In this document: positions 1 to 64,000 of the stretch, in pieces | How positions within the stretch are numbered: position 1 is the stretch's first letter | Layout: the number at the start of each line of letters is the position of its first letter | Assembly (NCBI GenBank): GCA_938004065.1 | Contig: CALKWM010000038.1 | Coordinates: 2,466-66,465 of the forward strand | DNA from: an uncultured bacterium | GTDB taxonomy: Bacteria; Patescibacteriota; JAHJAL01 | Reading direction: 5' to 3' | DNA: 64,000 bases | The notes under the pieces: generated by a model | Seen by the model: the letters and a program-made list of their open reading frames with translations, nothing else | Told to the model about the DNA's origin: nothing | Database searches by the model: none | Position numbers and translations under genes: made by a program

Positions 1-239
1 TGTTTGGTTAAAATTCCGCGACCGGGACCTATTTCCAGTATTAAATCATTACTATTTAAATCAGCCGCCTGAATTATCTCAGGCAGCACAGACTGGTTTA
101 TCAAAAAATTTTGGGAAAACTTGGGCATTAATTCGAACTTTACAAAAATTTCAAACAATTTAAAAACTTTACAAACATTTTTAAATTAGTAGAATATTTG
201 GAAAGTTTGAAAATGTTTGGACTTGTTTGACTATGTTTA

Positions 240-1481
240 TTATAGAGGGCTGACTGTTACCTCCATCAACCCTTGACTTAATGGGGCAATACTGGAGAAG
301 GCGACGGAATTGAGATCAATGATACGTCCCGTCCATGCTTGCGGACCGTAATCGTTGACAGTAACTACAACCGATGCACCGGTAGAATTATTGGTAACTA
401 ATAATCTGGTACCTTTGGGATAGGTGCGATGAGCGCAGGTGGGAGTGGAGCCATAATTGTACCAACTGGCGGTACCGACATCGCCACCGGCCGGTGGAGT
501 GGAATATATGATTTCCGGTTGTTTCTTGCCAACGGCTACTTTTTTGGGTATCGGCTCTTTGATGATATTTTCAGATACGAGATGACGATCGGTTTCCTGA
601 CCGTCTTCGAAATTTACTTCAAAGACTAATTCTTTGTCGCCATTTTCTCCCCATTCAACTACCTGATCGTCGCCGATAAATGCGTCCCAATTTTCCACAT
701 AGATAGTGTCGGGATAAATTACCTCATGTTCGCTAGTTAGTTCACTAGTAACTCGAGTTACTTTGATTTCCTGCCCGGAATGCAGCTCTTCGTTCGAAGA
801 CAGAAGTGCCTGGTTGATTTCATCATCCGGAATACTTAGCTCGTCTTTGGCTTCGTTGACTGCGTCAGCGACGTTTTTGGCTCTTGTTTCCATCTGGTAT
901 GAATTTTTGCCATAGGTTATCTTGAGTGGAATAGCGCGATCAATGTAGATAGTTGAACCGGCTGAGATTTGTTTGTCCAGTGATGGAAAAACTTTATCTT
1001 TGTGACCGACATCGATATGACAGGAAATCAAAATATTACGAACGGAGTTGGCGGAGGTTGTGATGGTATATGATCGGTTGTCTTCGACAATTTTGACCGG
1101 TATTTTTGAACTTTCGATGTTAACATTGACCGTACCACCGTTGAGGGAAGTAAATCGATGCGGTTCGGAGATCAGGCCACTGGAAAGTTCATATCCGGAT
1201 TCGGTAAGAGCTTGGTGAAGTTTTTCTTGTTTGGTATAAACCACTTGTTTACGGCCGTCTTTGTTGATTACGATTTGAGTAGTTTTGTGAGTTAAATAGG
1301 TGGGAATATGTTTAATCGAAGAATCATGATCGGTTGGCTTATGGTGAAACAGTAGCTCCAAAACGTTTAAATCTTGGGTAAATGTGGAAGACACTAGCAA
1401 AACAGCCAGTAAAATTATACTGCCATACACGATCGATCCAAAATTGAATTTTGATTTCACCTCCATAAAAGCAAGTATCAA
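240..1481 (-). CDS. YabE-like cell-wall protein: N-terminal membrane anchor, DUF348/G5-like middle region, C-terminal 3D/RlpA-like double-psi beta-barrel
   Basis: C-terminus ASWYNYGSTPTCAHRTYPKGTRLLVTN...VVVTVNDYGP matches the RlpA/3D DPBB signature. N-terminal hydrophobic segment. Architecture matches B. subtilis YabE. Confidence 0.65.
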   Translation of the reverse strand: MILAFMEVKSKFNFGSIVYGSIILLAVLLVSSTFTQDLNVLELLFHHKPTDHDSSIKHIPTYLTHKTTQIVINKDGRKQVVYTKQEKLHQALTESGYELSSGLISEPHRFTSLNGGTVNVNIESSKIPVKIVEDNRSYTITTSANSVRNILISCHIDVGHKDKVFPSLDKQISAGSTIYIDRAIPLKITYGKNSYQMETRAKNVADAVNEAKDELSIPDDEINQALLSSNEELHSGQEIKVTRVTSELTSEHEVIYPDTIYVENWDAFIGDDQVVEWGENGDKELVFEVNFEDGQETDRHLVSENIIKEPIPKKVAVGKKQPEIIYSTPPAGGDVGTASWYNYGSTPTCAHRTYPKGTRLLVTNNSTGASVVVTVNDYGPQAWTGRIIDLNSVAFSSIAPLSQGLMEVTVSPL

Positions 1482-1644
1482 GGATCAAGAAACAAGTATC
1501 AAGTATTGGAATAATATATAAAGATTACTTGATAAAAGTAGAAATTGATATGCAAGGAGTATTGTATATCAAATTACGGATTTTGGCAAAAAGAAAGAAG
1601 TCGCAATTTGTAGCTTCAAAATTTATTATTGATATAATGAGTTT

Positions 1645-2427
1645 ATGTATAAAAAAGAATTACAATTGGCAATTGAGTTGGCTCGTGAAGCAAGTGAAGT
1701 ATTGCGGAAAGATTTCTATGAGCCCCGTCCCACTCCGGTAATTGATGAAAATGGTGTTCATCTGGCTATTGATCATGAAATCGAGCAGTTAATCAAAGGC
1801 AAAGTTAAACTGCAATTTCCCGATCATAGATTTTTAGGTGAGGAGGAAGGTGCAAGTGGTACGGAAAGTGATTATCGGTGGATAGTTGACCCGATTGATG
1901 GTACGTCAAACTATTTTTGTCATAATCCTTTTTTTTGTGTTTCCATCGCTTTGGCATATAAAGATGAGATTGTGATGGGGGTGATTGATGCTCCGATTAT
2001 CGATGAATCGTACGCGTTGGAAAAAGGAAAAAATTTATTTATCAATGACAAAGAGATATTGAATATTGAGTCGAAAAGTTTTGATAAAATTGTGATTGGC
2101 GGACGTTCATATGAAGCCAGGTGTTTGAATGTCAGCAATTATCACATTGATAATGAAAATACTTATTCAAAAATTGAAATGGGAGCGGCAGCGCTGGAAT
2201 TGGCTTACGTTGCCAGTGGCAAAATACAATGCTATATGGTGGAAGGGATAAAAGATTGGGATGTGGCGGCGGGAGTGTTGATGGTGCGGGAAATGGGAGG
2301 GAAGGTGGTCAATTGGAAAGGGCAAGATTGGAATTTTGGAGATGACCGCTTGATTGCGGGAAGAGATGATATTGTGGAGAAGTTGTTAGAGAAGGTAGTT
2401 TCAACAAGCAAAAATTCGTCCGCCTGA
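1645..2427 (+). CDS. suhB: inositol monophosphatase family protein (SuhB/IMPase-like)
   Basis: Motifs WIVDPIDGTSNY and DWDVAAG are typical of the IMPase/FIG superfamily. Confidence 0.8.
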   Translation: MYKKELQLAIELAREASEVLRKDFYEPRPTPVIDENGVHLAIDHEIEQLIKGKVKLQFPDHRFLGEEEGASGTESDYRWIVDPIDGTSNYFCHNPFFCVSIALAYKDEIVMGVIDAPIIDESYALEKGKNLFINDKEILNIESKSFDKIVIGGRSYEARCLNVSNYHIDNENTYSKIEMGAAALELAYVASGKIQCYMVEGIKDWDVAAGVLMVREMGGKVVNWKGQDWNFGDDRLIAGRDDIVEKLLEKVVSTSKNSSA

Positions 2428-2523
2428 TGGCGGAATAATCGAAATGATATTTTTTTAAACTTATCAAATATCAAACATAACAAACTTATCAAACAATAAA
2501 CTTATGAAAACTAGGAGAATACA

Positions 2524-3768
2524 ATGTTGGATATAAAATTGATCCGGGAAAACCCGGATATAGTTAAGAAAAACATCGAAAGAAGAGGCAAAGATCCCCA
2601 GATAGTGGATGAAGTATTGGGATTGGACAAGGAGTTGTGTGCTTTGACGGCAAAAATTGACGAATTGAGGTCCAAGAAAAATTTACCTAAAGGTAAACCA
2701 ACGGATGACGAATTGGAAATGTTGGTAAAAATAAAACAAGAGACCGATTCACTGGAAAAAGAAAGAGATGTCTTGGGATCGCAGTTTAAACAGAAAGTGA
2801 TGGCAATCCCAAATCTAACTGCCGATGACGTACCCGATGGCAAGGATGATAGTGAAAACAAGATAGTGGAAAAAGTTGGAGAAATTCCAAAATTTGATTT
2901 CGAAGTGCAAGATCACTTACAAATTGGTGAGAGGTTGGACTTGATTGATTTTGAGCGCGGATCAAAAGTTGCACAGAGCGGGTTTTATTATTTGAAGAAC
3001 GAATTGGCTATGCTTGATTTGTCTTTGCAGAGATATGCGATGGACAAATTGGCGGCTAAAGGATATATACCGATTATCACACCTGATATTGCCAAGGATG
3101 AAATGTGCATGGGTACAGGTTATAATCCGCGTGGAGATGAAAAACAAATTTTTAATATCGCCGATGAAGATATAAGTTTGGTGGGAACAGCGGAAATTAC
3201 TCTCGGAGGGTATTATGCCGATGAGATTATAAATAAAGATGATTTGCCGATAAAATTCGTTGGGTTGTCGCATTGTTTTCGAGTGGAGAAAGGCGGATAT
3301 GGGAAATACTCCAAAGGTTTATATCGAGTAAGGCAGTTTAGTAAAGTCGAAATGTTTATTTTATGTAAACCAGAGGATAGTGAAAAATATCATCAAGAAC
3401 TACTAAGTAACGAAAAAGAAATTTGGAATGAACTTGGCATCCCCTATCGTGTGATGTTGCAATGCACTGGAGACATGGGTAGTTCCAGTATGAAAACATA
3501 TGATGTCGAAGCGTGGATGCCCGGTCGGGGTGATTATGGCGAAGTAACCAGTACTTCCAATACCGGAGATTACCAGGCGCGACGTCTAAAGATTCGTTTC
3601 AAAGATGATGATGGTGCAAATAAATTTGTACACATGCTCAATGGGACTGCTGTCAACAACAGTCGTTTTCCTTTGACTATTTTGGAAAATGGGCAACAGG
3701 CGGATGGCAGCGTGAAGATTCCGGAAGTATTGTGGAAATACACGAGGTTTGATGTAATTACCAAATAG
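2524..3768 (+). CDS. serS: seryl-tRNA synthetase
   Basis: N-terminus MLDIKLIRENPD, coiled-coil arm, class II motifs (FRVEKGG..., GSSSMKTYDVEAWMPG). SD aggag upstream. Hairpin terminator at 3797-3823. Confidence 0.95.
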   Translation: MLDIKLIRENPDIVKKNIERRGKDPQIVDEVLGLDKELCALTAKIDELRSKKNLPKGKPTDDELEMLVKIKQETDSLEKERDVLGSQFKQKVMAIPNLTADDVPDGKDDSENKIVEKVGEIPKFDFEVQDHLQIGERLDLIDFERGSKVAQSGFYYLKNELAMLDLSLQRYAMDKLAAKGYIPIITPDIAKDEMCMGTGYNPRGDEKQIFNIADEDISLVGTAEITLGGYYADEIINKDDLPIKFVGLSHCFRVEKGGYGKYSKGLYRVRQFSKVEMFILCKPEDSEKYHQELLSNEKEIWNELGIPYRVMLQCTGDMGSSSMKTYDVEAWMPGRGDYGEVTSTSNTGDYQARRLKIRFKDDDGANKFVHMLNGTAVNNSRFPLTILENGQQADGSVKIPEVLWKYTRFDVITK

Positions 3769-3796
3769 TAATTGATAATGACTAATTAAATTAGAA

Positions 3797-3823
3797 AAAC
3801 TGCAGTTTGTTACTGCAGTTTTT
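3797..3823 (+). terminator. rho-independent terminator after serS (aaactgcagtttgttactgcagttttt)
   Basis: Perfect 8-bp stem followed by a T-run immediately after the serS stop. Confidence 0.7.
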
Positions 3824-3969
3824 GTTGACGAATACATGACTTTCCCAAAACTCTTTACTATATTGGAATTCTTCCTCGCTTTGACTTGAATTGTGAAAAT
3901 CGGGAGCGTAATTACCAGGAAAAGTGGCTACTTCGCTGGAGAGAGTGTTTTGGATTATGTAACGCGCAA

Positions 3970-4224
3970 TTATTTATTTTTCATCAGATCCAAGTCTATC
4001 AAAATATTGTCAGTGCCGTCTTTGACGGTTTTTTTGACGTCATCCAAGGCCTGGTTATAGATTTCGGGATGTAGTTGTTGCAGAAAAAAATCGAGAATTT
4101 CACCGGCAGCAATGATGCCGATTTCTTCATTTCGTTCGTTTTGAAAATAGCCGATAATTTCTTTGATTAGAAATTGCTTTTTTTGATCGTCTAAAATGTC
4201 CCATTTACGTTTAGTTTTATTCAT
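3970..4224 (-). CDS. small hypothetical protein (possibly DUF2164-like)
   Basis: 84-aa ORF with good spacing. Weak resemblance only. Confidence 0.3.
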   Translation of the reverse strand: MNKTKRKWDILDDQKKQFLIKEIIGYFQNERNEEIGIIAAGEILDFFLQQLHPEIYNQALDDVKKTVKDGTDNILIDLDLMKNK

Positions 4225-4327
4225 GTTATTTTTTTATAATGACTTTTTTTTATTTGGCTCTACAAAATTTCAGACACATGTCAAATGGCTAAATTGTTTT
4301 TAGCAATCCAATTATTTTCAATTTCGA

Positions 4328-4933
4328 TTAAACCAAGTATTTAATTGCAATAAAGCCAAGAACCAGCAAAAGGGTAAATGCTATAGCTAAAAGATTGAAT
4401 TGTTTGTCAATGAAGGTTTTGATGCGTGGTCCGTATTTCCAGATCAGGGCCGATAACAGGAAAAATCTGGCGCCACGGCTAATAATCGAGGCGATTAGAA
4501 ACATAAAAAAATTGATGCCGAAAACTCCGGAGGTGATGGTAAATACTTTGTAAGGAATCGGAGTAAAACCGGCGGTGAAGACAATCCAGAAATTGTATTG
4601 GTTGTATAGTTCCTTGATTTTGTCGTAGAGTTCAACCGTAAAACCGGGGATGTGATCAAAGAAAAACTGAGCAAATGAAGTAAAATCACCGACCGAGTTG
4701 ATCCAGATATAGTGCCCGATGGCATAGCCGGTTATGGCTCCCAGTATGGAGCCAACCAGACAAATGGTGGCAAATTTGAATGCTTTTTTTGGTTTTCCAA
4801 CACAGAGAGCAATCAGCAAGACATCCGGTGGTATGGGAAAAAAAACGGATTCAATAAAAGCGTGGATAAATATTGCCACTGAGCCATAAGGTGAGTTAGC
4901 CCACGAAAGAATCCAGTTATATATTTTTTTCAT
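4328..4933 (-). CDS. DedA/YqaA-family membrane protein
   Basis: Multi-TM protein with the FIESVFFPIPPDVLLIAL motif characteristic of the DedA/SNARE-associated (YqaA) family. Confidence 0.6.
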   Translation of the reverse strand: MKKIYNWILSWANSPYGSVAIFIHAFIESVFFPIPPDVLLIALCVGKPKKAFKFATICLVGSILGAITGYAIGHYIWINSVGDFTSFAQFFFDHIPGFTVELYDKIKELYNQYNFWIVFTAGFTPIPYKVFTITSGVFGINFFMFLIASIISRGARFFLLSALIWKYGPRIKTFIDKQFNLLAIAFTLLLVLGFIAIKYLV

Positions 4934-4993
4934 AAAAATATTATTTGTCTGATAGAGTTAATTATACATTAATGCATGAAAATATCTTGGATT

Positions 4994-6010
4994 TTATGAA
5001 TTTAAAAATGAATCAATCCGTCCGATCATTTTTTCCTTGTCTTTTTCGTCCAGAAAACTAGCTCGAAAGGAGTTTTTGGCAAGAGTGATGATTTGTTCGT
5101 TGGAAAGATCCAGGGCTTCGGCTAAGGCGTGATAATTTTCATTGAGATAGCCGCCGAAATACGCCGGATCATCAGAGTTGATCGTTACCAGAACGCCTTG
5201 TTTGAGCATAATTTTTAGCGGGTGTTTTGTTAAATCGGGCGCCACTTGCAATTTATAATTTGATAGCGGACACATAGTGAGAGGTATTTGGGCGTTGACG
5301 ATTTTCTCCAGTAATTGCTCGTCATCGATCGTATGATTGCCGTGATCAATGCGAGAAACTCCGAGTAAATCGATGGCTTCCCAGATGTATTGGGCCGGAC
5401 CTTCCTCGCCGGCATGGGCGACGGTTAAAAAACCATCTTTTCTGGCTTGTGCAAAAACTTTGGCAAATTTTGAGGGGGGATTGCCAACTTCAGACGAATC
5501 CAAACCAACAGCAACTATTTTGTTTTTATGGGGAAGAGCTGCTTGCAGTGTCTCGAAGGCTGACTTTTCATCAAGATGACGAAGAAAACACATAATTAAT
5601 TTTGAGTTTATGCCAAATTTGGTCTGACCATCTTGCAAAGCGTGGTAAATACCATTGATAACAGTATCAAAAGCTACCCCGCGGTCGGTGTGAGTTTGGG
5701 GGTCAAAAAATATCTCGGTGTGAATGATATTTTGCTCATGGCATTTTTCCAGATAGGCCCAGGTGAGATCAAAGAAATCCTGTTCGAGAGTCAAAACGCT
5801 GGCGCCGGCATAATAGATGTCGAGAAATTCTTGCAAATTATGAAAATTATAAGCCGAACGAAGTTCCTCAACCGTTTTGTATTTTATCTCAATTTTGTTA
5901 CGCCTGGCGATGGCAAACATCAATTCCGGTTCGAAAGTGCCTTCGATATGCAGATGTAATTCAGCTTTTGGTATATTGTTGATAAGATCTTGCCGGGAAA
6001 TGGTGTTCAT
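4994..6010 (-). CDS. add: adenosine deaminase
   Basis: [15 protein letters not shown] and [17 protein letters not shown] motifs of the metal-dependent adenosine/AMP deaminase family. Confidence 0.85.
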
Positions 6011-6056
6011 AAAAAAATGATTTAGACAGATAATATTTAATGCGAGATTGATATAT

Positions 6057-6180
6057 GAATAGTGCTATATAAAATTAAAATATGGTATGGATCCCCAATC
6101 CGCCCGAGGCGGACAAGTTATCGAATCGCCCGCCGATCCGCATCGAGGATGACAAATAAGAAAATTAGATAGCACTATTC
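6057..6180. mobile_element. ~120-bp MITE with ~25-bp terminal inverted repeats (GAATAGTGCTAT...AATAAGAAAATTAGATAGCACTATTC) enclosing a palindromic core GGATCCCC...GAGGATGACA
   Basis: Seen in sequence. Homologous copies at 14706-14823 (both TIRs) and 46201-46300 (one TIR). Core also contains the CCGCCCGAGGCGGAC palindrome. Confidence 0.7.
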
Positions 6181-6333
6181 TTTAATATATCGATTATGTT
6201 TTTTGAATGATAGTATTCTGTAGGAAAATTTTTCATATATATTGATCATATAATAAATTTTTCCGGTTTGGAAAAAACAGCAAGGGAAATTATAATAGAA
6301 GTAGTCAATATATTCTTTTTTTGATGGAGGAAA

Positions 6334-6888
6334 GTGATGCAGTTAATAATTTCAACCAGAAGACTGAATTTAACAGATGATGTCAGGGATTATGTTCATG
6401 AAAAAATGGAAAAGATGAACAATTTTTTTGATAACATTATTTTTGTCAGAGTGGAATTAAGTCGGGAAGAAAAGAGGGATGATGGCAAGCCATTTGGTTG
6501 CGAAGTGTTGGTGAGTGTGCCCAATAAACAATTCCGAGCAGGCAAGCGAGGAGGTGAATTGTTTGAAGCGATAGATTTAACCGAGGAAGCGTTGGAAGTG
6601 CAGATCAAATCTTTCAAAGAAAAAATTGATGACACGATGTTTAAAGACAAAGGACAAATGAATGAGGTTTTGCAAGAGGCGGAACTAAGTAGTCTGGATG
6701 AGGACAGAGAAGATCAGTATGATTATATCTACCGCGGACCGGGCGAGGCGATGACACTCGATGAAGCTAAACAACAGATGGAGCTTATGAAACAGGATTT
6801 TTATGTTTTTGTTAATGAAGAAACCGGCAAAACCAATACGGTATATAAAAAAGCCGATGGTCGGTATGGTGTGATTGTGGAGGGATAA
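6334..6888 (+). CDS. hpf: ribosome hibernation promoting factor (long HPF/RaiA family)
   Basis: N-terminal S30AE domain (MQLIISTRRLNLTDDVRDYV...) plus C-terminal dimerisation domain. Confidence 0.85.
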   Translation: MMQLIISTRRLNLTDDVRDYVHEKMEKMNNFFDNIIFVRVELSREEKRDDGKPFGCEVLVSVPNKQFRAGKRGGELFEAIDLTEEALEVQIKSFKEKIDDTMFKDKGQMNEVLQEAELSSLDEDREDQYDYIYRGPGEAMTLDEAKQQMELMKQDFYVFVNEETGKTNTVYKKADGRYGVIVEG

Positions 6889-6894
6889 ATAGAA

Positions 6895-6970
6895 GGGATA
6901 GGTTTTAAACCTGTCCCTACCCTGTGAATTTATAAAACCGGCAGTGGTCTTGATAGACTGCCGGTTTTTT
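6895..6970 (+). terminator. REP-like palindrome GGGATAGGTTTTAAACCTGTCCCTACC followed by a hairpin terminator (aaaccggcagt..actgccggttttttt)
   Basis: Perfect palindromes directly after the hpf stop. The first belongs to the repeat family also at 26818, 42166 and 43118. Confidence 0.6.
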
Positions 6971-6974
6971 TCTA

Positions 6975-7187
6975 TTAATTTTTTATGATGTCGACGATCT
7001 CATCGGGAGAATAATTTCTCCCAAATTTTTTATTGACAATTTGACATATTATTGTCAAATTTGTCATCCCGTTAACAAAAACATCGTCGATGAATAAAAT
7101 ATATAGTTGGCGGATATGTTCTTTAATCTGATAATCAGAATATTTCTGATTATCAACTTCATTGCAAAAAGTAGCGGTTGTGGTCAT
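6975..7187 (-). CDS. hypothetical protein with a PRTase-like motif (ILFIDDVFVNGMT)
   Basis: 70-aa ORF overlapping the upstream ORF by ATGA. Motif resembles the type-I phosphoribosyltransferase / ComF PRPP-binding loop. Confidence 0.3.
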   Translation of the reverse strand: MTTTATFCNEVDNQKYSDYQIKEHIRQLYILFIDDVFVNGMTNLTIICQIVNKKFGRNYSPDEIVDIIKN

Positions 7188-7459
7188 AAAGAAACTTTAT
7201 CCTCCAACTTTTTGAATTTCAAATTGATCCGACCTTTATTTGGCACGTCCACCAGTACGAGAAGTGGCGGTGTTTGGGAATTCAGAATGTATTTGAGCTT
7301 ACCTAGTTTTTCAAGTTTATATGTTGCGTATTCTTTGCCTGTGATAAGCTCAACCAAACTTTTTTTCTGATCAAGTGCTTTTTTTACATCCTGAAAATTT
7401 AATTCATTAATTCTTTTCAGTTGTTTTTTGGTCATTTTTGGATCAAGGTATAAGTGCAT
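7184..7459 (-). CDS. hypothetical protein, possibly the N-terminal part of a split ComF/PRTase-like gene
   Basis: 91-aa ORF translationally coupled (ATGA overlap) to 6975-7187. Confidence 0.3.
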   Translation of the reverse strand: MHLYLDPKMTKKQLKRINELNFQDVKKALDQKKSLVELITGKEYATYKLEKLGKLKYILNSQTPPLLVLVDVPNKGRINLKFKKLEDKVSL

Positions 7460-7683
7460 TAATTTTTTAACCTCCGTTTTGAAATTTTTTTCATTGAAGA
7501 TTTTTTGTGGGCTTTTTTTGCCCCATCACCTCCTAGATTATTAATTTGCAAACGAGATTTTTAAAAAAGCGGCAAAGATGAACAAGAAAGTTCAACCGAA
7601 GATGCAATCTCTGCCGCCAGGATTTTTATAGTGGTCGTTTTTAGACTATTTTATTGTAATAAATATTTGAATTATTGGCAAGA

Positions 7684-10524
7684 CTATTTTCTGGATAGTA
7701 TTTTCGCCAGGTATTGTCCGGTATATGATCGCTTTACCTTGGCTACTTCTTCCGGTGTACCGGTGGCCACAATTTCGCCACCCTCATCACCACCTTCCGG
7801 GCCCAGATCAATGATGTAGTCAGCCACTTTGATCATATCTAAATTATGTTCGATCATGAGAATAGAGTTACCACGACGAACAAGTTTGTTTAAGATTTTG
7901 ATCAAATTTTCGACATCGGCAAAATGCAAACCGATAGTTGGTTCATCCAAGATATAAAGTGTTTTACCGGTGGCACGACGAGCCAGTTCGGTAGATAATT
8001 TGATCCTTTGCGCCTCGCCACCGGAGAGAGTGTTGGCCGGCTGACCAAGTTGCAGATATCCCAACCCCACATCAACCAGAATTTTGAGTTTTTTCTCAAG
8101 GGCAGGAATGTTTTTGAAAAAAATATGCGCTTCTTCGGCGGTCATTTCCAGCACTTCGGAGATATTTTTTCCCTTGTAGTAAATATCCAGGGCTTCCGGA
8201 TTGTAACGGTGCCCGCCACATTCCGGGCAGGTGATATATACATCGGGCAAAAAATGCATTTCAATTTTGATACTGCCGTCCCCTTTACAGTGTTCGCATC
8301 GTCCGCCTTTGACGTTGAACGAAAACCGGCCGGCTTTGTAACCGCGCATTTTGGCCTCGGGGGTAGAAGCAAATAAATCTCGAATCAAGGTAAATGAGCC
8401 GGTATAGGTAGCCGGGTTGGAGCGGGGAGTGCGTCCAATCGGGCTTTGGTCGATGGTGATCACTTTGTCCAAATTTTCCAGGCCTTTGATTTCCCGGTGC
8501 TCACCGGCGGGTTGTTTGGAACGATGAAATTCACGAGCCAACTGTTTGGCCAGTATTTTATGAATCAGAGTAGATTTTCCCGATCCGGAGACGCCGGTTA
8601 CGCAAACAAATTGTCCGAGAGGAATTTTGACGTTGACGTTTTTCAGGTTATGTTCGTTGGCCCCGACAATTTCCAAATATTTGTCCGTAACCTTGCGACG
8701 GCCGGTAGGCACTTCAATCTTTTTTTTGCCGGATAGATACTGTCCGGTGAGAGAGTTTTTGTTTTTCATGACTTCTTTGGGAGTACCTTGCGCCATCAAT
8801 TCACCACCATGCTTGCCGGCGCCGGGCCCGATGTCAATCAAATGATCGGCGGCCAACATGGTTTCTTCGTCATGTTCAACAACGATAATCGAGTTGCCAA
8901 TATCGCGTAATTCTTTGAGCGACTCGATCAATTTACTATTGTCGCGTTGGTGCAAACCGATCGATGGTTCGTCGAGGATATACATGACTCCGGTTAGCAT
9001 CGAACCGATTTGGGTGGCCAGGCGAATACGTTGAGCTTCACCGCCGGACAGAGTATTGGCCGAGCGATGCAAAGTTAGATATCCCAGACCAACATTTTCC
9101 AAAAATCCCAATCTCTCGCCGATTTCTTTGATGATCGGGTTCGATATTTTGCTGTTTTCACGCGAAAATTTCAAGCCGGCAAAAAATTTGATTAGTTCAC
9201 GAACATTCATTTCAGTTACTTCGATGATATTTCTATCATCGATCGTAACCGCCAAAGATTCTATCCGTAAACGTTTACCACCACATTCCGGGCAGGTTTG
9301 TTCAATCATGTATTTTTCGATATCGCTACGCACGTATTCACTGCCTGTTTCCCGATACATTCTCATCAGTTGCGGAATGACGCCTTCGAAAGTTGTTTCG
9401 TATTCCTTGACTTTACCGTATGGTGAGGGATTGGTGACCAAATATGTTTTGCTACCGGTTCCGTGTAAAACAATTTGGATGTGTTCCGGTTTCATATCGG
9501 CAATCGGTGTATCGATATCAAATTTGTTGGCTTCGGCAACCGCCATCAGTATCCGCATATGCCAATTCTGGCGACCGGAAGTTTTGCTCCACGGACCGAT
9601 ACCGCCTTCGGCAATAGTCAATTTCGGGTTGGGAAAAATCATATTTTCATCAATTTCCTGTCTAATACCCAAACCGCTACAACCACTGCAGGCGCCTTGA
9701 GGATTGTTGAAAGAAAAAATGCGGGGGTTGATCTCGGGCAGGTTGATTCCGCACTCGGCACAGGCAAATTGTTCACTAAAGGCATCAATTTTTCCGGTAT
9801 CGGGTTGCAAGACATGAATTAAACCATTGCCATAATTGAGAGCCGTTTCCAATGATTCAACCAGACGGGAACGAAAATCAATGTCTTTTTTGTCGATTTG
9901 CAAACGGTCAACCACAATTTCGATCGTGTGCTTTTTTTGTTTATCGAGAACGATAGATTCCGATAAGTCGCGAATCTCGCCATTGACTCGCACCCGCACA
10001 AATCCGGCTTTTTTGATTTCAGCGAAAGTATTTTTGTGCTCGCCTTTTTGGGCGATAACCAAAGGTGACAGAATGATTATTTTAGTTTTGTTTTGAATGC
10101 TTTCAATCTGATCGGCGATTTGACCGACGGTTTGTGAAGAAATCGGTTTGTGACATTTGGGACAATGCGGGATACCCACCCGGGCAAACAAAAGACGCAA
10201 ATAATCATATATTTCCGTCACGGTTCCCACGGTGGAGCGAGGATTGGAACTGGCTGATTTTTGATCGATAGAAATAGCCGGCGATAATCCTTCAATTTTA
10301 TCCATATCCGGTTTTTCCATAATGCCTAAAAATTGCCTGGCATATGCGGATAGAGACTCGACGTATCGACGTTGACCTTCGGCGTAAATAGTATCAAAAG
10401 CCAATGAAGATTTGCCCGATCCGGAGATACCGGTAATCACAACCAATTCATTTTTGGGAATTACCAAATCGATATTTTTGAGATTGTGTTCTCTGGCTCC
10501 CTTGATAGTAATTTTGTCAATCAT
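7684..10524 (-). CDS. uvrA: excinuclease ABC subunit A
   Basis: 946 aa with two ABC ATPase modules ([23 protein letters not shown]), zinc-finger Cys clusters and LSGGEAQR signature motifs. Confidence 0.97.
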
Positions 10525-10819
10525 TTTTTTTTATAAAAAAATTTATTAAATATATTTTGCGAAATGGCCCATGAAAAAGTCGAAACGTTGTATATTTTTT
10601 AAAACTTGCGGTCGGAAATGATAGATGTTTTTTAGCTAAAACATAAAAATTGTAGCAACATTTTTGCTTTTTTTCAAGGGTAGAAAAAAAGAAGATTTGA
10701 TAATGATTTTTTTTCAAATACCGCTTTGAAGGAAATAAAATGGTTAAATTGTTAAATTGTTATGCAATAATTTTCTCAACCATTTAGCCATTTAACAAAT
10801 TATATTTCTTAAGTATTTC

Positions 10820-11566
10820 ATGCCTCATAATAAACAAATTTTTATTATAATAGAATTAATGATGAAAAAAGTGCACAAAAAATACAAACGTAAATATCGA
10901 CAAAAGGGTAGCTGGTTAAACTATTTGGTCTGGTCGTTGATCGGACTGGCGCTGTTACCGGTTTTATTGGCTGTTTTGGTGGCAACGTTTATGCTCGTTA
11001 GGCAGATTCCTTTTTTATCAACCACGATTTGGTATATAGTGTTAGGATTGGTGCTTTACACTTTTTTTCATACTTTTGTATATCAACCGGTGGGATTGTA
11101 TGTAATGGCACATGAATTTACTCATGCGGCGTTTGCTTTGTTGTTTGGCTATAGAGTAAAGAAAATCAAAATCTCAACCGGTGGCGGATATGTGGAGATG
11201 TCGGAATCAAATTTTGTGATTGACTTGGCGCCATATTTTTTTCCACTTTATACCGTGATATTAACCGCCGCTTTCTACGGACTGGACAGGTTGTTTGATT
11301 GGAGTAATTTTTACTGGTTGTTTTTTATTTTCGTCGGAATATTTCTCTCTTTTCATTTTCTATCAAACTGGGACGTTCTAAAAATTGGACAGCCCGATCT
11401 AAATTCGACGGGGAAAATTTTCGCGGTAATTTTTGTGATAATTTCCAATTTGTTGGTGATAAATGTTTTGATGGTGATTTTTTTCATTGATTATATAAAT
11501 TTAAATACAATTTTTGATAATTTTTATCATGCCGGTAGATTTGTTTACGGCTTGTTAGAAAGTTGA
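10820..11566 (+). CDS. polytopic membrane protein with HExxH motif (putative membrane zinc metalloprotease-like)
   Basis: MAHEFTHAAF motif inside a multi-TM protein. Family uncertain. Confidence 0.4.
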   Translation: MPHNKQIFIIIELMMKKVHKKYKRKYRQKGSWLNYLVWSLIGLALLPVLLAVLVATFMLVRQIPFLSTTIWYIVLGLVLYTFFHTFVYQPVGLYVMAHEFTHAAFALLFGYRVKKIKISTGGGYVEMSESNFVIDLAPYFFPLYTVILTAAFYGLDRLFDWSNFYWLFFIFVGIFLSFHFLSNWDVLKIGQPDLNSTGKIFAVIFVIISNLLVINVLMVIFFIDYINLNTIFDNFYHAGRFVYGLLES

Positions 11567-11671
11567 AAAATAGAATGTTTTTTGGTAAGTTTAGCTTACA
11601 AATGTCCTTGTTAAAATGTATTTAAAATGAGGATTTTTGCATTTTAAAAAGAAGGAGGAGCAATATATAAA

Positions 11672-12145
11672 GTGGCAAATCTATTTGAGGGACGGGCTTT
11701 GAGTTACAAGAAATCTTGTAAAGCAAAAAGACCTGGAGAAAAACAGGTGGTAAATTTATTTATCACCGAATTCGGAAAGATGAAAAAACTGACCGCAGTG
11801 GATTTAAATTTGATAGAGTATTTGTACGGCACCTACGAAAAGCGTGGGGCAGAAATCTATCTGCGGGAAGTGGTGACTGCTGATTCGGTATCCAGGATAT
11901 CTATCGGGCGAATGTATTTGATCGTCGAGCTAGTCAAAAAATATGATTTAGCTGAGGTTTTTGAGTTATTGTTAGATAAATTAAAAACCTTTATCGCCCG
12001 CAAAATTTGCACTTATAGTAAAAAGATAAAAGGAATTTTTATGGTACTAAAGAAAACTGAACTTGATATCAAAAAATTTATTGATAATATCGAGTTTAGA
12101 TTTTCTGATCATTCGCAGTTGGCCTACAGGTTAGCTGCAATATAA
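11672..12145 (+). CDS. hypothetical protein
   Basis: 157-aa ORF with no recognisable motif. Confidence 0.3.
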   Translation: MANLFEGRALSYKKSCKAKRPGEKQVVNLFITEFGKMKKLTAVDLNLIEYLYGTYEKRGAEIYLREVVTADSVSRISIGRMYLIVELVKKYDLAEVFELLLDKLKTFIARKICTYSKKIKGIFMVLKKTELDIKKFIDNIEFRFSDHSQLAYRLAAI

Positions 12146-12165
12146 AAAAGAAGAAAGGAAAAAAC

Positions 12166-12369
12166 ATGAAAAAGGGGGACGAGTTTGAACGAAGATCTAA
12201 TTTATTAAAAGAAATTGAAAAGATAAAGCCGGAGTATGCTGAAAAGTTTCTTGATCCAGCCAATGAAAGTCCTTTACATTTATTTTGTAAATGTGAGGCA
12301 ATGGACAGATTGGAAAAACTGGCAGATCGCTATAATTATTGTTTGAAAAAAAGCGATTTGCCCAATTAA
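12166..12369 (+). CDS. hypothetical small protein
   Basis: 67-aa ORF followed by a strong terminator at 12404-12433. Confidence 0.3.
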   Translation: MKKGDEFERRSNLLKEIEKIKPEYAEKFLDPANESPLHLFCKCEAMDRLEKLADRYNYCLKKSDLPN

Positions 12370-12403
12370 AAATATATTTAAGAAGACAGTATCTAATAAA
12401 ATA

Positions 12404-12433
12404 CTGTCTTTTGCCTTTTATGATACAAGGTGG
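12404..12433 (+). terminator. rho-independent terminator (gacagtatctaataaaatactgtctttt)
   Basis: 8-bp perfect stem plus T-run downstream of the 12166-12369 ORF. Confidence 0.7.
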
Positions 12434-12439
12434 TATAAT
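12411..12439 (+). promoter_or_regulatory. sigma70-like promoter for thrS leader: TTGCCT -17 bp- TGgTATAAT (extended -10)
   Basis: Seen in sequence. -35 TTGCCT at 12411-12416, TG-extended -10 TATAAT at 12434-12439. Confidence 0.55.
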
Positions 12440-12446
12440 TTTTTTG

Positions 12447-12700
12447 ACGGAACAAGTAGTTTGAAATAAGTATTTAACAGGGAATGAAAGCCCACGAGAC
12501 TGGAAGCTTTCTAGATACATTTCAAATGAAACCAACCATGATTAAAGTTTCAAGTATCAAAACCCGATAAACAAGTAAGTATCGATACTTTGTACAACAA
12601 TATGTAAGTGATAAGTGCCCTGTTACAAGGGAATTTGAGTGGAACCGCGGGATTTATCTCGTCTCAAAATGAATTTTTTGGGATGTTTTTTTAAAATCTA
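12447..12700 (+). promoter_or_regulatory. candidate T-box riboswitch leader upstream of thrS
   Basis: AATTTGAGTGGAACCGCGGGA at 12633-12653 matches the T-box consensus AAUUAGGGUGGNACCGCGG. Long (~400 nt) leader between promoter and thrS start. thrS is a classic T-box-regulated gene. Confidence 0.45.
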
Positions 12701-12851
12701 AAATATTAAATATAAAAAATCAAAAATTTCTTAAGTAGCTATTTTTTATAAACTATAATATACAGATTAAATGGTTATGTTTGGAAATAATAATTGAAAA
12801 ATGCATGTTTTTTAATTTTCTAATTGGAAAATATTATTTAGGAGAAATATT

Positions 12852-14624
12852 ATGAGTAAACTAACAAAAGAACAAAAAGAAGAGCAACTCCACGCCATGC
12901 GGCATTCGCTGGCGCACATCATGGCGGAGGCGGTGCAAGAGATGTTTCCGGAGGTCCAATTCGGGATTGGCCCGGTGATTGACAATGGATTTTATTATGA
13001 TTTCGATCTGCCCAGAACACTCGTGCCGGAAGATTTGCCGTTAATTGAAAAAAAGATGGCGGAGATTGTCAAACAGAAAAACCGATTTGAACGACAGGAA
13101 GTGAGCAAAAAAGAAGCATTGCAATTCTTTCAAAAAGCCAAAGAGCCGTACAAACTGGAACTGATTGCGGAATTGGAAGACGGGGAAATCACTTTGTTTA
13201 GAAGCGGTAAATTTGTCGATCTCTGCAAAGGTCCCCATGTGGAAAATACCGGACAAGTCGGTGCATTTAAACTGACTCATATCGCCGGGGCATACTGGCG
13301 AGGGGACGAGAAAAACAAGATGTTGCAGAGAATTTATGGTGTAGCTTTTGCGGATAAAAAAGAATTGAAGAAATACTTGAATATGGTGGAGGAGGCGAAG
13401 AAGCGAGATCATCGAAAATTGGGCAAGGAATTGGATTTGTTTTGTTTTTCTGATTTAGTCGGTCCGGGACTGCCACTTTATACACCCAGGGGAACGATTA
13501 TGAAAGATGAGCTGCAAAAGCATATTGAAAATATATGTAGAAAATATGGTTTTCAAAAAGTCTCCGCACCAGCTTTTGCCAAAGAAGAACTTTTTCAGAT
13601 ATCGGGACATGCTCAAAAATTTGCCGACGAACTTTTTCATGTTAGTTCAAAGAAAAAACATGATTTTGTTTTAAAACCGGTACAATGTCCACATCATACT
13701 CAGATATATGCCTCCAAAATCCGTTCATATAAAGATTTGCCGATTCGCTACATGGAATCTGACAAACAATATCGTGCTGAAAAAACCGGTGAAGTGGGGG
13801 GATTGTCAAGAGTGTATGCTATTACTATTGAAGACGGGCATTCTTTCTGCCAGGTTGAACAGGTCAAAGATGAAGTAGTAGGCATGGTAAACATTATTAA
13901 GGAATTTTACACTTCACTGGGGTTATGGAGGACTTTGAAAGTTTATTTATCGGTTAGAGATTATGAACATCCGGAAAAATACATTGGCACACCGGAAGAT
14001 TGGGATACTTGTGAGTCAATGTTGGCTGATGTTTGCGAAGAACTAAACTTGCAGGCGGAGCGTCAAGAAGGGGAAGCGGCGTTGTATGGGCCGAAAATTG
14101 ATTTTATGTTCAGAGATGCCCTGGGAAAAGAAATCCAAATACCTACAGTTCAATTGGATTTTGCCACTCCCAAAAGATTTAATTTGAAATATATCAATTC
14201 CGAGGGCAATGAAGTGCCACCGGTAATGGTGCACCGGGCAGTTTTGGGCTCCTACGAAAGATTTCTCGTTATGTTAATCGAGCATTTTGCCGGAATATTT
14301 CCGTTGTGGCTGGCGCCGGAGCAAGTGAGGGTGATACCGGTTTCAGCGGAAAAACATTTGGAATACGCAAAATCAATTGCCGAGGAACTTAGAAAAAATA
14401 ATTTCCGAGTGGAGTTGGATGATAGCGCCGAGTCGGTGGGTAAAAAAATCCGCAATGCCGATTTGATGAAAGTAAATTACATGATTATCGTTGGTGACAA
14501 AGATGTCGAAGCTGATACAGTTTCTGTTAGACCCTTGCGTGGCGAAGACATGGGAGCAATGAAATTGCAGAAATTCATTGAAATCATCGCAAAAGAACGT
14601 GATGAGAAGATTATCAAGAATTAA
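12852..14624 (+). CDS. thrS: threonyl-tRNA synthetase (lacks N-terminal TGS domain)
   Basis: HSLAHIMAEAV editing-domain motif, class II catalytic core, C-terminal anticodon-binding domain. 590 aa. Confidence 0.95.
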   Translation: MSKLTKEQKEEQLHAMRHSLAHIMAEAVQEMFPEVQFGIGPVIDNGFYYDFDLPRTLVPEDLPLIEKKMAEIVKQKNRFERQEVSKKEALQFFQKAKEPYKLELIAELEDGEITLFRSGKFVDLCKGPHVENTGQVGAFKLTHIAGAYWRGDEKNKMLQRIYGVAFADKKELKKYLNMVEEAKKRDHRKLGKELDLFCFSDLVGPGLPLYTPRGTIMKDELQKHIENICRKYGFQKVSAPAFAKEELFQISGHAQKFADELFHVSSKKKHDFVLKPVQCPHHTQIYASKIRSYKDLPIRYMESDKQYRAEKTGEVGGLSRVYAITIEDGHSFCQVEQVKDEVVGMVNIIKEFYTSLGLWRTLKVYLSVRDYEHPEKYIGTPEDWDTCESMLADVCEELNLQAERQEGEAALYGPKIDFMFRDALGKEIQIPTVQLDFATPKRFNLKYINSEGNEVPPVMVHRAVLGSYERFLVMLIEHFAGIFPLWLAPEQVRVIPVSAEKHLEYAKSIAEELRKNNFRVELDDSAESVGKKIRNADLMKVNYMIIVGDKDVEADTVSVRPLRGEDMGAMKLQKFIEIIAKERDEKIIKN

Positions 14625-14705
14625 AATAAGGGATATATTGTTATATGGCAATATTGTGAGTAATAAAATAGTTGCAAATTTGGCTGGAGAATTATTGAAT
14701 TAATG

Positions 14706-14823
14706 AGTTGTGCTAATTAATTTTCTTATCTGTCATCCTCGAATCGAAAGTCCGCCGAATCGGCGGGCGCTTCGATATCGGGGATCCATACCATATTTCT
14801 TATTTTTATTTAGCACTACTCAT
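14706..14823. mobile_element. MITE copy with both TIRs (GAGTTGTGCTAATTAATTTTCTTATC ... TTTCTTATTTTTATTTAGCACTACTCAT) around core TGTCATCCTCGA...GGGGATCCATACCAT
   Basis: Reverse-complement homologue of the 6057-6180 element. Confidence 0.7.
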
Positions 14824-14972
14824 AAATCGTTTTTTGTTGTATTGTTGCCAGAAAGATAGCTGGACAAAGATGCTTGGTTTGTGTTAAAATTTGGTTGGAG
14901 ATGGAGAAAAGACATTAAAAACCTCTGGTGTTTGAGACCGGGGGTTTTTGTCTAAGTTGAAACTTAACAATT

Positions 14973-15341
14973 TTGTTAACAATACAAAATAGAATGGTGG
15001 TGAAAATGATGAGTACGCAAAAAAGAGATATGCTGGATATTTTAATAAACAAGATCGAATTTGCGGTGGAACGTAAGTATTGTCAGATCACTACTAATCG
15101 GGAAATAGAAAACAGTGGCGAGCAGGCGGAATTGATTGATAGAGCATCTTTTGCCGGAAACGCAGTGGCGTCACTACTGAATTCAAAAGATGTATTTATC
15201 GAATACATCAATAAAAGGAATTCGTCTTTAACTGACCATGTAAAATCAATTTTCGACTATCTTTCAAAAGAAAATTCTTCCGAGAAGGATTTCAAAAGAG
15301 CAAGGTCGAATGTTCAAAACATCAAAAAAGTAATTTTTTAG
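14973..15341 (+). CDS. hypothetical protein
   Basis: 122-aa ORF with no motif. Confidence 0.3.
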   Translation: MLTIQNRMVVKMMSTQKRDMLDILINKIEFAVERKYCQITTNREIENSGEQAELIDRASFAGNAVASLLNSKDVFIEYINKRNSSLTDHVKSIFDYLSKENSSEKDFKRARSNVQNIKKVIF

Positions 15342-15443
15342 AAAGGAGTGATAATATTCGCTCTTTCTACTCAGGTTTTAATGAAAAAAAATCAATATAT
15401 TCTTATAAAAATCTCCTAAAGAAGGGAGATTTTTTATTGGGTT

Positions 15444-17393
15444 TTGTTTATAATAAGGGTTATGAATAAAAATAAAGCAAAAACTTTTTGCATCATCACT
15501 TTCGGGTGTGCCATGAATTATAGCGACTCGGACCGAATCGAGGCAGTATTGAAGGAAAACGGTTTGGTTCCGACCAAAAAAGATATTGAGGCCGATTTAG
15601 TGATTATCAATAGTTGCAGTGTCCGGCAAATGGCGGAGGATAGAACATATGGCAAAATCAGTAAATTGGCCAAGTTGAAAAAAAGACCCAAAATAATAGC
15701 CACCGGTTGCTTGGTGTCGGACAAGATTTGGAAAAAATTGTTGGACAAAAACAAATTTGATTTGTGTTTGCCGATTGACCGGATGATTGAACTGCCGAAA
15801 TATCTGGCGGAATGGGGACTGAATTGTCATCCCGAACACGAAAGCGAGTCATCGAGCGTTTCGAGCGATTCGGGATCCCAGAAGAAAATTACCAATTACC
15901 AATTACCAATTACCAATAAAATTCCAAATTCCAAATTCCAAATTCCAAACGAAACATATCTGTCGTCCTCGAGTCGAATGAGTGAAGCGAATATCGACAT
16001 CGGGGATCCAGAAAATAAATCTAAAGTATCAAGTAATAAGTATCAAGGATCAAGTTTGGTGTCCCTCGAACCCGAAGGGTCCACATTGGGACAACTCGGG
16101 ACGATAAATAATGAGATCCTGAATGGCTCGAATAGCCCTGCGGGCTTTCGGGTTCAGGATGACACCAAAAAATACAAGCATTATCTCGACATTGTGCCGA
16201 AGGGGAAACAGACTTTTACGGCGTATATCCCAATCATGACCGGGTGCAATAATTTTTGTTCATATTGTGCGGTGCCATACACTAGAGGCCGCGAAGTTTC
16301 GCGGCCGATGGCGGATGTAATCAACGAAGCCAAGATATTGGCGGAAAATGGGTGTATCGACTTAACTTTGTTGGGGCAGAATGTGAACTCATATAAGTGT
16401 CATCCTGAACTCGGAAGCGAGTCATCGAGCGCTTCGAGCGATTCAGGATCCCAGAAGAAAATTACCAATTACCAATTACCAATTACCAATAAAATTCCAA
16501 ATTCCAAATTCCAAATTCCAAACGAAACATATTTGTCATCCTCGAGTCGAATGAGTGAAGCGGATATCGACAACGGGGATCCAGAAAATAAATATCAAAT
16601 CTCGAATAAATCGCATGGATCCCCGATCCTGCATCCGGGCATTCGCCGGACAGGTTCGCTGGACAAGTTAGCGAAGCGCCCGCCTAAACTAGGAGGGGGA
16701 AGTGAATTAAATAACTCTTTTGTGGAATTATTGCGAAGAGTATCGGATATTAAAGAATTAAAAAGAATATTTTTTATTTCCTCGCATCCGAAAGATATGT
16801 CGGAGGAGTTGATTAGTTTGGTGGCTAGTCGTGATAATTTGTGTAATTACATCCATTTGCCGGTACAGGCGGGAGATAATGAAATTTTAAAAAAGATGAA
16901 CCGGCATTACACACGTGAGCAATATCTTGATCTGGTGGCAATGATTAGAAATACTATTCCCAATGTTAGTTTGACGACAGATCTGATCGTTGGCTTTCCG
17001 GGCGAAAGCGAAAAACAATTTGAGCAATCAGTTGATTTATTCCGACGATGTAAATTTGATATGGCTTTTATCGCCGAGTATTCACCGCGACCCAAAACAG
17101 CCGCTGCTAATTTGAAAGATAATGTCCCCAAAGCGGAAAAACATAGACGAAAGAAGTTTTTAAATGACGAGGTGTTAGCAGTATCTGCACTTGAAAATAA
17201 CAAAAAACTGGAAGGCAAAATTATACCGGTTTTAATATCTCGAGCGAATAAAAATGGATTGATTGGGTTGACTGAAGGGTTAAAACAAGTGCATATCAAA
17301 GGGGATAAAAAAATGATCGGGCAGATTTTGCCGATCAAGATTGTTAAAGCAATGAAGTGGGCGCTGGAGGGAAGAGTTATCAATCATCGATAA
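15444..17393 (+). CDS. miaB: tRNA-i6A37 methylthiotransferase MiaB carrying two in-frame blocks of palindromic repeat-element insertions
   Basis: MTTase N-domain (FCIITFGCAMNYSDS), radical-SAM CNNFCSYCAV and a C-terminal TRAM-like region. 649 aa against ~440-450 expected. Extra ~200 aa map to 15825-16165 and 16398-16700 and consist of copies of the hairpin repeats found intergenically. Confidence 0.85.
   Translation: MFIIRVMNKNKAKTFCIITFGCAMNYSDSDRIEAVLKENGLVPTKKDIEADLVIINSCSVRQMAEDRTYGKISKLAKLKKRPKIIATGCLVSDKIWKKLLDKNKFDLCLPIDRMIELPKYLAEWGLNCHPEHESESSSVSSDSGSQKKITNYQLPITNKIPNSKFQIPNETYLSSSSRMSEANIDIGDPENKSKVSSNKYQGSSLVSLEPEGSTLGQLGTINNEILNGSNSPAGFRVQDDTKKYKHYLDIVPKGKQTFTAYIPIMTGCNNFCSYCAVPYTRGREVSRPMADVINEAKILAENGCIDLTLLGQNVNSYKCHPELGSESSSASSDSGSQKKITNYQLPITNKIPNSKFQIPNETYLSSSSRMSEADIDNGDPENKYQISNKSHGSPILHPGIRRTGSLDKLAKRPPKLGGGSELNNSFVELLRRVSDIKELKRIFFISSHPKDMSEELISLVASRDNLCNYIHLPVQAGDNEILKKMNRHYTREQYLDLVAMIRNTIPNVSLTTDLIVGFPGESEKQFEQSVDLFRRCKFDMAFIAEYSPRPKTAAANLKDNVPKAEKHRRKKFLNDEVLAVSALENNKKLEGKIIPVLISRANKNGLIGLTEGLKQVHIKGDKKMIGQILPIKIVKAMKWALEGRVINHR
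15825..16165. repeat. insertion block 1 in miaB: hairpin element TGTCATCCCGAAC..GATTCGGGATCC, heptamer repeats (ATTACCA)x3-(ATTCCAA)x4, element TGTCGTCCTCGAG..GGGGATCCA, element GTGTCCCTCGAACC..CTCGGGACGA, element GAGATCCTGAAT..GGGTTCAGGATGACA
   Basis: Seen in sequence. Same families occur in intergenic DNA (e.g. 21529, 24647, 19336). Confidence 0.8.
16398..16700. repeat. insertion block 2 in miaB: near-duplicate of block 1 (TGTCATCCTGAAC..GATTCAGGATCC, heptamers, TGTCATCCTCGAG..GGGGATCCA, GGATCCCCGATCC..GCGAAGCGCCCGCC)
   Basis: Encodes CHPELGSESSSASSDSGSQKKITNYQLPITNKIPNSKFQIPNETYLSSSSRMSEADIDNGDPENK, almost identical to the block-1 peptide. Confidence 0.8.
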
Positions 17394-17801
17394 TTATTTT
17401 TTTGAATTTGTTTATTAAAAAAATTAATGAACTGGATATTATAAAATAAAATAGAATTTCGATAGTTTTTATCAGATATAATCCAAAAATATTATTGGAG
17501 TGCGTAATTCCAAGGTAAAATTTGTAAACGATCGAGCAAAGTAATAAAACTATCAGAATAATCAGGTGATCATATTTGAGTATGTTTCCTATGGAAAGAA
17601 TTATTCCAAGCAATATGACGGTTATTATCAGCATCATATTTTTTTCACTCCTTTGAAAAAAAATTAATTTTTAAAAAACATAGGTTTCTTTATTGAAAGT
17701 GTATTGTTTGTAGGTATTAATGTCAAATATTTGCCTAGATTTTTTTAATAAATAAATAGCAAATAATGATTGTTTCTGCTATAATCAAACCATAAAAAAA
17801 T

Positions 17802-17993
17802 ATGAAAAAGGAGTTATTTAGCATGAACAACGAAAACGGGGACAATACGAAGGGGAAAAAAAGGGCAGAAAAAAGTTTCCGGGAAAAACATCGAATGAAG
17901 GTAACTGGTAAGAGTGCCCTGCTTTGGGAAAAGTTAAAGAATGAAAGGGCGGAAAAGTTGAAAAAAATTCAGAAAGAAAGGAAGAGGAAATAA
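17802..17993 (+). CDS. small lysine-rich hypothetical protein
   Basis: 63-aa highly basic ORF. May be spurious. Confidence 0.2.
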   Translation: MKKELFSMNNENGDNTKGKKRAEKSFREKHRMKVTGKSALLWEKLKNERAEKLKKIQKERKRK

Positions 17994-18002
17994 TGGCTGA
18001 GA

Positions 18003-18062
18003 AAATACACAACCACCCCATCCGCCCAGGGCGGATTGCCCCTCCTTCAAAAGGAGGGGAGT
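18003..18062. repeat. GC-rich palindromic repeat CACCCC..CCGCCCAGGGCGGA..CCCCTCCTTCAAAAGGAGGGG
   Basis: Homologous to the first element of the in-frame insertion in trmD (27117-27175). Confidence 0.6.
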
Positions 18063-18114
18063 TTAATAATCTCTGCAAAAAAACTGTTTAAGAAATATTG
18101 CGAACTAGAACTAT

Positions 18115-19296
18115 ATGACAAGAAATAATTCTAAAAAAGTGAAGTTGGTGTGTATCGGGGGGCCGACAGCTTCGGGGAAAACCGAAGCATCTTTAGTATT
18201 GGCGGAAAAATTTGATGGAGCGATAATTTCCTGTGATTCGAGGCAGATTTACAAAGAGCTGGATGTTTCGACTGATAAAATACCATACTCTCTCCCCTAT
18301 CATGACCCGATTTTATATCGTGGTATAGAACATTATGGAATAAATGTCGCTGAGATTGATAAGCCATTCACATTGTTTGATTGGATGACATATTGCCGAG
18401 GAGCGATTGCCAAAATCGTAAATTCAGGGAAAATTCCATTTCTAGTGGGCGGGACCGGATTATACATTCAGTCAATTATTGAAAATTATAAATTGAAACA
18501 GGATTTTGATGCTGAGTTGAGAGAAGAATTGAATAAAATGTCATTGAAACAATTGCAGACGAGATTGAAAGAATTAAATCCTGATTTGTATGAAAAGATT
18601 GATGTTAATAATCCGCGGAGGGTGGTGAGAGGGATAGAAAGAGCCATTCTGTCATCCTCGAGTCGGAAGCCCGAAGGGCGATCAGACATCGGGGATCCAG
18701 AAAATAAATCTCAAATATCAAATATCAAATATCAAGCAAAAAAAACACATGGATCCCCGATAGCGAAGCGCCCGCCGAGTCGGTGGACTTTCGATTCGAG
18801 GATGACAAAAGAGAGTATCGTAAATCATTCTAAATCCCTGCACGAAGCGGATGGTAATGATGAAAACAATGAGATCCTGAATCGCTCGGAAACTCATCCG
18901 ATAAAAAATCGGATTCGTATCCGGGTTCAGGATGACAAAATAAAAAAATTTGACAGTCTGGTATTGTCATTTAATCCAGAGCGAGAGTTGATTAGACAAC
19001 GGATCGAGAATCGTGTCAAAAAACACCAAGAAATCGGAGTAATTGATGAGGTGAAAAGATTGGTAGAAAAATATGGGGCTGACAATCAGATCTTGAATTC
19101 TACTATTAGTGTGCAGGAATACATTCCATATGTTTTGGGAAAAATTTCATTGGAAAAAGCGCAAGAAAGGGTTGTTATAAATAATTATCAGTATGCCAAA
19201 AGGCAGATGACCTGGTTTAAGAAGTATGGAAATACGGTATTTGTCGATAGTGTAAAGGAGATGGAGAGAGAGATTGTTAAATGGATAAATGGATAA
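18115..19296 (+). CDS. miaA: tRNA dimethylallyltransferase MiaA with an in-frame ~96-aa insertion made of three hairpin repeat elements
   Basis: P-loop GGPTASGKTE, DSRQIYKELD, LVGGTGLY motifs. 393 aa against ~300 expected. Insertion 18650-18937. Confidence 0.85.
   Translation: MTRNNSKKVKLVCIGGPTASGKTEASLVLAEKFDGAIISCDSRQIYKELDVSTDKIPYSLPYHDPILYRGIEHYGINVAEIDKPFTLFDWMTYCRGAIAKIVNSGKIPFLVGGTGLYIQSIIENYKLKQDFDAELREELNKMSLKQLQTRLKELNPDLYEKIDVNNPRRVVRGIERAILSSSSRKPEGRSDIGDPENKSQISNIKYQAKKTHGSPIAKRPPSRWTFDSRMTKESIVNHSKSLHEADGNDENNEILNRSETHPIKNRIRIRVQDDKIKKFDSLVLSFNPERELIRQRIENRVKKHQEIGVIDEVKRLVEKYGADNQILNSTISVQEYIPYVLGKISLEKAQERVVINNYQYAKRQMTWFKKYGNTVFVDSVKEMEREIVKWING
18650..18937. repeat. insertion block in miaA: TGTCATCCTCGAG..GGGGATCCA; ATATCAA heptamer x3; GGATCCCCGA..GAGGATGACA; GAGATCCTGAAT..GGGTTCAGGATGACA
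   Basis: Seen in sequence. Translated in the same frame (LSSSSR...DIGDPENK) as the copies in miaB. Confidence 0.8.
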
Positions 19297-19569
19297 AAAA
19301 TTAACATATCAAACTTAGCAATTAACAAACTTAAGAAGTTTCAAGACTCAAGTATCAAGGATCAAGTATTGGTGTCCCTCGACAAGCTCGGGACGATATT
19401 TATTCAAAGCTATAAAAAGGAAAACAATCTCAAGGTTTTTACGGAAGTTTTAATGTTTGGATGGTAAAATGGGATAAGTTATAAGTAAAAAGTAATAAGT
19501 AAAAAATTAGCACAAATATAAGTTTTGGAAAGTTTGTAATTGTTTGAAAAGTTTGATTAAGTTTGTCCC

Positions 19570-21525
19570 ATGGATTTTTTTGGAAAAAAATATGATTCCT
19601 TGCCCGGAGACGACAAGAAAAGACAAATCAAAAAAAACTGGCAGGAGATTGATAGCTGGGAAGGATATCTGTCCAGTGATGATCAAGTATTATCCAAACA
19701 ACGAGATATATCGGAAATTGTGCCAACGAGAAATTTTGGCAACTTAAATATCATATATCTGGTATGTTTTTTGCTATGTGTGATTTTGGCGGGTCGACTG
19801 TGGCAGTTGCAGATAGTACAAGGCAAGGAAAGTTTGGAAAAAGCCGAAGGCAATATACTGCATGTAGAAACGGTATATGCGCCGCGTGGGGTGATATATG
19901 ATCGTAACCGCAATATTTTGGCCGGCAATAAATCACGTTATGACTTGACTGTTATACCTGCCCACATGAGTCAAGACGTCGAGAAACGCTATGATTGTTA
20001 TCTACAAATATCACAAATATTGGGCAAAGATTCCAGTGAAATACGGGCAATTGTAGAAGAGAAAGGTATAAATAATTGGAATGAAGTAAAAGTGGTTAAG
20101 GATTTGGAACGAGAAAAAGCATTAATCCTAAAAACAAAACAATTACCCGGTTTTGAAGTAGAGAATATTTCTTCCAGAAAATATTATTGTGATGAACAAT
20201 GTGCGCATGTCTTGGGATATACCGGTCAGGTCTCAGAAAATGAATTACTTGCAGACGCTGAATACCAACCAATTGATCAGGTTGGCCGGGCCGGTTTGGA
20301 GTCGTATTATGAACGGGAACTAAAAGGCACAAATGGAGCTGAATATCGCATCGTCGATGCTTCAGGAGAAACTATCAATGTACTTACGCCCAGAGAAGGA
20401 GTGTCTGGGAACAACATTGTAACCGCTCTCGATATGGATTTACAAAAACTCGCTTTTGAAGAAATCTCCTCACAGATTGGTCGAGGCAATACAACCGGTG
20501 GATCGGTAGTGGTGTCCAACCCAAATACGGGCGAGATTATTGCCTTGGTCAGTGCGCCAGCTTATTCGTCGGAAAAAATGTCAGCCGGATTAACCGAGGA
20601 AGAATACGCAAATTTACTCAATAATGACAAATTACCATTGTTCAACCGGCCGATTACCGGTGAATACCCTCCGGGGTCGACATTCAAGATCGTATCGGCG
20701 ACCGGGATTTTGTCGGAGGGATTGGCCGACATCTATGATTATGTTAACGACCAGGGTACGATCAGGGTAGTAAATAAATATGATCCGAATATCATATACT
20801 ATTTTTATAGCTGGGACCGTTCCGGTTTAGGTTCGGTCAATATCATCGGGGCTTTGGAAAAATCTTCCGATATTTATTTCTATGTATATGGTGGTGGTTG
20901 GGAAGATATCGAAGGATTGGGAATCGAACGAATTAAAGAATACAGTGAAAGATTTATGATATCCAAGACACTGGGAATCGACATTGAGGGAGAGCGGCCC
21001 GGATTTATCCCAACACCGGAGTGGAAATACAAAACCTTCGGTGAAGACTGGTATCTGGGAGATGATTATAATACTATTATCGGCCAGGGTTCAATCCAAG
21101 CAACACCGTTGCAAGTCAATGCTTATACTGCAGCTATCGCTAATGGTGGCAAAATATATCGACCGCATATCGTAAACGAAGTCATTGATAGCACGGGCAA
21201 TGTGATTAACAGGATAAAACCGGAAATTATCAAACAAGACATTGCCTTACCGGAAGTTATTGGTATTATCAGACAAGGACTGGAGGCGGTGGTAAATACC
21301 GGTACAGCCGGTATTATGAAAAATGCTATAGTTAGTGTAGCCGGCAAAACCGGTACCGCACAGTATGAAAATAATACCAAAGAACACGCTTGGTTTACAT
21401 GTTATGCTCCGGTGGACAATCCTCAAATCGCAGTAACGGTAATGGTTGAAGGTGGCGGAGAAGGTTCCAGTGTGGCCGTACCGATTGCATTGAAATTGGT
21501 AAATGAATATTTTCGGGAAGAGTAA
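19570..21525 (+). CDS. mrdA: penicillin-binding protein 2 (peptidoglycan D,D-transpeptidase)
   Basis: N-terminal TM, dimerisation domain, transpeptidase motifs STFK (PGSTFKIVSA), SSD/SxN-like, KTGT (GKTGTAQ). Confidence 0.85.
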   Translation: MDFFGKKYDSLPGDDKKRQIKKNWQEIDSWEGYLSSDDQVLSKQRDISEIVPTRNFGNLNIIYLVCFLLCVILAGRLWQLQIVQGKESLEKAEGNILHVETVYAPRGVIYDRNRNILAGNKSRYDLTVIPAHMSQDVEKRYDCYLQISQILGKDSSEIRAIVEEKGINNWNEVKVVKDLEREKALILKTKQLPGFEVENISSRKYYCDEQCAHVLGYTGQVSENELLADAEYQPIDQVGRAGLESYYERELKGTNGAEYRIVDASGETINVLTPREGVSGNNIVTALDMDLQKLAFEEISSQIGRGNTTGGSVVVSNPNTGEIIALVSAPAYSSEKMSAGLTEEEYANLLNNDKLPLFNRPITGEYPPGSTFKIVSATGILSEGLADIYDYVNDQGTIRVVNKYDPNIIYYFYSWDRSGLGSVNIIGALEKSSDIYFYVYGGGWEDIEGLGIERIKEYSERFMISKTLGIDIEGERPGFIPTPEWKYKTFGEDWYLGDDYNTIIGQGSIQATPLQVNAYTAAIANGGKIYRPHIVNEVIDSTGNVINRIKPEIIKQDIALPEVIGIIRQGLEAVVNTGTAGIMKNAIVSVAGKTGTAQYENNTKEHAWFTCYAPVDNPQIAVTVMVEGGGEGSSVAVPIALKLVNEYFREE

Positions 21526-21528
21526 TTT

Positions 21529-21981
21529 TGTCATCCTGAACCCGAATCCGCTCAGAGCGGATATCGAGCTATTCAGGATCTTGCAACTCATCACTTAGAA
21601 ACTTGGCAATACAAATCGTTCCAAGAAGAATTATTTCTCTCTATTAGTTTGACTTTTCAGGATATATTCCAGTCTTTTTAGTATTTTTTCTTTTCCAATG
21701 GCATCGTCAATATCATCAAACATCTCAAAATAAACGAGTTGATCAATATTGTATTTGGATGCAAAACATTTTATAATCCTATTTTTATGTGCCCAAACTC
21801 TACCCTTTAAATAATTTTTGACTCCAATATACAAAATCCCTTTTGCTCTATTTGCTAGAATATAAACATAATAATCATTTTTCATAATCTGATTTTTTCA
21901 ATTTAGAGAATAATTTAATATTAAGAGATCCTGAATTGCTCGATGTGCTCATAAAAATTCGCTTTCGGGTTCAGGATGACA
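21529..21981. mobile_element. GIY-YIG cassette: hairpin element (21529-21580, TGTCATCCTGAA..ATTCAGGATC), GIY-YIG ORF, inverted hairpin element (21925-21981, GAGATCCTGAAT..GGGTTCAGGATGACA)
   Basis: Outer ends are perfect inverted repeats TGTCATCCTGAAC / GTTCAGGATGACA. Second copy with the same architecture at 26029-26466. Confidence 0.6.
21631..21885 (-). CDS. GIY-YIG nuclease superfamily protein (YhbQ/URI-like)
   Basis: YYVYILANRAKGILYIGVKNYLKGRVWAHKN matches the GIY-(10-11)-YIG pattern of small URI-domain nucleases. Confidence 0.75.
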   Translation of the reverse strand: MKNDYYVYILANRAKGILYIGVKNYLKGRVWAHKNRIIKCFASKYNIDQLVYFEMFDDIDDAIGKEKILKRLEYILKSQTNREK

Positions 21982-21995
21982 CCAAGGATTAATAC

Positions 21996-22835
21996 ATGAA
22001 AATATTGGACGGGAAAAAATTGGCGGGGGAAGTTACAGAACGACTGAAAAATGAAGTCGTTAAATTAAGACAAAACGGTATAGTGCCCAAACTAATAATA
22101 TTTCAAGTGGGGAATAATCCCGCTTCAAATGTTTATGTGCGTATGAAACAGAAAAAAGCCGAAGAGATCGGGGCGATTTGCCGGGTGGAGAAATTGGATG
22201 AATCCGCAGGAGAAGAAAAGCTGTGTGAATTGATAACAAAGTTCAATAGTGACGAAGAAGTAAAAGGGATAATTGTCCAACTTCCCCTACCCGATGGCTG
22301 GGATAAAAATCGGATAATCAACATGATTGACGAAAAAAAAGATGTGGATGGATTGACGGACGCCAATCAGATCAAAATTTTAAATGGTGATTTGTCAGGT
22401 TTGAAACCGGCCACGCCAAAAGGAATAGTTTCGATATTGGACAAATACGAGATTCCAATTGCCGGTGCCAGAGTGGTGGTGGTCGGCCGGAGCCGACTGG
22501 TTGGCAAGACCGTTGCTTTGATGCTTTTAAACCGGAACGCCACCGTTACAATATGCCACAGCAAGACAGATGATTTGAAAAGTGTTACCAGGGAAGCGGA
22601 TATCTTGATATCCGCCGTGGGAGTGCCAAAATTGATCACTGTAAAGCATGTCAAATCGGGAGCAATAGTTGTTGATGTCGGTATCAGCCAGGAAACAGAT
22701 ACCGGAATGGTCGGCGATGTGGATTTCGAGGCGGTAAAGGATGTAGCCGGCATGATCTCGCCGGTGCCGGGTGGAGTGGGCCCGATGACGGTCGTATGTT
22801 TGTTTGAAAATCTGATCGATTCGTGCCAGAATTAA
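21996..22835 (+). CDS. folD: bifunctional methylenetetrahydrofolate dehydrogenase/cyclohydrolase
   Basis: Typical FolD N-terminus MKILDGKKLAGEV, IVQLPLP motif, Rossmann GRSRLVGKTVAL. Confidence 0.9.
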   Translation: MKILDGKKLAGEVTERLKNEVVKLRQNGIVPKLIIFQVGNNPASNVYVRMKQKKAEEIGAICRVEKLDESAGEEKLCELITKFNSDEEVKGIIVQLPLPDGWDKNRIINMIDEKKDVDGLTDANQIKILNGDLSGLKPATPKGIVSILDKYEIPIAGARVVVVGRSRLVGKTVALMLLNRNATVTICHSKTDDLKSVTREADILISAVGVPKLITVKHVKSGAIVVDVGISQETDTGMVGDVDFEAVKDVAGMISPVPGGVGPMTVVCLFENLIDSCQN

Positions 22836-22881
22836 TATATTGAATATAAAAAAACATAAAAGTTTATCTTACAATCAGTCT

Positions 22882-22919
22882 CCCCAACTTTTTTTAAAAA
22901 AAGTTGGGGTATTTTTTTT
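22882..22919 (+). terminator. rho-independent terminator after folD (ccccaacttttttt aaaaaaagttgggg + T-run)
   Basis: Perfect palindrome followed by tttttttt. Confidence 0.7.
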
Positions 22920-23799
22920 GTGATAAACCAAAGAATAATGATAAATAGTGATAAATATGACTATTGACATTCACCAATTTTTTCGATACAAATAATCTAT
23001 CGAAAATTAAAAAATTCAAAAAAGAAAGGATGTGAAATATAGTGATAGAATTTACCTTCTATACACTAGAATGTTGGATCAGTTTATTCACCAGGAGATT
23101 GATCGATTTTGTGAGTGAATTGTTTAAAACAAGAAATCACAAACCGGTCAGAAAAATATCGCCGGTGAACAAAAAATACGTCGCCAGTTGGGAAAGACGG
23201 CACGAGCGACGTGATTTTAGAAAAATCGGTGGCCAAAAAAAGGATGCAAAAAGGCCATCAAAGGATAACTTTTCTCAGTTTTCAGGGAAAAAGTTATCCA
23301 ATACAAAGAAAGGAGTGTTGTCAAAATGTTTTGGTAAAATTAATTTTTCAAAACAATTGAATAACGCTACTACCACCACCATATGATATGGTGGATTTTT
23401 TTTGCTAAAAAACTACGTTTTCATAGATTATTTTATGGTTAGGATGGTATTTTATAACATTTAAACCTTGACTTTTTGATATTTTTGATTTATAATGCTG
23501 TTGTGAACGATCGTCCCCAGCAAAAAATGAGAAAAAAATAACTTACTCTTTTTTGATGGGGATAAAAAAAATTTGTCAGGAGGTGAAAAAAGTTGATTTT
23601 CGGATAATGTAATTTTTGAAATGGATTATTTTTCAAAAAACATATCCATAAGATCAACTGGAAAAAATGAAGAATTATTTTTTTGATCAAAAAAAAGATC
23701 TGCCAGGTTCAGGTGGACTTGGCTGGTAAAGGAAAAAAAAATGGAGTTTAACCACATATTAAAAAAGTTAGACTCCTTTTTTAAAAAAATTATTATCAC

Positions 23800-24633
23800 A
23801 TGATTAACAAAATATTTTTAAATCTCGGGATGACAGAGCGGGAAGCTAAAGTGTATTTAGCAATTTTGAAATTGTGCAATCCCAATATCAGCGACTTACA
23901 AAAACAGACCGGCCTTTCCAGGAGTACGGTTTATTATTGTATCGATTTATTGATTAAGAATGATATCGTTTTTTCTAAAAAGCTTAATGAGAAGACAGTT
24001 TATGAAGCTATTTCCCCTGAACAATTGAAAAAAATCGTAGAATATAAAATTACCGAGCTCAAAAAAGACATAACGATATTTGAAAAAGCTATACCGGATA
24101 TCGTTCAGTCAACAAAAAAAGGGAAAATGAATCTGAAAATGCTAAAAGGATTTAAGTCTTTGACCAATACGATGCGAGATGTGTACATCGGTCACAAAAA
24201 TTCAACCGTAAGAGTTTTTGGCACAAAACCGAAAGAGTATAATTTAAAACATTTCGACAAATCTTTTGAAAAAACCATAAATAATCGAATAACAAACAAT
24301 GTTTTTTTGAAAGGAATTAGCCCTATTACGAAAAACAAATTTCTTGTTCGAGATAAAGACTTAAAACAACTTCGCGAGTCTAGATTTTTGCCGGAAAAGA
24401 CCTTTAATTTTCAAAGTGAGATATTTATTTTCGACGACTTGGTACTGGTAATCAGTGAGGATATTGAAAATGAAGTAAATACAATTTATTTTGATGATGT
24501 AAACTATGTGAATACTATGAAAATGATATTTGATTTGGCGTGGGAAGCGGCGGGGAAATATGATAAAGAAGTGGTGGCGGAGTATGAGAAAAACATATCA
24601 AACTTATCAAATATCAAACATAGCAAACAATAA
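23800..24633 (+). CDS. TrmB-like transcriptional regulator (N-terminal wHTH, C-terminal ligand domain)
   Basis: N-terminus LGMTEREAKVYLAILKLCNPNISDLQKQTGLSRSTVYYCIDLLIKNDIV is typical of TrmB-family HTH. C-terminal codons overlap ATATCAA-type heptamer repeats. Confidence 0.55.
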   Translation: MINKIFLNLGMTEREAKVYLAILKLCNPNISDLQKQTGLSRSTVYYCIDLLIKNDIVFSKKLNEKTVYEAISPEQLKKIVEYKITELKKDITIFEKAIPDIVQSTKKGKMNLKMLKGFKSLTNTMRDVYIGHKNSTVRVFGTKPKEYNLKHFDKSFEKTINNRITNNVFLKGISPITKNKFLVRDKDLKQLRESRFLPEKTFNFQSEIFIFDDLVLVISEDIENEVNTIYFDDVNYVNTMKMIFDLAWEAAGKYDKEVVAEYEKNISNLSNIKHSKQ

Positions 24634-24646
24634 ATAAGTATAAAAA

Positions 24647-24697
24647 GATCCTGAATCGCTCGAACGCTCGATGACTCGCTTTCGGGTTCAGGATGAC
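24647..24697. repeat. hairpin element GATCCTGAATCGCTCGAACGCTCG..GGGTTCAGGATGACA
   Basis: Same family as 21925, 26415, 18871, 16113 and 44284. Confidence 0.75.
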
Positions 24698-25274
24698 AAA
24701 AAAGAAACACCTTATTTAATTTTGTAAAGGTGTTTATAGTATAATTTAGGCGGAAAATAGTTTCAAAATCCCTCACCTATTCCTAGGTTGGGTTTTTATT
24801 TTTGTGTTTGTTAGCTAATTTTTAGAAGATGATCTTACACATTTTTTTTTATATTAATTTTTGATAAGCATTTTAAAAAGGTACAAAGAATACTTGAAAA
24901 AGGATAATTTTGTTTTTGTTTTTGTTTTGGCCCTACCTTTTGAGGCGAAAATTTTTTCGTTTTTGTTCTCTTTCAAGTATTCTTGTTCATAAGGTGCATT
25001 GGGCTTAACCCAACATTTTTTGTTTTTGGATATTGGGTTTCTTTTTCCAATATCGTATTAGTGTAGCAAATCTGGAATAATAAGTCAATAGTCAGGTAAA
25101 CGAAACCTATCAAATTCCAAACATATCAAACTTATCAAACATATACATAAATTTAATTATGGTTTGTTAAGTTTGATATTTGCTAGGTTTGATATGTTTA
25201 ATACAGAGACGATTTGCAATTCACTGATTATTATTTATAATTGATATGATATTTTTATAACAAATTATTACATT

Positions 25275-25994
25275 ATGTCGAAGATGCGTTTGCAAAAATT
25301 TCTAGCGGAGAGCGGTGTCGGTTCCAGAAGGGAATGCGAGGAGCATATCTGGGAGGGACGGGTAAGGGTCAACGGACGAAAAGTGGCGGAAATGGGTGTA
25401 ATAATTGATCCGGAAGTGGATGAAGTGCGATTTAAAAATCGAATCGTGCGACTTGATGAAAAAGTATATTATGTTTTAAATAAACCGGTTGGTTATGTTT
25501 CAACCAGGAGAGATATTAACGCTCCCAAGATGGTAGTGGATTTGGTTCCCCAAAACCCGCCCGTTTACCCTGTCGGCAGGTTGGACAAGGAATCGGAAGG
25601 ATTGATTTTGATTACCAATGACGGTGAGTTGACCAATCAATTAACCCATCCTTCCAGTCATGTGGAAAAGGAATATATGGTTGTGTGCCGGCCTCGATTT
25701 GATGATTTGAGATTGATGGAAGCGGTCAAAAAGTTGCAAAAAGGAGTGTTAATTGACGGATATCTGACACGTGAGGCCAAAGTGTTTGCGGTCAGTGAAG
25801 ATCGGAGTAAAGTAAAGTTCAATATCATCATCAAAGAGGGTAAAAATCGGCAGATTCGCCGGATGTGCCACAATGTCGGATTGAAGGTTATATCGCTCAA
25901 AAGAATCAGAATAGGCAGGTTAAAATTGGGAGGGTTGAAGAAGGGAGAATACAAAGTGTTAGATATCAATAATATTAAGAAACTATTATACTAA
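25275..25994 (+). CDS. rluB: RluB/RsuA-family 23S/16S rRNA pseudouridine synthase (S4 domain + catalytic domain)
   Basis: S4 domain (MRLQKFLAESGVGSRRECEEHI), catalytic motif GRLDKESEGLILITNDG. Confidence 0.8.
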   Translation: MSKMRLQKFLAESGVGSRRECEEHIWEGRVRVNGRKVAEMGVIIDPEVDEVRFKNRIVRLDEKVYYVLNKPVGYVSTRRDINAPKMVVDLVPQNPPVYPVGRLDKESEGLILITNDGELTNQLTHPSSHVEKEYMVVCRPRFDDLRLMEAVKKLQKGVLIDGYLTREAKVFAVSEDRSKVKFNIIIKEGKNRQIRRMCHNVGLKVISLKRIRIGRLKLGGLKKGEYKVLDINNIKKLLY

Positions 25995-26028
25995 CAATGT
26001 CAAATTGCGAGTAAATTTGTCATCCTGA

Positions 26029-26466
26029 ACCCGAAAGGTCCGTCTTCGGACCGCTTCGAGTGATTCAGGATCCCTCCAATTACCAGAATTGAATATCATT
26101 ATACAAATCATTCCAATTCGGATTTTCTTTTTCTATCAATTTTATTTTCCAACTTCTTTTCCAATCTTTTAACTTTTTTTCTCTGTATATTGCTTCATTG
26201 ATATCCTCAAATATTTCATAGTACACTATTTTATCAATATTATATTTTGATGTGAATCCTCTGATGATTTTGTTCTTATGTTCCCATACTCGACCCTTTA
26301 AAACACTTGTAACGCCAATATACAAACTAGCTCGTTTTTTGTTTGTTAAAATGTAGACATAATAAATATTTTTCATAATTATATTATCTAACTTAGTAAT
26401 TAAATATATATTAAGAGATCCTGAATTGCTTGAAGCGCCCTTCGGGCTTTCAGGTTCAGGATGACA
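26029..26466. mobile_element. second GIY-YIG cassette: hairpin element (26029-26085), GIY-YIG ORF, inverted hairpin element (26415-26466)
   Basis: Same architecture and flanks (..atattaagagatcctgaattgct..) as 21529-21981. An extra solo right end ..GCAAGTTCAGGATGACA at 26518-26534. Confidence 0.6.
26080..26376 (-). CDS. GIY-YIG nuclease superfamily protein (paralog of 21631-21885)
   Basis: YYVYILTNKKRASLYIGVTSVLKGRVWEHKN. Confidence 0.75.
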   Translation of the reverse strand: MKNIYYVYILTNKKRASLYIGVTSVLKGRVWEHKNKIIRGFTSKYNIDKIVYYEIFEDINEAIYREKKLKDWKRSWKIKLIEKENPNWNDLYNDIQFW

Positions 26467-26565
26467 CTTTTTCTTTAATTTTGATCAAATTTGATAATTT
26501 CCGCCCATGGTGGCTTGCAAGTTCAGGATGACATAATTAGTTTGACATTTGCTAAGTATAATTAA

Positions 26566-27519
26566 ATGAAAATAGACATTATTACCCTATTTCCCGAGAT
26601 GTTTGCTGGTGTATTTGAGGCCAGTATTATCGGACGTGCCAGGGAAAAGGGCTTGATAGAGATAAATTTGCATAATCTCAGGGACTGGGCAGTCGATAAA
26701 CACAAAACCGTTGATGACACGCCTTATGGCGGAGGCGCGGGGATGGTGATCAAGGTGGAGGTGATGGACCGATGCCTGACAGACATAATTCAAAAATCAA
26801 AAATCAAAAATCAAAAAGGACAGGTTACAAACCTGTCCCTACAACGGATATTAATGACACCGCAGGGAAGGACATTTGATCAGAAAAAGGCGAGGGAGAT
26901 GGCGAAATTGGACCAAATCGTTTTGATCTGCGGGCATTACGAAGGATTTGATCAAAGAATTCATGAAAATTTGGTGGACGAGGAATTATCGATCGGAGAT
27001 TTTGTCCTGACCGGTGGAGAGATTCCGGCGATGGCGGTAGTAGATGCGGTAGCTCGACTGGTGCCGGGGGTGATCAAAGAAGAGTCACATATGAATGAGA
27101 GTTTTTCGGTGGTACCTGATAACCACCCCGCCACGCCTCATCGGCGGGAGCCCCTCCTTGAAAAGGAGGGGTGTAAAAAGAAGGAGAAAAGTGATGGATC
27201 CCCCCACCACACCGCCACGCCTTCGCTCATAAAAAGGGAGCTTCGGCGAGCTGCTCCTACTCGAACAGGGGGGAACTACCACCACCCCGAATCGGTCTGC
27301 GACCTTTCTACCCTTCCACTGGTCCACCCCAAAAATTGTTTCACAATTTCTGGGGACCCCGGGGCAGGAGGGGAATATAGACAAGATTTGTATCTAGAAT
27401 ATCCGCATTATACAAAACCGGCGGAATACAAAGGGTGGAAAGTGCCGGAGGTGCTAATGTCCGGCAATCACGCCGAGATTGAAAAATGGAGACAAAAAAA
27501 TATCAAAAAGAAGCCATGA
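26566..27519 (+). CDS. trmD: tRNA (guanine37-N1)-methyltransferase TrmD with two in-frame repeat insertions
   Basis: MKIDIITLFPEMF, GGGAGMV, LICGHYEGFDQR, LTGGEIPAMAVVDAV, SGNHAEIEKWR motifs. 317 aa against ~230-250 expected. Insertions at 26790-26850 and ~27115-27375. Confidence 0.85.
   Translation: MKIDIITLFPEMFAGVFEASIIGRAREKGLIEINLHNLRDWAVDKHKTVDDTPYGGGAGMVIKVEVMDRCLTDIIQKSKIKNQKGQVTNLSLQRILMTPQGRTFDQKKAREMAKLDQIVLICGHYEGFDQRIHENLVDEELSIGDFVLTGGEIPAMAVVDAVARLVPGVIKEESHMNESFSVVPDNHPATPHRREPLLEKEGCKKKEKSDGSPHHTATPSLIKRELRRAAPTRTGGNYHHPESVCDLSTLPLVHPKNCFTISGDPGAGGEYRQDLYLEYPHYTKPAEYKGWKVPEVLMSGNHAEIEKWRQKNIKKKP
26790..26850. repeat. in-frame insertion 1 in trmD: (AAAATCA)x3 heptamers + REP palindrome GGACAGGTTACAAACCTGTCCCTAC
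   Basis: Palindrome family also found intergenically at 6895, 42166 and 43118. Confidence 0.7.
27115..27375. repeat. in-frame GC-rich insertion 2 in trmD (CACCCCGCCACGCC..GCCCCTCCTTGAAAAGGAGGGG.. and further GC-rich palindromic units)
   Basis: Strong local GC shift inside a low-GC gene. First unit homologous to the intergenic element at 18003-18062. Sits between conserved ...EESFS and LEYPHYTKP... segments of TrmD. Confidence 0.65.
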
Positions 27520-27542
27520 AAAAAATTGGCTTCTTTTTTTGC
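27508..27542. terminator. bidirectional hairpin terminator between trmD and the convergent gene (aagaagccatgaaaaaaattggcttcttttttt)
   Basis: Stem gaagcca/tggcttc with flanking A/T runs. Confidence 0.5.
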
Positions 27543-27983
27543 TTATAGTTTTTGTTTGATGCGATCTGTCCAGGCGGTGAAATCGTCGGGAGCAACGGCA
27601 TAATAATAATCCCCCCTGTTATTTTGTCTGACTTCAACCTGAAAATTTATGGGAACTTCTTGTTCAATCAAATCCAAGATTTTTTGTGAAAATCTCCGGA
27701 AATGAGATCGAAAATCTTTTTTGACCATGATCTCAAATTCCTCATCGCCTCGATCATTGGTAACCGTCGCATAGAGGTGAATTTGGGCGGGCTGTGAAAA
27801 ACCACCCAATCCATGTCCCAAGTTTTTGAAACTTCGATTTGATTTTTGTCCTTTTTTTGTACCTTGGACTAAATTGAAGTTTCCTTTTACGACTTTTATG
27901 CCTAGTAGTTTAGCCGGTAATATTTTTGCCAAGTGTATCATCCTTTCTTTTTTCTGGGCTGGTGCGGGATCCACGGACCCCAT
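27543..27983 (-). CDS. hypothetical protein
   Basis: 146-aa ORF. Likely start at the internal Met (MIHLAKI...). No recognised motif. Confidence 0.3.
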   Translation of the reverse strand: MGSVDPAPAQKKERMIHLAKILPAKLLGIKVVKGNFNLVQGTKKGQKSNRSFKNLGHGLGGFSQPAQIHLYATVTNDRGDEEFEIMVKKDFRSHFRRFSQKILDLIEQEVPINFQVEVRQNNRGDYYYAVAPDDFTAWTDRIKQKL

Positions 27984-30900
27984 TTATCTTCGAAGATCGC
28001 TTTGTTTTTGTTAAAGATCTGCATATATTTTTGATCGTCCAATTTGGCGAAACTGGCACGACCAATATGATGGACAAACACATCATCGGTCATTACAATC
28101 TTTTTGTCAATTTGTTTAAATTTATGGGAGAGGTCATCATCTTCAAACATACCAACTTCGTACTCTTCACTTAACAATCCGACTTTTTCCAAGTCTGATT
28201 TGCGGGCAATTGTGCAAAACAATGCTAACATTTTGTTTTCATTTATTATGTCCTGATTTTTGCGAGTATATTTCCAGGCAAATTGTTGCATGCCTTCAAT
28301 ATCTCGATAATCGACATCAATTTTTTGTTCATTGCCGATTGAGTTGGTTACCGGTCCCAAAAGCCCGATGTCGGGATTGGTTTCCATGTGATAAACCATA
28401 CCCCAAATCCAGTCATTGGTAACGATGGTGTCGTTGTTTAATAAAATTATATATTCACCTTCGGCAATTTTGATGCCTTGATTGTTGGCTTTGGCAAATC
28501 CCTTGTTATCCTGATTCAAGATAATTTTGATATTGGGAAAAATGTCTGAAATTTCCTGTAAATAAGCCGGGGTACTATCTGATGAATTATTGTCGATAAT
28601 TATTAATTCATAATTGGGGTAGCGAGAGTATTTGAAAATACTTTCCAGACAATTTTTGGTGTACTCGAGATTACCAAAAGTAACTATGACAATACTAACC
28701 GAAGGATATAGTTGGTAAATTTTTTTCTCAAAATCATCGACTCGTGATTTCCAGGAATTGGCCAGAGCAACGGCCTTGCGCTTGGATATGATTTCATTGT
28801 CATTTTCATCCAGAGCTTTTTGAATATTGTCGATAAACTCTTGCTGAGATTTGGAAAAATAACAAATGTCTTGGTGATCTTTTAGTTCCGGAAGTTCGAC
28901 TGTTACAACCGCTTTCCCGGAAGAAATGTATTCGTAGAATTTAACCGGATTGGTGGCCAAAGTAAGATTATTGATTTTGAACGGGATCAGACAAACATCA
29001 AAACAAGAAAGTAAATTGGGTAATTCTTCATATTTTTTTTCGCCCAAGAGATGAACATTGGGCAGATTTTCGATTGGTCGTAAATCCGCACCATAGGTGT
29101 TGCCGATCAAGACAAAACTGTAATTTGGATAATGTTTGGCACAGCGGGCCACTAATTCACAATCAAACCAATCAGATATGGCACCATAATAGCCAATGAT
29201 CGGTTTTTTGATTAATGACTCTTGACATGAAGGTAGATTGGCAAAGTGCTTGATATCACTCCCATTTCGTATCAATGCCGTGTTTTGATTGTATTCATGG
29301 GCTTTTTGGTGTAGAGATACAGATGTTGTGATCACACAATCTGACGATGATAATAAATCATTTTCCAGATCTGATTGTTTGGTAGTATTGGTGGAAAAAC
29401 CGGAATGATCATCCATGCAGTCATAGACAATTTTGTTGCGACTAATTGTTTTAACCAAAGAAAACCAAAATGGTTGATGAACAATGGAAACACTATGACC
29501 TATTTTAAATTTGTCTTTGATGATACTGATAGACTTTTGCAGAATATTGACTTGATCTGGAGCAAGAGTGTCTTGATAGATATTAATATCCTGGGTACTT
29601 GGCAACTGAATTTGGTAAATATTTTCACAAATATTGCCAATCTTGATAGATTTTTCCAAATCAGTAGAATCGGTCCGGTTGAAAGTTGGGGAAAAATAAA
29701 ACACTCGGTGTCCCCTCTTGGCCAGTCGGGAAATAATCTGTTGCGGTCTTTGATAGCGACCATGCCAATCGATAACAGGAAAAACAAAAATATCGAGCAT
29801 AGTCTCGCGATGCAGAGTATCATCAATCAGGTCAGGATCAACTTTGTCGAGAGTGAGTTGCAAGACGCTATTGTTGGGAATGCCCGAAAACAAGCGGTGA
29901 TAGACGGGTTTGATAGTATTTTTTATGGGTTGCGGAATGTATGGAGCGAGTTTGTCGAGTTGTCGCTTGGTCTGGATGCGGGTATTGATGGTTGATTTTT
30001 TGATAAAATCCATACCTGATCGAAGAGGTTGGGTTAGTTTCCAGGAGGTGGAGGATTCTAATTCTTGGAGGCGGGATTTTAATAACGAATTTTCATTTTC
30101 TTTATCAACCAAATTCTTTAACTTTGCTTCAAGTTGGATTATTTTCTGGTCTTTTGCAAAAATATCTTCATTGAGAACAGAAAGTCGGTTTTTTAAATCC
30201 AAAATATGATTTGCAGATTTTGAAATTGAGATTTTTTTCTGAAGCTCAAGCTCCCACATATAAAAATATTTCCAATAATCGATCCATTCTTCATCTGATA
30301 TTTCATGTAAAATAATTTTTGATATTGTATTTTTGCATAGCTTATGAAACCAGAAGTCTTTTTTGAATATTAATTCCCTAAATTTGCTTGGACTATCCGA
30401 TGGTATCGTGTTTTCTAGAGAAAGAAGTTGCTGAAAAAAATTGTGGAAAAACCTCAAAGTAGGGATAATTTTGTTAGTGGTAGTGACTAATTCCCAATCA
30501 ATTATCCAATTGGAGTCATTGTTGTAGAAAATATTTTGAGCGATTAGATCGCAGTTTTGTGAATTTTTATCTCGAAGTATAAGATATTTTGATTCAAAAA
30601 AAGTCATTTCTTTCGTGGAATCTATTTGAAAAGGAGATGCAGTCGAAATATGAATATCTTGAAAAGTGTTAAACAAATCTAACCAGTCAAAAAACAGTTT
30701 GTTTGTGATTTTTTCAATATTGTCAGATTTGCATTTTTCGATAATCTTTTGCCACGAGATACCTGATGCCGGTTTTTCGAAATAGACTAGATGGTTGCTG
30801 AAAGTATATTTGTCTACCGTAACAGGAATATTTGGAAATTTTGAGGAATATATTTTTTTTACATCGTCTTCAAATCTAATAACTCTGCCAGAATCTTCGT

Positions 30901-31084
30901 TTTTGGCAATCTTGGTAATTAGAAAAGGGTTTTTTGTTCCTTGGATAAACCAGAGTACAATTATTTTCGAGTAATCTAAAATTTTGTTGGGATTGGAGTT
31001 GATCTGAATAAAAGATATATCATCTGACTCAAGATTGAATCTTATTTTGTTTTCTAAAATATATTGTTTTATCTTGTAGATCAT
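27938..31084 (-). CDS. multidomain glycosyltransferase (N-terminal unknown domain, coiled coil, GT1/GT4-like domain, C-terminal GT2 domain)
   Basis: GT2 signature VSIVIVTFGNLEYT...IIDNNSSD...GFAKANNQG...LLNNDT. GT4-like EX7E region KFYEYISSGKAVV. Coiled coil around LEAKLKNLVDKENE. Confidence 0.7.
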   Translation of the reverse strand: MIYKIKQYILENKIRFNLESDDISFIQINSNPNKILDYSKIIVLWFIQGTKNPFLITKIAKNEDSGRVIRFEDDVKKIYSSKFPNIPVTVDKYTFSNHLVYFEKPASGISWQKIIEKCKSDNIEKITNKLFFDWLDLFNTFQDIHISTASPFQIDSTKEMTFFESKYLILRDKNSQNCDLIAQNIFYNNDSNWIIDWELVTTTNKIIPTLRFFHNFFQQLLSLENTIPSDSPSKFRELIFKKDFWFHKLCKNTISKIILHEISDEEWIDYWKYFYMWELELQKKISISKSANHILDLKNRLSVLNEDIFAKDQKIIQLEAKLKNLVDKENENSLLKSRLQELESSTSWKLTQPLRSGMDFIKKSTINTRIQTKRQLDKLAPYIPQPIKNTIKPVYHRLFSGIPNNSVLQLTLDKVDPDLIDDTLHRETMLDIFVFPVIDWHGRYQRPQQIISRLAKRGHRVFYFSPTFNRTDSTDLEKSIKIGNICENIYQIQLPSTQDINIYQDTLAPDQVNILQKSISIIKDKFKIGHSVSIVHQPFWFSLVKTISRNKIVYDCMDDHSGFSTNTTKQSDLENDLLSSSDCVITTSVSLHQKAHEYNQNTALIRNGSDIKHFANLPSCQESLIKKPIIGYYGAISDWFDCELVARCAKHYPNYSFVLIGNTYGADLRPIENLPNVHLLGEKKYEELPNLLSCFDVCLIPFKINNLTLATNPVKFYEYISSGKAVVTVELPELKDHQDICYFSKSQQEFIDNIQKALDENDNEIISKRKAVALANSWKSRVDDFEKKIYQLYPSVSIVIVTFGNLEYTKNCLESIFKYSRYPNYELIIIDNNSSDSTPAYLQEISDIFPNIKIILNQDNKGFAKANNQGIKIAEGEYIILLNNDTIVTNDWIWGMVYHMETNPDIGLLGPVTNSIGNEQKIDVDYRDIEGMQQFAWKYTRKNQDIINENKMLALFCTIARKSDLEKVGLLSEEYEVGMFEDDDLSHKFKQIDKKIVMTDDVFVHHIGRASFAKLDDQKYMQIFNKNKAIFEDKWGPWIPHQPRKKKG

Positions 31085-31086
31085 GA

Positions 31087-32124
31087 TTATTTTTCTGAAA
31101 TAATGAAGTATGAAGAAACTTTACCTTGTAACTCTTCGGAATTACTTTTTTCCAGTAATTCCAATTCCTGTTTGACTGCGGTTTTTTCGTAGTCATTGAA
31201 AATATTTATTGGTAATACTTTTTCGTATAGATATTGCAGATTTTCAATATTGTCGATTTCGATTATTGCTTGATTGTCTTTGTACGATTTGACCGGATAA
31301 TAATATTTGGTTTTTTGGGTATAAAAACCGGCTTCTTTGAGAAGTTGTTGATAACCATTCATATCATAGGTGTATGTTCGATAGTCTTTTTTGTGTTTTT
31401 CTTGCATCATTGAATTGGCCGTTGCTCTATCTTGATATGATATCTGTGGTAATCCGGCATGATCGTCAGGAGCTCCGGCAAAATACTTGAGTCCATGAGA
31501 ATTTTCGATTCCGATTACTAACTGCCCTTCTTTTTTAAGCACTCTTCTGATTTCTTGCAAAGCTTGTAACTGGATGTCTCTGGGATCACCACTGGCAAAT
31601 CCTTCCGGTATCCACTCCAAAACACCTACCAAAAAAACGAAGTCGATTGTATCGTCTACAAGTGGCAATTTAGTGGTGTGGGAAACAAAATATTCATTTT
31701 TCTCATGTTTGGCTTGAATGCATCTGGTTTTTACAAAATCCACTTTGATTGGATTGGCATCAGTTGCGTAGACCTTTTGACACATACTAGAAAGTGGTTC
31801 GGTGATTTGTCCCCAACCACAGCCGATATCCAGACAAATCTTGTCTTCGAGATCAAGTAGATATAAAAAATCAGCTCTGTTTTGTGAGGTGATAATATGA
31901 TTGAGCCAAGGATTGTCGGCCGTGTATTTTTGGACTACCTCGAGCCATGGTTTTTGCTTTGACTCTTTGATTATTTTTTCTAGTATCGGAGTGTCTGAGT
32001 ATTCTATAATTGACTTGGTACGGAAATCAATGATGTTGTTTTGTTGCAAAAAAGTTTTGGAACATCGATTACAGGTATCGACGGACAAATTATGATGACA
32101 AATTGGACAGACAAATTTGGACAT
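31087..32124 (-). CDS. class I SAM-dependent methyltransferase with N-terminal zinc-ribbon
   Basis: CPICHHNL..CNRC ribbon, motif I LDIGCGWGQ. Confidence 0.6.
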   Translation of the reverse strand: MSKFVCPICHHNLSVDTCNRCSKTFLQQNNIIDFRTKSIIEYSDTPILEKIIKESKQKPWLEVVQKYTADNPWLNHIITSQNRADFLYLLDLEDKICLDIGCGWGQITEPLSSMCQKVYATDANPIKVDFVKTRCIQAKHEKNEYFVSHTTKLPLVDDTIDFVFLVGVLEWIPEGFASGDPRDIQLQALQEIRRVLKKEGQLVIGIENSHGLKYFAGAPDDHAGLPQISYQDRATANSMMQEKHKKDYRTYTYDMNGYQQLLKEAGFYTQKTKYYYPVKSYKDNQAIIEIDNIENLQYLYEKVLPINIFNDYEKTAVKQELELLEKSNSEELQGKVSSYFIISEK

Positions 32125-32155
32125 TATTAATGTTTTCTAAAAATAACTCAAAAAT

Positions 32156-32995
32156 ATGATATCTGTAGTAGTGATTATCTATAATATGAAAAGAGAGGTA
32201 GAAAGGACATTCTACTCGCTGTCTAAATTATATCAGAAAGAAGCTAAAAATGGTTATGAAATAATTGTGGTGGACAATGGTTCTGATGAAAGATTATCAG
32301 ATGATTTTATCCTGAGTTTTGGAGATAATTTCAAATATTATTATTTGGAGAATGCTTCTGCTTCTCCCGCTAGCGCTGTGAATTTTGGGGCTAGCAAGGT
32401 CACAGGTGATATTATTGGGATTGTGATAGATGGTGCGAGAATAATATCAGATGCTGTTATTAGAAAAACAGAGAATGTCTTTGAGAAATGGAACAATCCA
32501 ATCGTAGCAGTACTTGGGTATCATTTGGGACCGGATTTGCAGTCAAAATCCATTCAAAATGGTTATTGTCAAAACGTGGAAGATAAAATACTTGAAGAAA
32601 TCGATTGGAAAAATAATCCAAACAAATTATTTGAGGTGTCGGTGCTGGCCGGTTCTAATCCTGAAGGTATGGATGGTTCTATTGCCGAGTCTAATTGTAT
32701 GTTTATCAAAAAAAGTACTTTCGAAAAAATCGGTGGGATGGATGCCAGATTTAACTCTCCAGGAGGTGGGTTGGTAAATTTGGATTTTTTTAAAAGATTA
32801 CTAGAACTGAATGACGTTCAACTGGTACTATTGAGAGATGAAGGAAGTTTTCATCAGATACATGGAGGGATAATGTCGAATGTGTCAGGAGAGGAAAAGT
32901 CGATTGAAAATTTTATAAAATACTTAGAGGAGTATAAGAAAATTACCGGCAAAGATTATGAGGTGCCGATAATAAATAATAGAGTTATTATTTAG
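32156..32995 (+). CDS. family 2 glycosyltransferase
   Basis: VVVIIYNMKREVERT...IIVVDNGSDE typical of the GT2 N-terminal region. Confidence 0.65.
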   Translation: MISVVVIIYNMKREVERTFYSLSKLYQKEAKNGYEIIVVDNGSDERLSDDFILSFGDNFKYYYLENASASPASAVNFGASKVTGDIIGIVIDGARIISDAVIRKTENVFEKWNNPIVAVLGYHLGPDLQSKSIQNGYCQNVEDKILEEIDWKNNPNKLFEVSVLAGSNPEGMDGSIAESNCMFIKKSTFEKIGGMDARFNSPGGGLVNLDFFKRLLELNDVQLVLLRDEGSFHQIHGGIMSNVSGEEKSIENFIKYLEEYKKITGKDYEVPIINNRVII

Positions 32996-32996
32996 A

Positions 32997-34139
32997 TTAT
33001 TTGACAATCCAAGAATGATTAATTTCGACAAGACCTCGATATTTTTGATTTCCAATAATTTCAAATTTGAACGCTTGTCCAACAAAATCCAGAAATTTGA
33101 TTTCATCTTTATTAAAACATACTACATTTATGTAATAATTGCCCGGAAGTAAACTTTGTTTTCGTAATATTGTTTCTATTGTTCCGTTTTTAAAAGGTTT
33201 GATTTTTATTTTGTCATGCGAAGTATTGAATCCAAAAATATACTCATTTAAATTGTCCGAATATATGCCCAACCCAAAATTTATTGATTTCGAAACATCC
33301 ATAGCCTGATATTTGATTGTAATTTTTATATCTTCCTTGGTTTTATAAATATTTTTATCACAATTTACACTACGGATCGAGACCTTAGAATTTTCAATTT
33401 TTCTGATTGTAGAAAACACATGAGACTGAATGTATCGGTTTACAATTTTTTTGGCATTATCAAAACTCTTAATTTTTCCTGACTCCATCCATATGACTTT
33501 GTCAGAAAAATTCACAATCTGTTTGAGATTGTGTGAAACAAACACAATTGTTTTTCCCTTTTCTTTAATCTCTTCAAATTTTTGAAAACATTTTTGTTGA
33601 AAACTAACATCCCCAACAGCCAATACTTCATCCAATAAGAGATTATCGAAATCGGCGTGGATGGCGACGGAAAATGCCAATCTAACATACATGCCGGAAG
33701 AAAAATGCTTTAATGGGGTATTGATGAATTTTTCTAATTCAGAGAAAGATATAATGTCATTGAGTTTTTCATCTATTTGAGACTTGGTCATGCCGAGAAG
33801 TGAGCCGTAGAGATAGATGTTGTCCAAGGCGGAAAGTTCTTCTTGAAAACCGACACCGAGCTCAAGAAATGGGCTGACTTTGCCGTTTATTTCAATTTTC
33901 CCAGTATCGGGCTCTATGATGCCGGCGAGAATTTTGAGCAAGGTGCTTTTGCCACAACCGTTTTGGCCGATAATTCCGATAAACTCTCCTTTTTTGATGT
34001 CAAAACTAATGTCGTCCAGAACTGTTAGTTTTTGACGAGTGCCACCAAACACATTGAGTAATGTGTATTTTAGTGACCGGGAAGAGACGGAATTGATCAT
34101 GAAGGACTTGGATAGGTTTTTTATTTTGATGGCGCGCAT
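32997..34139 (-). CDS. wzt: polysaccharide ABC transporter ATP-binding protein (Wzt/TagH-like with C-terminal extension)
   Basis: Walker A GQNGCGKSTLLK, signature FSSGMYVRLAFS, Walker B LLLDEVLAVGD. ~150-aa C-terminal carbohydrate-binding-type extension. Confidence 0.85.
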   Translation of the reverse strand: MRAIKIKNLSKSFMINSVSSRSLKYTLLNVFGGTRQKLTVLDDISFDIKKGEFIGIIGQNGCGKSTLLKILAGIIEPDTGKIEINGKVSPFLELGVGFQEELSALDNIYLYGSLLGMTKSQIDEKLNDIISFSELEKFINTPLKHFSSGMYVRLAFSVAIHADFDNLLLDEVLAVGDVSFQQKCFQKFEEIKEKGKTIVFVSHNLKQIVNFSDKVIWMESGKIKSFDNAKKIVNRYIQSHVFSTIRKIENSKVSIRSVNCDKNIYKTKEDIKITIKYQAMDVSKSINFGLGIYSDNLNEYIFGFNTSHDKIKIKPFKNGTIETILRKQSLLPGNYYINVVCFNKDEIKFLDFVGQAFKFEIIGNQKYRGLVEINHSWIVK

Positions 34140-34237
34140 TTGAAAAGAATTACTAATGACTAATTACAAATTACTAATGAAAAAATATAAATCGAAAAGA
34201 AGATAATAATCGCAACATAATAGAAATTAAGGAAATG

Positions 34238-34280
34238 GATCCCGGATAATCTAGCGCTTCGCTTAGATTTCCGGGATGAC
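34238..34280. repeat. hairpin element GGATCCCGGATAATCTAGCGCTTCGCTTAGATTTCCGGGATGACA between wzt and wzm
   Basis: Variant of the GGATCC...GGATGACA hairpin family. Confidence 0.55.
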
Positions 34281-34332
34281 AACAATAGTAAATTTCTTTC
34301 GGACCCGAGAGATCTTTGTTGGGGCATGAAAG

Positions 34333-35100
34333 CTACAGTTGCTCGGCGAAGGAACGTTGGGAGCGTTGAAAAATAACTAGTCCTAAAATTAATATAAGAA
34401 AAATTCCAAAAAGATGAAGCCAGGGATAATATGGGAGAGTCGGATAATCAAACGTAATAAATATCAGGCGAAAGTCGGTGATAATTTGGGCGATTGGGTT
34501 AATCATCAGATATTTATCATATGGTGAGGTAATCATACTAAAAGGGTAAATGATGGGAGTGGCGTAAAAAAATATTTGCAGAAATAATTCCCAGATATAC
34601 GATATGTCACGATAGCGGACATACAAACTAGACAAGATTAGTGCTAGTGAGAATCCCAAAACCCATAGTTCAATGATATAAAGTGGAGCCAATAAAGTTT
34701 TCAGGTGAAAAACATCGATCTTGAAAATTATCATGAGAATAATCAGAACCATAACATTGAAAGATAAATTTATCAAAGCGCTGAAAGATGAGACTAGTAC
34801 AATAATTATCCTAGGAAAATAGATTTTTTTGATCAAGGAGGAACGTTGGACGATTGAATGTAGCCCATTGGTGGTAACTTCGACAAAAAAATTCCACAAG
34901 ACTATACCGATGAGCAAATACATCGGAAAATTGGGAACGGAATCGCCAAAACGGAGCATTTGGGCGAATACTATATAGAGAACCAAAAACAATCCTAGTG
35001 GCTTCAAAAACGACCAGAGATATCCCAAGACCGACCCCGAGTAGCGGAGTTTGAAGTCGGTGTAAGTGAGTTGGCGGATTATTTCGAGGTTTTGTTTCAT
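34333..35100 (-). CDS. wzm: ABC-2 type polysaccharide exporter permease (Wzm/TagG-like)
   Basis: 6-TM ABC-2 permease immediately upstream of wzt. Overlaps the next gene by 4 nt. Confidence 0.8.
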   Translation of the reverse strand: MKQNLEIIRQLTYTDFKLRYSGSVLGYLWSFLKPLGLFLVLYIVFAQMLRFGDSVPNFPMYLLIGIVLWNFFVEVTTNGLHSIVQRSSLIKKIYFPRIIIVLVSSFSALINLSFNVMVLIILMIIFKIDVFHLKTLLAPLYIIELWVLGFSLALILSSLYVRYRDISYIWELFLQIFFYATPIIYPFSMITSPYDKYLMINPIAQIITDFRLIFITFDYPTLPYYPWLHLFGIFLILILGLVIFQRSQRSFAEQL

Positions 35101-35867
35101 TTGATCTTTTTCAATACAAAATAATGATGAAGGCCAACTAGCGTCATAATGGGACTGATAATGTATTCGAAAGCTTTGAGAGCAGGAAAGGCAAAGTTGG
35201 GAAGTTTTTGATCAAGCCAGATTCCACCTGTAGCAATATAGCGGATAAATCCAAATGGTTTATGATAGACCAGTTTAAATTGAGGGAATAATTTCTGAAA
35301 TTTTTCTTTGTCTCTTTTGAGAAGTAAATAACTCAGGGCTTGATTACTACCGGACATAGGACCGGACTTTTCTAGTTGCCACACAGATGCGTATTCGTCG
35401 AACGGCTCGGGATGGATATTTTTGTATAGATATTTGGCAAGCGGACTCCAGTATGGCTCTACCATAACCAATCCCCCACCCGAGATTAATACTCTGTCTG
35501 CTTCATGAAAAAATTTGGTGACATCGGGAATGTGGTGTAGGACATGCACGGCGAATATTGAATTGAGAGAATTGTTATCAAAGGGAATATTTTGGGCATC
35601 AATGATATGATCGACATTTTCCACTTCTTTGACGTCTGAGGTAATAATATCAGGATACAAATCTTTTAAGAAACCTCCACCTGAACCAAGTTCGAGTATT
35701 TTATCACCATCATCGAGAAATTTTTTATTTAGCGACATCATATGATGATAAATTTCTGAGTAAACGTCGTTTAGACATTTCTTGTTTCTCATAATTTCTA
35801 CCGCTTGCAAGGTAGTCTCGGGAGAGTCAAAGTCTATCTCCTGATATTCTTTTGGTTGGATAATCAT
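35097..35867 (-). CDS. class I SAM-dependent methyltransferase
   Basis: Motif I ILELGSGGGFL, acidic residue DIITSD. Confidence 0.65.
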   Translation of the reverse strand: MIIQPKEYQEIDFDSPETTLQAVEIMRNKKCLNDVYSEIYHHMMSLNKKFLDDGDKILELGSGGGFLKDLYPDIITSDVKEVENVDHIIDAQNIPFDNNSLNSIFAVHVLHHIPDVTKFFHEADRVLISGGGLVMVEPYWSPLAKYLYKNIHPEPFDEYASVWQLEKSGPMSGSNQALSYLLLKRDKEKFQKLFPQFKLVYHKPFGFIRYIATGGIWLDQKLPNFAFPALKAFEYIISPIMTLVGLHHYFVLKKIK

Positions 35868-36245
35868 TTAAATAGTTTCTTGATTAAAACCGGCGATGAT
35901 AAATATGCCAATAATTATCAAAAATGTTCCCAATAAATGCGACCAGCTGATATTCTCGTGAATAACCATATATGCAGCCAAAAAATTGAAAATATATGTC
36001 AAAGCTGTTAGAGGGATAACCAAGGAAAGTTGGTAGTGGGATAAAAGATAAAAGAACAGAATCATAGATATGCCGTAAAATATTATTCCTAGTATGATTT
36101 TGAATGACAAGAAAAGTGAAATAATGTTTCCGGGGTTTTGGAATGTAAAAGGGTTGGTGGCAAGCTCCAACTTCCAGAAAGTATTGGCGGCGGCATTGAG
36201 CAATGTCGCTAGTAAAATTGGAATTAATAATTTGAGAATGCTCAT
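35868..36245 (-). CDS. small 4-TM membrane protein (SMR/DMT-like, candidate lipid-linked sugar flippase subunit)
   Basis: 125 aa with four hydrophobic segments. Size and context resemble ArnE/ArnF or GtrA-type proteins. Confidence 0.4.
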   Translation of the reverse strand: MSILKLLIPILLATLLNAAANTFWKLELATNPFTFQNPGNIISLFLSFKIILGIIFYGISMILFFYLLSHYQLSLVIPLTALTYIFNFLAAYMVIHENISWSHLLGTFLIIIGIFIIAGFNQETI

Positions 36246-37144
36246 TTTTTGAGATATTTATTGATAATTGCAAAAGTTTCATTGGCATGTTTTTGAGAGG
36301 AAAGACCAATGACGATATTTTTGATTTTGGGTAGTGAGAAAAGATAATCGTAAGCTTCATGGGGATCGATAGAGCCAGATGCCAAGGTGGCCATGGCTAA
36401 AACTTTGTAATTGTTTTTCGTGAGCGCTTTTTCGCAAGCTTTTCGACTGGGATTCATAAGAAACCCGCGTTTGTTGAAAGATGCCATGACAATGGTGTTT
36501 TTTATTCCCGATTTTTTAAGAAGCTGGCAAAACTTGGGGTAGTTGAGAGTGCAAAATGCAGGAATAACTCCATATTTTTTTTGGATATAGTCATAGTAAC
36601 TACGGATAACATTGGTCATCTGATACCCTAGCGCCAAATCACTAAGTGCATTGTGAAGAAAGACTGCTTTGAGATTGAGATCAAAGAATGGGTTGAGCTC
36701 GGCATCGACAAGCCGATTGGTAATGGAAAGATAGTTATTGGTAGCAACAGCATATGCACTTTTGGCAAAATACTCTGTGGATTTTAAAAAACTTTGTCCT
36801 TTAAAAACGGTTTTAATCGATTCATACATACCCATTTCACTGGCCATGCGAACATACTTGACAATATAAGGAAGGTTGACATAGATATTGAGATTTTTTT
36901 TAAGTGCAGAATCACCGCGAATCATATCTGTAATTTCATAGATTCGAGGATGTGTGGAAAATACGATACCATTTACTCCTTTATCCATAGCATAATGGAT
37001 GATTTTTTTAATTTCCGACATATCTTTGAATTTTTTTTCGCTGATTTTTCCTTTTTCCTGAGACATATGATTAACACCGAAGAATTGATTGTCTCCAAGA
37101 ATAATTGGGTCGATATCAGCTGTATTAATAAATTTCTGATTCAT
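36242..37144 (-). CDS. hypothetical protein (possible TIM-barrel sugar-modifying enzyme)
   Basis: 300-aa ORF in operon context. No diagnostic motif. Confidence 0.35.
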   Translation of the reverse strand: MNQKFINTADIDPIILGDNQFFGVNHMSQEKGKISEKKFKDMSEIKKIIHYAMDKGVNGIVFSTHPRIYEITDMIRGDSALKKNLNIYVNLPYIVKYVRMASEMGMYESIKTVFKGQSFLKSTEYFAKSAYAVATNNYLSITNRLVDAELNPFFDLNLKAVFLHNALSDLALGYQMTNVIRSYYDYIQKKYGVIPAFCTLNYPKFCQLLKKSGIKNTIVMASFNKRGFLMNPSRKACEKALTKNNYKVLAMATLASGSIDPHEAYDYLFSLPKIKNIVIGLSSQKHANETFAIINKYLKK

Positions 37145-38150
37145 TGATTTTTATTAATTGATTGTTTGACGAAGATCTGTAAATACAATCAATGAGATAT
37201 TGCACATAGAGAGCGGTCTTGATATTTGTACCGGGTTGTTTTTGATTGAGAATGCTGTCTACAAAATCATTCATTTGAGAACTATAATTGGGGCCACCGA
37301 TATCTATATTGTATCCGGAATAAAGCTCGGGATAATAAATTTCCTTGATCATTTTTCCATTTTTCTCTATGTGAATGGTTTGATCGGTGACTGTCATAGT
37401 ACCTTTAGAACCAGTGATAATCATCTTGGCATATGATTTGCGGTGTTCGGGTTTGCTCCAAGAAGAATATAGATTAGCTTTGATATTGTTTTTGAAATTT
37501 ATATCAACATTGACTTCGTCTTCTACATCTAATGAATACAATTGAGCTGTCTTGCCTTTCACAGAATCTACCTTGCCAAAATACCATGTGAGCAAATCAA
37601 GCATATGGACTGAGAAATCAAGCAGAACTCCCCCGCCAGCAATGGATTTTTGAAATCGCCAACCTTTTTGGGGAGAAAGGACGTCACAGATGTGCATAAA
37701 TGATTTAACAGTTTCAATTTCTCCAATTATTTTTTCTTGTAATATTTGCCTGCCTTTAATAAAAGTTGGAACATAACGCATACAAAAAGCCACTAGATTG
37801 ATTGCGGATAAATCTTTGGTGGTATCGTAAAGTTTTTTGGCGTCAAGTAGATTTGTACTTAATGGTTTTTCGATGAACAGATGGATATTCTTTTTGGCGG
37901 CTTTAAGAGCTATTGGCACATGGCAAAATGTGGGGGTGGAAATAATGAGTGCGTTAACATCGGAATTTTGCAGTAAATCATCCTCAGATGTGTAAAATTG
38001 TATATCAGGCATTACAGAATGATATGCTTTGACCATGAAGGAAGACTTGTCAGCTACTGCAATCAAATTACATTTTTCATGGGCATTTATTAATGCTCCG
38101 TGAAGCATTCCCATTTTACCAAATCCGATGATTCCAGCATTAATTTTCAT
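37125..38150 (-). CDS. Gfo/Idh/MocA-family NAD(P)-dependent sugar oxidoreductase
   Basis: Rossmann INAGIIGFGKMGMLHG at the N-terminus. Length and pattern typical of UDP-sugar dehydrogenases in O-antigen loci. Confidence 0.75.
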   Translation of the reverse strand: MKINAGIIGFGKMGMLHGALINAHEKCNLIAVADKSSFMVKAYHSVMPDIQFYTSEDDLLQNSDVNALIISTPTFCHVPIALKAAKKNIHLFIEKPLSTNLLDAKKLYDTTKDLSAINLVAFCMRYVPTFIKGRQILQEKIIGEIETVKSFMHICDVLSPQKGWRFQKSIAGGGVLLDFSVHMLDLLTWYFGKVDSVKGKTAQLYSLDVEDEVNVDINFKNNIKANLYSSWSKPEHRKSYAKMIITGSKGTMTVTDQTIHIEKNGKMIKEIYYPELYSGYNIDIGGPNYSSQMNDFVDSILNQKQPGTNIKTALYVQYLIDCIYRSSSNNQLIKINESEIY

Positions 38151-38239
38151 GTATTTAATGAATCATGTTTATAATTAATATATATGCAAACAAATGCTTG
38201 CATGCGTGAAGTCTGATATCTTTTTATATTATCTAATAT

Positions 38240-40312
38240 TTGAGGTCAAAATTAAAGATGACTATTCTTAGAAAATATGGTTCTGCAATATTGTATGTAT
38301 TGATATTGCTTGTATTTGGATTTGGATACTGGATGAGTTGGCAAAACAAAATATGGACTGCAGCAAATATCAACGTGCTAATGCTAAGCACAATCAGCAT
38401 GATTGTCCTGGGAGGAATGTGGGCAGTCTTTTTTGCATTGAAGAGGGAATATATTATCTTGTTTCTGATTCCAATTTTAATATTGATAAAGGGTGAAGTG
38501 GTTGGATTGATTGGTTTGGTTGTATGGTTTTTGGCAAATCATACTACGGGAATGTGGATCAAGGATTTTTTGATCAAAAAAAAGAACAGTTTGTTTCAGA
38601 TATTTTTAGCGCAGTTTTTGGGAATGGGGGTCAACGCTTATCTAGTCTGGGGAATAATGCATTTTCCTATTAATTATAGCTGGGTGTATTATTTGATTTT
38701 TGTCTTTGAGATTGTTTTATTTAGGAAACATTTAATTCAATTTGGAAAGAAATTACAGTCAGTTATTTTAGAATTCAAGCCAAATTGGGAAATACGAATT
38801 GTGCTTTTTTTCATAATATATTTTCTTGTTTACAGCTTGAGTTCCTACTACAATTGGGATGATATTGCTAAACATTTGTTTATCGCAAAACAAACCTATT
38901 TGCAGGGGGTGTTTGATTTTGATCCAAGATATGTAGTGGGATTGGACACAAGTATTATTGCTCAGAACTCTTATGTGTCGGGATATATGTTGGGTGGAGA
39001 GATGACTGACAGATTGATAAATCTGATGATGTTTGCTTGCGGATGGTTGGTGTTGGCTGATTTTTGGAGAAACAAATTTGGAAATGGAAGTATTCTCGGA
39101 ATTTTGCTACTGATAATCACTCCTTTTGTGTTGTGGCAAATAGATATTAGCTTTATTGATTCATTTAATTTTTTCTCACTAGTCGTAATATTGATAGTTT
39201 TTTACAAGTTGATACAAAGGATAAAAGGTAAATACTTGACACTATACTTTATCTTGGCTGGTTTGGCATTCTTGACCAAGCAACAATCAGTATTCTTTCT
39301 AATACCGACTAGCGCAGTATTGACCGGTCTGATATTAATCAGAGACAGAAAATATATCAAGCATCTGTTGGTCGGAATAATCGCTTCGATAATGATCGTA
39401 TTGCCAATATTGGGCACAAATTACGCTGTTACTGCCAATCCATTTTATCCCTATATGAATAAAGTTTTTCAATCTGACTATCTGACGAGTGAAAACATAG
39501 GAGATCAATGGAAGAAGGATACATTTCCTCCGGATTTTGTATATGACATCACATTTAATGGGCAAGATTATATTGAAAATCACGCTTATAGTTTCGGTAT
39601 ATCTTATGTGATGTTAATATGGTTTATTCCTGTGATTATTATCGACAAAAAAAGATTGTCCAATGTATTGCTGATACTAACTTTTGCGGTTGGTGTAGCT
39701 ACGTGGTTTTTTGTGTCGGGTCCGTATATGAGATACTTTGTGGCTTTGATGCCTCTGGGTGCAACTTTGATAACTATGACAATTGCAAAGATTCAGGAAA
39801 TTCTAGACAATAAATATATGAAGGGAGTATTTGTTTTTATTTTGGCACCGGTGGTTTTACTAAATTTTTTGTGTATGACAGGTATTTCCAATGTAATGCC
39901 TACATATCCTATAACAAATCTTTATCAAAAAGACGTGGAATTTGTAAGTTATCAGGATATTAAAAAATCTTTTGAAGAAGCTGATAAAATATTTGAAAAT
40001 AACAACAAAGGATTATTGGTGGAATCTCCTGCATTATATTTTGCTAATACAAAAATTGAGAGTTTGTATTGGTATCATTGGAAAAATTATGAAGAAATCG
40101 CCACTTCGGGATTGTTCAATGAAGAATTGAGAGATTTGATTTTTAAAAAAAAAGAATTTGATTATATAGTGATACCAAATACTGACAACTATGGTTTGTT
40201 TACAGAGGAATTTTTGACTCTACTAAAACCAATTTATAAAGGAAATAGCTTTTCAGCGTATATAAATAATGAGAAAACAAGACAAAATACTAGCGATAGT
40301 ACCGGCGTATAA
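38240..40312 (+). CDS. large polytopic membrane protein (GT-C-like glycosyltransferase / polymerase candidate)
   Basis: 690 aa, >12 predicted TM segments, adjacent to the Dpm1-like synthase that would supply a polyprenyl-P-sugar donor. Confidence 0.4.
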   Translation: MRSKLKMTILRKYGSAILYVLILLVFGFGYWMSWQNKIWTAANINVLMLSTISMIVLGGMWAVFFALKREYIILFLIPILILIKGEVVGLIGLVVWFLANHTTGMWIKDFLIKKKNSLFQIFLAQFLGMGVNAYLVWGIMHFPINYSWVYYLIFVFEIVLFRKHLIQFGKKLQSVILEFKPNWEIRIVLFFIIYFLVYSLSSYYNWDDIAKHLFIAKQTYLQGVFDFDPRYVVGLDTSIIAQNSYVSGYMLGGEMTDRLINLMMFACGWLVLADFWRNKFGNGSILGILLLIITPFVLWQIDISFIDSFNFFSLVVILIVFYKLIQRIKGKYLTLYFILAGLAFLTKQQSVFFLIPTSAVLTGLILIRDRKYIKHLLVGIIASIMIVLPILGTNYAVTANPFYPYMNKVFQSDYLTSENIGDQWKKDTFPPDFVYDITFNGQDYIENHAYSFGISYVMLIWFIPVIIIDKKRLSNVLLILTFAVGVATWFFVSGPYMRYFVALMPLGATLITMTIAKIQEILDNKYMKGVFVFILAPVVLLNFLCMTGISNVMPTYPITNLYQKDVEFVSYQDIKKSFEEADKIFENNNKGLLVESPALYFANTKIESLYWYHWKNYEEIATSGLFNEELRDLIFKKKEFDYIVIPNTDNYGLFTEEFLTLLKPIYKGNSFSAYINNEKTRQNTSDSTGV

Positions 40313-40973
40313 CGAATCAAATAATATCCGTAAAGTAATTCTCGATTTGAAGAAGCATTGCCACAATGCAGACGTATTGCTTGTAAACGACTGTTCTACA
40401 GACAAGACATATAAAATAGCAGACAAATACGCTGACTACATTGTTGATTTGCCAATAAATCTTGGCATAGGGGGTGCGGTCCAAACCGGTTTTGTATTTG
40501 CGCGAGACAATAATTATGATATTGCTTTTCAGTTTGACGGTGATGGACAACACAACGCTGAGGAGGTGAAAATATTAATCGATTCAATACAGTCTGGTAA
40601 TGCAGATGTTGTAATTGGATCTAGATTCTTACGAGAAGATGAAGGATTTAAATCTACTGTGTTGCGCAGGATTGGAATAAAGATTTTTTCCTTTATAAAT
40701 TCATTATTGATAAAACAATATATTACTGATAACACATCAGGATTCCGTGCTTATAACTTGAAAGCAATAAAATTTTTATCGGATAATTATCCATCTGATT
40801 ATCCTGAACCTGAGGCGGTAATAATGCTAGGTAAAAAGAATTTCAAAATACTGGAAGTACCGGTACTCATGAAAAAGAGAGAAAAAGGAAAGTCATCGAT
40901 TACTGGTGTATATTCTTTTTATTATATGATAAAAGTGTTGTTAGCAATATTTATGACATCTACAAGGGAGTAA
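40269..40973 (+). CDS. polyprenyl-phosphate sugar synthase (Dpm1/ArnC-like GT2)
   Basis: ILAIVPAYNESNNI...LLVNDCSTD...DGDGQH motifs of the dolichyl-/undecaprenyl-phosphate glycosyltransferase family. Confidence 0.8.
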   Translation: MRKQDKILAIVPAYNESNNIRKVILDLKKHCHNADVLLVNDCSTDKTYKIADKYADYIVDLPINLGIGGAVQTGFVFARDNNYDIAFQFDGDGQHNAEEVKILIDSIQSGNADVVIGSRFLREDEGFKSTVLRRIGIKIFSFINSLLIKQYITDNTSGFRAYNLKAIKFLSDNYPSDYPEPEAVIMLGKKNFKILEVPVLMKKREKGKSSITGVYSFYYMIKVLLAIFMTSTRE

Positions 40974-40974
40974 A

Positions 40975-41397
40975 ATGTTTGATTTGTTGGACAAAGTGAA
41001 TACGAACAGAATTCAAATTTTTGCTATCATTGGTAGTATATTGTTTTTTGGTTTTGTATTTGAATTGGTGAGAAAAAGAAAGATAAGAGAGCAGTATGCT
41101 TTACTGTGGTTGTTTTTTGGACTTGTTTTTTTAGTTATATCGATATGGCGTGGTTTGCTGGAAAAAATTTCGATAATGCTTGGGATTGTTTATCCACCAG
41201 CGGCTTTTTTGTTGATATTGATAATAGCCATATTTTTGATTTTGATTCAGTATTCCGTAGTAATTTCGCAATTGACTGAGAAAACAAAAAAAATGAGTCA
41301 GGAGATTGGTTTGCTGAAGGAGAAGTTGAATAGAAAAAAGAATAGAAATCACAGCAAAATAAAAATTAAGGAATTGAATTCGATAAGCAACAAGTAA
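40975..41397 (+). CDS. DUF2304-family small membrane protein
   Basis: IQIFAIIGSILFFGFVFELVRKRKI...LLWL pattern and position right after the Dpm1-like gene match DUF2304. Confidence 0.55.
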   Translation: MFDLLDKVNTNRIQIFAIIGSILFFGFVFELVRKRKIREQYALLWLFFGLVFLVISIWRGLLEKISIMLGIVYPPAAFLLILIIAIFLILIQYSVVISQLTEKTKKMSQEIGLLKEKLNRKKNRNHSKIKIKELNSISNK

Positions 41398-41504
41398 GAG
41401 CAGAATCGCAATATATTTTTTAGATTAATGTACTGGATTTACGATAATTAATGTTCTTTACTCTAACATCATTTCGGGGATGACGAATTATAAAGAGGAT
41501 AATC

Positions 41505-42158
41505 ATGCAACTAATTGAAATCGTAAAACAATCGGATAAAATCCTCGATATCGGGACCGGCCCCGCAGGGTCGCATTTTTATCCATATGCAAAACCGGAG
41601 ACCATTATTGTCGGGATTGATAAATACAACAAACCGGAAGTGGAGCATCCGAATTTTATATATGAAGCGTTGGACGCGATGGATCTGGATAAAGTTGGCA
41701 CAGGATTATTTTCGAAATTCAAACCGGGGTGGATGGAATATTTTGATCTGGTAGTAGCTGATCATGTGATGGAGCATGTCAGTAATCCCGAAAAATTGGT
41801 AACAGGAATTAAAAAAGTATTAAAAAAAGACGGGATTGCACATATCGCGATTCCCGATCCAAATAATTTCACTGAGAAATTTTATCACCTGATTCATCCA
41901 GAGGGTGGTGGACATGTGAGCAAAATTCCAAAAAAAGAACTAATTGCTCTTTTTGAAAAGCATGGTTTTGAGTTGTTGTATTATACTGACATACCTGATG
42001 ATTGGAAGTGGTTGGAATTTTTGTATGATTGGAAACGAAGAGGGATCAAATATTTTGCCAATGAGGATATAAAATCTATCGTGGAGACTTTCCGGAAGGA
42101 ACTAACGGCGGAGAAAGGGTATTTTTATGGCGGTGAGTATTTTTGGCGGAGGAAATGA
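41505..42158 (+). CDS. class I SAM-dependent methyltransferase
   Basis: ILDIGTGPAG motif I, VVADHVMEHV. Confidence 0.6.
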   Translation: MQLIEIVKQSDKILDIGTGPAGSHFYPYAKPETIIVGIDKYNKPEVEHPNFIYEALDAMDLDKVGTGLFSKFKPGWMEYFDLVVADHVMEHVSNPEKLVTGIKKVLKKDGIAHIAIPDPNNFTEKFYHLIHPEGGGHVSKIPKKELIALFEKHGFELLYYTDIPDDWKWLEFLYDWKRRGIKYFANEDIKSIVETFRKELTAEKGYFYGGEYFWRRK

Positions 42159-42290
42159 CAAATTGGTAGGGACAGGTTTGAAACCTGTCCCTACCAAAAG
42201 GACAACCCGAGGGTTGCCCCTACAAATAATCATACGCCACCCTGGTTCACGAAAAACATGTGGATGGTACGGATGATGATGAAATGATTT

Positions 42291-42713
42291 TTATTTTTCT
42301 ATTATGTGCTTTTTGACAAACTTTTCAATCGCTGAAACTGTTTCTTCTTTCATATCAGGTGGACTGCTCGCAATCCAAACGGCGAAATTATAGAACTCAA
42401 CATTGTCGACTTGCAACCATTTGCCATTTTTTTCCAAAAATACCAAGAGTGCAGTGATAGCGATTCGTTTGTTGCCATTTTGAAACGGATGATTTTTTAT
42501 CATTAGATAAAACAATATTGCCGCTTTTCCTGCCAATCCTTTGTATAATGGCTTTTTATCGAATTTTTGAAATGGTACCAGAAGGCAACTTTCAAGAATC
42601 TTGGGGTAACGAGTGAAAAAGTCCGGAATTGGCTCCTGATAATCCATGTACTTCTTGGCGATATAAAAAGCGATTTTTTCTACCTCGGCCAATTTTATGG
42701 ATTTGATTGCCAC
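42291..42713 (-). CDS. doc: Fic/Doc-family toxin (death-on-curing)
   Basis: HPFQNGNKRIAITA matches the Doc variant of the Fic motif H-x-F-x-x-G-N-K-R. Confidence 0.75.
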   Translation of the reverse strand: MAIKSIKLAEVEKIAFYIAKKYMDYQEPIPDFFTRYPKILESCLLVPFQKFDKKPLYKGLAGKAAILFYLMIKNHPFQNGNKRIAITALLVFLEKNGKWLQVDNVEFYNFAVWIASSPPDMKEETVSAIEKFVKKHIIEK

Positions 42714-42716
42714 TTT

Positions 42717-42974
42717 TTATTCCTCCCCCAATAATTCGAGTGTGTGCCCATAATCCTTGATTACCCGATCTACTACTCTTTTAATATTTTTTTCTCTCTG
42801 CTTGGAGACTTCAAAGCCAAAAATATCCGTCAAATCCGTTGTGTCTATCACATAGTTGCGACCAACTTTTTGCGCTTTTATTTCTCCCGATTTGATTTTC
42901 TTGAAAACCGCAACATGGGAGATCCCCAATAATTGAGCTAAATCGTTGGTAGAGATTAAATTTTGTTTTTTCAT
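42717..42974 (-). CDS. putative antitoxin with excisionase/MerR-type HTH DNA-binding domain
   Basis: LISTNDLAQLLGISHVAVFKKIKSGEI HTH. 3-nt spacing to doc. Confidence 0.5.
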   Translation of the reverse strand: MKKQNLISTNDLAQLLGISHVAVFKKIKSGEIKAQKVGRNYVIDTTDLTDIFGFEVSKQREKNIKRVVDRVIKDYGHTLELLGEE

Positions 42975-43301
42975 ATCTTAACTTATGTTTTATAATTAAT
43001 ATATATTAACTTACTATATATAGGTTAACATATTATTAATTTTATTTCAATAGGATAATTTAAGAGAAAAATAAAGGAGGGAGATGATATATTTGTAGGG
43101 GCAATTCCCGCCCAAGGCGGACAGGAGCAACCTGTCCCTACGGGAAATCACACCTCACCACGGTTTACAAAAAACATTCTGACAGTGCGGGGGATGATAA
43201 TTTGATACAAAGTGATCGAATATATTTATTGACCTGAAATTTATATTTGTTTCTTTAAGATAAATAATTATAGAGATAAGATATTTATAAATCTGTCCAA
43301 C

Positions 43302-43737
43302 ATGAAGCCGCTAAATATTGTAATTTTTGAAGTAACAGATTGAGTCGGAAAAACAACTGCTTTCAATAATCTGACAAACTACAGTTTTTATTACATCGAT
43401 CGTTTCACCGGATCGGGGTTTGTTTACGACTCTATTTATGGTCGAGCAGATAATCGTAGTCGGATTATTAATTTTAAAAAAGAATTTTTTAAAAATTAAT
43501 AATGCCATTGTATTTATGGTCTATTTACATTGTGCCCGGAAAGAACAAATTAAACGGATACGACAGTATGACGAAAAATATTTGGACCGAATAGAAAAAT
43601 TGGATTTATCTTTGGAAGGATATCGAGAGTATTTAACATTAACACCTAATAAAATAATTATTGATACTACCAGTTCCTCTCCTAAAAATACAGTCAAAGA
43701 AATTTTGGAACAAATAAATAGGTATTTAAAAAGATAA
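43302..43737 (+). pseudogene. thymidylate/deoxynucleoside-kinase-like P-loop kinase disrupted by an in-frame TGA and a frameshift
   Basis: Reading from 43302 gives MKPLNIVIFEVTD*VGKTT...YYIDRFTGSGFVYDSIYG (P-loop and DRY..S..AY motif). The downstream ORF 43420-43737 continues a kinase-like C-terminus in another frame. Confidence 0.4.
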
Positions 43738-43743
43738 TAGTAT

Positions 43744-44187
43744 CTAGCTTTTTTTTACCGCCATTTTTATTTGTGCTCTGGTACCAGTAGGAGAATCAAT
43801 GCCAATCGTATCCAATGCGTCAATTTCCTCGATGTCAAACCAACCATAATCCATAAGTTCCGGAGATAATTTCACTTTAGTTTTGTTGTTATCAATATCT
43901 ACCAAAAAAATTAAGCCCAGGCGATAGATGTCGTTAGAGTCTTTTTGCCAACTGTAACTATGCAAATATTTTACAGGTGTGTCAGATGTAATTTTTATGC
44001 CTACTTCTTCATAAATTTCTCGAATTAAAGTTTGTTCCACCGATTCGCCAATTTCCATTTTCCCTCCCAGATTTTGCCATTTCCCGGGAAAAATATCGTC
44101 GTTTATATTTCTTCTAACTAGAAGATATTTGTGAGCGCTATTTTTTATAACGGCAATTACGGATACAATTTGTAATAAATTGGTCAT
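43744..44187 (-). CDS. Nudix hydrolase
   Basis: Nudix box GGKMEIGESVEQTLIREIYEEVGI. Confidence 0.8.
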   Translation of the reverse strand: MTNLLQIVSVIAVIKNSAHKYLLVRRNINDDIFPGKWQNLGGKMEIGESVEQTLIREIYEEVGIKITSDTPVKYLHSYSWQKDSNDIYRLGLIFLVDIDNNKTKVKLSPELMDYGWFDIEEIDALDTIGIDSPTGTRAQIKMAVKKS

Positions 44188-44270
44188 GGTTTTTTGATAA
44201 TAATTTTACGGATCTATCTCCCCGCCCTTTGGGCAATTCAGAATGTTCAGTTATTCAAACCACCTTCATT

Positions 44271-44640
44271 TCTCAGGATGACAGAGATCCTGAATCGCTC
44301 GAGCGCTCGTATAACTCGCCTCGGGTTCAGGATGACATTGTAATTTGTTTGGAATTTGATTAGACAAGGATGGGTGGAACAACGTAGAACTCCTTCCATT
44401 TCTTAAGATGACAGAGATCCTGAATCGCTCGAGTGCTAGTATAACTCGCCTCGGGTTCAGGATGACATTGTGATTTGTTTGGAATTTGATTAGACAAGGA
44501 TGGGTGGAACAACGTAGAACTCCTTCCATTTCTTAAGATGACAGAGATCCTGAATCGCTCGAGTGCTCGTATAACTCGCCTCGGGTTCAGGATGACATTG
44601 TGATTTGTTTTCCGCCCAAGGCGGACCAGTCATAAACTGG
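44271..44640. repeat. tandem array, ~2.8 copies of a 130-bp unit (hairpin element GAGATCCTGAATCGCTCGAG..GGGTTCAGGATGACA + 73-bp spacer)
   Basis: Unit starts at 44284, 44414 and 44544. Spacers are identical between units. Confidence 0.8.
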
Positions 44641-44672
44641 GGAAATTGGAAATTGATACTTGGAAATTGTCC

Positions 44673-46040
44673 TCAAACCCCTCCCCTATTTACAAAAAAC
44701 ATTCTGACAGTGCGGAGGATAATGATGAAATCCAGGAAAAGTGATCGGTTTTTGAGGTAATAGAGATCGTACTGGAGTTTTTCGTCGGCGTCGGAAAAGG
44801 ACGCGCTGTAGTTCATATTGATTTGCGCCCAACCGGTTAATCCCGGTTTGATGAGATGTCTTTTGTAATATAATTTTTGTCGTTGTTCCAGTTTGCCAGT
44901 AAATTCCGGCCGTTCGGGACGGGGACCGACGAGACTCATGTCCCCTATCAAAATATTCCAAAATTGCGGGAGCTCATCGAGACAAGATTTGCGCAGGAAT
45001 CGGCCGATGTTGGTAACTCGGTTGTCGTGGGTGGTAGCCCATTTGGCTTTTTTGGTTTCGGCATTTACCGTCATGGTGCGAATTTTGTAGAGATTGAATA
45101 CTTGATTATTGATGCCCATCCGAGATTGCGAGTAGAAAAACGGACCGCGAGAGTCGATTTTGACCAGAATGTATAATAGTGGAAATAAAATAACAAAAAT
45201 AATTAATCCGATCAAACCGGCCACGATATCGATCAATCTCTTGAAATAGATATTGATTTTATGCGGAGAGTGGTTGATATTGGCAAAAATTATCTGGCTG
45301 ATATGCTCCAAGGGGATTTTGCCGGTTAGGTGCTCGTACAGGTAAGAGATGTCAATCAGTTGAGCGTGGTTGGTCAAGCAGTAATCGGTAATTATCGCCA
45401 ATTCATCATGATGGTTGGACAATTTGTTGATGTCCAGAACGATAACATCGATTTGCCGGCGAGCGAGAATTTTTTTGATGTCACCGAGGTGACCGATAGT
45501 TTTTAATTGATTGTTGCGAATAGATTGATTGGTAACTATCATACCGTTTAATTGATAGCCAAAAGAGGGATTGGAATTGATCAGGCGAGATAAATTGGAT
45601 TCAAATTTCTGATTGCCGATAATAATGATTTTTTTTAACAGTGGGCGGGAGATGAAGATTTTGTTGAAAATTATCCGCCAGACAAAAAGGGAAAAGCCGG
45701 TAACTAAAAGCAGGATAATCAAAATAGTTTTGGGGGTAATGTTGAAGGCGGGAAAACTGTAAAAAAAGATAATTGATATGATAAAGTTAATTATAGATGA
45801 GCGAAGAGTGGCATAGGTTAAAAATTGTATATTGGAAAACTGAAAATAGTCGTAAAGTTGGTTGATATAGTACACAATCAGCCAGAGGACAAAAACCGGA
45901 ATAAAGACATACAAATGCTCGCGATAGTTGTAAAAAATATCGTTTAATATTTGGTATCGGATAAAAACACTTAGCCAGAGGGCGAGGATCAAAATACACA
46001 GGTCGCCCGAAAATAATGTAAGACGTTTAACGAGATTCAT
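44673..46040 (-). CDS. polyprenyl-phosphate hexose-1-phosphate transferase (WbaP/WcaJ-like bacterial sugar transferase)
   Basis: N-terminal TM bundle and C-terminal catalytic domain with DELPQFWNILIGDMSLVGPRPERPEF and a terminal ...RTVRMFFVNRGGV. Confidence 0.85.
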   Translation of the reverse strand: MNLVKRLTLFSGDLCILILALWLSVFIRYQILNDIFYNYREHLYVFIPVFVLWLIVYYINQLYDYFQFSNIQFLTYATLRSSIINFIISIIFFYSFPAFNITPKTILIILLLVTGFSLFVWRIIFNKIFISRPLLKKIIIIGNQKFESNLSRLINSNPSFGYQLNGMIVTNQSIRNNQLKTIGHLGDIKKILARRQIDVIVLDINKLSNHHDELAIITDYCLTNHAQLIDISYLYEHLTGKIPLEHISQIIFANINHSPHKINIYFKRLIDIVAGLIGLIIFVILFPLLYILVKIDSRGPFFYSQSRMGINNQVFNLYKIRTMTVNAETKKAKWATTHDNRVTNIGRFLRKSCLDELPQFWNILIGDMSLVGPRPERPEFTGKLEQRQKLYYKRHLIKPGLTGWAQINMNYSASFSDADEKLQYDLYYLKNRSLFLDFIIILRTVRMFFVNRGGV

Positions 46041-46200
46041 TGAGGAGAAATTACAAATTACAAATTACTAATTACGAGATAAAAAACTTTTCCCAGCCCA
46101 AGGCTGGTCCGCCCAGGGCGGAAAACTTGTTCAAACATTTTTAAACTTTCCAAAATTTATGAAGTAGAAAGTGAAAAGTTGGAAAGTGAAAATTTTTTCT

Positions 46201-46300
46201 GGATCCCCAATCCAGCATTCGCCGGACAAGTTGTCTAATCGCTCGTCCCTCGCTTTCGACTCGAGGATGACAGATAAGAAAATTAATTAGCACTACTCAT
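46201..46300. mobile_element. MITE copy (core GGATCCCCAATCC..CGAGGATGACA + right TIR GATAAGAAAATTAATTAGCACTACTCAT; left TIR absent)
   Basis: Homologous to 6057-6180 and 14706-14823. Confidence 0.6.
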
Positions 46301-46389
46301 TAATTTAAGTTTGCTAAGTTTGAAAATTGGTATGCTTGATAAGTTTATAATTGATTCTAATCTAATTTAACCATAACTAATAATAAAAA

Positions 46390-48591
46390 GTGAAATTAAA
46401 TAAAAATTATCCCACGTATTATTATCTCGATGTGGCAATGCAGTTTTTCCTGATTTTGGCATTGACGCTGGTACCAATTTACTTTACGACCATGATCCAC
46501 AACTCTTTTACAATCGAGAAACATGTTATTTTCCGCGTCTGTGTACTGCTCATGTTTGCAATCGGCGTGATCAAATATTCATATTTTAGTGCTCGAAAGT
46601 TACCCAAGGTTTTCTGGTTGATGCCTTTGTTTGGTTTGGTGGGAGTACTTTCGACAATTTTTTCGATCAATCCGGCGGTCAGTTTGTGGGGTATTCATCT
46701 GCGGATGGACGGATTGGTAAATATGTTGTTTCTGGTGATGTTTTTTGTGTTGGCATATCTGCAGTTGGATACCAAAACCAAGATAAAACAAGTGATATTG
46801 GCCATCGTGTTGGGTTCGATAATACCGGTTGTCTATGCCATCATGCAAAAAATTGGCGCCGATCCGCTGGAATGGAAAGGGGTAAATGCGGAGGAAAGGG
46901 TGTTTGGCACTACCGGTAACCCGGCTTATCTCGGCGCCTATTTGTTGTTTACCATTCCTCTAACTTGCTATCTGGGAATAAAATACAATTCTCTCAAAAA
47001 ATATTTTTTTTATGTACTTGGTTTGGCTTCAATCTATGTTTTGATCCTGACCTGGACGAGAGCGGCTTATCTGGCTTTGGGATTGGAAATATCAATTTTG
47101 GCTATGGCGTATTTTTGGATGAGCCATAAAAAACGGCTGTTTTATGTTTTTTCGGGACTGATATTGGCGGGAATACTATTTGTCGGGGCGTTAAATGTAA
47201 ATCCCGGCTTGGTAAACACTTTGGGGAACAATCGCTATCTGGAAAGATTGTCGCAACTTACGCAAACTACCGAGGGGACGGGAAAAGACAGGTTGGAAAT
47301 GTGGAAAATTTCGGTTAAAGCGATCGAAGAAAGACCGTTACTGGGTGCCGGTTTGAGTCAGTATATCCAGTATTTCAATAAATACTATCCAAATTACATG
47401 GACGCTCGCCCGGACAAAGACCGTTACAGCAATTATTCTCACAATCTCTGGCTAGATACGGGAGTGGCACATGGATTGGCCGGGATTTTGGTTCTGCTTT
47501 CCATTTATGCCTCTTTTATCTGGTTGGGTCTTAAAAAAATGCGCGCTCAGGAAACTCTGGAGGAAAAATTTTTGTATCTTTCGGTTATAGTAGCGATTTT
47601 GGGCTATCTCACTCAGGCAATGTTCAATATCGAAACAATTATTACCTGGGAATATAGTTTTGGACTGTTGGCAGTATTGCTGGCGATGGTAAATTTAAAC
47701 GAAGAGCAAGAACTGCATTCTAAATCCCCTACCGTCTGGAAACAAATTTTGACGACGGTGCTAGTGGTGGCGGGATTGGTTGGTGTTTATTTTCTCGCAA
47801 TCAATCCTTGGTCGGCGGATAAAAATTATTTCTATGTCAATAGTGCAAATCTGCCGATTGATCAAAAATTGGCACTGGCTCAGGAGGCGGAAATATTTAC
47901 CCCCTATTTTGAATATGCTCCAATCAGGATTGGTGATATCTATGCTTCGCAAATTGATTTAAGCAAAACCCAAGAAGCCACAGATTTATTTACTAATTCG
48001 GTTGAACAAGTGAACAAAGCCCTCGCTATTAACCCGCTTAATTACAAAAACTATATGTCGCTGGCGACCATCTACGGATCGTGGGCAAGGATAGACAATA
48101 CCAAATTGGTACAAGCCGAAGAGCATTTCAAAAAAGCTAAAACGATGAGTCCGAACCGACTGGATTTACATTGGACATGGGGCAATGTTTATCTGGATTT
48201 AAATATGGTGGACAAAGCCCATGAGCAATACGAAGAAGCCCGGAAATTGAATCCGGAAATTGGAGAAACATATTTCAATTTGGCAAAAGTGGCGATTTTG
48301 CAAGGCGAGCAACAACAGGCCGATGAATTTTTGCAAACAGCTTTGGATAAAGGATATGTTTATGAAGAGTTAAAATTTTACCAGGATATGGCACTGATGG
48401 TTTACAAGCAAAGTAATTTTTTACTGGCCGGTTCGTTGGCCGGGCGGGCCAATGAAATATCCGTGTCTGAAATGTCGGCCATGATCGAAATCCAAGCTAA
48501 TTTGGAATTGGATCAAAGCGATGTGGCCGGTTCCTTGTTGAATGAGTATAGCAAACTTGTCCCGGGGTTGGAGGAGAAGTTTCAACAATAA
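46390..48591 (+). CDS. O-antigen ligase/polymerase-like (Wzy_C) membrane protein fused to C-terminal TPR repeats
   Basis: ~12 TM N-terminal region containing LTWTRAAYLALGLE (Wzy_C-like). C-terminal ~250 aa with TPR-like helices (ATIYGSWARIDN..AEEHFKKAKTMSPN..). Confidence 0.65.
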   Translation: MKLNKNYPTYYYLDVAMQFFLILALTLVPIYFTTMIHNSFTIEKHVIFRVCVLLMFAIGVIKYSYFSARKLPKVFWLMPLFGLVGVLSTIFSINPAVSLWGIHLRMDGLVNMLFLVMFFVLAYLQLDTKTKIKQVILAIVLGSIIPVVYAIMQKIGADPLEWKGVNAEERVFGTTGNPAYLGAYLLFTIPLTCYLGIKYNSLKKYFFYVLGLASIYVLILTWTRAAYLALGLEISILAMAYFWMSHKKRLFYVFSGLILAGILFVGALNVNPGLVNTLGNNRYLERLSQLTQTTEGTGKDRLEMWKISVKAIEERPLLGAGLSQYIQYFNKYYPNYMDARPDKDRYSNYSHNLWLDTGVAHGLAGILVLLSIYASFIWLGLKKMRAQETLEEKFLYLSVIVAILGYLTQAMFNIETIITWEYSFGLLAVLLAMVNLNEEQELHSKSPTVWKQILTTVLVVAGLVGVYFLAINPWSADKNYFYVNSANLPIDQKLALAQEAEIFTPYFEYAPIRIGDIYASQIDLSKTQEATDLFTNSVEQVNKALAINPLNYKNYMSLATIYGSWARIDNTKLVQAEEHFKKAKTMSPNRLDLHWTWGNVYLDLNMVDKAHEQYEEARKLNPEIGETYFNLAKVAILQGEQQQADEFLQTALDKGYVYEELKFYQDMALMVYKQSNFLLAGSLAGRANEISVSEMSAMIEIQANLELDQSDVAGSLLNEYSKLVPGLEEKFQQ

Positions 48592-48863
48592 ATTTCCAAT
48601 TTTCAATTCTCAATTTCCAATGAAGCGCAGGAACGAAGAAAAAATCCCTGGAGAAATCCGGGGGTTTTGTTAATTTTAAGTTACAAAAAATGACCCGAAA
48701 GAGAATTGTTATATTGTGATATTGAAAAAAAATAAATGGTTAAATTGTTAAATGGTTGGGAAATTTATTGAAAACTGCTTGTACTAGAATAGGTAATTGA
48801 AAACTGAAAATTATTTATTTGCTATAGTGGAGATAGACTATAATTTTTTGAAGGAAGATAAAT

Positions 48864-51080
48864 ATGAAAAAGTTTTTTGGGTGGGTGGTGGTTTTTGTAC
48901 TTTTAGCGTCGTTATTCATAAATATTCAAGGTGTAAAAGCAGCGACGACTATATTGCATGAGTTTTCAGGAGGAGGGAGTGATGGAGCTAATCCACGCAC
49001 TGGTCTTACTCACTACGACGGTAAACTTTATGGAACAACGTTTAATGGAGGGGATTCAAATGAAGGAACAGTTTTTAGAGTTGATATAGATGGCTCAAAC
49101 TTCACTTTGTTGCATGAATTTGCGGGAGGAGGGAGTGATGGAGCAAAACCTTTTAGTGCTTTGCTAATAGAATCTGGCGTGATTTATGGAACAACCACCA
49201 AAGGAGGTGATAATAATATTGGAACAATATTCTCAATGAATACTAATGGAACAGGATTCACTTTATTGCATGAATTTGCAGGTGGTGCAAATGATGGCCA
49301 AAGTCCACTTGGCTCTTTAATTCTAGATACTGGTGTTCTTTATGGAACAACAGATCGAGGTGGAGACTACAATTATGGAACCATATATTCCATCCAAACA
49401 GATGGAAATAATTTTTCTTTGTTGCATGAGTTCGCGGGATCTCCAAACGAAGGAAGTTACCCTAAGGGCAATTTACTTTATAGTGAAGGAAAGCTATACG
49501 GAACTACAAACAGTGGAGGAAATGCGACAGGATATGGGTATGGATATGGCACAATATTCTCTATCGATACAGATGGAACTAATCACGTACTTTTACACGA
49601 ATTTGGTGGAGGAAATAATGATGGTGCTTATCCATACGGAGGATTAGTTATCGACTCAGGCACGCTTTATGGCTTAACTAATAGTGGAGGCGACAGTGGC
49701 TATGGAACTATTTTTTCGATAGATACCAATGGAACAAATTTTACTCTGTTGCATGAGTTTGCTGGGGGCAATGATGACGGTAATAGTCCTAAAGATTCAT
49801 TATTGTTAAGTAATGGAACATTGTTTGGAACAACATTTTATGGAGGTGAATTTGGAGCTGGTTTTGGCTATGGTACTATTTTCTCAATTGATACTAATGG
49901 TTTGAATTTTGGTTTACTACATGAGTTTGAATCAGGTACAGATGATGGTAGCTGGCCAGAAGGAAATCTAATTCTGGTTTCTAATAATTTTTACTCAACC
50001 ACAAATGCTGGTGGTGACAGCAATTTAGGTACAATTTTTAGTACAGATCTGCCTATATCTTCAGGTCCTACATCAATCAAAAACACGCTAAGCAGTTCCG
50101 CTCCCGGGGAATTGGTGAATATGACTATCGAATACACTCCAGCACTAACAACTGCTGTGACTGATGGATCGGTTAAATTAACCCTCGCTGAAGAATTTGA
50201 TTTTAACGGAATATCAAAAGACGACGTATCTGCCAGTGGTGGAGATGTTACTTGGGATCCTAATGAGATAATAACAGTCGATGGGACAATAATCACAAGA
50301 AATAATAGCTGGGTAGACAGAGTTTACGCGCAGGGAGAAGATAGTATTGTGTTTGGATTTACGGGAGATTTGGACAATACTGGCGGGACAATTACATTTA
50401 CCATCAATGGAGCGACCGCTCCGTTGAATCCCGGTTCAATTGGTTCATATGATTTCAATGTGGGAGTTTTTTCGACCAGCGACGGTACCGGTGCGGCTTT
50501 GGAAGTAAGAGATGGGAGAGTGGCGATTGCCAGTCAAGTAAATGTTACCGCCACCGTTCCATCTACCCTAACTCTAACAATTAATGGAGTGGCAAGTGGA
50601 AACGCGTGTAGTAATAGTGGTAGCAATGCATCAGTTACAACAACATCTTCTACTATTCCATTTGGAATATATACCGGAGCACAAACCAAGATAGCTTGTC
50701 AGACATTAACAGTAAGTACCAATGCTACCAATGGATATATCGTAACTGTCGAACAAGATCAAGATCTAACCAGTGCCGGATCAGATACAATGAAAGCTTT
50801 TTCCGGTACTTATGCCACTCCAACAACTTGGGCAACACCTCCGGGGAGTGGAACGGAATCATTTTTTGGATTTACGACTGATGATACCGGCTACTCCAGT
50901 TTTCAAACAGCTAAATACGCGGGATTTGCGGTGGATAATACTCCATATGCCATCATGACCGGACCGGAACCGGTGGTTGATGAAGAGAATGTAATTTCCT
51001 ATCAATTGGAAGTTACTAACTTGCAAGAAGCGGGTGTTTATAGTAATACTGTAATGTATATTGCGACGGCGATGTTTTAG
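48864..51080 (+). CDS. secreted repeat protein: signal peptide, 8 tandem ~45-aa beta-propeller-like repeats (LLHEFxGGxxDGxxPxxxL....LYGTTxxGG....GTIFSI) resembling choice-of-anchor GloVer-type repeats, plus ~330-aa C-terminal module shared with the 57651-62075 protein
   Basis: Signal peptide MKKFFGWVVVFVLLASLFINIQGVKA. LHEF occurs 8 times at regular spacing. C-terminal module ends ...VMYIATAMF. Confidence 0.7.
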   Translation: MKKFFGWVVVFVLLASLFINIQGVKAATTILHEFSGGGSDGANPRTGLTHYDGKLYGTTFNGGDSNEGTVFRVDIDGSNFTLLHEFAGGGSDGAKPFSALLIESGVIYGTTTKGGDNNIGTIFSMNTNGTGFTLLHEFAGGANDGQSPLGSLILDTGVLYGTTDRGGDYNYGTIYSIQTDGNNFSLLHEFAGSPNEGSYPKGNLLYSEGKLYGTTNSGGNATGYGYGYGTIFSIDTDGTNHVLLHEFGGGNNDGAYPYGGLVIDSGTLYGLTNSGGDSGYGTIFSIDTNGTNFTLLHEFAGGNDDGNSPKDSLLLSNGTLFGTTFYGGEFGAGFGYGTIFSIDTNGLNFGLLHEFESGTDDGSWPEGNLILVSNNFYSTTNAGGDSNLGTIFSTDLPISSGPTSIKNTLSSSAPGELVNMTIEYTPALTTAVTDGSVKLTLAEEFDFNGISKDDVSASGGDVTWDPNEIITVDGTIITRNNSWVDRVYAQGEDSIVFGFTGDLDNTGGTITFTINGATAPLNPGSIGSYDFNVGVFSTSDGTGAALEVRDGRVAIASQVNVTATVPSTLTLTINGVASGNACSNSGSNASVTTTSSTIPFGIYTGAQTKIACQTLTVSTNATNGYIVTVEQDQDLTSAGSDTMKAFSGTYATPTTWATPPGSGTESFFGFTTDDTGYSSFQTAKYAGFAVDNTPYAIMTGPEPVVDEENVISYQLEVTNLQEAGVYSNTVMYIATAMF

Positions 51081-51221
51081 GAAGAAAGTTTAACGAGAAA
51101 GTTTTAAGTGACAAGTACAAAGTATCAAGAGAAGCACAGGAACGAAGGATAACAAACTAGTACAAACATATCCAAACTTTCCAAACATTATTAGCTACAC
51201 TAAAAAAACAGACTTGAAAAC

Positions 51222-51623
51222 TTGAATAGATATTATTTAAGGTTTTTTGGTATGTTTAAAATGGTATGTTTGTCTAGAAAAATGTATATGAAAAAAATTT
51301 ATCACAAAAATTTATCAAAAGACAAGTGGTTTGAAATGACTTTGGCGGAACAGATGGCAAACATCGGTAGCGAGTATTTCAGAGCGAAAAACTGGAAACA
51401 AAAAGACAATAAAAAATATTTCGAACCGGCATTTGATCGAATGCTGGAGCTTTTAAACTTAAGTCTGTCTGATAAAAGATGGAAATCGAGTCAACTTAAA
51501 GAATTGGCCAGATTGAAAGAATTTGTTGTTCGTTATTTGTTTAATGAAGAAAGTTTTCGAAATGATAAAGATTTTGATAGTTATTTTATGCAATTTAGTT
51601 TACTTGCAAGATCTAATAGATAA
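51222..51623 (+). CDS. hypothetical protein
   Basis: 133-aa ORF followed by hairpin terminators at 51626-51700. Confidence 0.3.
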   Translation: MNRYYLRFFGMFKMVCLSRKMYMKKIYHKNLSKDKWFEMTLAEQMANIGSEYFRAKNWKQKDNKKYFEPAFDRMLELLNLSLSDKRWKSSQLKELARLKEFVVRYLFNEESFRNDKDFDSYFMQFSLLARSNR

Positions 51624-51657
51624 AAAATCCCAATCGAGAATGAAGGGATTTTTACAA

Positions 51658-51700
51658 ATGCGGTTATCCTAAGGGGGAGTTGGATAACCGCATTTTTTAT
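51658..51700. terminator. bidirectional rho-independent terminator (gcggttatcc..ggataaccgc + T-run)
   Basis: 10-bp perfect stem flanked by A/T runs between convergent genes. Confidence 0.65.
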
Positions 51701-51714
51701 ATTAGCATTTTTTT

Positions 51715-52071
51715 TCAAAAAGAGCAATCAGGAAGTAATTTTTTTATCGCAGATTTAATTTTTTCTGTCGAGAAAGGTTCGAGAAAGATAATTTCTCTTT
51801 TGAATCCATTGGAAGAAATTATGTTTCCGGTTTTATGATATCCTTCATCGACAAACAGAACAGGAATATTTTTAAAGTAAGCAGGATTTATGATATTACA
51901 ATAACTACTAGGAATTATGAGAAATGAATATCTTCCTTCTTCTTCAAAAATATCCTGATAATTTTCCGACAAATCGACACTAATTTTCAGACAATTACTG
52001 ATGTAATTGACTAAAAAATGCCGACTTTTATCGCTTAAACCAACCGCGAGAGCTTGGTGCGCCATGGACAT
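51715..52071 (-). CDS. degenerate receiver-like (REC) domain protein
   Basis: PVLFVDEG segment and size similar to CheY-like domains, but key residues unclear. Confidence 0.3.
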   Translation of the reverse strand: MSMAHQALAVGLSDKSRHFLVNYISNCLKISVDLSENYQDIFEEEGRYSFLIIPSSYCNIINPAYFKNIPVLFVDEGYHKTGNIISSNGFKREIIFLEPFSTEKIKSAIKKLLPDCSF

Positions 52072-52172
52072 TCCACCTTTCTTGTTTTTAAAGTTTTAAG
52101 GGCATGTGGTGATTGTAACGAATAAATACACACCCGGTCAAGAAAAAAATGCCCACCAATGTTTGGGGCATT

Positions 52173-52533
52173 TTAACAATTATTTTTAATTTTTTTTAAT
52201 ATTTGATCTATCGTAAAGGGTTTTTGAATTACTTCTACTTCTTTATTTATAATTGCAGAAGTAATGTATCCAGTTACGATAAATATTTTTTTTATCAAAC
52301 CGGTATCTATTTTTTTCAAAACAGATTCGCCACTGATCCCACTTAAACACAGATCGCAAAAAACTATGCAACCGGGATTGTCATTTATAATTTCGATAGC
52401 TTTTTGGCCATCAGAGCAAAATATGGCTTCTATATCGTCCCTGTCGACTTTCTCCATGATCATTTTATAGATGTCAATTATAACATCTTCGTCTTCGATG
52501 AAAATGACTTTTTTTATATTGTTACCAGACATT
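52173..52533 (-). CDS. single-domain response regulator (CheY-like receiver)
   Basis: Start MSGNNIKKVIFIEDEDV (SD ggaagg upstream). Acidic pocket and conserved T/K positions. Confidence 0.6.
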
Positions 52534-52996
52534 TCCCACTTCCTTCCAAAGATGAAATCTTTATGATCAAGTCGACCACAATTTTTTTGATTTTGTGACC
52601 AATCAAGTATCCTTTGTCCAGTGACACTATCCGATCGTAAAAAGCTCGTTGTTGAACAAAATCTGACATAATATTGGAACTCTCGGAACAATACAGTACC
52701 AGGACGGGTAGTTCTTGGCCCTTGGTTTGTGCAAAAATACTGTACAACAGTTGAGTTCCGGTTGGTTCCGTTCCCTTGGGCATTTCCTGATCGGATACCA
52801 CCAAACAAATACTATCCAGATTCTCCAGAATATATTTAATGGCTTTCTTGGGATCGCTGTATGTTTTTATCGTGATATTAACAAAACTTACTTCCGGAAT
52901 TGTCTGGAATAATTCTCTAATCGTTGCTTGAAAGAAACATTTGTTGATTCCGAGTAAATCAACATCGTCATCGATCAGAATTATCTGATTTTTCAT
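52514..52996 (-). CDS. single-domain response regulator (CheY-like receiver)
   Basis: MKNQIILIDDDVD...LVVSDQEMP... Confidence 0.6.
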   Translation of the reverse strand: MKNQIILIDDDVDLLGINKCFFQATIRELFQTIPEVSFVNITIKTYSDPKKAIKYILENLDSICLVVSDQEMPKGTEPTGTQLLYSIFAQTKGQELPVLVLYCSESSNIMSDFVQQRAFYDRIVSLDKGYLIGHKIKKIVVDLIIKISSLEGSGKCLVTI

Positions 52997-53093
52997 TTTT
53001 TAACCTCCCTAAAAATTTTAAAGTACAAAAAAAAATTAATTTAATGTTTAATATTAAATTAATATTTTCTTAAGCTAGAATTAATATACCGGT

Positions 53094-54692
53094 TTAGTTG
53101 AAAGTTATCAAGTTTTGACCGGTCATATCTGAACCTTTGGGTAAGCCCAACAGATAGAGCATGGTTGGAGCGATATCCCTAAGCTCGGTTGAGTAATCGG
53201 ATGGGATATTGGAATTGGGTATCAACCGGTTTTGTGAATCACAGACAATCAACGGCACCGGATTGCGGGTGTGCTCCGGATCGGGTCGGCCGGTTTCGAT
53301 ATCTACCATTTGCTCGGCATTGCCGTGATCGGCGGTAACGATTAGGATTCCGTTCATTTTTTTTACCATCTCCCAGACCTCTCCCAGACATTCATCACTG
53401 GCTTCGCATCCTTCAATCGTGGCCGAGAGATCGCCGGTGTGGCCGGTCATATCGGGATTGGCAAAGTTACAGATGTAGCTATCGTATTTGTTGTTTTTTA
53501 GAGAATTTAGCAGAGTTTTGGTCACTTTATCAATACTCATACGGGGAACGAGATCGTATGTTTTGTCTTCGATCGAGGGAATAAGCGCGCGATATTCGTT
53601 GGGAAAAGGATTTTCCCGACCGCCGTTGATAAAGAAGGTAACATGTGGGTATTTTTGTGATTCGGCGATATGAAATTGGCTGAGGCCATTGTTGGAAATT
53701 ACTTCCGCCAAACACTCTTCTTTGGCCTCAATTTTGAAGGCGATATTTGGTGGTAGATTGGGGGAATAATAGGCCATGGAACAGAAATATATCGCTGGCC
53801 ATTTTTGGCGTTTAAAACCGTTGAAATCAGCATTGCAGAGAGCTTTGGAAATCTGGCGAGTACGGTCGGCGCGAAAATTGGCGAAGATCATTACATCCTG
53901 ATCGTCGATAGTGGCAATGGGTTTTTGATCGGCATCGACAATGACAGAGGGGACGATGTATTCATCTGTAACGTCACGGGCGTAACTCATAGTAAAAACT
54001 TCTTCCGGATTTTGATAAAATTCGCCTCGGCCCAGCACCATGGCGTTGTAAGTGCGTTCGGTACGCTCATAACGTTTGTTACGGTCCATGGCAAAATAAC
54101 GGCCGGTGATAGTGGCAATCTCCCCCACTCCCAATTCTGTTAGTTTCTCCAGTAAACGGTGAACCTGCTCAAAACCTTCTCGTTGCGGAGCATCGCGTCC
54201 ATCGGAAAAACCGTGGATATAGACTTTGGATAGTCCTTGCTCTTTGGCTAATTTACATAAATTGTAAACATGATCGATGGAACCGTGAACTTGAGCGCCA
54301 ACTGAAAGCATACCCATGATATGCAGTTTGGAATTGCGTTGTTTGGCGGTTTGCATGGCTTTGATAAGTTCGGGGTTTTGAAAAAATGTACCGTCTTCGA
54401 TAGATTTGTTGATCAGATATAGGTGCTGATGAACAATTCGGCCGGCACCGATGGCAACATGGCCAACCTCGGAGTTTCCAGGCATCATGGTCGGCAACCC
54501 GACGGCACCTTCAGCGGCTTTGAGAGTAAAATGCGGATGGGTGGTCCATAGATGATCAAAATTGGGTGTGTCGCCCATGGTAATGGCGTTGCCACCCCAG
54601 GCGTGGGCATATCCCCAACCGTCGAGGATAAGCAAAACGACTGGCGGTTTGTCGGTTAATTTGGTTTTTTTGAAAAGGTCAAATAGTCCCAT
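53094..54692 (-). CDS. gpmI: 2,3-bisphosphoglycerate-independent phosphoglycerate mutase
   Basis: LLILDGWG, NSEVGHVAIGAGR and downstream metal-binding motifs of iPGM. 532 aa. Confidence 0.95.
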   Translation of the reverse strand: MGLFDLFKKTKLTDKPPVVLLILDGWGYAHAWGGNAITMGDTPNFDHLWTTHPHFTLKAAEGAVGLPTMMPGNSEVGHVAIGAGRIVHQHLYLINKSIEDGTFFQNPELIKAMQTAKQRNSKLHIMGMLSVGAQVHGSIDHVYNLCKLAKEQGLSKVYIHGFSDGRDAPQREGFEQVHRLLEKLTELGVGEIATITGRYFAMDRNKRYERTERTYNAMVLGRGEFYQNPEEVFTMSYARDVTDEYIVPSVIVDADQKPIATIDDQDVMIFANFRADRTRQISKALCNADFNGFKRQKWPAIYFCSMAYYSPNLPPNIAFKIEAKEECLAEVISNNGLSQFHIAESQKYPHVTFFINGGRENPFPNEYRALIPSIEDKTYDLVPRMSIDKVTKTLLNSLKNNKYDSYICNFANPDMTGHTGDLSATIEGCEASDECLGEVWEMVKKMNGILIVTADHGNAEQMVDIETGRPDPEHTRNPVPLIVCDSQNRLIPNSNIPSDYSTELRDIAPTMLYLLGLPKGSDMTGQNLITFN

Positions 54693-54889
54693 TGGTGGAA
54701 GAATAAGAAGTAAGAAATAAGAAGTAAGAAATAAGATTTGTATTTATTGGCTTATGTTTATTGTAGTGGAAAATTGGTAAATGGTTAAATTGTCAAAAAA
54801 GAACAAAATAAGAAATCAAAAAATACCGTGGTTGTAAGATGTCAGTTTATTATAGTATTGTAGTTTATTTGATTAACTTAACTAACAAA

Positions 54890-57523
54890 CTAAATATTAA
54901 AATTTTTGTTTTCATAGTTATTCATCCAAATTACATCCATATTTTGTTGATGGTAATTATTGAAATATGAAAATCTTTTTGGTTCTGGGAAAATATATTT
55001 CTCATTAATAAGAGCAATTCTTTCTTTGAGAGCTTCTTCAAAAGCACCACCGGTGCGATTGGTTCTTATTTGAGGATTTTCTGAAGTGAGAATTTTATCG
55101 ATACCGTTATCGGTGGCAAAAATCGATAGTTGTTTTATCAGTTCGTCAAAGAGTAGTTTTTCATCGATTTTAAAGAGAAATGTGCTGCAAGGATTTAGTG
55201 AGGCGGTAAGAATTTTTTGGCTATTTTCCTCGTAGTAATGGAGCAACACTAATCCTTGACAATTTTTTGTTTGCGAGTCATGTAAAGCCATTTGGAAATA
55301 ATTTGACATTTCCCACATATTTTCCGGTCTTTTTTCATTTCCTTCGTATGATAGAGGGTTGTCTCCGGATACGCATACACCGCCAACAGACCGAGTATGG
55401 GCGGAGGTATGATTTTTGGTGATATAACAATCGAGTTTTTTTAGTTGAGTAACTCGATCACTTGTAGTTTCTATGGGTTGAAATTTGGCAATTTCCTGAT
55501 CGATAAAATTTATCTCTTCCAAAAATATATCGTGAAATAATTGGGTTAAATAATTTGCAAAAAGATGCTGATCATAAGATTTATTGCCAATATTTTTTTC
55601 GAGGTCCAGATATTCTGTCAAATTTAATTCCCCCAAATGGATTGAAGCGGGATCGATTTTTTCCTTTTTTAGAATTTCCAGGGCTTTGGCAGCTTTGTTT
55701 TGTTCATTGGAAATAATACCGGCAATTGCTTTGCCTTTTTGGTCCAGGATGATTTCTTTGGTCTCATTCGTTTTAAAAAGTTTAGTTTTTTTGTTTTTTA
55801 ATACGTTTTCGATTTTCACCAATACATGAACACCGCCAATCTTGTCAATTTGCATTTTGTTTATTTTGTCCTGCATTAGTATTTCTTGTTCTTGACCGGA
55901 TATTTTCTGGTAGAAATGAGTTAAAATCTTTTCGAATACTTTATTTTCGAGGGCTTTGGTAACGATTTCTCTCTGGGTATCTTTGATTTTATCGGTGAAA
56001 AACTCTCTTATTTCCAATAGATAAAAATATTCCGGACTGGTTGATTGGTTTACTCTGTCTCGTGTGCCTTGCAAGTACTCCTCAATCACAGGAAAATGGG
56101 CTATTTGGTATTCGATAATGATTTGTTTTATTTCCGACGTGGTAATATCGGGATTCAGTTGAGCTTCCAGTAGAAGGACCAGAATCTTATCTTCATTGGT
56201 ACATAGTTTATCTTGAGAAATATTAAATTTATTAAAAATCGAATCAATTTTATGGCTAAACAAGGTTAGCTTTTCGTCGGAATTAAATTTGGTAATCTCA
56301 GATACGGGGTGTTTGATCTGGTATTCCAAAGTGGATAATTTATTTTTATCAAGTTTAACATTTTCTTTGACAACCATTTTATTACCAGGCATCAATTTGA
56401 TAGGATAATTATCTCTGATTGAAAATATTGATAAATCGGCTGTGCGGTCCGGGCAACTTTCATTGCTTTTAAAGCTGCTATATTGTGAATTTTGAGGATA
56501 GAGAGCTTTGATGATATCTTGGTAGTATTTTTCGTCGATAATGTTGGGATCTTGTTTGGAAGGAGAGGTAAATTTTTCTTTTTTCTGGTTAATGTCGTCA
56601 ATAAAACCCTGGAGAAGAATGGGGTCGTTCTGTTTTCTCAGATTGTGATAATCTTTTAGAACTTCACCATAGACAACTCCCGTATCTTGGTGACAGGATA
56701 GTAAACTGTATTCTGTTTCTAGATATTTAACCGCTTTTTTGTCGAATTTTGACAAATGCAACATAATTTCATGAGGTTCTCTTTCTTGCATTATTACTTG
56801 AAGTGACTCAATACCCAGATTTTTAAATTTGGGATAGTATTCAAGGTTAAAAATATTTAATGAGGTGTGCCGGGAGATTTTGATGGCAACACTATCTGAT
56901 AACCAGGGCATTTTTTGCAGTAAGTTAGTTACCAAAAAATATTTATCAATCCCATCGATCAGACCGGCAATGTAGTCATTGATTTTGACAATTAATTGGT
57001 GAGACAATTTTTGCATTTGATCAGCATTCAATACATGAGTAATATACATTATGCCTTCATTGTTTTTGTCACTTTCGAGAATTTGGTTGGCAATGTAGTT
57101 TATATCACAGCCCGAAAGATCATCGGCAATTTTTAAAAGATAATTTATTTTGTTAGCTGCAAGTAATTTATCAACTACAAGATGATGAAATACAGGGTCG
57201 ATTTCTTTGGCAAAACATGCCAAATGCAGAATCAAACCTTTTTCATACATTTTTTCAATAATTGTTGTTGGATCAGGGATATTAAATTGGTCTAAATGTC
57301 TGGCCAACTCACTTCCCAAGCCCGAGTCAATGAGGTGGAGGGCGTATTTCGTATGCATATTTTGGGGCAATTCGGAAACAAAAATTGAGTCAAAATCTTC
57401 AGAATTTTCGATTTTTTCCAGCCATTTTTGCTGATTGATTTTGTCTTGAAAAGCCGAATTTTCGTCGGGTAATTTTTTCGAATCTGATTCAGAAGGTCTA
57501 TATTGGTCAAAATTCTGGTTCAT
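54890..57523 (-). CDS. large cytoplasmic hypothetical protein (877 aa, predominantly alpha-helical, Cys/His-containing C-terminal region)
   Basis: Long uninterrupted ORF, no signal peptide. No recognisable domain. C-terminal segment CYITKNHTSAHTRSVGGVCVSGD... Confidence 0.5.
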   Translation of the reverse strand: MNQNFDQYRPSESDSKKLPDENSAFQDKINQQKWLEKIENSEDFDSIFVSELPQNMHTKYALHLIDSGLGSELARHLDQFNIPDPTTIIEKMYEKGLILHLACFAKEIDPVFHHLVVDKLLAANKINYLLKIADDLSGCDINYIANQILESDKNNEGIMYITHVLNADQMQKLSHQLIVKINDYIAGLIDGIDKYFLVTNLLQKMPWLSDSVAIKISRHTSLNIFNLEYYPKFKNLGIESLQVIMQEREPHEIMLHLSKFDKKAVKYLETEYSLLSCHQDTGVVYGEVLKDYHNLRKQNDPILLQGFIDDINQKKEKFTSPSKQDPNIIDEKYYQDIIKALYPQNSQYSSFKSNESCPDRTADLSIFSIRDNYPIKLMPGNKMVVKENVKLDKNKLSTLEYQIKHPVSEITKFNSDEKLTLFSHKIDSIFNKFNISQDKLCTNEDKILVLLLEAQLNPDITTSEIKQIIIEYQIAHFPVIEEYLQGTRDRVNQSTSPEYFYLLEIREFFTDKIKDTQREIVTKALENKVFEKILTHFYQKISGQEQEILMQDKINKMQIDKIGGVHVLVKIENVLKNKKTKLFKTNETKEIILDQKGKAIAGIISNEQNKAAKALEILKKEKIDPASIHLGELNLTEYLDLEKNIGNKSYDQHLFANYLTQLFHDIFLEEINFIDQEIAKFQPIETTSDRVTQLKKLDCYITKNHTSAHTRSVGGVCVSGDNPLSYEGNEKRPENMWEMSNYFQMALHDSQTKNCQGLVLLHYYEENSQKILTASLNPCSTFLFKIDEKLLFDELIKQLSIFATDNGIDKILTSENPQIRTNRTGGAFEEALKERIALINEKYIFPEPKRFSYFNNYHQQNMDVIWMNNYENKNFNI

Positions 57524-57650
57524 TTTAGGTAAGGGGGATTAATTTTCCAATTTTCAAATAAAATAATTTAAAATGAAAAAAATGTTGAATTGTTATTTTC
57601 GTTCTGCGACTTTACTTTATACTTGATACTTGAAACTTGTGACTTTTTCG

Positions 57651-60600
57651 TTAGAAGGTCGGCGTCGCGATATAGGTGATAGTGGTGGAATAGGTGCCGG
57701 GTGATTGGAATTTGGTTAGATTCAATCGATAACCGATACGAGTGATCTGGTCGGCTACGGGGCCGGAGTCATAGGCCACTTCTTGCGGTAGTGTGTCGAA
57801 AGCGGCCCATTTATCAGAAACGAAACGATCTACCGGTGAAGTAAAGAGCGAATCATCGGAAGTTGTATAACCGAAATACCCTTCGGTACCGGAGCCGGGA
57901 GGAGCGCTCCAAGTGGCCGGTGAAGAGTTGGAATGAGGGAAGTTTGAAATAGTGCCTGTTGCAGAAGTCATGGTCTGATCGTATTCGATAGTAACTACGT
58001 AACCGTCGGTAGCGTTGGTGGAAACTTGCAAATCATGAGCTTGGATACGGTCATCGGCATCGGAGTATAGACCAAAATCAACAGCGCCGGGGGAAGTGGT
58101 GGCAGAGGTGATAGTTGCACCGTTGACGTTGCCGGTGGCAACCGGTAAAATGTCGAAAGTTAGATATGATGGTACGGTGGCGGTTACGATAACAACGTGG
58201 TTTAAAAATACCATACCGTCCCCTATCTCAACCGGCTCACCAAAGCCACTCTGATTGTCATACAGGTTGTAACTCACCGAGAAAGAACCGGTACTGGATG
58301 GATTGGTCGGTTCGTTGAGGGCACCGATCGTAAATGATAGCTGGCCATCGGAATTGTCGATAGTGCCGGTAAATGGGAAGACGATAGCATCTTCACCGGC
58401 GGCATAACCGTGTTCAATCCACCATGCCCAGTGGTTGGCAACGATGGTACCGTCGTCGTAGATTATTTCATCGTTTGTCCAGGTAACATCACCACCACTG
58501 GCCGAGACGTCGTCTTTGGTTAGTTGTGAAAGATCATAATCATTGTGTAGTCGAATTTTGATACTACCATTGGAGATGGCGGTGGTAGTTAAATCAAGTG
58601 TGAACGTAACCAAGATATTTCCGGATTTTCCCGGATCGGAAGTTTCAAGCAATGCCCTCATACCTCCACCGGCTAAATTTTCATCAACTTCGTAATCGAT
58701 TTGATATGAATTGGTGGATTTGTTGCCGGCTACGTCCATGCAACGCATAAATACTGACTTGAAGCCGTCGGAATAATGGGCAACCGTACAATTGGTGGTG
58801 CTTTCACAAGTGCCGGTCATAGAGTCGTAAGCAACATTGGAATTACTCCATTTGCAGGCGACGGCGTCGGTGTCGGCAGTGTAAACGATCAAGGCCACGC
58901 CATCTTCGACGATATCAACATAGGGTGCCTGGGTGTCACCAGCGACGGAGCTAACGGTTAAAACATTGGGGACTATGCTGTCTATGGTGTAATTGACTTC
59001 ATAACTACTGGTCATCTTGTTGCCGGCTTCGTCACGACATCTAATATAAACAGTTTTGGCACCTTGACCGGAAAGATTGGCGGTACAATTGCCGGCCGAA
59101 GTACAAGTGTTGGGCATACTATCGTACGCCTGATCTACGAAAGACCATTTGCACTCGGTTGGGTCGCCACTGGTGTTGTATAGTATCTGAGTGGAACTAT
59201 CGTCGGTAGTGTCATAATAAGGCGAAGTGGTGTCGCCGGCAATTGATGTGATTGATGTGATTGACGGTGGAGTAGCATCAATAGTGTAATTTAGAACATA
59301 TGATGTTGGAGAATCCAGTTCGTTGGCATCACGGCAACGCATATAGACAGTTTTGGCGGTTTCGCCGGTAAGATCCAGATTACAATTGGAGGTATCGGTA
59401 CAAGTATTGGCCATAGCGCCGTAAGTCAAATCGGTTTCGTCCCATTTGCAACTGACGGCATCGGCCGAAGCGGTATAAATCACGTCTGTTGAGCCATCGT
59501 CAGTAGTGTCGTAATAAGTAGTAGTGGTATCACCGGCGACAGAGGTAATGGAAATAACTTCCGGCGGGGTGGAATCGATGGTGTAGTTGAGAGTGTAAGA
59601 AGATGAAGCCGCATTGTCAGCGCCGTCGATACATCGCAGGTAAACCGTATGGGCGGATTCGCCGGTCAGATTGAGTGTACAATGAGAGGAGTCAGTACAA
59701 CTATTGACCATAGCGCCGTAAGTTAAATCGGTTTCGTCCCATTTGCATCCGGTAACGCCGGTTAAATTGTCTGAAGAAGTAAATACGACCTGGGTATTAC
59801 CATCATCGGTAGTATCGACATAAGGGGCAGAAGTATCGCCAGCCACTGAAGTAATGGAATCAATGGTCGGTGCGGTTTTGTCGTATCTGGTCTCGTAGTT
59901 GTATTCATCGCCCCAGATGTCAGCCGAAGAGAACGGCCGAACATGCATGAAATGTATGCCTTCGGTAAATAAATAATTGTCAATATTGGAGTCGAGAGAA
60001 AGTTTTCGTAAATATTCATTGGATATTTCAGAAGGACTTAGAGCTTGATCAAAAATTTTCACCTCGTCTATGTCTCCATTAAATCTTCTCAGTACACTGC
60101 TCCATGAGATATAAATATCGCCATTGGAATTTTTGATGTTACCGGTAAAAGGATTTGAGTCTTCAAGCTGACCATTAATATAAAGTGATACATTACTACC
60201 GTCATAAACACCAACCACATGCGTCCAGACTCCATTATTTATTGTTGATGAAGAAATGGCATCGCCATAAGAGCCGGAAGTATTTTGGACATAGAACCGC
60301 CAATAGGGATTATACATTTGAAGATAAAAATCATCTCCTCCGCTATGCGGATCAGTACAAACCAGAGCATCATAACTGCTCACTGCTGCATTCCTTTTGA
60401 CCCAGGCCGATACCGTGATGGCATTTGACGGATGCAGTTCAATCGAGGAAGGTATTGTGACGTGATCATTTACGCCATCAAATGTTCTGGCATTACCCAA
60501 TTGGCCGGTGGTAACAGTCGATTCACTTAAAGTTCCATGGTTTCCTTCCCCACTGTGATCAAACGCTGTCGTAGTATTATCATTTTCAAAATTCCACCAG

Positions 60601-62075
60601 CCGACCAGATCGTCGTTGGTGATAGCGGGCACACTTGAGTCATTTTCCAGATAATAGTAATAGTAAAGCGGTTCGCTGATCTGATTGGAATAAGTTGATG
60701 TGCTCCAGTCGGAAATATTGTCCAAGGCGTCTTTGGCGCGGACAAAGTAATAGTAAGTGTTTTCATCCAGACTGGTGAATGTATATTCCGGATCAGTCAG
60801 CCACCCTGATGGAGTACAACCGGTAGTGGAATCCGTGTCGTTAATACAAAATTGATATTGGACAGTATCAACTCCGTCATCAATCACACTGGTGGAAGAG
60901 ACTGTGTTCTCTGTACCGGAAGTGTATTCCGGTTCGGCATTCATGGTCGGCACGGGTGGCGGGGTATTGTCTTGTTCGTATTCATAGTCTGATGAGGTGA
61001 GGTAACAATTGTTGGCATCGTCACAAGTTATGTATTTGAAATGACTGGTAATGGAAATGGAATGATCCGCCCAGGTGGGAGACGATTGGTCGGGCTCACT
61101 GGTGTCGTCAGTGTAACGAATTATAGTTCCTCCGGTTCCCGGCGTACAAGCAACAGCCAAATCGTCTTTGAAGTAAGTACCACTGACCGGGGTACAGGTA
61201 GGAGAGGCAGTGGGACCGGATTTATCGATTTTGAATTGGAGTGATTGAATACTTTGTTCATTGCCAGCATTGTCCAGTGAATAATAACGGAAATAATTTG
61301 TACCTTCAGTTGAAAAAGCTTGTGGTGATAAGTATTCGGTAGTGGGTGTACATGTATTGGTTTGATCAGTACAGAAATAAGTTGTATCAATGCCGGAAAA
61401 ATTATCCACTGGTACAGCAGTGATAGTGATATCGGTGGTGTACCAGTTATCACTACCCAACGTTCCTGCGGTAACTGAGGCGGAGGTAGTCGGGTCGGTT
61501 ACGTCTTTGTCGATACCAAACGATCGGGTTATGCTTTCATAATAGCCATCGTGGGCGCGAACATAGATGGTAGTCGCACCGTCGGCCGGGTAGTTTGTCC
61601 AAGAGGAAACATCGGGTGTGCCGACCATCGTCAAATCATCCACCGGACTGAGTTCGGTATCTATTGTATGCCAGTTAATTTCGTCAAAAGACCCTTCACA
61701 AGTAATCGTCTGATCCGATTCCGTGTCCGTCACACCCAGACACTGAATATTGAAAGCGGTTTGATTGAGTGAATTTATATAGCTTTCCGAGGTGGTAGCG
61801 CTATCCAGCAAAACTTCGTTGTCCGACTGGATGAAGCCGGATTCCAGATCGTAAGTTGTATTGCTGTCATGACTGCCGGCAAACGGTTCGCCAAAACTGT
61901 CGGTCAAAAAATAGTTGGTTGATGTGCTATCATCTGCACCGGCATTATTGGTTACATCATGTACAATCTCATAATTGGCACTGTTCATAGCCATGGCCGA
62001 ATAGCTAACCAAACCGGTCATCCAGACGGAGACAAGCATTACCAGAAATTTATTATTGATTAGTTTGGTTAACAT
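57651..62075 (-). CDS. giant secreted/surface protein: signal anchor, Ig/CHB_HEX_C-like DNAGN segments, LamG-like jellyroll domain, four ~96-aa Cys-containing tandem repeats, and a ~330-aa C-terminal module shared with 48864-51080
   Basis: N-terminal MLTKLINNKFLVMLVSVWMTGLVSYSAMA. LamG-like region (..NHGTLSES..FDGVNDHVTIPSS..VSAWVKR..GDIDEVKIFDQALS). Four repeats ..SITSVAGDT..YYDTTDDGST..CKW.ETDLTYGAM.N.CTD.S.C.L.LTGE.A.TVY.RC.D.A.N... C-terminus ...ITYIATPTF. Confidence 0.75.
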   Translation of the reverse strand: MLTKLINNKFLVMLVSVWMTGLVSYSAMAMNSANYEIVHDVTNNAGADDSTSTNYFLTDSFGEPFAGSHDSNTTYDLESGFIQSDNEVLLDSATTSESYINSLNQTAFNIQCLGVTDTESDQTITCEGSFDEINWHTIDTELSPVDDLTMVGTPDVSSWTNYPADGATTIYVRAHDGYYESITRSFGIDKDVTDPTTSASVTAGTLGSDNWYTTDITITAVPVDNFSGIDTTYFCTDQTNTCTPTTEYLSPQAFSTEGTNYFRYYSLDNAGNEQSIQSLQFKIDKSGPTASPTCTPVSGTYFKDDLAVACTPGTGGTIIRYTDDTSEPDQSSPTWADHSISITSHFKYITCDDANNCYLTSSDYEYEQDNTPPPVPTMNAEPEYTSGTENTVSSTSVIDDGVDTVQYQFCINDTDSTTGCTPSGWLTDPEYTFTSLDENTYYYFVRAKDALDNISDWSTSTYSNQISEPLYYYYYLENDSSVPAITNDDLVGWWNFENDNTTTAFDHSGEGNHGTLSESTVTTGQLGNARTFDGVNDHVTIPSSIELHPSNAITVSAWVKRNAAVSSYDALVCTDPHSGGDDFYLQMYNPYWRFYVQNTSGSYGDAISSSTINNGVWTHVVGVYDGSNVSLYINGQLEDSNPFTGNIKNSNGDIYISWSSVLRRFNGDIDEVKIFDQALSPSEISNEYLRKLSLDSNIDNYLFTEGIHFMHVRPFSSADIWGDEYNYETRYDKTAPTIDSITSVAGDTSAPYVDTTDDGNTQVVFTSSDNLTGVTGCKWDETDLTYGAMVNSCTDSSHCTLNLTGESAHTVYLRCIDGADNAASSSYTLNYTIDSTPPEVISITSVAGDTTTTYYDTTDDGSTDVIYTASADAVSCKWDETDLTYGAMANTCTDTSNCNLDLTGETAKTVYMRCRDANELDSPTSYVLNYTIDATPPSITSITSIAGDTTSPYYDTTDDSSTQILYNTSGDPTECKWSFVDQAYDSMPNTCTSAGNCTANLSGQGAKTVYIRCRDEAGNKMTSSYEVNYTIDSIVPNVLTVSSVAGDTQAPYVDIVEDGVALIVYTADTDAVACKWSNSNVAYDSMTGTCESTTNCTVAHYSDGFKSVFMRCMDVAGNKSTNSYQIDYEVDENLAGGGMRALLETSDPGKSGNILVTFTLDLTTTAISNGSIKIRLHNDYDLSQLTKDDVSASGGDVTWTNDEIIYDDGTIVANHWAWWIEHGYAAGEDAIVFPFTGTIDNSDGQLSFTIGALNEPTNPSSTGSFSVSYNLYDNQSGFGEPVEIGDGMVFLNHVVIVTATVPSYLTFDILPVATGNVNGATITSATTSPGAVDFGLYSDADDRIQAHDLQVSTNATDGYVVTIEYDQTMTSATGTISNFPHSNSSPATWSAPPGSGTEGYFGYTTSDDSLFTSPVDRFVSDKWAAFDTLPQEVAYDSGPVADQITRIGYRLNLTKFQSPGTYSTTITYIATPTF

Positions 62076-62111
62076 TAATTTAAATATTTTTAATAATTTC
62101 TTATTTTTTTC

Positions 62112-62894
62112 TTAACTACAATAATTTCGAATACAGCGGAAATATCGCAAACTACTATCGGTTTTGGTCACGGTACTTGATCCGCCAAAACTGAAATTGG
62201 TCGTGAAGGCGGTATTGACATCATTTTGATACGAACTCCAATAATCATTGGGTTGAAAACCACCTCCAGCAGAAACGCGATTGGTAAACAATGTACCAAG
62301 TTGAGTTTGTGCCGGTAAGAACCAGTCGCTATATCCATATTTGATTAAATTGTAACAATGATCGGCAGCCGGATTGGTCGGCGGATTATTGTTATATAAC
62401 CAGGTAGTGAGAGTTTCACCATCAGTAGGATCGCCGCCTGGCCATTCATTGTAGCCAACCGCACTAGCCCATTGTTTGGTCACCAGATCAATACCGCTAC
62501 AAGCCGGTTCATTTGTAGAGTTGGCACAACCGCTTGGCATTGCTACCATACAATTGGCGTATTTATAACCACCACCGCAGTTGGTACCGACGGCATCACC
62601 GGCAGTACATTCACAAGTTGGACCGGTACAGGTCGGACCACATGTAACATTGGCCAATCCACCGGCAGTACATTTATCATTGAAAGCGTTCCATTCCAAA
62701 TCAGTGTTGTTTGGCACAAAGTAGTCATACGAACTGTTATTGACTACTTGTCGGCTACGTTCGGTAATTACCGTGGTGGTCCCGTGGTTGGCACGATAAT
62801 AAGTAGCGGCATAGGCGATCAGAATCGGAATCGTAATCAAACAAAGCAGACTTAAAGCAACTATTAAAAATGTTTTTGTTTTGAACTTGAACAT
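62112..62894 (-). CDS. secreted Cys-rich protein with DUF1566 (Lcl C-terminal)-like domain
   Basis: N-terminal signal anchor. Cys-rich segment TCGPTCTGPTCECT. C-terminal DWFLPAQTQLGTLF...NDYWSS...YFRCIRN resembles DUF1566. Confidence 0.5.
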   Translation of the reverse strand: MFKFKTKTFLIVALSLLCLITIPILIAYAATYYRANHGTTTVITERSRQVVNNSSYDYFVPNNTDLEWNAFNDKCTAGGLANVTCGPTCTGPTCECTAGDAVGTNCGGGYKYANCMVAMPSGCANSTNEPACSGIDLVTKQWASAVGYNEWPGGDPTDGETLTTWLYNNNPPTNPAADHCYNLIKYGYSDWFLPAQTQLGTLFTNRVSAGGGFQPNDYWSSYQNDVNTAFTTNFSFGGSSTVTKTDSSLRYFRCIRNYCS

Positions 62895-62917
62895 AACTTA
62901 TTTTTTATTTTTTATGT

Positions 62918-63985
62918 TTATTTATTTTTCAATGTTTCAACTTCTTGTTTCAATTGATCAATTTGGGTTTGTTGTTCTTGAATCGCTTTCAACAATACCG
63001 CTGTCATGTTGCCGTATTCCATCCCTTTCATGCCAGTGCTTGGATTGGTAGTTACAAGCTCCGGATAATACTTCTCAACATCTTGGGCGATAAAACCTAT
63101 TTCCTTGTCGCCGCCGGTTTTCCAATTAAAGGTAACCGGTTGAATTTGTTTAACTTTTTCTAAAGTATTATCAGCCAATGGTTGAATATTGGTTTTCAAT
63201 CGTTGGTCGGAACTATAGATGAAAGAAGCAGCTTGCACGTCACCATTAACATCTAGTTCTTGTCCTGGATTTGTCATCCCAATCCCAACCATGCCGCCAT
63301 TGGGATTCAATGTGAGTGCAGTAGTTGTGACGCCGTTATAAACCGATTGAATCCAACCATAATACGGACTTGCGCCATTATTGTATCCCATCGCCAAACG
63401 ATATTGGTTTCCTCCACCAGTAACCAACAAAGAACCAAGTTCACCTGACGGTGAGGTGCTGGCTCCAGCAATATGAGTAGTAGTCAATGGTCCTGTAGTG
63501 CCAATCCCGAAATTACCGCCAGATGGATTAATAGTAACGGGCACAGAAGCTGCGTCATTAAGCATACCTTGTAGCCAGGTAGAACCATTGGACAAAGTTC
63601 CCATCGCTAAGCCATAGCCGTTATCAGATCCACGTAAATACAGTGATGAATTAGCTACACTGACACTAGAGGGAACAGTTCTGAGAATGCTAACTTTGGA
63701 AGATAATGTTCCAGTAGCACCGATACCAACATTCCCGGAAGAATCAACCATTATGTCGTCTTTGGAATTTGTACGACCTATACCAAAACTATTAGTGGCT
63801 CCGCTCCAACGATTACCGATATACCAATCGCTAGCGGTATCTTTGAAATGTATATTTTGGTCATAACTGGCACCACCTGTACTCTCGATTAATATTGAAG
63901 CATCTGCAGAACTTCTATTGAGGTGCAAACCGGCCGCTGGCGTAACTGTTCCTATACCAACGTTACCATTCCATCTCCAAGTCAT
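62918..63985 (-). CDS. tail-fibre-like Gly-rich beta-helical protein with C-terminal peptidase S74 intramolecular-chaperone domain (5' end probably beyond window)
   Basis: SDQRLKTNIQPLADNTLEKV...GFIAQDVEKYYPELV...MEYGNMTAVLLKAIQEQQ matches the S74 chaperone-of-endosialidase domain. Reading frame open to the window edge. Confidence 0.65.
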   Translation of the reverse strand: MTWRWNGNVGIGTVTPAAGLHLNRSSADASILIESTGGASYDQNIHFKDTASDWYIGNRWSGATNSFGIGRTNSKDDIMVDSSGNVGIGATGTLSSKVSILRTVPSSVSVANSSLYLRGSDNGYGLAMGTLSNGSTWLQGMLNDAASVPVTINPSGGNFGIGTTGPLTTTHIAGASTSPSGELGSLLVTGGGNQYRLAMGYNNGASPYYGWIQSVYNGVTTTALTLNPNGGMVGIGMTNPGQELDVNGDVQAASFIYSSDQRLKTNIQPLADNTLEKVKQIQPVTFNWKTGGDKEIGFIAQDVEKYYPELVTTNPSTGMKGMEYGNMTAVLLKAIQEQQTQIDQLKQEVETLKNK

Positions 63986-64000
63986 TAGATTAATACCTTG

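Follow-up and report, generated by a model that had tools for sequence, protein, structure and literature searches.

Mosaic repeat arrays occur between the genes of Neisseria (NIME) and of enterobacteria (BIMEs). Rickettsia palindromic elements (RPEs), said to have been described by Ogata et al. in 2000, are small palindromes inserted in frame in conserved housekeeping genes of a small-genome host. They occupy loop and linker sites, encode hydrophilic peptides and follow a head-stem-tail design; one gene may be hit twice, and clusters occur (especially relevant here are RPE-4 and RPE-6; review PMC10969869). RPE-4 is a CGTC-4 REP and RPE-6 a CGTC-1 REP, both grouped with the Neisseria dRS3/NTS repeats in the CGTC/TGTC-tagged REP superfamily, for which families with other loop lengths have also been noted (Di Nocera et al. 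2013, PMC3733652). The SRM hairpins flank genes of about 94 codons for Ssn, single-domain GIY-YIG single-strand DNA nucleases, a family recognised by membership of cd10448 or homology to N. meningitidis SsnA and by cleavage of single-stranded DNA beside the hairpin; intragenic copies and Patescibacteria were not discussed in the description of that system (Chenal et al. 2025, PMC11893778).

Intragenic MITEs (ERIC, BOX and cyanobacterial elements; PMC10969869) are non-autonomous repeats that are tolerated in coding sequence, where they form in-frame fusions; they possess true terminal inverted repeats and, like IS transposases to which they are linked, show target-site duplications. Foreign DNA also lies in a conserved gene without destroying it in the case of inteins, group I/II introns and bypass elements (T4 gene 60, mitochondrial 'byps'); an insert that is bypassed or spliced can do without an open host frame.

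Here, a 64-kb window (64,000 nt, the whole stretch of DNA analysed) from an uncultured Patescibacteria-like bacterium was found to encode an overlong MiaB. Its surplus codons are two clusters of hairpin repeats, interleaved with heptamer microsatellites and most likely translated as flexible loops. The surplus amounts to about 215 codons and 647 nt of insert DNA, repeat DNA making up roughly one third of the ORF. The gene and its two insert blocks are placed as follows.

15462 (ATG) to 17393, plus strand: miaB ORF, 643 aa, or 649 aa from an upstream TTG at 15444
15825 to 16165, plus strand: insert block 1, located where the MTTase N-domain is linked to the radical-SAM core, about 113 extra residues
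16398 to 16708, plus strand: insert block 2, in the radical-SAM core after strand beta-2 (GQNVNSY), about 105 extra residues

The predicted protein scored 379.8 bits against the TIGR01574 MiaB equivalog model (cutoff 355.3), with the match broken into three stretches, and it contains the UPF0004, Radical_SAM and TRAM Pfam domains together with the N-domain cysteine triad and the CxxxCxxC motif that characterize the family. Residues C52, C83, C262, C266 and C269 were invariant among 100 homologues, and C16 was kept in the 10 closest ones; both Fe-S cluster triads and the conserved motifs are retained in this insert-bearing protein. Comparison of the core with that of the closest orthologue (L002) yielded a dN/dS of 0.077 over 422 codons, and by this measure the core is under strong purifying selection. 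In the AlphaFold model of the core, pLDDT exceeded 90 at 328 residues, and the TM-score to the MiaB structure 7mjz was 0.85 (target-normalised). The exact protein was found on 4–5 contigs in NCBI/ENA, and an independent ENA assembly was 99.987% identical over 7.9 kb, with heptamer tract lengths unchanged. Judged from these comparisons and from the model, the gene is real and functional.

The large share of repeat DNA in the ORF, and the fact that the L002 contigs end inside these hairpins, could be taken as signs of a decaying pseudogene or of an assembly artefact at repeats. Such a reading is improbable in the extreme, given the low dN/dS of the core, the complete set of catalytic cysteines and conserved motifs, the recurrence of the same sequence in the independent assembly and on several contigs, and 647 nt of insert without a stop codon, for which the chance is about e^-12.5. 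Mutants of miaB are viable in E. coli and Salmonella, MiaB being non-essential in model bacteria; the label 'essential gene' given to miaB in the first-pass annotation is contradicted by this general knowledge.

In an alignment of MiaB with 99 homologues, the two linkers measured 125 and 108 residues, compared to medians of 16 and 12 and maxima of 66 and 43. DNA homology with L002 is lost at 15824|15825 and regained at 16157 for block 1, and lost at 16393|16394 and regained at 16709 for block 2. At the second site L002 holds 39 nt only, and block 2 is absent from it. Projected on B. uniformis MiaB, the sites correspond to residues ~130–146 (block 1) and 223–231 (block 2). An overlong ORF with two surplus blocks had been described in the first-pass annotation and was borne out, at 649 aa from the TTG or 643 aa from the ATG; the block coordinates given there agree with the L002 homology breaks within a few bases, and the proposed placement of one block at the junction of the N-domain and the radical-SAM core and of the other inside the radical-SAM domain was confirmed by the alignment. 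Other Patescibacteria MiaBs (P0034, P0095, P0100 and P0078) carry unrelated REP-like inserts at these two sites. Across these homologues, the linkers are naturally variable in length and both sites are permissive.

Within the two blocks we counted seven hairpin units (three A-type, three B-type and one C-type), one more than the six palindromic elements initially proposed. The heptamer microsatellites reported for both blocks are present as four perfect tracts of 4.4 units each.

15825 to 15879, plus strand: hairpin A1, TGTCATCCCGAAC...GATTCGGGATCCC, head at the left, reading CHPE...DSGS; −17 kcal/mol
15887 to 15949, plus strand: heptamer microsatellites of block 1, perfect (AATTACC)4.4 and (AAATTCC)4.4
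15961 to 16010, plus strand: hairpin B1, TGTCGTCCTCGAG...GGGGATCCA, with one head substitution; −18.1 kcal/mol
16059 to 16104, plus strand: hairpin C, GTGTCCCTCGA...CTCGGGACGA, with a larger loop than the intergenic copy at ~19366–19392
16113 to 16165, minus strand (inverted): hairpin A2, GAGATCCTGAAT...GTTCAGGATGACAC, reading ILN...VQDD; −26.3 kcal/mol, z = −4.99
16398 to 16452, plus strand: hairpin A3, with five differences from A1
16460 to 16522, plus strand: heptamer microsatellites of block 2, the same two tracts as in block 1
16534 to 16583, plus strand: hairpin B2, TGTCATCCTCGAG...GGGGATCCA
16614 to 16707, minus strand (inverted): hairpin B3, tail and interior kept, head decayed; −35.6 kcal/mol

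Hairpins of alternating orientation thus join with other short repeats into composite blocks of 150–350 nt, as they do in NIME and BIME; in contrast to those intergenic arrays, the mosaic lies inside an ORF that is kept open. The two blocks have in common a direct repeat of 215 nt (15822–16036 vs 16395–16609) with 93% identity. The peptides that it encodes are almost the same, differing at 9 of 70 residues, and the nucleotide differences are distributed 4/6/6 over codon positions 1/2/3; the insert peptide looks free of amino-acid constraint. Recent copy-paste, as suggested earlier for the two blocks, agrees with a difference of 7% of sites between the copies, compared to a synonymous pS of 0.57 to the nearest orthologue, and with the absence of block 2 from L002. 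Four of the five differences between A1 and A3 make up two compensatory pairs (15833/15872 and 15841/15859). The heptamer stretch is identical in both blocks, and its RNA is unstructured (0 kcal/mol).

Single hairpins mostly gave weak fold z-scores (−0.7 to −1.8); short GC-rich sequence still folds after dinucleotide shuffling, so fold energy alone is no proof of structure. For block 1 as a whole, the fold energy was −106 kcal/mol (z = −4.46), the outer inverted A arms pairing into a closing stem of ~55 bp, which could expose the mRNA to RNase III or have some other RNA-level role. Block 2 has no closing stem (fold z = −1.6).

An exhaustive HMMER search of the block-1 peptide against 1.84 billion representatives, in which short REP peptides are too small to be detected, returned only MiaB itself (P0001) and unrelated repetitive proteins; no other cluster being returned, the composite module is private to the host lineage. 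A word-indexed protein search with the same peptide gave 2 candidates, none of them scored, and was uninformative, probably owing to low complexity. Predicted tryptic peptides of the MiaB inserts are FQIPNETYLSSSSR, MSEANIDIGDPENK and ITNYQLPITNK.

The hairpins themselves show the design of REPs. All bona fide copies begin with an unpaired TGTC (GTGTC in type C), and the 8-bp stems, within the 8–9 bp of REPs and opening with A-T and then T-A, are ATCCTGAA/TTCAGGAT and ATCCTCGA/TCGGGGAT, the latter with one G-T pair. The short unpaired 3′ tail, with the consensus CCA in REPs, is approximately CCA here too: the B-type ends in GGGGATCCA and the A-type in GGATC followed by CC, TC or TT. The loop departs from the 4–5 nt of REPs: window copies have 20–45 nt between the outer stem halves, with an inner stem inside. 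Other genomes commonly contain a minimal hairpin, TGTCATCCTGAACTTGATTCAGGATC, whose loop is ~5 nt long. Dispersal is also REP-like, with multiple copies that are mostly intergenic near gene ends and sometimes intragenic. By these sequence features, the hairpins fit the CGTC/TGTC-tagged REP superfamily, sharing with dRS3/NTS and SRM the unpaired (C/T)GTC head, an 8-bp stem starting from AT, a short tail and many dispersed copies. Unlike in the intragenic MITEs, no target-site duplication or IS relative was evident for the miaB hairpins.

The miaB inserts resemble RPEs in being in-frame palindromes in a conserved ORF of a small-genome host, with a head-stem-tail design, hydrophilic peptides, predicted surface-exposed loop or linker positions, clustering and two hits in one gene. 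The differences lie in the Patescibacteria-like host, in the stems (ATCCTGAA and ATCCTCGA), in inner loops of 20–45 nt with a second stem, in the heptamer microsatellites of the mosaic and in size, each cluster here encoding ~105–113 aa vs 43–82 aa for the largest REP-encoded regions reported. The link to RPEs rests on the CGTC assignment of Di Nocera et al. (PMC3733652).

About 21 hairpin copies were located in the 64 kb, nine or ten of them within miaB and miaA and ~12 intergenic, the latter mostly no more than 40 nt from ORF ends. The first-pass annotation had derived the miaB inserts from elements that also occur between genes, and these ~12 intergenic sites agree with it. The motif GTCATCC/GGATGAC was observed 29 times in the window vs 5 expected. 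Three further features contain such hairpins.

18640 to 18940, plus strand: miaA insert, ~100 aa in frame, in the ORF 18115–19296, with B+, B− and A− hairpins
21528 to 21985, minus strand: Ssn-like unit 1, an 84-aa GIY-YIG ORF (21631–21885) with inverted A hairpins on both sides, heads outward
26017 to 26468, minus strand: Ssn-like unit 2, a 98-aa GIY-YIG ORF (26080–26376) with inverted A hairpins on both sides, heads outward

The first miaA hairpin occupies the same site in L002 miaA and is identical at 27 of 27 nt, compared to 67–74% in the flanking coding DNA. MiaB, MiaA and TrmD, three tRNA position-37 enzymes encoded in the window, each have inserts of ~100 aa.

Both GIY-YIG ORFs match PF01541 and are single-domain; NCBIfam and PDB sequence searches gave no match for them. 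The two units have the architecture described for Ssn and SRM, with single-domain genes of 84–98 aa between inverted hairpins (PMC11893778). Among 80 metagenome loci chosen by GIY-YIG protein similarity alone, 74 had sufficient flank on both sides, and hairpins were present on both sides in 61 of these, compared to ~1–2% of control windows. The published SRM string, HGTCWYN(0-2)YYVSBRHN(0-5)WNVSBRGN(0-2)RNCYNB, matches canonical NTS and 24 of the 80 GIY-YIG loci; in the window it had no match, to hairpins or elsewhere. An initial idea that the hairpin-flanked GIY-YIG genes were a new 'REPtron' of CGTC REPs was dropped, the Ssn/SRM system having already been published (Chenal et al. 2025, PMC11893778).

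The miaB blocks contain no stop codon in the host frame and 3–9 stops in each of the five other frames; in the miaA block, likewise, only the host frame is open, and over all three blocks the other frames hold 2–9 stops. In intergenic composites of similar length no frame is open, each of the six containing 2 stops or more. At site 1, L002 carries an independent insert of 155 nt that is also open in the host frame only. Base composition gives ln P(open) values of −6.6 and −5.9 for the two blocks, or ~e^-12.5 for both, so that the earlier estimate of e^-10 for a stop-free insert was of the right order. Among 133 A-type copies, the hydrophilic forward frame reading 'CHPE..' is open in 74% (GRAVY −0.75) and the hydrophobic frame reading 'VILN..' in 68% (GRAVY +0.48). 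The hydrophilic frame is used by every one of the 7 forward copies that lie inside genes, two here and five in other genomes, and intragenic reverse copies always read ILN..VQDD. This preference suggests that the insert peptide is exposed to selection. In the AlphaFold model, residues 137–230 (block 1) and 321–414 (block 2) have pLDDT below 50 and are predicted to be disordered.

The site-1 junctions, including the right junction of A2 (GATGACACCAA), are common to L002 (dS about 1), and the interior differs. The site-1 and miaA inserts are older than a species split and have been kept in frame. Compared with a purely passive passenger, the hairpins are more conserved, on account of the two compensatory pairs in the miaB copies and the identical 27 nt of the miaA hairpin. 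These two observations could be accounted for by gene conversion among copies or by template-switch repair.

Taken together, the inserts are most likely translated and tolerated as disordered surface loops. This reading, which had been put forward with RPEs as the precedent, is the best-supported one, translation itself being deduced from sequence and model. The block 2 loop of 105 residues, which emerges right after GQNVNSY at the C-terminal end of strand beta-2, the catalytic side of the barrel, could interfere with function.

It had alternatively been suggested that the inserts are removed at the RNA or protein level, by RNA excision through the closing stem (RNase III-type cleavage plus ligation), by bypassing or by protein splicing. 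The closed stem of block 1, the cysteine at the start of both blocks, the ..NN|S end of block 2 and the compensatory preservation of hairpin structure would suit such a process. However, block 2 lacks a closing stem, and the leading cysteine is the TGT of the TGTCAT head, found in every forward in-gene copy. Rfam covariance models for group I/II introns and other structured RNAs had no match in the window at gathering score or in 15700–16800 at E ≤ 1, and ARAGORN found no matches. Inteins were rejected as well: Pfam revealed no Hint/intein family, disorder is predicted for the inserts, and the block ends are ..QDD|T and ..LNN|S, compared to the His-Asn followed by Cys/Ser/Thr of inteins. An excised or bypassed insert would have no need of a stop-free host frame, a constant phase or a hydrophilic frame, all of which are present here. 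Removal or skipping before the protein stage is therefore very unlikely. Equally little credence is given to the general idea that the clusters may not reach protein, whether through stem-directed mRNA excision and re-ligation or through bypass, with some comparable device closing block 2, and to its milder variant, a heptamer slippage switch. If true, the former would be a hitherto undescribed means by which bacteria neutralise REP insertions in coding genes.

Acquired function, either as disordered arms that bind a partner or tRNA or as a phase-variation switch of ms2i6A37 synthesis through heptamer slippage, is somewhat less implausible but still unlikely. One ORF holds four perfect tracts of period 7, in which a slip of one unit shifts the frame, and L002 has a (CAAAAAT)3 tract at site 2; the spacer is identical between the module copies and the hairpins differ; and three position-37 enzymes in the window have inserts. 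On the other side, the insert peptide appears unconstrained in amino-acid sequence, the site-1 interior was replaced between lineages, and the module occurs in no other protein cluster among the 1.84 billion representatives. Tract lengths are equal in the independent assembly, and 4–5 units is on the short side for efficient slippage.

For inserts that are translated and tolerated, the following origin may be proposed. The hairpins would multiply across the genome, probably in the form of single-stranded DNA hairpins handled by the Ssn-type GIY-YIG nucleases encoded twice nearby. In a gene under selection, the copies that survive would be those that keep the frame, contain no stop and encode a hydrophilic, flexible peptide. 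Site 1 was occupied before the nearest known relative diverged, its content having turned over since, and block 2 would have arisen later as a copy of the left 215–230 nt of block 1, or the copying may have run in the reverse direction. Sequence evolution and the structure model suggest that the inserts pass through transcription and translation to form two disordered surface loops, ~105–113 residues each, which would leave the Fe-S and SAM-binding core intact.

The miaB locus is an unusually heavy example of a known phenomenon, the in-frame REP/RPE decoration already known from Rickettsia. Beyond Rickettsia and a few Proteobacteria, this decoration now reaches Patescibacteria-like bacteria, whose genomes are likewise small. 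The locus also links intragenic copies with Ssn/SRM, a system described only recently; a large hairpin variant that spans phyla (ATCCTGAA stems) escapes its published search string. Preferential use of the hydrophilic over the hydrophobic frame, where both are equally open, offers a translation test based on sequence only that is applicable elsewhere. An Fe-S radical-SAM enzyme apparently tolerates repeat-derived disorder over about one third of its length, with one insert directly after a conserved active-site strand. In proteins of the candidate phyla radiation, inserts of this kind should be anticipated by annotation pipelines and by structure predictors.

The miaB gene was found as a single long ORF at the following position:

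15444 (TTG) or 15462 (ATG) to 17393, forward strand, miaB ORF

The ATG is the start adopted in public gene calls, for a protein of 643 aa. The product scored 379.8 bits against TIGR01574 (cutoff 355.3), with the match broken into three stretches, and Pfam returned UPF0004, a split Radical_SAM and TRAM, establishing the ORF as MiaB. The Cys ligands of both MiaB clusters were conserved in the homologue alignment. Surplus residues were located by comparison with the ten closest homologues and with 99 homologues. The linker after the N-domain helix comprises 125 residues (median 16, maximum 66 in the 99 homologues) and the linker after GQNVNSY 108 residues (median 12, maximum 43); on the solved B. 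uniformis MiaB, the insert sites correspond to residues about 130–146 and 223–231. DNA homology to L002, the contig of the closest known relative, whose MiaB core shares 88% amino-acid identity, ends at 15824, returns at 16157, ends again at 16393 and returns at 16709. The first-pass annotation had assigned the surplus to two repeat-built blocks; the linker lengths, the homology breaks and a shared module bear this out, and the block placement holds with small boundary shifts. Its title spoke of an essential gene, which overstates the paradox because MiaB is not known to be essential in model bacteria.

Blocks 1 and 2 share a 215-nt module with 93% identity, and TRF detected perfect (AATTACC)4.4 and (AAATTCC)4.4 tracts in both. 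Seven hairpin units of types A, B and C were counted, not the six proposed earlier: block 1 holds four (A+, B+, C and A−) and block 2 holds three (A+, B+ and a B− whose head has decayed; + forward, − inverted). Each block has no stops in the host frame and 3–9 in every one of the other five frames, while three composites that these repeats form between genes (229–348 nt) contain at least two stops in all six frames. The chance of 215 open codons, calculated from base composition, is about e^-12.5. Over 7932 positions, the independent ENA assembly L001 differed from the window at just one, and 4–5 contigs are on record as encoding exactly this MiaB protein. The open inserts are beyond chance and are not an artefact.

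The miaB core is under strong purifying selection, with dN 0.081, dS 1.06 and dN/dS 0.077 against L002 (422 codons). A pseudogene or assembly artefact was rejected on the basis of the open frame, the second assembly, the multiple contigs, the selection on the core and the conserved Cys residues. At site 1, L002 carries a 155-nt mosaic of its own, in which heptamers accompany a TGTCATCCCGGA hairpin and an inverted one; both junctions are common with the window, and the mosaic is open in the host frame only. Together with a miaA hairpin located at the same codon in both lineages, this shows the inserts to be old enough for selection to have tested them. Block 2 is the younger: it is not found in L002, and the two module copies differ at only 16/215 positions. 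Differences between the module copies are distributed 4/6/6 by codon position and change 9 of 70 residues, a pattern suggesting no amino-acid constraint within the inserts.

In the AlphaFold model computed with 100 homologues, the MiaB core was confident (328 residues above pLDDT 90; TM 0.85 to MiaB 7mjz), and no structure was predicted for residues 137–230 and 321–414, where pLDDT stayed below 50. Unrelated REP-like peptides occupy these two sites in other MiaBs from Patescibacteria, indicating that both linkers are generally permissive. An intein was rejected, as there is no Hint domain, the inserts are predicted to be disordered and their leading Cys is simply encoded by the TGT with which the repeat head begins. 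Introns and other structured RNAs were rejected after no Rfam match was obtained, even at E ≤ 1. That the inserts gained a function or form a heptamer-driven phase switch is possible but unsupported: the heptamer tracts have the same lengths in the second assembly, and a search of 1.84 billion representatives revealed no other protein with the miaB module.

The window contains 29 occurrences of the motif GTCATCC/GGATGAC versus 5 expected, and type A and B hairpins account for about 21 of the 29 sites. Type A has the form TGTC, ATCCTGAA ... TTCAGGAT, C(C/T)N; type B has the form TGTC, ATCCTCGA ... TCGGGGAT, CCA; type C begins with GTGTCCCTCGA. Twelve window copies are intergenic, mostly just past ORF ends, and the remainder lie inside miaB and miaA. 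Scanning for the pattern TGTCATCCTGAAC-N20-45-ATTCAGGATC, with each species represented by a single genome, returned at least 116 stretches. The matches listed came from Patescibacteria, Bacteroidota, Proteobacteria, Spirochaetota, Thermotogota, Armatimonadota, Campylobacterota and others, with TGTCATCCTGAACTTGATTCAGGATC as their common minimal hairpin form. The CGTC-tagged REP superfamily, which takes in dRS3 of Neisseria as well as RPE-4 and RPE-6 of Rickettsia, combines an unpaired C/TGTC head with an 8–9-bp stem whose first bases are AT, a loop that is short and a tail close to CCA; it is reported to lack a transposase and to be present within genes (Di Nocera et al. 2013, PMC3733652). The window hairpins agree with it in head, stem, tail and distribution, but their loop, widened to 20–45 nt with a second stem, does not qualify as short. 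They most likely belong to the same superfamily as the Rickettsia palindromic elements (RPEs) and intragenic CGTC REPs, and the window inserts work alike.

Complete hairpins are often preceded by 1–3 tandem "stuttered" copies of head and left arm (TGTCATCCTGAAC plus 7–10 nt), seen in many genomes (e.g., loci L006, L023, L028, L092 and L097), which suggests that partial copying has recurred on the head side. At 44263–44610, three ~130-nt tandem units separate a NUDIX gene from a sugar-transferase gene; each comprises a complete A hairpin in inverted orientation, a spacer and a head that is truncated (CTGTCATCTTAAGAAATG). Both ends of the 8-kb L002 contig (positions 1–64 and 8029–8055) lie within B-type hairpins. 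Assemblies built from short reads break at the repeats in these genomes, and intragenic copies are therefore probably under-reported in metagenome-assembled genomes.

Among the matches listed, 133 A-type copies were examined for stop-free forward frames. One frame, open in 74%, encodes a hydrophilic CHPE...DSGS peptide (GRAVY −0.75), and another, open nearly as often (68%), a hydrophobic VILN... peptide (GRAVY +0.48). All 7 forward copies within genes in the matches listed and the window (five in other genomes, two here) use the hydrophilic frame; the five foreign hosts are putative glycosyltransferase-, methyltransferase-, MurT- and HypF-like ORFs, judged from translations, and one unassigned ORF. 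Reverse copies within genes read ILN...VQDD in 8/8 cases from the matches listed and the window (six in other genomes, two here), with foreign hosts putatively assigned from translations as cysteine desulfurase, DnaX, UppP, LeuRS, a membrane protein and a flavobacterial ORF, whose copy may sit upstream of the true start. In-frame copies in long ORFs were found at L013, L024, L030, L041, L043, L046, L082, L088 and L117, mostly from Patescibacteria. This frame usage argues that the insert peptide would be exposed to selection.

Inserts are present in all three tRNA position-37 enzymes of the window, MiaB and the following two:

18115–19296, miaA; insert at about 18640–18940 (~100 aa in frame) with B+, B− and A− hairpins
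26566–27519, trmD, tRNA m1G37 methyltransferase; insert at about 27110–27390 (~100 aa in frame)

MiaA (393 aa) catalyses the step preceding that of MiaB in tRNA-A37 modification, and its insert is open in the host frame only. The first miaA hairpin occupies the same codon in the window and L002 lineages; its visible 27 nt are identical (27/27), versus 67–74% identity in flanking coding DNA. The strain variant P0123 differs from the window MiaA by one residue, within the insert. The TrmD (317 aa) insert is GC-rich (54%), and its part at 27121–27174, which contains CCCCTCCTT..AAGGAGGGG, has a counterpart in the palindrome located between genes at 18011–18062; this is a second palindromic-element family.

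Two small single-domain GIY-YIG ORFs are flanked on both sides by inverted A hairpins with heads outward:

21631–21885, reverse strand, GIY-YIG ORF in a ~455-bp unit (21528–21985)
26080–26376, reverse strand, GIY-YIG ORF in a ~455-bp unit (26017–26468)

The same arrangement surrounded 7/7 GIY-YIG homologues met by chance in pattern-selected loci. In 80 metagenome loci (L119–L198) picked by protein similarity alone, 61/74 had a forward hairpin no more than 150 nt upstream of the gene, 71/80 a reverse hairpin downstream, and 61/74 hairpins on both sides, compared to 2/113 and 1/113 (about 1–2%) in control windows at least 535 nt distant. This association was set aside as a new lead, being already known from the Ssn family of GIY-YIG enzymes of about 94 aa, which bind flanking NTS/SRM hairpins and cut adjacent single-stranded DNA; Chenal et al. 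2025 (PMC11893778) call the NTS-ssnA-NTS architecture IS-like and mention neither intragenic copies nor Patescibacteria. The window units fit this published Ssn/SRM architecture. The literal degenerate SRM string had no match among the window hairpins and matched only 24/80 GIY-YIG loci, whereas a rule based on structure (GTCA followed by 8 nt of stem, a loop and the complementary stem half) detected hairpins at 82–89% of GIY-YIG flanks, indicating that the string under-counts the ATCCTGAA, ATGCTGAA and ATTCCGGA stem classes.

Hairpin A differs between the blocks at 5 positions, 4 of which are paired with one another as compensatory changes (15833 with 15872, 15841 with 15859); over its 80 nt, the microsatellite spacer shows zero differences. 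In the RNA fold of block 1, the outer arms are paired (−106 kcal/mol, z = −4.46); in that of block 2 they are unpaired (z = −1.6). A purely passive model fails to account for the compensatory pairs, the miaA hairpin identity and the block 1 fold. Hairpin uniformity is probably maintained by gene conversion among genomic copies, template-switch repair in quasi-palindromes or the needs of Ssn recognition. We doubt that it stems from a contribution of the hairpins to miaB expression, although they may have some role at the RNA level.

The largest REP-encoded regions reported in 2013 spanned 43–82 aa (Di Nocera et al. 2013, PMC3733652), and each miaB cluster is larger. New here are the host lineage and the load, with seven hairpins and microsatellites supplying ~215 codons, a third of the ORF; an argument, drawn from sequence only, that such inserts would be translated; and two permissive MiaB sites in recurrent use across lineages.

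Follow-up and report, generated by a model that had tools for sequence, protein, structure and literature searches.

Known Systems and Comparison with the Hairpins of the Window

Palindromic repeats lying in frame within bacterial genes have been published since 2000, and the RPE of Rickettsia were described by Ogata et al. (2000, 2002), as cited in PMC3733652. According to the same source, RPE hosts include truB of R. conorii, which encodes a tRNA-modifying enzyme. Di Nocera et al. (2013; PMC3733652) placed RPE-4 and RPE-6, as well as dRS3, among the CGTC REPs, which consist of a CGTC end, an 8–9-bp stem, a 4–5-nt loop and a 3-bp tail, and whose intragenic clusters encode 43–82 aa. Chenal et al. 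(2025; PMC11893778) reported the NTS-ssnA-NTS architecture, with a partner protein of CDD family cd10448 and cleavage of ssDNA upstream of the hairpin, and found only 2% of the NTS copies of N. meningitidis inside genes.

The window (the whole 64-kb stretch of Patescibacteria DNA that was analysed) contains 18 occurrences of GTCATCCTSRA, while 0.10 are expected from shuffles. There are about 20 hairpin copies, which start with TGTCATCC or, in one case, with TGTCGTCC, and this non-palindromic 5′ tag, (H)GTCAT, gives each copy an orientation. In ssDNA folds (z-scores from −2 to −4.5), TGTC is unpaired and the outer 8-bp stem is ATCCTGAA paired with TTCAGGAT, or ATCCTCGA paired with TCGGGGAT. The inner hairpin is variable, the outer stem arms are 27–43 nt apart (inner hairpin included), and the 3′ tail is made of 3 unpaired nucleotides, with A-type copies ending in GGGGATCCAG. 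Twelve of 20 window copies are intergenic, and the other eight lie within genes in three clusters. A loose hairpin finder was dropped because of false positives within genes. Nothing in the window matched Rfam at gathering thresholds, and a full-text literature search for the element sequence returned unrelated primer matches only.

The window copies resemble SRM/NTS hairpins in the GTCAT tag, 8–9-bp stem, ATC(YRG) tail, defined orientation, clustering and occurrence in many phyla, as well as in flanking, heads outward, a single-domain GIY-YIG gene (~94 aa; 84 and 98 aa here). They differ in reading TGTC rather than CGTC, in AT-richer stems, in a 27–43-nt loop with a second hairpin, and in being genic in 8 of 20 cases, against 2% for the NTS of N. 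meningitidis. The published SRM sequence, HGTCWYN(0-2)YYVSBRHN(0-5)WNVSBRGN(0-2)RNCYNB, gave 0 hits in the window, because the loops of these copies are too long and their stems too AT-rich for it. The 8-bp outer stem and the 3-nt unpaired tail are also those of CGTC-tagged REPs; however, the loops of the latter are 4–5 nt long, and their intragenic clusters (43–82 aa) are shorter than the inserts described here, which combine several elements with heptamer runs and reach 96–113 aa. As in the case of RPE, the palindromes are found both between genes and in frame in intact genes, where loops accommodate them and one gene may hold several; genes for tRNA-modifying enzymes are hosts in both cases (R. 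conorii truB; miaA and miaB here). The host phylum is different, and the link to RPE is made via the published classification of RPE-4/-6 as CGTC REPs.

Two other kinds of repeats were compared. Similar to REP/REPIN-RAYT systems (REPtrons), the hairpins bracket a putative mobilising gene in inverted orientation, form non-autonomous doublets, lack target-site duplications and are occasionally intragenic, but the tag is GTCAT instead of GTAG and the partner is a GIY-YIG nuclease instead of an HUH Y1 transposase. Classical MITEs (Correia/NEMIS, RUP, ERIC) are likewise short, non-coding, structured, multi-copy and sometimes in frame, whereas in the window neither terminal inverted repeats from a DDE insertion sequence nor target-site duplications were seen. 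Thus, the elements would best be placed in the class of CGTC-tagged REPs or Ssn-related motifs, with Neisseria dRS3/NTS and Rickettsia RPE-4/-6, and this membership forms part of the explanation proposed below; it is based on architecture and gene association, since the published SRM sequence is unmatched and the loops are longer than in the description of CGTC REPs. The published element class, the partner GIY-YIG genes in the window and the documented precedent of in-frame insertion were all missing from the preliminary description of this DNA.

The Insert in miaA

The gene and the parts of its insert are as follows.

18115–19296, + strand: miaA, tRNA dimethylallyltransferase, intact and insert-bearing (393-aa ORF; Pfam IPPT)
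18650–18699, + strand: A-type hairpin, head (TGTCAT) at left, translated (L)SSSSRKPEGRSDIGDP (DNA fold)
18706–18735, + strand: AAATATC heptamer run, ×4.3 (Tandem Repeats Finder)
18750–18807, − strand: A-type hairpin in the opposite orientation, translated GSPIAKRPPSRWTFDSRMT (DNA fold)
18808–18870, + strand: 63-nt spacer, translated KESIVNHSKSLHEADGNDENN (GC 0.37, host-gene-like)
18871–18937, − strand: B-type hairpin, 67 nt, translated EILNRSETHPIKNRIRIRVQDD (DNA fold)

The Pfam IPPT match covers residues 44–370 of MiaA (E-value, 2 × 10−52), and the P-loop and DSRQ motifs are invariant in the alignment with relatives, the catalytic motifs being conserved. The preliminary description had noted a length of 393 aa against ~300 typical, and an insert of three in-frame hairpins plus a heptamer run. 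Both observations hold: the insert is an in-frame block of 288 nt (18650–18937) that combines three hairpin repeats with an AAATATC run, and the closest MiaA relatives (55–72% identity, 285–320 aa) are without it. About 85 residues between ...IERAIL and FDSLVLSF are absent from close relatives. The hairpins had been taken for three types, but the first two represent a single element, present in both orientations.

All three hairpins of miaA have the TGTCAT tag, the 8-bp stem, the inner hairpin and the ATC tail in common. The A(+) copy folds into the TGTC tail, the outer stem and an inner GCCC/GGGC hairpin (−11.1 kcal/mol; z, −2.15), the A(−) copy is 82% complementary to the intergenic A copy at 14724–14811, and the B(−) copy has a DNA fold of −14.5 kcal/mol (z, −3.83). 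The G–C content of the insert is 0.45, against 0.37 for the gene. The AAATATC run is probably the ancestral linker of the MiaA loop, and it aligns locally with the (CAAATCC)n linker of a relative's miaA, an equal score being reached in 2 of 300 shuffles. For the 63-nt spacer, the local-alignment similarity to that linker was not significant, and aligning the linker DNA globally with that of the relative in MAFFT gave no useful information. Entry of A(+), spacer and A(−) as one REPIN-like doublet was considered less likely, as the spacer seems to resemble the ancestral linker.

Mapping onto a MiaA structure, which the preliminary description had suggested, places the insert between residues ~180 and 183 of PDB 2qgn. 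AlphaFold2 predicts it to be a disordered loop between two confident domains, with pLDDT below 50 at residues 184–275 and about 90 on either side, and 77 of the 100 residues of the insert peptide are polar. Judging from the open frame, the hairpins are probably translated as a floppy loop of ~96 residues. A word-indexed protein search with the 100-aa insert peptide gave zero hits. An independent ENA assembly (L120) differs from the window by one mismatch in 7182 nt, so the insert is not an assembly artefact, and the protein cluster of the insert-bearing MiaA is present on 4–5 contigs.

Inserts in miaB and trmD

Further inserts were identified in two other genes.

15825–16164, + strand: miaB insertion site 1, 113 aa, mosaic of B(+), heptamer runs, A(+), another hairpin and B(−), absent from the relative's MiaB
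16398–16700 (right boundary approximate), + strand: miaB insertion site 2, with B(+), heptamer runs, A(+) and a truncated A(−), absent from the relative's MiaB
27106–27375 (boundaries approximate), + strand: trmD in-frame insertion of a different, GC-rich hairpin family (CCCCTCCTTGAAAAGGAGGGG type)

The first 215 nt of miaB site 2 are 93% identical to site 1, and the blocks of miaA and miaB have 89 nt in common at 79–81% identity. The A(+) element is translated LSSSSR..(I/N)GDPENK in miaA and at both miaB sites, as had been reported earlier for the two genes. The translation of A(−) starts with HGSPI in miaA and miaB, and is complete only in miaA, where it ends in SRMT, while B(−) is read NNEILN..RVQDD in both genes. 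When 1.8 billion representatives were searched exhaustively by HMMER with the 113-aa insert of miaB, only MiaB itself and low-complexity noise came up; the insert mosaics are therefore lineage-specific, and other host proteins do not emerge from such a search. The three insert-bearing genes of the window, miaA, miaB and trmD, all encode tRNA-modifying enzymes; this common role could hint at something beyond neutral tolerance.

Reading Frame and Stop Codons

The miaA block has no stops in the gene frame, and five and seven in the other two sense frames; shuffled sequence of equal composition stays open with a probability of 0.0035. In each of the four inserted blocks, the gene frame alone is free of stops (P, 0.001–0.046 each, from shuffles), with 2–10 stops in every non-gene frame, and three of the four, as delimited here, are exact multiples of three in length. 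These results support the earlier proposal that only frame-compatible, stop-free insertions survive.

In either orientation, the elements themselves have TGA codons fixed in one to two of their frames. The B antisense has TGA in ATCCTGA and in GGATGA, leaving one open frame for genic copies; in both miaB A(+) copies the SSS frame alone is open, and A(−) has two open frames. Because the TGA codons stand in fixed phases, the agreement of frame between miaA and miaB is largely dictated by the elements. The frame coincidence left after this stop filter is about 1 in 6, and part of it is due to the homology of the blocks. Of the 72 frames of the intergenic copies, 40 are open, whereas shuffles gave 32.2 ± 3.8 (P ~0.03). 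Thus, of the coding-compatible design that the preliminary description had offered as an alternative, a slight open-frame excess stands and lends it little weight, while the shared frame is mostly forced by the TGA phases.

GIY-YIG Nuclease Units

Downstream of the miaA insert, at 2.6 and 7 kb, lie two units with the gene arrangement of Ssn systems, each with a GIY-YIG gene bracketed by inverted B-type hairpins.

21529–21981, − strand: ssn-like unit 1, B(+) hairpin, GIY-YIG ORF, B(−) hairpin (PF01541 match)
26018–26466, − strand: ssn-like unit 2, B(+) hairpin, GIY-YIG ORF, B(−) hairpin (PF01541 match)

The ORF of unit 1 (21634–21885) encodes 84 aa and has an apparently frameshifted C-terminus, and that of unit 2 (26083–26376) is intact and encodes 98 aa (Pfam PF01541; E-value, 6.5 × 10−15). 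The GIY-YIG protein has no named match in NCBIfam or PDB, and Pfam revealed no RAYT or transposase among the main window ORFs with 100 codons or more, other than the features described here. Neither at the GIY-YIG units nor at the genic inserts was a target-site duplication or a consistent target seen, and the flanks differ on the two sides. The GIY-YIG nuclease may mobilise the hairpins.

At loci from other phyla, GTCAT-tagged hairpins are found on both sides of all eight GIY-YIG ORFs, with stems differing by locus. Their heads point outward at seven of the eight, the upstream copies being reversed at the remaining one (L092). Next to a GIY-YIG homologue with 59% identity (L035), two hairpins, at distances of 17 and 34 nt, fit the SRM search sequence as published, and these flanking hairpins lend indirect support to a possible place of the partner protein in the ssDNA-cutting family cd10448.

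Comparison with a Syntenic Relative and with Other Phyla

A relative (L121) with the same gene order as the window and 67–73% protein identity lacks these elements. Its MiaB, MiaA and TrmD are 461, 320 and 267 aa long, respectively, and the window neighbours of miaA are all intact and syntenic with it. The GIY-YIG units are absent there: the PBP2-folD spacer, at the site of unit 1, is 36 nt long, and rluA and trmD, at the site of unit 2, overlap, so both sites are empty in the relative.

In-frame copies of the hairpin family were found in at least 12 other proteins from several other phyla. These hosts are unrelated (SufC, UppP, RecJ, DnaX, glycosyltransferases), and hairpin copies are also carried by two metagenome aminoacyl-tRNA synthetases. 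A MiaB/RimO-like protein from an Armatimonadota MAG carries the family too, in the radical-SAM loop that holds site 2 in miaB. A core hairpin of 25 nt recurs almost unchanged in Campylobacterota, Bacteroidota, Armatimonadota, Patescibacteria and other phyla. In other genomes, the tag of related copies is either CGTC or TGTC, and in the window it is TGTC; the loop is short in the minimal form of other phyla, GTCATCCTGAAC-TTG-ATTCAGGATC. A single metagenome was scanned with an overly degenerate pattern: of its 121 hits, about 30 were genuine elements, and the rest ordinary coding sequence (e.g., VILDPEG).

Origin of the Inserts and Alternative Explanations

Taken together, the hairpins of miaA are likely non-autonomous repeats of the Ssn class which multiplied recently, are kept stop-free in permissive linkers and are translated as a loop. 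The elements would have multiplied in this Patescibacteria lineage after its split from the closest sampled relative, and a few copies would have landed in the naturally variable linkers of miaA and miaB, with another hairpin family doing so in trmD. As the genes are needed, only arrangements that keep the frame and avoid the built-in TGA codons would persist, which would explain why the same element is found in the same frame in miaA and miaB. The hydrophilic, disordered insert would lie between the final helix of the insertion domain in MiaA and the next core strand. Its effect on MiaA would probably be neutral or mildly deleterious.

It is improbable, in our judgement, that the elements are designed or exapted to be translated, and that MiaA, MiaB and TrmD gain a new function through their loops, for example in regulation or in binding RNA or a partner. 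The open-frame excess, the role of all three window hosts in tRNA modification, the Armatimonadota MiaB/RimO-like protein and the two aminoacyl-tRNA synthetases speak for such a function. However, relatives at 67–73% identity do without the inserts, which are thus recent and dispensable; the miaA insert is predicted to be disordered; hosts elsewhere are unrelated; the elements hold fixed TGA codons; 12 of the 20 window copies are intergenic; and recurrence in the same loop is what a merely permissive loop would be expected to give.

The frame would be irrelevant if the insert were removed or skipped, as a mini-intron, an intein or through programmed translational bypass. The elements do form stable hairpins, and GC-rich hairpin insertions ("byps") in yeast mitochondrial genes, which ribosomes bypass, are a precedent. 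Such a process needs no open frame, yet the gene frame is the only one without stops in all four blocks, three of which are exact multiples of three as delimited here; moreover, the Rfam search detected no intron or other RNA family in the window, and IPPT is the sole Pfam domain of MiaA, with no Hint/intein domain, which makes removal or bypass highly improbable. Given its unusual length, miaA might also be regarded as a decaying pseudogene, or the region as an assembly chimera, since a repeat-rich mosaic could confuse assemblers. This is hardly credible in view of the agreement with the independent assembly, the several contigs with the protein cluster, the intact 393-codon ORF with conserved catalytic motifs, the flanking MiaA domains modelled at pLDDT ~90 and the intact, syntenic neighbouring genes.

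A bolder form of the Ssn-class reading is that the GIY-YIG gene with its inverted hairpins is an active, horizontally spreading, IS-like element, the derivatives of which systematically remodel loops of translation-related enzymes in reduced genomes. The two filled sites that are empty in the syntenic relative and the near-identical 25-nt core across phyla point in this direction, but we regard it as doubtful. If true, the unit would be a kind of mobile element not yet demonstrated. The genic copies might also act as Ssn cleavage sites on ssDNA, coupling the recombination or repair of host genes to the nuclease.

Implications

In-frame repeats are already known from Rickettsia and other bacteria, and what is new here is the phylum Patescibacteria and the unusually long-loop variant. 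The filled and empty syntenic sites provide comparative evidence that nuclease-hairpin units and solo hairpins are inserted DNA, a point unsettled in published work. Inserts of this kind inflate protein length, and in metagenome-assembled genomes they may lead annotation, domain calling and homology modelling astray. The locus ties in-frame palindromes to the Ssn GIY-YIG nuclease/hairpin system described in 2025, and extends translated selfish palindromes in essential genes from Rickettsia to Patescibacteria, with the same family occurring in several phyla.

The insert of miaA

The product of miaA (Pfam IPPT, E = 2e-52) was placed in Patescibacteria by a search of 5.8 billion proteins. Its nearest relatives (55–72% identity over aligned columns) are 285–320 aa long and show a gap of about 85 residues after ...IERAIL and before FDSLVLSF, which bears out the unusual length of 393 aa pointed out in the preliminary description. 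The insert holds members of two hairpin repeat families, A and B, which carry a TGTCAT tag and an 8-bp stem; signs give orientation.

Features of miaA
18115–19296, +, miaA ORF, 393 aa
18650–18937, +, insert, 288 nt extra
18650–18699, +, A(+) hairpin, TGTCATCCTCGAG...GGGGATCCA
18706–18735, +, AAATATC run, 4.3 units (Tandem Repeats Finder)
18750–18807, -, A(-) hairpin, reverse complement type
18871–18937, -, B(-) hairpin, GAGATCCTGAAT...GTTCAGGATGACA

The three hairpins and the heptamer run reported earlier were thus all found, but the first two of the three supposed types are a single family (A) in opposite orientations; B is its sister family. A separately assembled ENA contig differs from the window by 1 base in 7182, so the sequence is real and not an assembly artefact. 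The G–C content of the insert is 45%, compared to 37% in the remainder of the gene. Of 100 insert residues, 77 are polar, charged, Gly or Pro. Mapped onto a MiaA structure by sequence alignment, the insertion falls between residues ~180 and 183 of the Bacillus halodurans protein (2qgn). In the AlphaFold2 model, residues 184–275 have pLDDT <50 and no secondary structure, and this stretch lies between helix 167–182 and strand 279–286, with flanks at ~90. The insert has the look of a disordered surface loop that was gained recently in a naturally variable linker.

Inserts in miaB and trmD

The miaB inserts are larger mosaics than that of miaA, and both occupy variable regions: site 1 (15825–16164, +) is the stretch linking the UPF0004 domain to the radical-SAM domain, and site 2 (16398–16700, +, right boundary approximate) is a loop that already has 31 aa in the syntenic relative contig L121. 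Over its first 215 nt, site 2 shares 93% identity with site 1, suggesting that a block was recently duplicated within the gene. The trmD gene (26566–27519) has an in-frame insert of ~85–90 aa at ~27106–27375, built from another, GC-rich (58%) hairpin family. To this family belongs CCCCTCCTTGAAAAGGAGGGG, a sequence also found in the intergenic region upstream of miaA (18039–18059).

Perfect or near-perfect heptanucleotide runs of ~4 units (AATTACC, AAATTCC, AAATATC, TCAAAAA, CAAATCC) are found inside the coding sequences of miaB, miaA and trmD, both in the window (15887–15949, 16460–16522, 18706–18735, 26790–26817) and in L121 (10547–10580 and trmD), and similar runs fill many intergenic regions. 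Since gain or loss of one 7-nt unit shifts the frame, the coding runs may serve as slippage switches; run lengths did not vary between the two assemblies compared.

Reading frames

As the preliminary description noted, the first element is read alike in both genes: A(+) gives LSSSSR..GDPENK in miaA and again at the two miaB sites. Likewise, A(-) begins HGSPI and B(-) reads NNEILN..RVQDD in both. The frames that each element leaves open are as follows:

B sense: blocked by TGA in TCA TCC TGA; open in CHPE..DSGS and VILN..IQD
B antisense: TGA in ATCCTGA and GGATGA; ILN..VQDD the sole open frame in genic copies
A antisense: TGA in GGA TGA; two frames open, including the ..SRMT frame used in miaA
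A sense, two miaB copies: stops in two frames; SSS frame alone open

All three sense frames are open in the miaA A(+) copy. Because the fixed stops limit the open frames, miaA and miaB would agree by chance, given viability, in about 1 in 6 cases, and the independence of the agreement is further reduced by an 89-nt block of homology (79–81% identity) shared by the two genes.

The inserted blocks contain no stops in the gene frame and 2–10 in the others, with the exception of one stop-free antisense frame in trmD. The probability of an open frame in composition-matched shuffles is 0.0035 for miaA, 0.001 and 0.003 for miaB, and 0.046 for trmD. Judged from these sequences, the frames are evidently kept open by selection, as expected from the earlier proposal that only stop-free, frame-compatible insertions survive; this speaks for a translated insert rather than one that is skipped or spliced out, and against a pseudogene. 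Within the 64 kb, no gene is broken by a copy, and the flanking genes are complete and syntenic, contrary to ordinary pseudogenisation.

Structure and spread of the hairpin family

The window has 18 occurrences of the combined tag and stem, GTCATCCTSRA (0.10 expected), and ~20 full copies of 46–73 nt were delimited. Folded as ssDNA, they leave the TGTC tail unpaired and form an outer stem of 8 bp (ATCCTGAA/TTCAGGAT or ATCCTCGA/TCGGGGAT), which encloses a GC-rich inner hairpin of a sequence that varies among copies; a 3-nt tail also stays unpaired. Fold z-scores are mostly -2 to -4.5.

Intergenic A-type hairpins at 6143–6189, 14695–14750 and 46253–46308, all upstream of genes, share an additional conserved flank of ~35 nt (TTAATGAGT.GTGCTAATTAATTTTCTTATC, up to 95% identity), which may carry a promoter or operator; genic copies have no such flank. 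A NUDIX gene is separated from a sugar-transferase gene by three 130-nt repeats in tandem (44258–44647; two copies match the reference copy at 93% and 68% identity), each holding a B-type hairpin adjoining a second TGTCATC-tagged segment. A separate feature, at 58741–59747, is four tandem 297-nt repeats (61–82% identity over a 116-nt matched core) in an ORF of 1486 aa, which has a Laminin_G_3 domain and probably encodes a repetitive surface protein.

A scan of species-representative genomes with the pattern GTCATCCTGAAC-N20-50-ATTCAGGATC yielded at least 119 loci. The matches listed include Campylobacterota, Bacteroidota, Alpha- and Gammaproteobacteria, Armatimonadota, Calditrichota, Spirochaetota, Actinomycetota and many Patescibacteria, and their commonest form outside CPR is the minimal GTCATCCTGAACTTGATTCAGGATC. 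The latter is often preceded by 1–3 tandem half-sites (GTCATCCTGAAC plus an 8–10-nt spacer, period 18–22 nt; L005, L007, L011, L031, L051, L056, L098, L113 and others), which resemble products of slippage or arrays of binding sites.

Association with GIY-YIG nucleases

Two intergenic units of ~450 bp in the window consist of a B hairpin, a small nuclease ORF and an inverted B hairpin:

21529–21981, -, unit 1, ORF of 84 aa (PF01541, E = 4e-10), seemingly frameshifted at the C-terminus
26018–26466, -, unit 2, ORF of 98 aa (PF01541, E = 6.5e-15)

GIY-YIG ORFs were detected by tblastn in nine of the at least 119 cross-phylum loci listed. In all eight ORFs inspected, from seven of these loci, GTCAT-tagged hairpins with stems varying between loci immediately flank the gene on both sides. 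The heads face outward in seven (GTCAT-stem-loop-stem-ATC upstream, the inverse downstream); in the exception, L092, the upstream copies run in the opposite direction.

This arrangement matches a published system (Chenal et al. 2025, PMC11893778): the NTS repeats of Neisseria (CGTCATTCCCGCGMAVGCGGGAATCYRG, built around dRS3) and related "Ssn-related motifs" (SRM) flank ssnA genes, and the 94-aa single-domain GIY-YIG protein SsnA cuts ssDNA a short way upstream of the hairpin. The "CGTC-tagged REP" superfamily had been defined before that by an 8–9-bp stem and a 3-bp tail (Di Nocera et al. 2013, PMC3733652). It counts dRS3 and Rickettsia conorii RPE-4/-6 among its members, and its intragenic copies, reported from several species with clusters encoding 43–82 aa, have tRNA synthetase genes and truB among their hosts. 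By architecture and gene association, the window copies are a variant of this class. No window copy matched the published SRM search sequence, because the loops are 27–43 nt and the stems AT-richer. Locus L035 forms a bridge to the published definition: its GIY-YIG protein is 59% identical to that of the window, and the hairpins bordering the gene, at distances of 17 and 34 nt, exactly match the SRM search sequence. No transposase or RAYT gene was found by Pfam among the main ORFs of the window.

Empty sites in a syntenic relative

The JGI contig L121 has the gene order of the window (thrS, miaB, miaA, pbp2, folD, TrmB-family regulator gene, rluA, trmD), with protein identities of 67–73%; no copy of the hairpin elements is present in the 21 kb examined.

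L121 compared with the window
MiaB: 461 aa; 649 aa
MiaA: 320 aa; 393 aa
TrmD: 267 aa; 317 aa
pbp2–folD spacer: 36 nt; ~470 nt (unit 1 inside)
rluA/trmD: overlapping; ~570 nt apart (unit 2 between)

Both GIY-YIG unit sites are thus empty in L121, and no target-site duplication is visible. The miaA linker of L121 is (CAAATCC)x4, to which the window heptamer run aligns (equal score in 2 of 300 shuffles); the run is therefore probably ancestral, the hairpins having entered on either side.

In-frame copies in other genomes

Among the at least 119 matches listed, 13 cross-phylum loci have a copy within a long open frame, and 10 of these frames are real proteins by Pfam (hosts from record titles):

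L004, GT1 glycosyltransferase, Sulfurimonas
L017, class-V aminotransferase (NifS-like), Wolfebacteria
L042, DnaX, Gammaproteobacteria MAG
L049, ABC ATPase (SufC-like), Curtissbacteria
L057, GT2 glycosyltransferase, Pseudomonadales MAG
L074, RecJ, Pseudomonadales MAG
L087, UppP, Saccharibacteria
L096, methyltransferase, Gracilibacteria
L110, NamZ, Pontimicrobium isolate (Flavobacteriaceae)
L117, MiaB/RimO-like radical-SAM protein, 3577–5115, Armatimonadota MAG JBPOHN010000004.1

The L117 insert, RHPEPGRHPELDSGS, is a half-site with a minimal B hairpin and lies in the radical-SAM loop matching miaB site 2, so that one family has independently reached this permissive loop in a second phylum. Metagenome contigs hold further copies in one ValRS and one CysRS. 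The frames used in these proteins are the predicted open ones (CHPE..DSGS, 4; VILN..IQDL, 1; ILN..VQDD, 6; SSSSR..GIGD, 1; ..DSRMT, 1).

Origin of the inserts

The best-supported explanation is that non-autonomous Ssn-type hairpins multiplied in the lineage, while genes that the cell needs came under purifying selection that spared only the in-frame, stop-free copies in permissive loops. As to movement, we infer a mode in which the heads-outward layout would have Ssn cut opposite strands at the two ends, each time upstream of the head, like the ends of insertion sequences; Chenal et al. raise the idea of such movement, without evidence (PMC11893778).

A pseudogene or sequence artefact is contradicted by the conservation of miaA and the agreement of the independent assembly, and removal or bypass of the insert before the mature protein by the preserved reading frames and the absence of an intron or intein signal. 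The coding-compatible design suggested in the preliminary description, or functional exaptation, draws a hint from the intergenic copies, in which 40 of 72 frames are open (32.2 ± 3.8 in shuffles, P ~0.03), but the inserts are recent, disordered and in unrelated hosts.

In-frame palindromic repeats (RPE, 2000–2002; intragenic CGTC and GTAG REPs, 2013, PMC3733652) and the hairpin/GIY-YIG partnership (2025, PMC11893778) have been published. What is new is the host phylum, Patescibacteria; a long-loop, two-tier hairpin variant that the published search pattern misses; the size of the mosaics (96–113 aa); the view of nuclease units as filled versus empty syntenic sites; and the explicit tie of Ssn-type hairpins to translated inserts across phyla.

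Follow-up and report, generated by a model that had tools for sequence, protein, structure and literature searches.

Two small GIY-YIG nuclease genes each lie between inverted copies of a hairpin repeat, and this locus raises the question of whether the repeats are the ends of a mobile element or the sites on which the nuclease acts. The preliminary description of the window (the whole stretch of DNA that was analysed, 64,000 nucleotides) regarded the two units as parents of the solo hairpins found nearby. The region very probably contains two Ssn-type cassettes, in each of which an ssn gene lies between inverted cognate hairpin repeats (SRM/NTS; CGTC/TGTC-tagged REP superfamily). Single-domain GIY-YIG proteins of ~95 aa (Ssn, CDD cd10448) are site-specific ssDNA endonucleases (Chenal et al. 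2025, Nat Commun 16:2388, PMC11893778). The gene for such a protein typically has the enzyme's own target hairpins, termed NTS/SRM, on its flanks (PMC11893778); Di Nocera et al. 2013 (PMC3733652) had described these hairpins as "CGTC/TGTC-tagged REPs". The components of the two cassettes are as follows.

21529..21580, plus strand: family-A hairpin repeat (SRM) downstream of ssn copy A; TGTCA, 7-8 bp stem and TC; ssDNA fold -13.2 kcal/mol, z -4.6
21597..21885, minus strand: ssn copy A, Ssn-type GIY-YIG gene in decay (frameshift and extra stop, by three-frame translations and tblastn); Pfam PF01541, E 3.9e-10
21927..21981, minus strand: family-A hairpin repeat upstream of ssn copy A, in the same sense as the gene; start codon 41 nt away
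26018..26072, plus strand: family-A hairpin repeat downstream of ssn copy B; stop codon 7 nt away; ssDNA fold -14.4 kcal/mol, z -4.5
26080..26376, minus strand: ssn copy B, intact; encodes a 98-aa Ssn-family protein with GIY-YIG as its single domain; Pfam PF01541, E 6.5e-15
26417..26466, minus strand: family-A hairpin repeat upstream of ssn copy B; start codon 40 nt away

The two GIY-YIG ORFs first reported at 21631-21885 and 26080-26376 were confirmed on the minus strand, and both match PF01541. Copy A consists of the open 84-aa ORF at 21631-21885 and an out-of-frame C-terminal remnant at 21597-21677. Three-frame translations and tblastn showed that it is frameshifted, with residues 1-70 and 70-96 in separate frames, and has an extra stop. 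PF01541 spans residues 5-78 of the 98-aa copy B protein, and the Pfam search found no other domain in it. The two proteins are 64% identical over 70 aa, and the two cassettes have ~72% nucleotide identity. The copy B protein shares 49% identity over 89 aa with the Neisseria gonorrhoeae ssnA ortholog (E 6e-33) and 62% with a 96-aa GIY-YIG protein of Wolbachia pipientis (P0010); its homologs in Wolbachia, Legionella, Rhodospirillales and Patescibacteria are 59-69% identical. Its Y8, Y19 and E66 align with the catalytic Y6, Y17 and E64 mutated in PMC11893778, and the catalytic Tyr/Tyr/Glu are also retained in the truncated copy A. NCBIfam has no model matching the copy B protein, and the PDB has no relative of it detectable by sequence. 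The cassettes contain no ORF other than the GIY-YIG gene, and no phage or intron context was found around the ssn genes.

The units bounded by the hairpins are 453 bp (copy A) and 449 bp (copy B). Each gene has TGTCATCCTGAAC..ATTCAGGATC on one side (21529-21580; 26018-26072) and the reverse complement on the other (21927-21981; 26417-26466), so that the inverted flanks described earlier are real; the repeats of each pair (TGTCATCCTGAAC...ATTCAGGATC) are ~52 nt long. Perfect terminal inverted repeats are present, but they measure 18 nt in the 453-bp unit and 14 nt in the 449-bp unit and not 13 nt as had been stated. In both cassettes a sense hairpin lies 40-41 nt upstream of the gene and an antisense hairpin just downstream. 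The inner flank ATATTAAGAGATCCTGAATTGCT, already described as conserved, is identical between cassettes A and B, and the hairpin ends are more conserved between the two than the coding sequence.

About 20 copies of these repeats are spread over the 64 kb; they take the form of solos, inverted doublets with no gene between them, and a tandem array. GTTCAGGATGACA has 12 exact occurrences in the window and 15 at <=2 mismatches, against 1.4 expected and a maximum of 4 in 100 shuffles. Perfect hairpins of GTCA, a 7-bp stem and TC number 13, compared with 0-2 in shuffles. Family A has the form TGTC + ATCCTGAA...TTCAGGAT + C(T/C)C in 12/12 copies, and in all of these the 5' TGTC tag, the 8-bp stem starting AT and the post-stem C are invariant. 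The 5' tag and the post-stem C are the positions critical for cleavage and binding (PMC11893778). One copy preserves the stem by the compensatory change TCCCGAA/TTCGGGA, and as ssDNA most copies fold far better than shuffles. The repeats are 50-65 nt long with an interior of 33-48 nt, and this interior often forms an additional helix (CGAA/TTCG) together with a variable nested hairpin. The degenerate pattern published for SRM, HGTCWYN(0-2)YYVSBRHN(0-5)WNVSBRGN(0-2)RNCYNB, matches the canonical NTS but has 0 matches in the window, because of the long interior (33-48 nt vs <=5 nt) and the A/T-richer stem. In two further CPR genomes, L026 and L055, a short-loop form of the same stem adjoins ssn. 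It is assumed here that the copy B enzyme would recognise the long-interior repeats. The copies outside the cassettes are listed below.

6090-6154 and 46202-46272, both minus strand: further family-B hairpins
14731..14786, plus strand: intergenic family-B hairpin (TGTCATCCTCGA...GGGGATC)
15825..16164: gene-less 340-bp unit in frame within miaB; family-A hairpins at 15825-15877 (plus) and 16115-16164 (minus), nested family-B hairpin at 15961-16008
16398..16581, plus strand: second in-frame miaB insert; family-A hairpin at 16398-16450, then family-B at 16534-16581
18650..18807: family-B inverted doublet in frame within miaA; 18650-18697 (plus) and 18752-18807 (minus)
18873..18937, minus strand: solo family-A hairpin in frame within miaA; a 21-aa insertion that miaA of the relative L162 does not have
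24647..24698, minus strand: solo family-A hairpin, 14 nt past the stop of a TrmB-like gene
26505..26533, minus strand: truncated hairpin repeat, 3' half only; 79% identity to the corresponding segment at 16136-16164
34238..34281, minus strand: single hairpin whose ends are again TGTCATCC...GGATCC but whose stem differs (TCCCGGAAATC); fold z -5.4
44286..44597, minus strand: 130-nt tandem array of three family-A hairpins (44286-44337, 44416-44467, 44546-44597)

Hairpins had been reported inside genes, and they do lie in frame in miaB (15444-17393) and miaA (18115-19296). MiaB models match the miaB product in three separate stretches. The insert at 16398-16581 is a 93% copy of 15822-16036, and the family-B doublet at 18650-18807 is partly common to L162. 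NCBIfam holds models of the protein inserts made by Rickettsia palindromic elements (RPE), and none of them matched MiaB, MiaA or TrmD at E <=1. The solo right end noted at 26518-26534 is genuine and belongs to the 3' half of the hairpin copy at 26505-26533, where no 5' partner arm is present. Every hairpin of the 44286-44597 array adjoins a truncated hairpin end (one at 44271-44283).

The pairing of nuclease gene and hairpin recurs across phyla in a fixed orientation. In 80 other species, a sense hairpin lies <=200 nt upstream of the ssn homolog in 28 loci and an antisense hairpin <=250 nt downstream in 25 loci; the wrong orientation was seen in only 4 and 10 loci. The full pair, sense upstream and antisense downstream, accompanies 19 of the homologs and ~0 in shuffles. 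In the published survey 42% of ssn genes are flanked on both sides (PMC11893778). The association of gene and hairpin therefore goes beyond coincidence, as the preliminary description had proposed.

The gene order PBP2-FolD-...-RluB-TrmD is retained in two relatives, L162 and L164. Their spacers at the cassette sites are 42, 24 and 9 nt long and contain no ssn gene and no hairpin at all. This comparison of sequences supports the view that the cassettes are discrete insertions relative to the syntenic relatives, which are distant (FolD 54-62%, PBP2 61-73% identity), so that loss in the relatives is not strictly excludable and exact insertion boundaries are unreadable. A second, independent assembly agrees at 99.99% identity over 12.8 kb, which rules out an assembly artefact, and no polymorphism was seen between the assemblies.

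The empty sites might suggest an autonomous transposon, in which the 450-bp unit is a minimal IS with GIY-YIG as transposase and the hairpins as TIRs, and the solos and doublets are MITE derivatives. This is possible but unlikely. The perfect 14-18-nt terminal inverted repeats agree with it, as do the gene-less units with the same ends (15825-16164 and 18650-18807), and the copy number of tandem cassettes differs between samples in another organism. The compact SRM-gene-SRM packaging is conserved in many phyla, and the IS-like architecture was remarked on in PMC11893778 itself. However, the tested Ssn enzymes are restricted to ssDNA and to one strand orientation (PMC11893778). Each strand of a cassette would therefore have one cleavable hairpin, and IS200/IS605-style excision would be impossible. 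GIY-YIG is the sole domain, and no strand-transfer enzyme (DDE, HUH, serine or tyrosine recombinase) is encoded. GIY-YIG enzymes hydrolyse DNA with no covalent intermediate and so cannot rejoin DNA themselves, and the superfamily has no known strand-transfer activity. The target-site duplications suggested as a check were not found: no direct repeat >=3 nt flanks either cassette, and a direct reading of the flanks of the miaA solo copy revealed none. The two copies are ~72% identical in nucleotides and one is dead, and thus there is no sign of recent transposition. In identical-protein look-ups, two homologs were each found in one genomic context. Gene-less doublets and solos do exist, as expected if the cassettes were their parents, but there is no sign of parentage or of a transposase role.

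A homing-type selfish gene, for which the hairpins came first and ssn nicks at them and is copied into repeat sites by recombinational repair, is doubtful. The hairpins on either side of the gene would then be the target that was invaded, or homology arms, and not ends carried by the gene. The predicted cut site of the enzyme lies beside the repeat and outside the cassette, the repeats outnumber the genes by about 20 to 2 in 64 kb, truncated ends adjoin full repeats at 26505-26533 and 44271-44283, and the stronger conservation of the hairpin ends than of the coding sequence also fits. On the other hand, the spacers of the relatives are hairpin-free at both sites, so that nothing there points to a target that existed beforehand. 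In classical GIY-YIG homing enzymes, which cleave dsDNA, DNA binding resides in a domain of its own; judged by homology, the ssn protein has no such domain and does not cut dsDNA. The surroundings gave no hit to a phage or intron context. A third explanation takes the hairpins for common REP-like elements with a regulatory or terminator function, between two of which each GIY-YIG gene lies by accident. It draws on the abundance of repeats in the window, which would flank some genes by chance, and on the REP-like position of the solo copy at 24647-24698 just past a stop codon. It is effectively refuted by the pattern in 19/80 unrelated species (~0 expected) and genome-wide in PMC11893778; the arrangement, orientation and spacing shared by both copies and the absence of terminator-like T tracts after the hairpins also speak against it.

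The reading as Ssn-type cassettes suggests how the enzyme might act. By homology to the tested enzymes, the nuclease would ignore duplex DNA. When the repeat becomes single-stranded, in incoming transforming DNA or in replication and repair intermediates, it would fold to a hairpin. The nuclease would then recognise three features, namely the 5' GTC tag, the stem itself and the C that directly follows it on the 3' side, and would place a nick a few nt 5' of the tag. Since the flanking repeats are inverted, two nicks are predicted just outside the cassette, one per strand. According to this analysis, the solo elements are best read as the cognate recognition sites of the enzyme (CGTC/TGTC-tagged REPs) and not merely as cassette ends. 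The nuclease may also help both the repeats and its own cassette to spread and turn over. Such spread would resemble the REP/RAYT relationship, but would go through nick-stimulated host recombination or repair, a route proposed because the hydrolytic GIY-YIG enzyme has no strand-transfer chemistry. Recombination of incoming ssDNA that bears the repeat might be restricted, as in Neisseria.

The cassette pair is a fresh example of the Ssn nuclease/hairpin-repeat system already published in 2025 (PMC11893778), and the finding is therefore sound but not new. What is new is that each cassette fills an intergenic spacer that is empty (9-42 nt) in two syntenic relatives, that the hairpin interior of 33-48 nt is overlooked by the published search pattern, and that 8/20 hairpin copies lie in frame within miaB and miaA. 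Mobility of the cassettes driven by the nuclease is a hypothesis.

The closest known systems are compared here. Tested Ssn homologs are hydrolytic and ssDNA-specific, cut beside the hairpin and restrict transformation in Neisseria (PMC11893778). The locus shares with them a single-domain GIY-YIG protein of ~95 aa (49% identity to the Neisseria ortholog, Tyr/Tyr/Glu kept), a gene between oriented hairpin repeats with a 5' GTC tag and a 3' C, and repeats dispersed in many copies and clusters. It differs in its probable host phylum, Patescibacteria/CPR, which PMC11893778 does not mention, in its 50-65-nt repeats with a 33-48-nt interior and often a nested hairpin, in the proportion of copies in frame within genes (40% vs 2% in N. 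meningitidis), and in having two gene copies, one of them decayed.

CGTC-tagged REPs, which include dRS3 and Rickettsia RPE-4/RPE-6, are defined by an unpaired CGTC/TGTC tag, an 8-9-bp stem starting A-T and a short 3' tail (PMC3733652). The repeats here have the listed variant TGTC, an 8-bp stem starting A-T and a short unpaired 3' tail, form inverted (head-to-head) dimers and, like the published ones, occur in coding regions including RNA-modification genes. The survey in PMC3733652 had no CPR genomes, reported 4-5-nt loops in contrast to the 33-48-nt interior here, and found no dedicated enzyme, whereas a GIY-YIG gene is tightly linked here and in PMC11893778.

REP/RAYT and REPINs are similar in that a nuclease gene lies between inverted copies of a hairpin repeat recognised on ssDNA, gene-less inverted doublets and solos are dispersed in the genome, and the role is possibly domesticated. 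Here, however, the flanked gene encodes a hydrolytic GIY-YIG protein and not an HUH Y1 transposase (Y1_Tnp), and the tag is (C/T)GTC and not GTAG. IS200/IS605 "peel and paste" elements also rely on subterminal hairpins recognised on ssDNA, but there the hairpins of the two ends share one strand, and cutting and joining are both done by the HUH enzyme; here they are on opposite strands and the enzyme would only cut. GIY-YIG homing endonucleases such as I-TevI and the phage Seg proteins have the same GIY-YIG catalytic fold, and their genes too are small and possibly selfish. Unlike them, the gene in the window has no extra DNA-binding domain and no intron or phage context, and its predicted target is an ssDNA hairpin instead of a long dsDNA site.

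The two nuclease open reading frames (ORFs) that the preliminary description had located in the window were both recovered at those positions:

21631-21885, minus strand: ssn copy A ORF, 84 aa; Pfam GIY-YIG, E 3.9e-10
26080-26376, minus strand: ssn copy B ORF, 98 aa; Pfam GIY-YIG, E 6.5e-15

Copies A and B are 64% identical across their first 70 residues. The last ~27 residues of copy A lie in another frame, with an extra stop, and for this reason it lacks the C-terminal segment WKR.WK..LIE..NP.W.DLY conserved in the family. Copy A is therefore present as an ORF but is decayed, which corrects the preliminary description. Both ORFs are bracketed by a ~52-nt element in two inverted copies: TGTCATCCTGAAC...ATTCAGGATC lies at 21529-21580 and 26018-26072, and its reverse complement at 21927-21981 and 26417-26466. 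The resulting cassettes A and B are 453 and 449 bp long, with perfect terminal inverted repeats of 18 and 14 nt, and the gene-proximal 23 nt, ATATTAAGAGATCCTGAATTGCT, are identical between them. Over 12.8 kb that include both cassettes, the window agrees with an independent assembly at 99.99% identity. Around both cassettes a promoter scan gave nothing above shuffles and a terminator scan found none. A tRNA scan found no tRNA gene, which argues against tRNA-linked integration.

The abundance of the flanking repeat and its hairpin formation are far above chance. GTTCAGGATGACA has 12 exact occurrences, or 15 when up to two mismatches are allowed, where ~1.4 are expected at that tolerance, and perfect hairpins of the form GTCA, 7-bp stem and TC number 13 in the window versus 0-2 in shuffles. 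In an alignment of 12 full family-A copies (the first of three stem types), the 5' TGTC tag, the 8-bp stem ATCCTGAA/TTCAGGAT and the C directly 3' of the stem are invariant; the copy at 15825 preserves its stem by the compensatory change TCCCGAA/TTCGGGA. The family-A interior, 33-48 nt long, contains a short second helix, CGAA/TTCG, and most copies add a third hairpin of unrelated sequence. As single-stranded DNA (ssDNA), most copies fold much better than shuffles (z -2.5 to -5.4). Family B, with seven copies, shares the ends of family A but is built on another stem, TGTCATCCTCGA...GGGGATC; a single copy represents the third stem type. An Rfam scan of the whole window at the gathering threshold gave no match, which sets the hairpins apart from curated RNA families. 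Apart from the cassettes, the repeats are arranged as follows:

24647-24698: solo hairpin
18873-18937: solo hairpin
15825-16164: gene-less inverted doublet, family-A ends
18650-18807: gene-less inverted doublet, family-B ends
44286-44597: tandem array of three hairpins, 130-nt period
26505-26533: truncated hairpin copy
44271-44283: truncated hairpin copy

The truncated copy at 26505-26533 is what had been described as a solo right end. The array region, 44258-44647, consists of three 130-nt units, each a full hairpin abutting a truncated hairpin end (..TTCTYARGATGACA), which suggests repeated insertion beside an existing copy, or duplication of that copy.

Whether the cassettes are insertions was addressed with L162 and L164, the nearest relatives found by protein-database search, which share the gene order of the window. 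A metagenome scan with FolD for close relatives gave best matches that were at most 52% identical, none with the neighbouring genes of the window. In L162 (PBP2 73%, FolD 62% identical), PBP2 is followed by FolD after a spacer of 42 nt; in L164 (PBP2 61%, FolD 54% identical), this spacer is 24 nt and the RluB-TrmD spacer 9 nt. In both relatives these spacers are free of ssn genes and hairpins. The window cassettes fill exactly these spacers, with 3 and 14 nt left around cassette A. The family-A solo hairpin in miaA is a 21-aa insertion missing from L162, and the family-B doublet of miaA is partly common to L162. These empty orthologous sites indicate that the cassettes and single hairpins were gained or, much less parsimoniously, lost, as seen in distant relatives in which boundaries are not base-exact. 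No target-site duplication was visible.

Eight of the 20 full hairpin copies lie in frame within miaB (15444-17393) and miaA (18115-19296), and the inserts break the MiaB and MiaA family models into separate stretches. Together with trmD (26566-27519), these genes encode enzymes that modify tRNA position 37; all three carry in-frame inserts with their ORFs open, and the matches of each protein to its family models fall into 2-3 separate stretches. The inserts are two of ~100 aa each in miaB and the hairpin doublet and solo hairpin in miaA. The trmD insert is 81 aa long (residues 196-276, window 27151-27396), is GC-rich compared with the 38% GC window and is missing from the TrmD of L164 (237 aa); it contains no TGTCA-tagged hairpin. 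Rickettsia palindromic element (RPE) peptide models had no match in the insert-bearing proteins.

Other repeats were also observed. A/T-rich repeats of the AAACTTATCAAA(T/C)ATCAAAC type occupy intergenic spacers at 2457-2520, 19303-19333, 24591-24638 and 25103-25199, as well as the PBP2-FolD spacer of L162 (3225-3270), and may represent a promoter or regulatory motif specific to the lineage. The palindromic repeat GGGACAGGTTTGAAACCTGTCCCTAC occurs three times (6893-6940, 26815-26862 and 42165-42214), one copy being within trmD in a stretch still alignable to the protein of the relative. Tandem repeats of 156 nt and 297 nt, at 48948-49903 and 58741-59747 within the large ORFs 48864-51080 and 57651-62075, probably encode surface-protein domains present in several copies.

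The pairing of hairpin and gene extends to other species. For the 98-aa protein, homologs of ~95 aa number at least 1500, with 58-72% identity among the best 120, in hosts that include Patescibacteria, Wolbachia, Legionella, Rhodospirillales and others. GTCA-tagged perfect hairpins were scanned at 80 loci from 80 species. A sense hairpin lies within 200 nt upstream of the gene at 28 of the 80 loci, an antisense hairpin within 250 nt downstream at 25, and both together at 19; the opposite orientations occur at 4 and 10 of 80 loci, and shuffles give ~0. Hairpin density in the far flanks of these loci is just 0.12 per kb. Gaps between upstream hairpin and gene start are mostly below 45 nt, and downstream gaps range from -38 to 212 nt, about two-thirds of them below 45 nt; the hairpin-gene-hairpin unit is thus usually compact. 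Stems vary by lineage, and the GTCAT...ATC frame is kept. The preliminary description had named GIY-YIG genes lacking the elements elsewhere as a sign of coincidence, and the association withstood this comparison. The phage collection contained no homolog and plasmid matches were mostly megaplasmids, chromids or mislabelled chromosomes, so nothing points to carriage by phages or plasmids. Searches for proteins identical to the homologs P0043 and P0067 returned one genomic context each, with tandem copy-number variation for P0067.

Several of the compared loci have features of their own. In L168-L171, ENA metagenome contigs from another organism, 2-3 tandem ssn cassettes with a period of ~523 nt lie at ~2500-3840; in every cassette a sense hairpin precedes the gene and an antisense hairpin follows it, and copy number varies by sample. 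This array is within an island with type I R-M subunits, an AAA_21/RloB pair and a SIR2-like gene. In a Rickettsiales MAG (L008, 660-1375), 94-nt gene-less inverted doublets of short CGTC-tagged hairpins (CGTCATCCTTGGTGCGTAGCACCGAGGATC, a 31-nt spacer and the reverse copy) lie just upstream of an ssn homolog, in agreement with the reported connection of CGTC REPs to some Rickettsia palindromic elements. The ssnA ortholog of a Neisseria gonorrhoeae locus (L167, 690-975) has no ORF of at least 80 aa because its ATG and the conserved body are in different frames; in that strain the gene may have become a pseudogene. NTS copies, the target repeats of SsnA, flank it on both sides in mixed orientations.

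SsnA of N. meningitidis is a 94-aa single-domain GIY-YIG protein (CDD cd10448) that binds the hairpin repeat NTS (CGTCATTCCCGCG...CGGGAATC) solely as ssDNA and in one orientation; its cleavage site is a few nucleotides upstream (Chenal et al. 2025, PMC11893778). Cleavage depends most on the three nucleotides preceding the palindrome, and binding on the C that follows it; Y6A, Y17A and E64A abolish cutting (PMC11893778). Target repeats (SRMs) lie near 71% of homolog genes and on both sides of 42%; the Neisseria enzyme reduces transformation by NTS-bearing DNA, and NTS-ssnA-NTS has been likened to an insertion sequence and to REP/RAYT, mobility not being demonstrated (PMC11893778). The repeats had been catalogued as "CGTC-tagged REPs", which include dRS3 and Rickettsia RPE-4 and RPE-6, often have TGTC as tag, have stems of 8-9 bp beginning A-T and loops of 4-5 nt, occur as head-to-head dimers and intragenic copies, and "apparently lack a dedicated transposase" (Di Nocera et al. 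2013, PMC3733652).

The identity of the parts in the window, their association, their orientation and their status as insertions are observed. By homology, the intact enzyme would bind the folded repeat on ssDNA and nick 5' of TGTC, and the inverted flanking repeats would place two nicks just outside the cassette, on opposite strands. Such nicks might provoke host recombination or repair, through which repeat-bounded DNA would be copied or reshuffled; they might also limit the recombination of incoming repeat-bearing ssDNA, as in Neisseria. DNA-uptake machinery is commonly encoded by CPR genomes. The preliminary description had read the cassettes as parents of the dispersed hairpins; the arrangement on which this reading was based stands, and the reading is supported in part, namely in the pairing of genes with hairpins and in the status of the cassettes as insertions. 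A true transposase role is unlikely, because the enzyme is hydrolytic without a joining step and has one cleavable site per strand. It is conceivable, but rather doubtful, that the unit is a self-propagating element of a new mechanism, in which a hydrolytic, ssDNA-specific GIY-YIG nuclease without HUH/DDE chemistry drives host-repair copying and seeds solo hairpins. If so, hairpin-bounded DNA would be copied via host repair, solo hairpins would be seeded even in frame in essential tRNA-modification genes, and Ssn would be the long-missing mobilising enzyme of CGTC-tagged REPs (dRS3, RPE-4, RPE-6).

Our data extend the Ssn/SRM system of 2025 to a genome that is probably from Patescibacteria (CPR). 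They also provide comparative evidence on the movement of Ssn cassettes and CGTC-type hairpins, since syntenic relatives have no cassette at either site and one relative also lacks the in-frame miaA solo hairpin. Paired with its 52-nt site, the intact 98-aa protein is a ready candidate for a new specificity among tools that cut ssDNA. Searches of NCBIfam and PDB with the nuclease sequence gave no matches. The protein is 49% identical to the N. gonorrhoeae SsnA ortholog (E 6e-33) and 62% to a W. pipientis homolog, and the three catalytic residues are kept as Y8, Y19 and E66. The published degenerate SRM pattern has 0 matches in the window because of the long interior and A/T-richer stem of the repeats; since long-loop variants escape this pattern, SRMs are under-counted in published censuses. 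A short-loop form of the same stem (GTCATCCTGAAC-TTGT-TTCAGGATC) adjoins ssn in two other CPR genomes (L026, L055), and the window repeats therefore look like loop-expanded derivatives. Tag, stem architecture and 3' C of the Ssn/SRM repeats are all retained in them. The cassettes belong to the system already known from the 2013 and 2025 papers and are no new kind of system; what stands out locally are the long-loop repeats outside the published pattern, the high in-frame intragenic share and the two syntenic empty sites.

Follow-up and report, generated by a model that had tools for sequence, protein, structure and literature searches.

A precedent for palindromic elements lying in frame within genes is provided by Rickettsia (PMC10969869). 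The Rickettsia palindromic elements (RPEs; Ogata et al. 2000, via PMC10969869) are present in intergenic DNA as well as within unrelated housekeeping genes of small-genome hosts; they insert in frame, leave the host ORF intact, and the peptide that they add is thought to be placed such that the fold stays undisturbed (PMC10969869). We found a similar situation in the trmD gene of an uncultured, small-genome member of the Patescibacteria, in a window (the whole stretch of DNA that was analysed) of 64,000 nt, CALKWM010000038.1 positions 2,466 to 66,465, which with 8.4 kb upstream amounts to 72 kb of examined sequence. The two systems nevertheless differ in several respects. There is no sequence relationship between them, and the host belongs to another phylum. 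The modules are 25-60 nt long here, compared with about 100-150 nt for RPEs, and they form stacks that also contain heptamer microsatellites. Each RPE family encodes a conserved peptide; here, copies share a frame only in the hairpin family of miaA and miaB, and most of the second trmD insert is without another copy. As the phylum differs and the modules are much shorter, it is very unlikely that the trmD inserts belong to the RPE families proper, and the likeness would be restricted to their mode of existence.

A second known system is that of REP/BIME sequences and RAYT in proteobacteria. The likeness lies in imperfect palindromes of 20-40 nt, with copies just past stop codons, and in a structure that is conserved while stem sequences vary. 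Classical REPs are essentially extragenic, whereas the palindromes found here also lie inside ORFs, and the commonest hairpin family of the window flanks small GIY-YIG genes. No Y1 transposase (RAYT) was found by Pfam among the ORFs of at least 120 aa in the 64 kb. Intragenic MITEs (ERIC, BOX, Coxiella QMITE1 and Anabaena MITEs; PMC10969869) are likewise small non-autonomous repeats for which an open frame permits persistence in genes, but terminal inverted repeats and target-site duplications are not definable for the trmD inserts, for which no autonomous partner was identified either. Lastly, length differences in loop 1 and the linker are already seen among ordinary TrmD proteins; here, however, repeat DNA encodes the extra residues, and 92 of them are added to a linker whose median length in the group is 14 aa.

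The reading that we favour, with a probability of about 0.7, is that REP/MITE-like DNA is tolerated and translated at two permissive sites of TrmD, as a counterpart of the Rickettsia palindromic elements. Our literature search found no description of 'selfish DNA inside protein-coding genes' in the candidate phyla radiation, to which trmD would extend a situation best known in Rickettsia.

The two inserts of trmD

The gene, its first insert and the copies of that insert's palindrome are as follows:

26566..27519, + strand: trmD ORF, tRNA (m1G37) methyltransferase, 317 aa, with two in-frame insertions (ORF, Pfam, PDB, Foldseek)
26788..26847, + strand: insert 1, in the variable loop ahead of the 'ILMTPQG' strand, encoding IQKSKIKNQKGQVTNLSLQR (PDB alignment, translation)
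26790..26817, + strand: heptamer tandem array (TCAAAAA)x4 (TRF: period 7, 4.0 copies, 100% matches)
26818..26842, + strand: REP-like palindrome GGACAGGTTACAAACCTGTCC followed by CTAC, 9-bp stem, 3-nt loop (pattern search, fold)
6894..6921, + strand: intergenic copy of the palindrome, 6 nt past the hpf stop codon
42163..42197, + strand: intergenic copy, 16-bp stem, 5 nt past a stop codon
43095..43141, + strand: variant intergenic copy (GTAGGGG...GGACAGGAGCAACCTGTCCCTAC), with the variant palindrome at 43118-43141

The identity of the gene is clear from profile and structure matches that extend across both the N-terminal and the C-terminal domain. PF01746 (tRNA_m1G_MT) matches the product at 4e-55 in two stretches, a PDB search returned 27 TrmD sequences (best 7e-64), each in two blocks, and the best 50 Foldseek matches are all TrmD and TrmD only, with a probability of 1.00. 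In the alignment with S. aureus TrmD (3ky7), residues 1-181 and 274-311 are aligned and 182-273 have no counterpart; the gap falls exactly between S194 and D195, and no TrmD residue is lost. In a scan of GTDB genomes, the best match is 60% identical, and among clearly labelled relatives Woesebacteria come closest (56-58%).

The catalytic and AdoMet-site residues of TrmD are Asp50, Arg154, a carboxylate at 169, Ser170, Phe171 and the glycine-rich knot loops (PMC5372744). Residues that are invariant or nearly so in 68 homologues are also present here (D50, R164, E178, S179/F180, G123-H-Y-E126 and G150-G-E152), and the GHYEG and GGE motifs are intact. E178-S179-F180 correspond to D169-S170-F171 in the numbering of PMC5372744; the carboxylate at position 169 is Glu rather than Asp, and E178 is invariant in 68/68 aligned Patescibacteria TrmD. 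The core is under purifying selection, with pN/pS of 0.017/0.32 and 0.027/0.27 relative to L002 and of 0.09-0.12/0.68-0.79 relative to L003, two related trmD loci. These sequence comparisons suggest that the gene product is still functional and the enzyme active.

A preliminary description of this DNA had claimed an in-frame interruption of trmD by two insertions, the first a heptamer array plus a REP-like palindrome also present between genes, and all of this was borne out, including the translation; the copies between genes were located at 6896, 42170 and 43118. GGACAGGTTACAAACCTGTCC itself spans 26818-26838, directly after the array, and its hairpin is stable (-13.6 kcal/mol, z -2.8). Pattern search gave three copies (26818, 6896 and 42170) against 0 expected in shuffles. 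The loop is ~11 aa longer than in S. aureus TrmD, and 23 aa long compared with 15 aa in most Patescibacteria TrmD. A-rich heptamer arrays like that of insert 1 adjoin intergenic hairpin repeats and also sit inside miaA and miaB. On the minus strand, insert 1 reads as a hairpin followed by a T-rich tail, as in a terminator.

The second insert is larger and composite:

27109..27384, + strand: insert 2, in the interdomain linker, 276 nt, 92 aa, GC 0.57 (gap at query residues 182-273)
27117..27172, + strand: module a, two tandem hairpins (CCCGCC..GGCGGG and CCCCTCCTT-GAA-AAGGAGGGG), a ~55-nt repeat family
18010..18062, + strand: intergenic copy of module a (double hairpin), past a small ORF and upstream of miaA
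27196..27275, + strand: module b, GGATCCCCCC...GGGGGGAAC, with internal hairpins (fold); only in the window and L002, absent from L003
27280..27313, + strand: module d, CACCACCCCGAATCGGTCTGCGACCTTTCTACCC, common to the trmD of L002 and of L003/L004
27327..27355, + strand: hairpin CCCCAAAAATTGT-TTC-ACAATTTCTGGGG (MFE and centroid folds), in L002 and absent from L003

Insert 2 begins, with a Val, one residue past the ESF motif, that is, one residue after the equivalent of Phe171 and three after the catalytic base. Its GC content exceeds that of the rest of trmD (0.445) and of the window (0.38). It had been described as a GC-rich block of ~260 nt with a palindrome that recurs between genes; composition and hairpins were confirmed, the length is slightly greater, and recurrence holds for the first ~55 nt, in which module a resembles 18010-18062. 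Within it, CCCCTCCTTGAAAAGGAGGGG (27151-27171) occurs again at 18039, when 0 further copies are expected by chance. The remaining ~210 nt (27173-27384) are specific to this trmD lineage: outside orthologous trmD, no other copy was found in the window, its 8.4-kb extension or 143 loci.

Folding gave an MFE of -110 kcal/mol (z -2.9) for insert 2, which is made up of small, mutually independent hairpin modules and is not one folded RNA; both trmD inserts are palindromic and form hairpins in the folds. The encoded peptide is hydrophilic (GRAVY -1.03) and rich in P, G and H, and CCC proline codons are enriched 6.7-fold. When the 92-aa peptide was searched against 5.8 billion proteins no match was returned, its own parent protein included, a null result which is technically doubtful. 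Peptides that would mark translated inserts are TGGNYHHPESVCDLSTLPLVHPK, NCFTISGDPGAGGEYR and those containing AAPTR, and an insert-free junction would read ...NESFS-DLYLEYPH... / ...NESFSDLYLEYPHYTK.

Module turnover, reading frame and selection

Extra residues are frequent at both sites. Among 68 Patescibacteria TrmD, 27 have a loop 1 of 23 aa or more (mode 15) and 14 have a linker of 30 aa or more (median 14), the linker being typically about 9 residues longer than in S. aureus TrmD. The additional peptides in loop 1 and linker read as translated palindromes and heptamers. Their content differs between relatives: a different hairpin family occupies loop 1 in L002 and L005, and the linker of L006 holds an independent composite of hairpins and heptamers. 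Insert 2 is kept in three diverged lineages (the window, L002 and L003), where modules b and c are absent from L003, and it is missing from most Patescibacteria TrmD. Judged from these alignments, both sites are hot spots that have taken up insertions repeatedly across Patescibacteria TrmD, and two natural permissive sites of the enzyme would thereby be identified.

Hairpins may persist while their sequences change. The two-hairpin layout of module a is found in the trmD of L002 and L003 with different stem sequences, so that three orthologues and one intergenic copy have two hairpins with unrelated stems, according to single-sequence folds (RNAalifold on the four copies left hairpin 1 unaligned). 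Likewise, the small stem of module d is GGCC/GGCC in L003 instead of GGTC/GACC.

The reading frame is also preserved. The length of insert 2 is a multiple of 3 and contains no in-frame stop; 3.7% of shuffles are open, so that a segment both open and frame-neutral is expected by chance in 3.7% x 1/3, or about 1%, of cases. Between the window and L002, module a has indels of 1 and 5 nt, in total 6 nt, which restore the frame, and the inserts in miaA, miaB, L002, L003, L005 and L006 are open as well. In contrast to the trmD core, insert 2b has about equal pN and pS relative to L003 (0.32/0.25) and, since they are equal, the peptide sequence of insert 2 appears not to be under selection.

Synonymous divergence from L003 is lower in the inserts (0.22-0.25) than in the core (0.68-0.79). 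This low divergence, and the maintenance of hairpins with altered stems, are unexplained by a plain 'tolerated junk' picture; the comparison hints at some nucleic-acid-level constraint or homogenisation within the inserts. A nucleotide constraint had also been considered because insert 2 differs so little from L002 at synonymous sites, and was rejected: the entire 3' half of the locus shows 97-100% identity, and as the low divergence is common to all of it, mosaic ancestry is the likely cause.

The position of both inserts is compatible with the fold. AlphaFold2 gives pLDDT values above 90 for the core and of 42-55 for insert 2 (residues 182-273), and the interdomain linker which it occupies is disordered in crystal structures of TrmD without tRNA (PMC5372744). 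Insert 1 lies in a variable loop, and both sites take insertions in many homologues. The host ORF is open and in frame, and the protein that it encodes is under purifying selection.

Under the reading that we favour, short hairpin-forming repeats and an A-rich heptamer microsatellite would have landed in trmD over several successive events, at two places that tolerate extra residues, the variable loop on the surface ahead of the first knot strand and the interdomain linker. The inserts would be transcribed and translated as hydrophilic, disordered loops. Because TrmD is needed, only frame-keeping, stop-free insertions would have survived; what is retained would be the frame and, in one module or more, the nucleic-acid hairpin architecture, but not the peptide sequence. 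If so, an essential, knotted enzyme that is an antibiotic target may bear, as the structure prediction suggests, a disordered loop of 92 residues that starts only one residue away from essential positions of the active site, which has a bearing on the TrmD mechanism and on studies of knotted-protein folding. Such inserts also inflate protein lengths, split domain matches and can mislead the annotation and alignment of genomes of this group.

Two further observations count against tolerated and translated repeat DNA. A 92-aa loop so near the catalytic residues might be expected to disturb catalysis, and ~210 of the 276 nt of insert 2 are without a second copy, so that its repeat nature is established for the first module only.

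Repeat blocks in miaB and miaA

Two other tRNA-modification genes of the window, and a cassette next to trmD, carry hairpin repeats:

15444..17393, + strand: miaB, 649 aa, with two in-frame hairpin and heptamer repeat blocks (15822-16171 and 16395-~16700)
18115..19296, + strand: miaA, 393 aa, with an in-frame block of miaB's hairpin family (18648-18937)
26000..26467, - strand: GIY-YIG gene cassette (ORF 26080-26376; PF01541) with inverted hairpin ends, directly upstream of trmD

The blocks split the Pfam domains of MiaB (UPF0004 at 15-104, Radical_SAM in two stretches, TRAM at 588-646) and stretch the 243 positions of the IPPT profile over residues 44-370 of MiaA. The 119 closest MiaA homologues are all 267-339 aa long, and none of them has a comparable insert. 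When the miaA insert peptide was used for a full HMMER scan of 1.84 billion representatives, which is underpowered for 25-aa elements, only the MiaB of the same DNA was returned.

The preliminary description had noted that miaB, miaA and trmD carry in-frame repeats while uvrA, serS, thrS, mrdA, folD and gpmI do not, which holds, and had taken the inserts of the three genes to be of one kind, which does not. The miaA and miaB inserts are of a family different from, and younger than, those of trmD, and linked to the hairpin ends of the GIY-YIG cassette. This cassette, which has a paralogue at 21520-21985 (79% column identity), is by sequence a candidate parent of the miaA/miaB hairpin family, although a GIY-YIG gene lies beside a copy of the family in only 1 of 57 metagenome loci. 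In other metagenomes, in-frame copies of the family lie in a gatA-like amidase and in an ATP-grasp gene.

Alternative explanations

Five alternatives are considered. In the first, co-option, both inserts or insert 2 alone have acquired a function. Possibly, the basic, Pro/His-rich peptide of insert 2 aids binding of tRNA or of a partner at the linker, or else the hairpins act in the mRNA or the DNA, as a translational pause between the knotted N-terminal and the C-terminal domain, in mRNA stability or as an antisense terminator. Such roles are suggested by the retention of insert 2 in three diverged lineages, exactly at a domain boundary, by the paired hairpins with unrelated stems in the four copies of module a and by the lower synonymous divergence of the inserts relative to L003. 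However, the equal pN and pS of insert 2 argue against selection on its peptide, for which AlphaFold2 predicts no confident fold. Its content varies among close relatives (modules b and c absent from L003, loop 1 replaced in L002), most Patescibacteria TrmD do without it, and the low divergence from L002 reflects ancestry and not constraint. As to the terminator-like hairpin and T-tract antisense to insert 1, such matches are at chance level (2 found, 1.4 expected). We consider co-option unlikely.

A second proposal combines selection on the trmD hairpin modules at the nucleic-acid level with, separately, the idea that the enzymes of tRNA position 37 (TrmD m1G37, MiaA i6A37 and MiaB ms2i6A37) are favoured or unusually tolerant hosts of these elements in this lineage. 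A link to reading-frame maintenance is conceivable, as insert 2 is enriched in CCC codons and their correct reading depends on the product of TrmD. The enrichment of inserts in tRNA-modification genes, which had been suggested earlier, is seen within the 72 kb (3/3 against 0/~47), for a category picked after seeing the data; it finds no support beyond, given the 0/119 MiaA relatives and the amidase and ATP-grasp hosts. The combined proposal appears quite improbable.

Insert 2 might also be an intervening sequence that is absent from the protein, either taken out of the mRNA by splicing or processing of an undescribed type or passed over in programmed ribosome bypass. A large loop adjoining catalytic residues indeed looks risky (PMC5372744). 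Insert 2 is highly structured (the MFE and z-score given above), it lies between two perfectly conserved blocks with no loss of TrmD residues, and it evolves like non-coding DNA. Many intervening sequences are present in the rRNA genes of this bacterial group, which also speaks for such a scenario. Yet the open frame (about 1% by chance) and the frame-restoring indels would both be needless if insert 2 were removed, and the inserts of miaA, miaB and the relatives are all open too. Moreover, insert 2 consists of several small hairpin modules, among them an intergenic repeat, and matches no group I or II intron or other Rfam family, even at E <= 10. Over the whole window Rfam gave 0 matches at the gathering score; on 26400-27700, searched at E <= 10, matches were only at chance level and none spanned insert 2, the weak ones at 27459-27559 corresponding to the terminator after trmD. 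An intervening sequence is very unlikely. An intein was rejected as well: PF01746 is the only Pfam match, and the 92 aa are too short, have no fold and start with Val.

Fourth, this trmD copy might be inactive or decaying, an intact one elsewhere in the genome doing the work, as the closeness of insert 2 to the active site could suggest. Against this stand the strong purifying selection on the core relative to two relatives, the integrity of every conserved motif and the persistence of the insert-bearing form across several lineages and samples. An intact second copy had been named as a finding that would refute the preliminary reading; within the 72 kb there is none, no other PF01746 protein being present among window ORFs of at least 120 aa or the genes called in the 8.4 kb upstream. 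Bacteria of this group have small genomes in which housekeeping genes are rarely duplicated, which further weakens this highly improbable scenario.

Finally, the chance that assembly or binning fused unrelated GC-rich reads into trmD, as the GC jump within a low-GC gene might evoke, is negligible, since the identical protein is encoded on at least six contigs from independent ENA, NCBI and Logan assemblies and the same insert is present in relatives from different samples at 82% and 65% protein identity.

The trmD gene and its two inserts

The window belongs to an uncultured bacterium of the Patescibacteria (candidate phyla radiation). An identical TrmD protein is encoded on ENA contig ERZ724098 NODE_290 as well as five or more other contigs, the longest of 326 kb, and the closest species representatives are 56 to 60% identical, the best clearly labelled among them being Woesebacteria. 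The gene and its extra segments are as follows.

26566-27519, forward strand: trmD ORF, 317 aa
26788-26847, forward strand: insert 1, heptamer array and palindrome
26790-26817, forward strand: (TCAAAAA)x4 array of insert 1
27109-27384, forward strand: insert 2, 276 nt
27117-27172, forward strand: module a (double hairpin), the first ~55 nt of insert 2, with a second copy at 18010-18062

The product matches PF01746 at 4e-55, in two separate stretches. Residues 1-181 and 274-311 align to solved TrmD structures, residues 182-273 have no counterpart, the gap falling precisely at the S194/D195 junction of S. aureus TrmD, and the loop at residues 76-94 is 11 residues longer than in those structures. 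The preliminary description, in which trmD is interrupted in frame by repeats at two places, is therefore correct.

In insert 1, the heptamer array is followed by the palindrome GGACAGGTTACAAACCTGTCC-CTAC, and the whole is translated as IQKSKIKNQKGQVTNLSLQR. Further copies of this palindrome lie in the window at 6896 and 42170 (none expected by chance), each a few bases 3' of a stop codon, and a variant is found at 43118. Read on the minus strand (26816-26840), insert 1 is a hairpin that runs into a T-rich tail of heptamers, resembling an intrinsic terminator antisense to trmD; terminator-like matches in the region are at chance level (2 observed versus 1.4 expected).

Insert 2 has a GC content of 0.57, versus 0.445 for the remaining trmD and 0.38 for the window, and folds into a string of local hairpins rather than a single domain. 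Beyond module a, its remaining ~210 nt have no further copy in the window, the 8.4 kb upstream or 143 fetched loci, orthologous trmD excepted. Modules b and c are absent from L003, one of the trmD loci of relatives (L002, L003, L005 and L006). Module a keeps its two adjacent hairpins in the intergenic copy and in trmD of the window, L002 and L003 alike, despite unrelated first-stem sequences, which suggests that they are maintained as nucleic-acid structure. CCC proline codons make up 6 of the 92 codons of insert 2 (65 per 1000, versus 9.7 per 1000 across 28 further CDS), and two of the six occur as CCC-C. The reading frame at CCC and CCC-C depends on m1G37, the product of TrmD itself; the excess is probably a by-product of C-runs.

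Translation or removal of the inserts

Two fates can be considered for insert 2: it is translated, or it is an intervening sequence. The chief ground for the second is its position, as it starts one residue past the equivalent of Phe171. The residues E178-S179-F180, intact like the other conserved TrmD residues, correspond to Asp169, Ser170 and Phe171, which are described as catalytic or essential (PMC5372744), and nothing else in the finding is as surprising as this closeness. However, an element cut out of the RNA would not need to be open and frame-neutral, and insert 2 is both: its length is divisible by three and it is stop-free in the trmD frame, whereas only 3.7% of composition-matched shuffles are open, a figure that falls to ~1% when the 1/3 probability of a length that keeps the frame is included. 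In L002, the closest relative, module a is set apart from that of the window by two indels (1 and 5 nt) that jointly restore the frame. All other inserts seen are also open (both miaB blocks, the miaA block and the trmD inserts of L002, L003, L005 and L006), and Rfam gave no intron or other RNA family match at the trmD inserts. These observations together argue that the inserts are most likely translated as part of the protein.

Nei-Gojobori counts of window trmD against relatives
Compared locus; region; pN; pS
L002; core; 0.017-0.027; 0.27-0.32
L003; core; 0.09-0.12; 0.68-0.79
L003; alignable part of insert 2; 0.32; 0.25

These values indicate strong purifying selection on the TrmD core and no selection on the insert 2 peptide. 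That insert 2 is nearly identical in the window and L002 says nothing about constraint, since the entire 3' half of this locus is 97-100% identical. Over the compared region (24860-28995), identity is 90-95% in rluB and the first half of trmD, then 97-100% from ~27200 onwards, the downstream genes included, a mosaic that suggests recent recombination between the two lineages. The trmD region (25275-27519) lies outside the usual rpsP-rimM-trmD-rplS context; an rluB-like pseudouridine synthase gene precedes trmD, an arrangement kept in L002, L003 and L005.

The AlphaFold2 model (68 homologues) has pLDDT above 90 in the core versus 42-55 for residues 182-273, and its top structural matches are all TrmD. 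With a GRAVY of -1.03, the insert 2 peptide is hydrophilic, and Pro, Gly and His are abundant in it. It lengthens the interdomain linker, which is disordered in crystals without tRNA and becomes a helix over the G37 pocket once tRNA is bound (PMC5372744).

Recurrent insertion at the same two sites

Among 68 Patescibacteria TrmD, loop 1, which hosts insert 1, has 15 aa in most and at least 23 aa in 27, and the linker, with a median length of 14 aa, reaches 30 aa or more in 14 of them. The surplus peptides look like translations of palindromes, as in GAGFKPARGQAQGLPL, or of heptamer arrays, as in KSQITNHKQISNSK, a reading confirmed by repeat DNA in three relatives: loop 1 of L002 and L005 holds the commonest intergenic repeat of the window, a hairpin family, and in the linker of L006, 9-mers, heptamers and hairpins make up an independent composite. 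Insert content turns over among close relatives; the loop-1 element differs from that of the window in L002 (82% identical) and is the same in L003 (65%). The chief interest lies in this recurrent use of two sites, and in a 92-aa loop adjoining catalytic residues of an essential knotted enzyme.

The closest known case is the Rickettsia palindromic elements, in-frame inserts in many housekeeping genes (PMC10969869). They share the mode of existence of the trmD inserts, but the present elements are unrelated, shorter and stacked, and their host belongs to another phylum. Nor are these classical REPs, since no RAYT transposase was seen among the window ORFs of at least 120 aa and copies lie inside ORFs. 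Literature searches returned no account of in-frame palindromic inserts for the candidate phyla radiation.

Repeats in miaA and miaB, and tRNA modification

Two further genes bear in-frame repeats, as the preliminary description had it; they are listed here with the related cassettes and arrays.

15444-17393: miaB, 649 aa
18115-19296: miaA, 393 aa
21520-21985 and 26000-26467: GIY-YIG cassettes, ~470-nt repeat units with minus-strand ORFs of 84 and 98 aa
15880-15950, 16460-16530, 18700-18735, 2457-2520, 24591-24638 and 25103-25150: A-rich heptamer/octamer tandem arrays

The miaA and miaB repeats belong to a family other than the trmD inserts, namely the hairpins that form the inverted ends of the small GIY-YIG cassette (TGTCATCCTGAACCCG...ATTCAGGATC / GATCCTGAAT...GGTTCAGGATGACA), and one reading frame, LSSSSR..IDIGDPENK, is repeated in both genes. 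Solo cassette ends are the commonest repeat of the window, and the same elements lie inside miaA and miaB; together with the two units, they resemble a mobile GIY-YIG cassette and its MITE-like derivatives. MITE features are not definable for the trmD inserts. The A-rich arrays (units such as AATTACC, AAATTCC, AAATATC and AAACTTATC) stand beside hairpin repeats intergenically and inside miaA and miaB, and are translated as ITNYQLPITNKIPNSKFQIPN and similar peptides.

An over-representation of tRNA-modification genes among the hosts of such inserts had been raised as a point to check. Locally the pattern stands: in the window and 8.4 kb upstream, no CDS besides trmD, miaA and miaB carries such elements (rluB, ksgA, serS and thrS among those checked), so that inserts occur in 3/3 tRNA-modification genes versus 0/~47 others (~72 kb), a category defined post hoc. 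The genes earlier named as controls, uvrA, serS, thrS, mrdA, folD and gpmI, proved insert-free in the window CDS check, and so did the genes for rRNA modification (rluB and ksgA) and for tRNA synthetases. All three products modify tRNA position 37 (m1G37, i6A37 and ms2i6A37). This putative enrichment is weakened on several counts, the post hoc category being one. The trmD inserts are older than those of miaA and miaB and of other families, and the 57 metagenome copies of the hairpin family are in majority intergenic, their clear intragenic hosts being a gatA-like amidase and an ATP-grasp gene. The position-37 pattern may be a coincidence, because the miaA insert is found in this genome alone (all 119 closest homologues have 267-339 aa).

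Three tandem 130-nt units (44258-44647; identity to the reference unit, 93% and 68%), all with the GATCCTGAATCGCTCG hairpin-family motif, lie between a NUDIX gene (43744-44187) and a sugar-transferase gene (44673-46040). Two large ORFs, 48864-51080 (no Pfam match) and 57651-62075, contain internal protein-level repeats with 156-nt and 297-nt periods, and are probably surface proteins unrelated to the hairpin elements.
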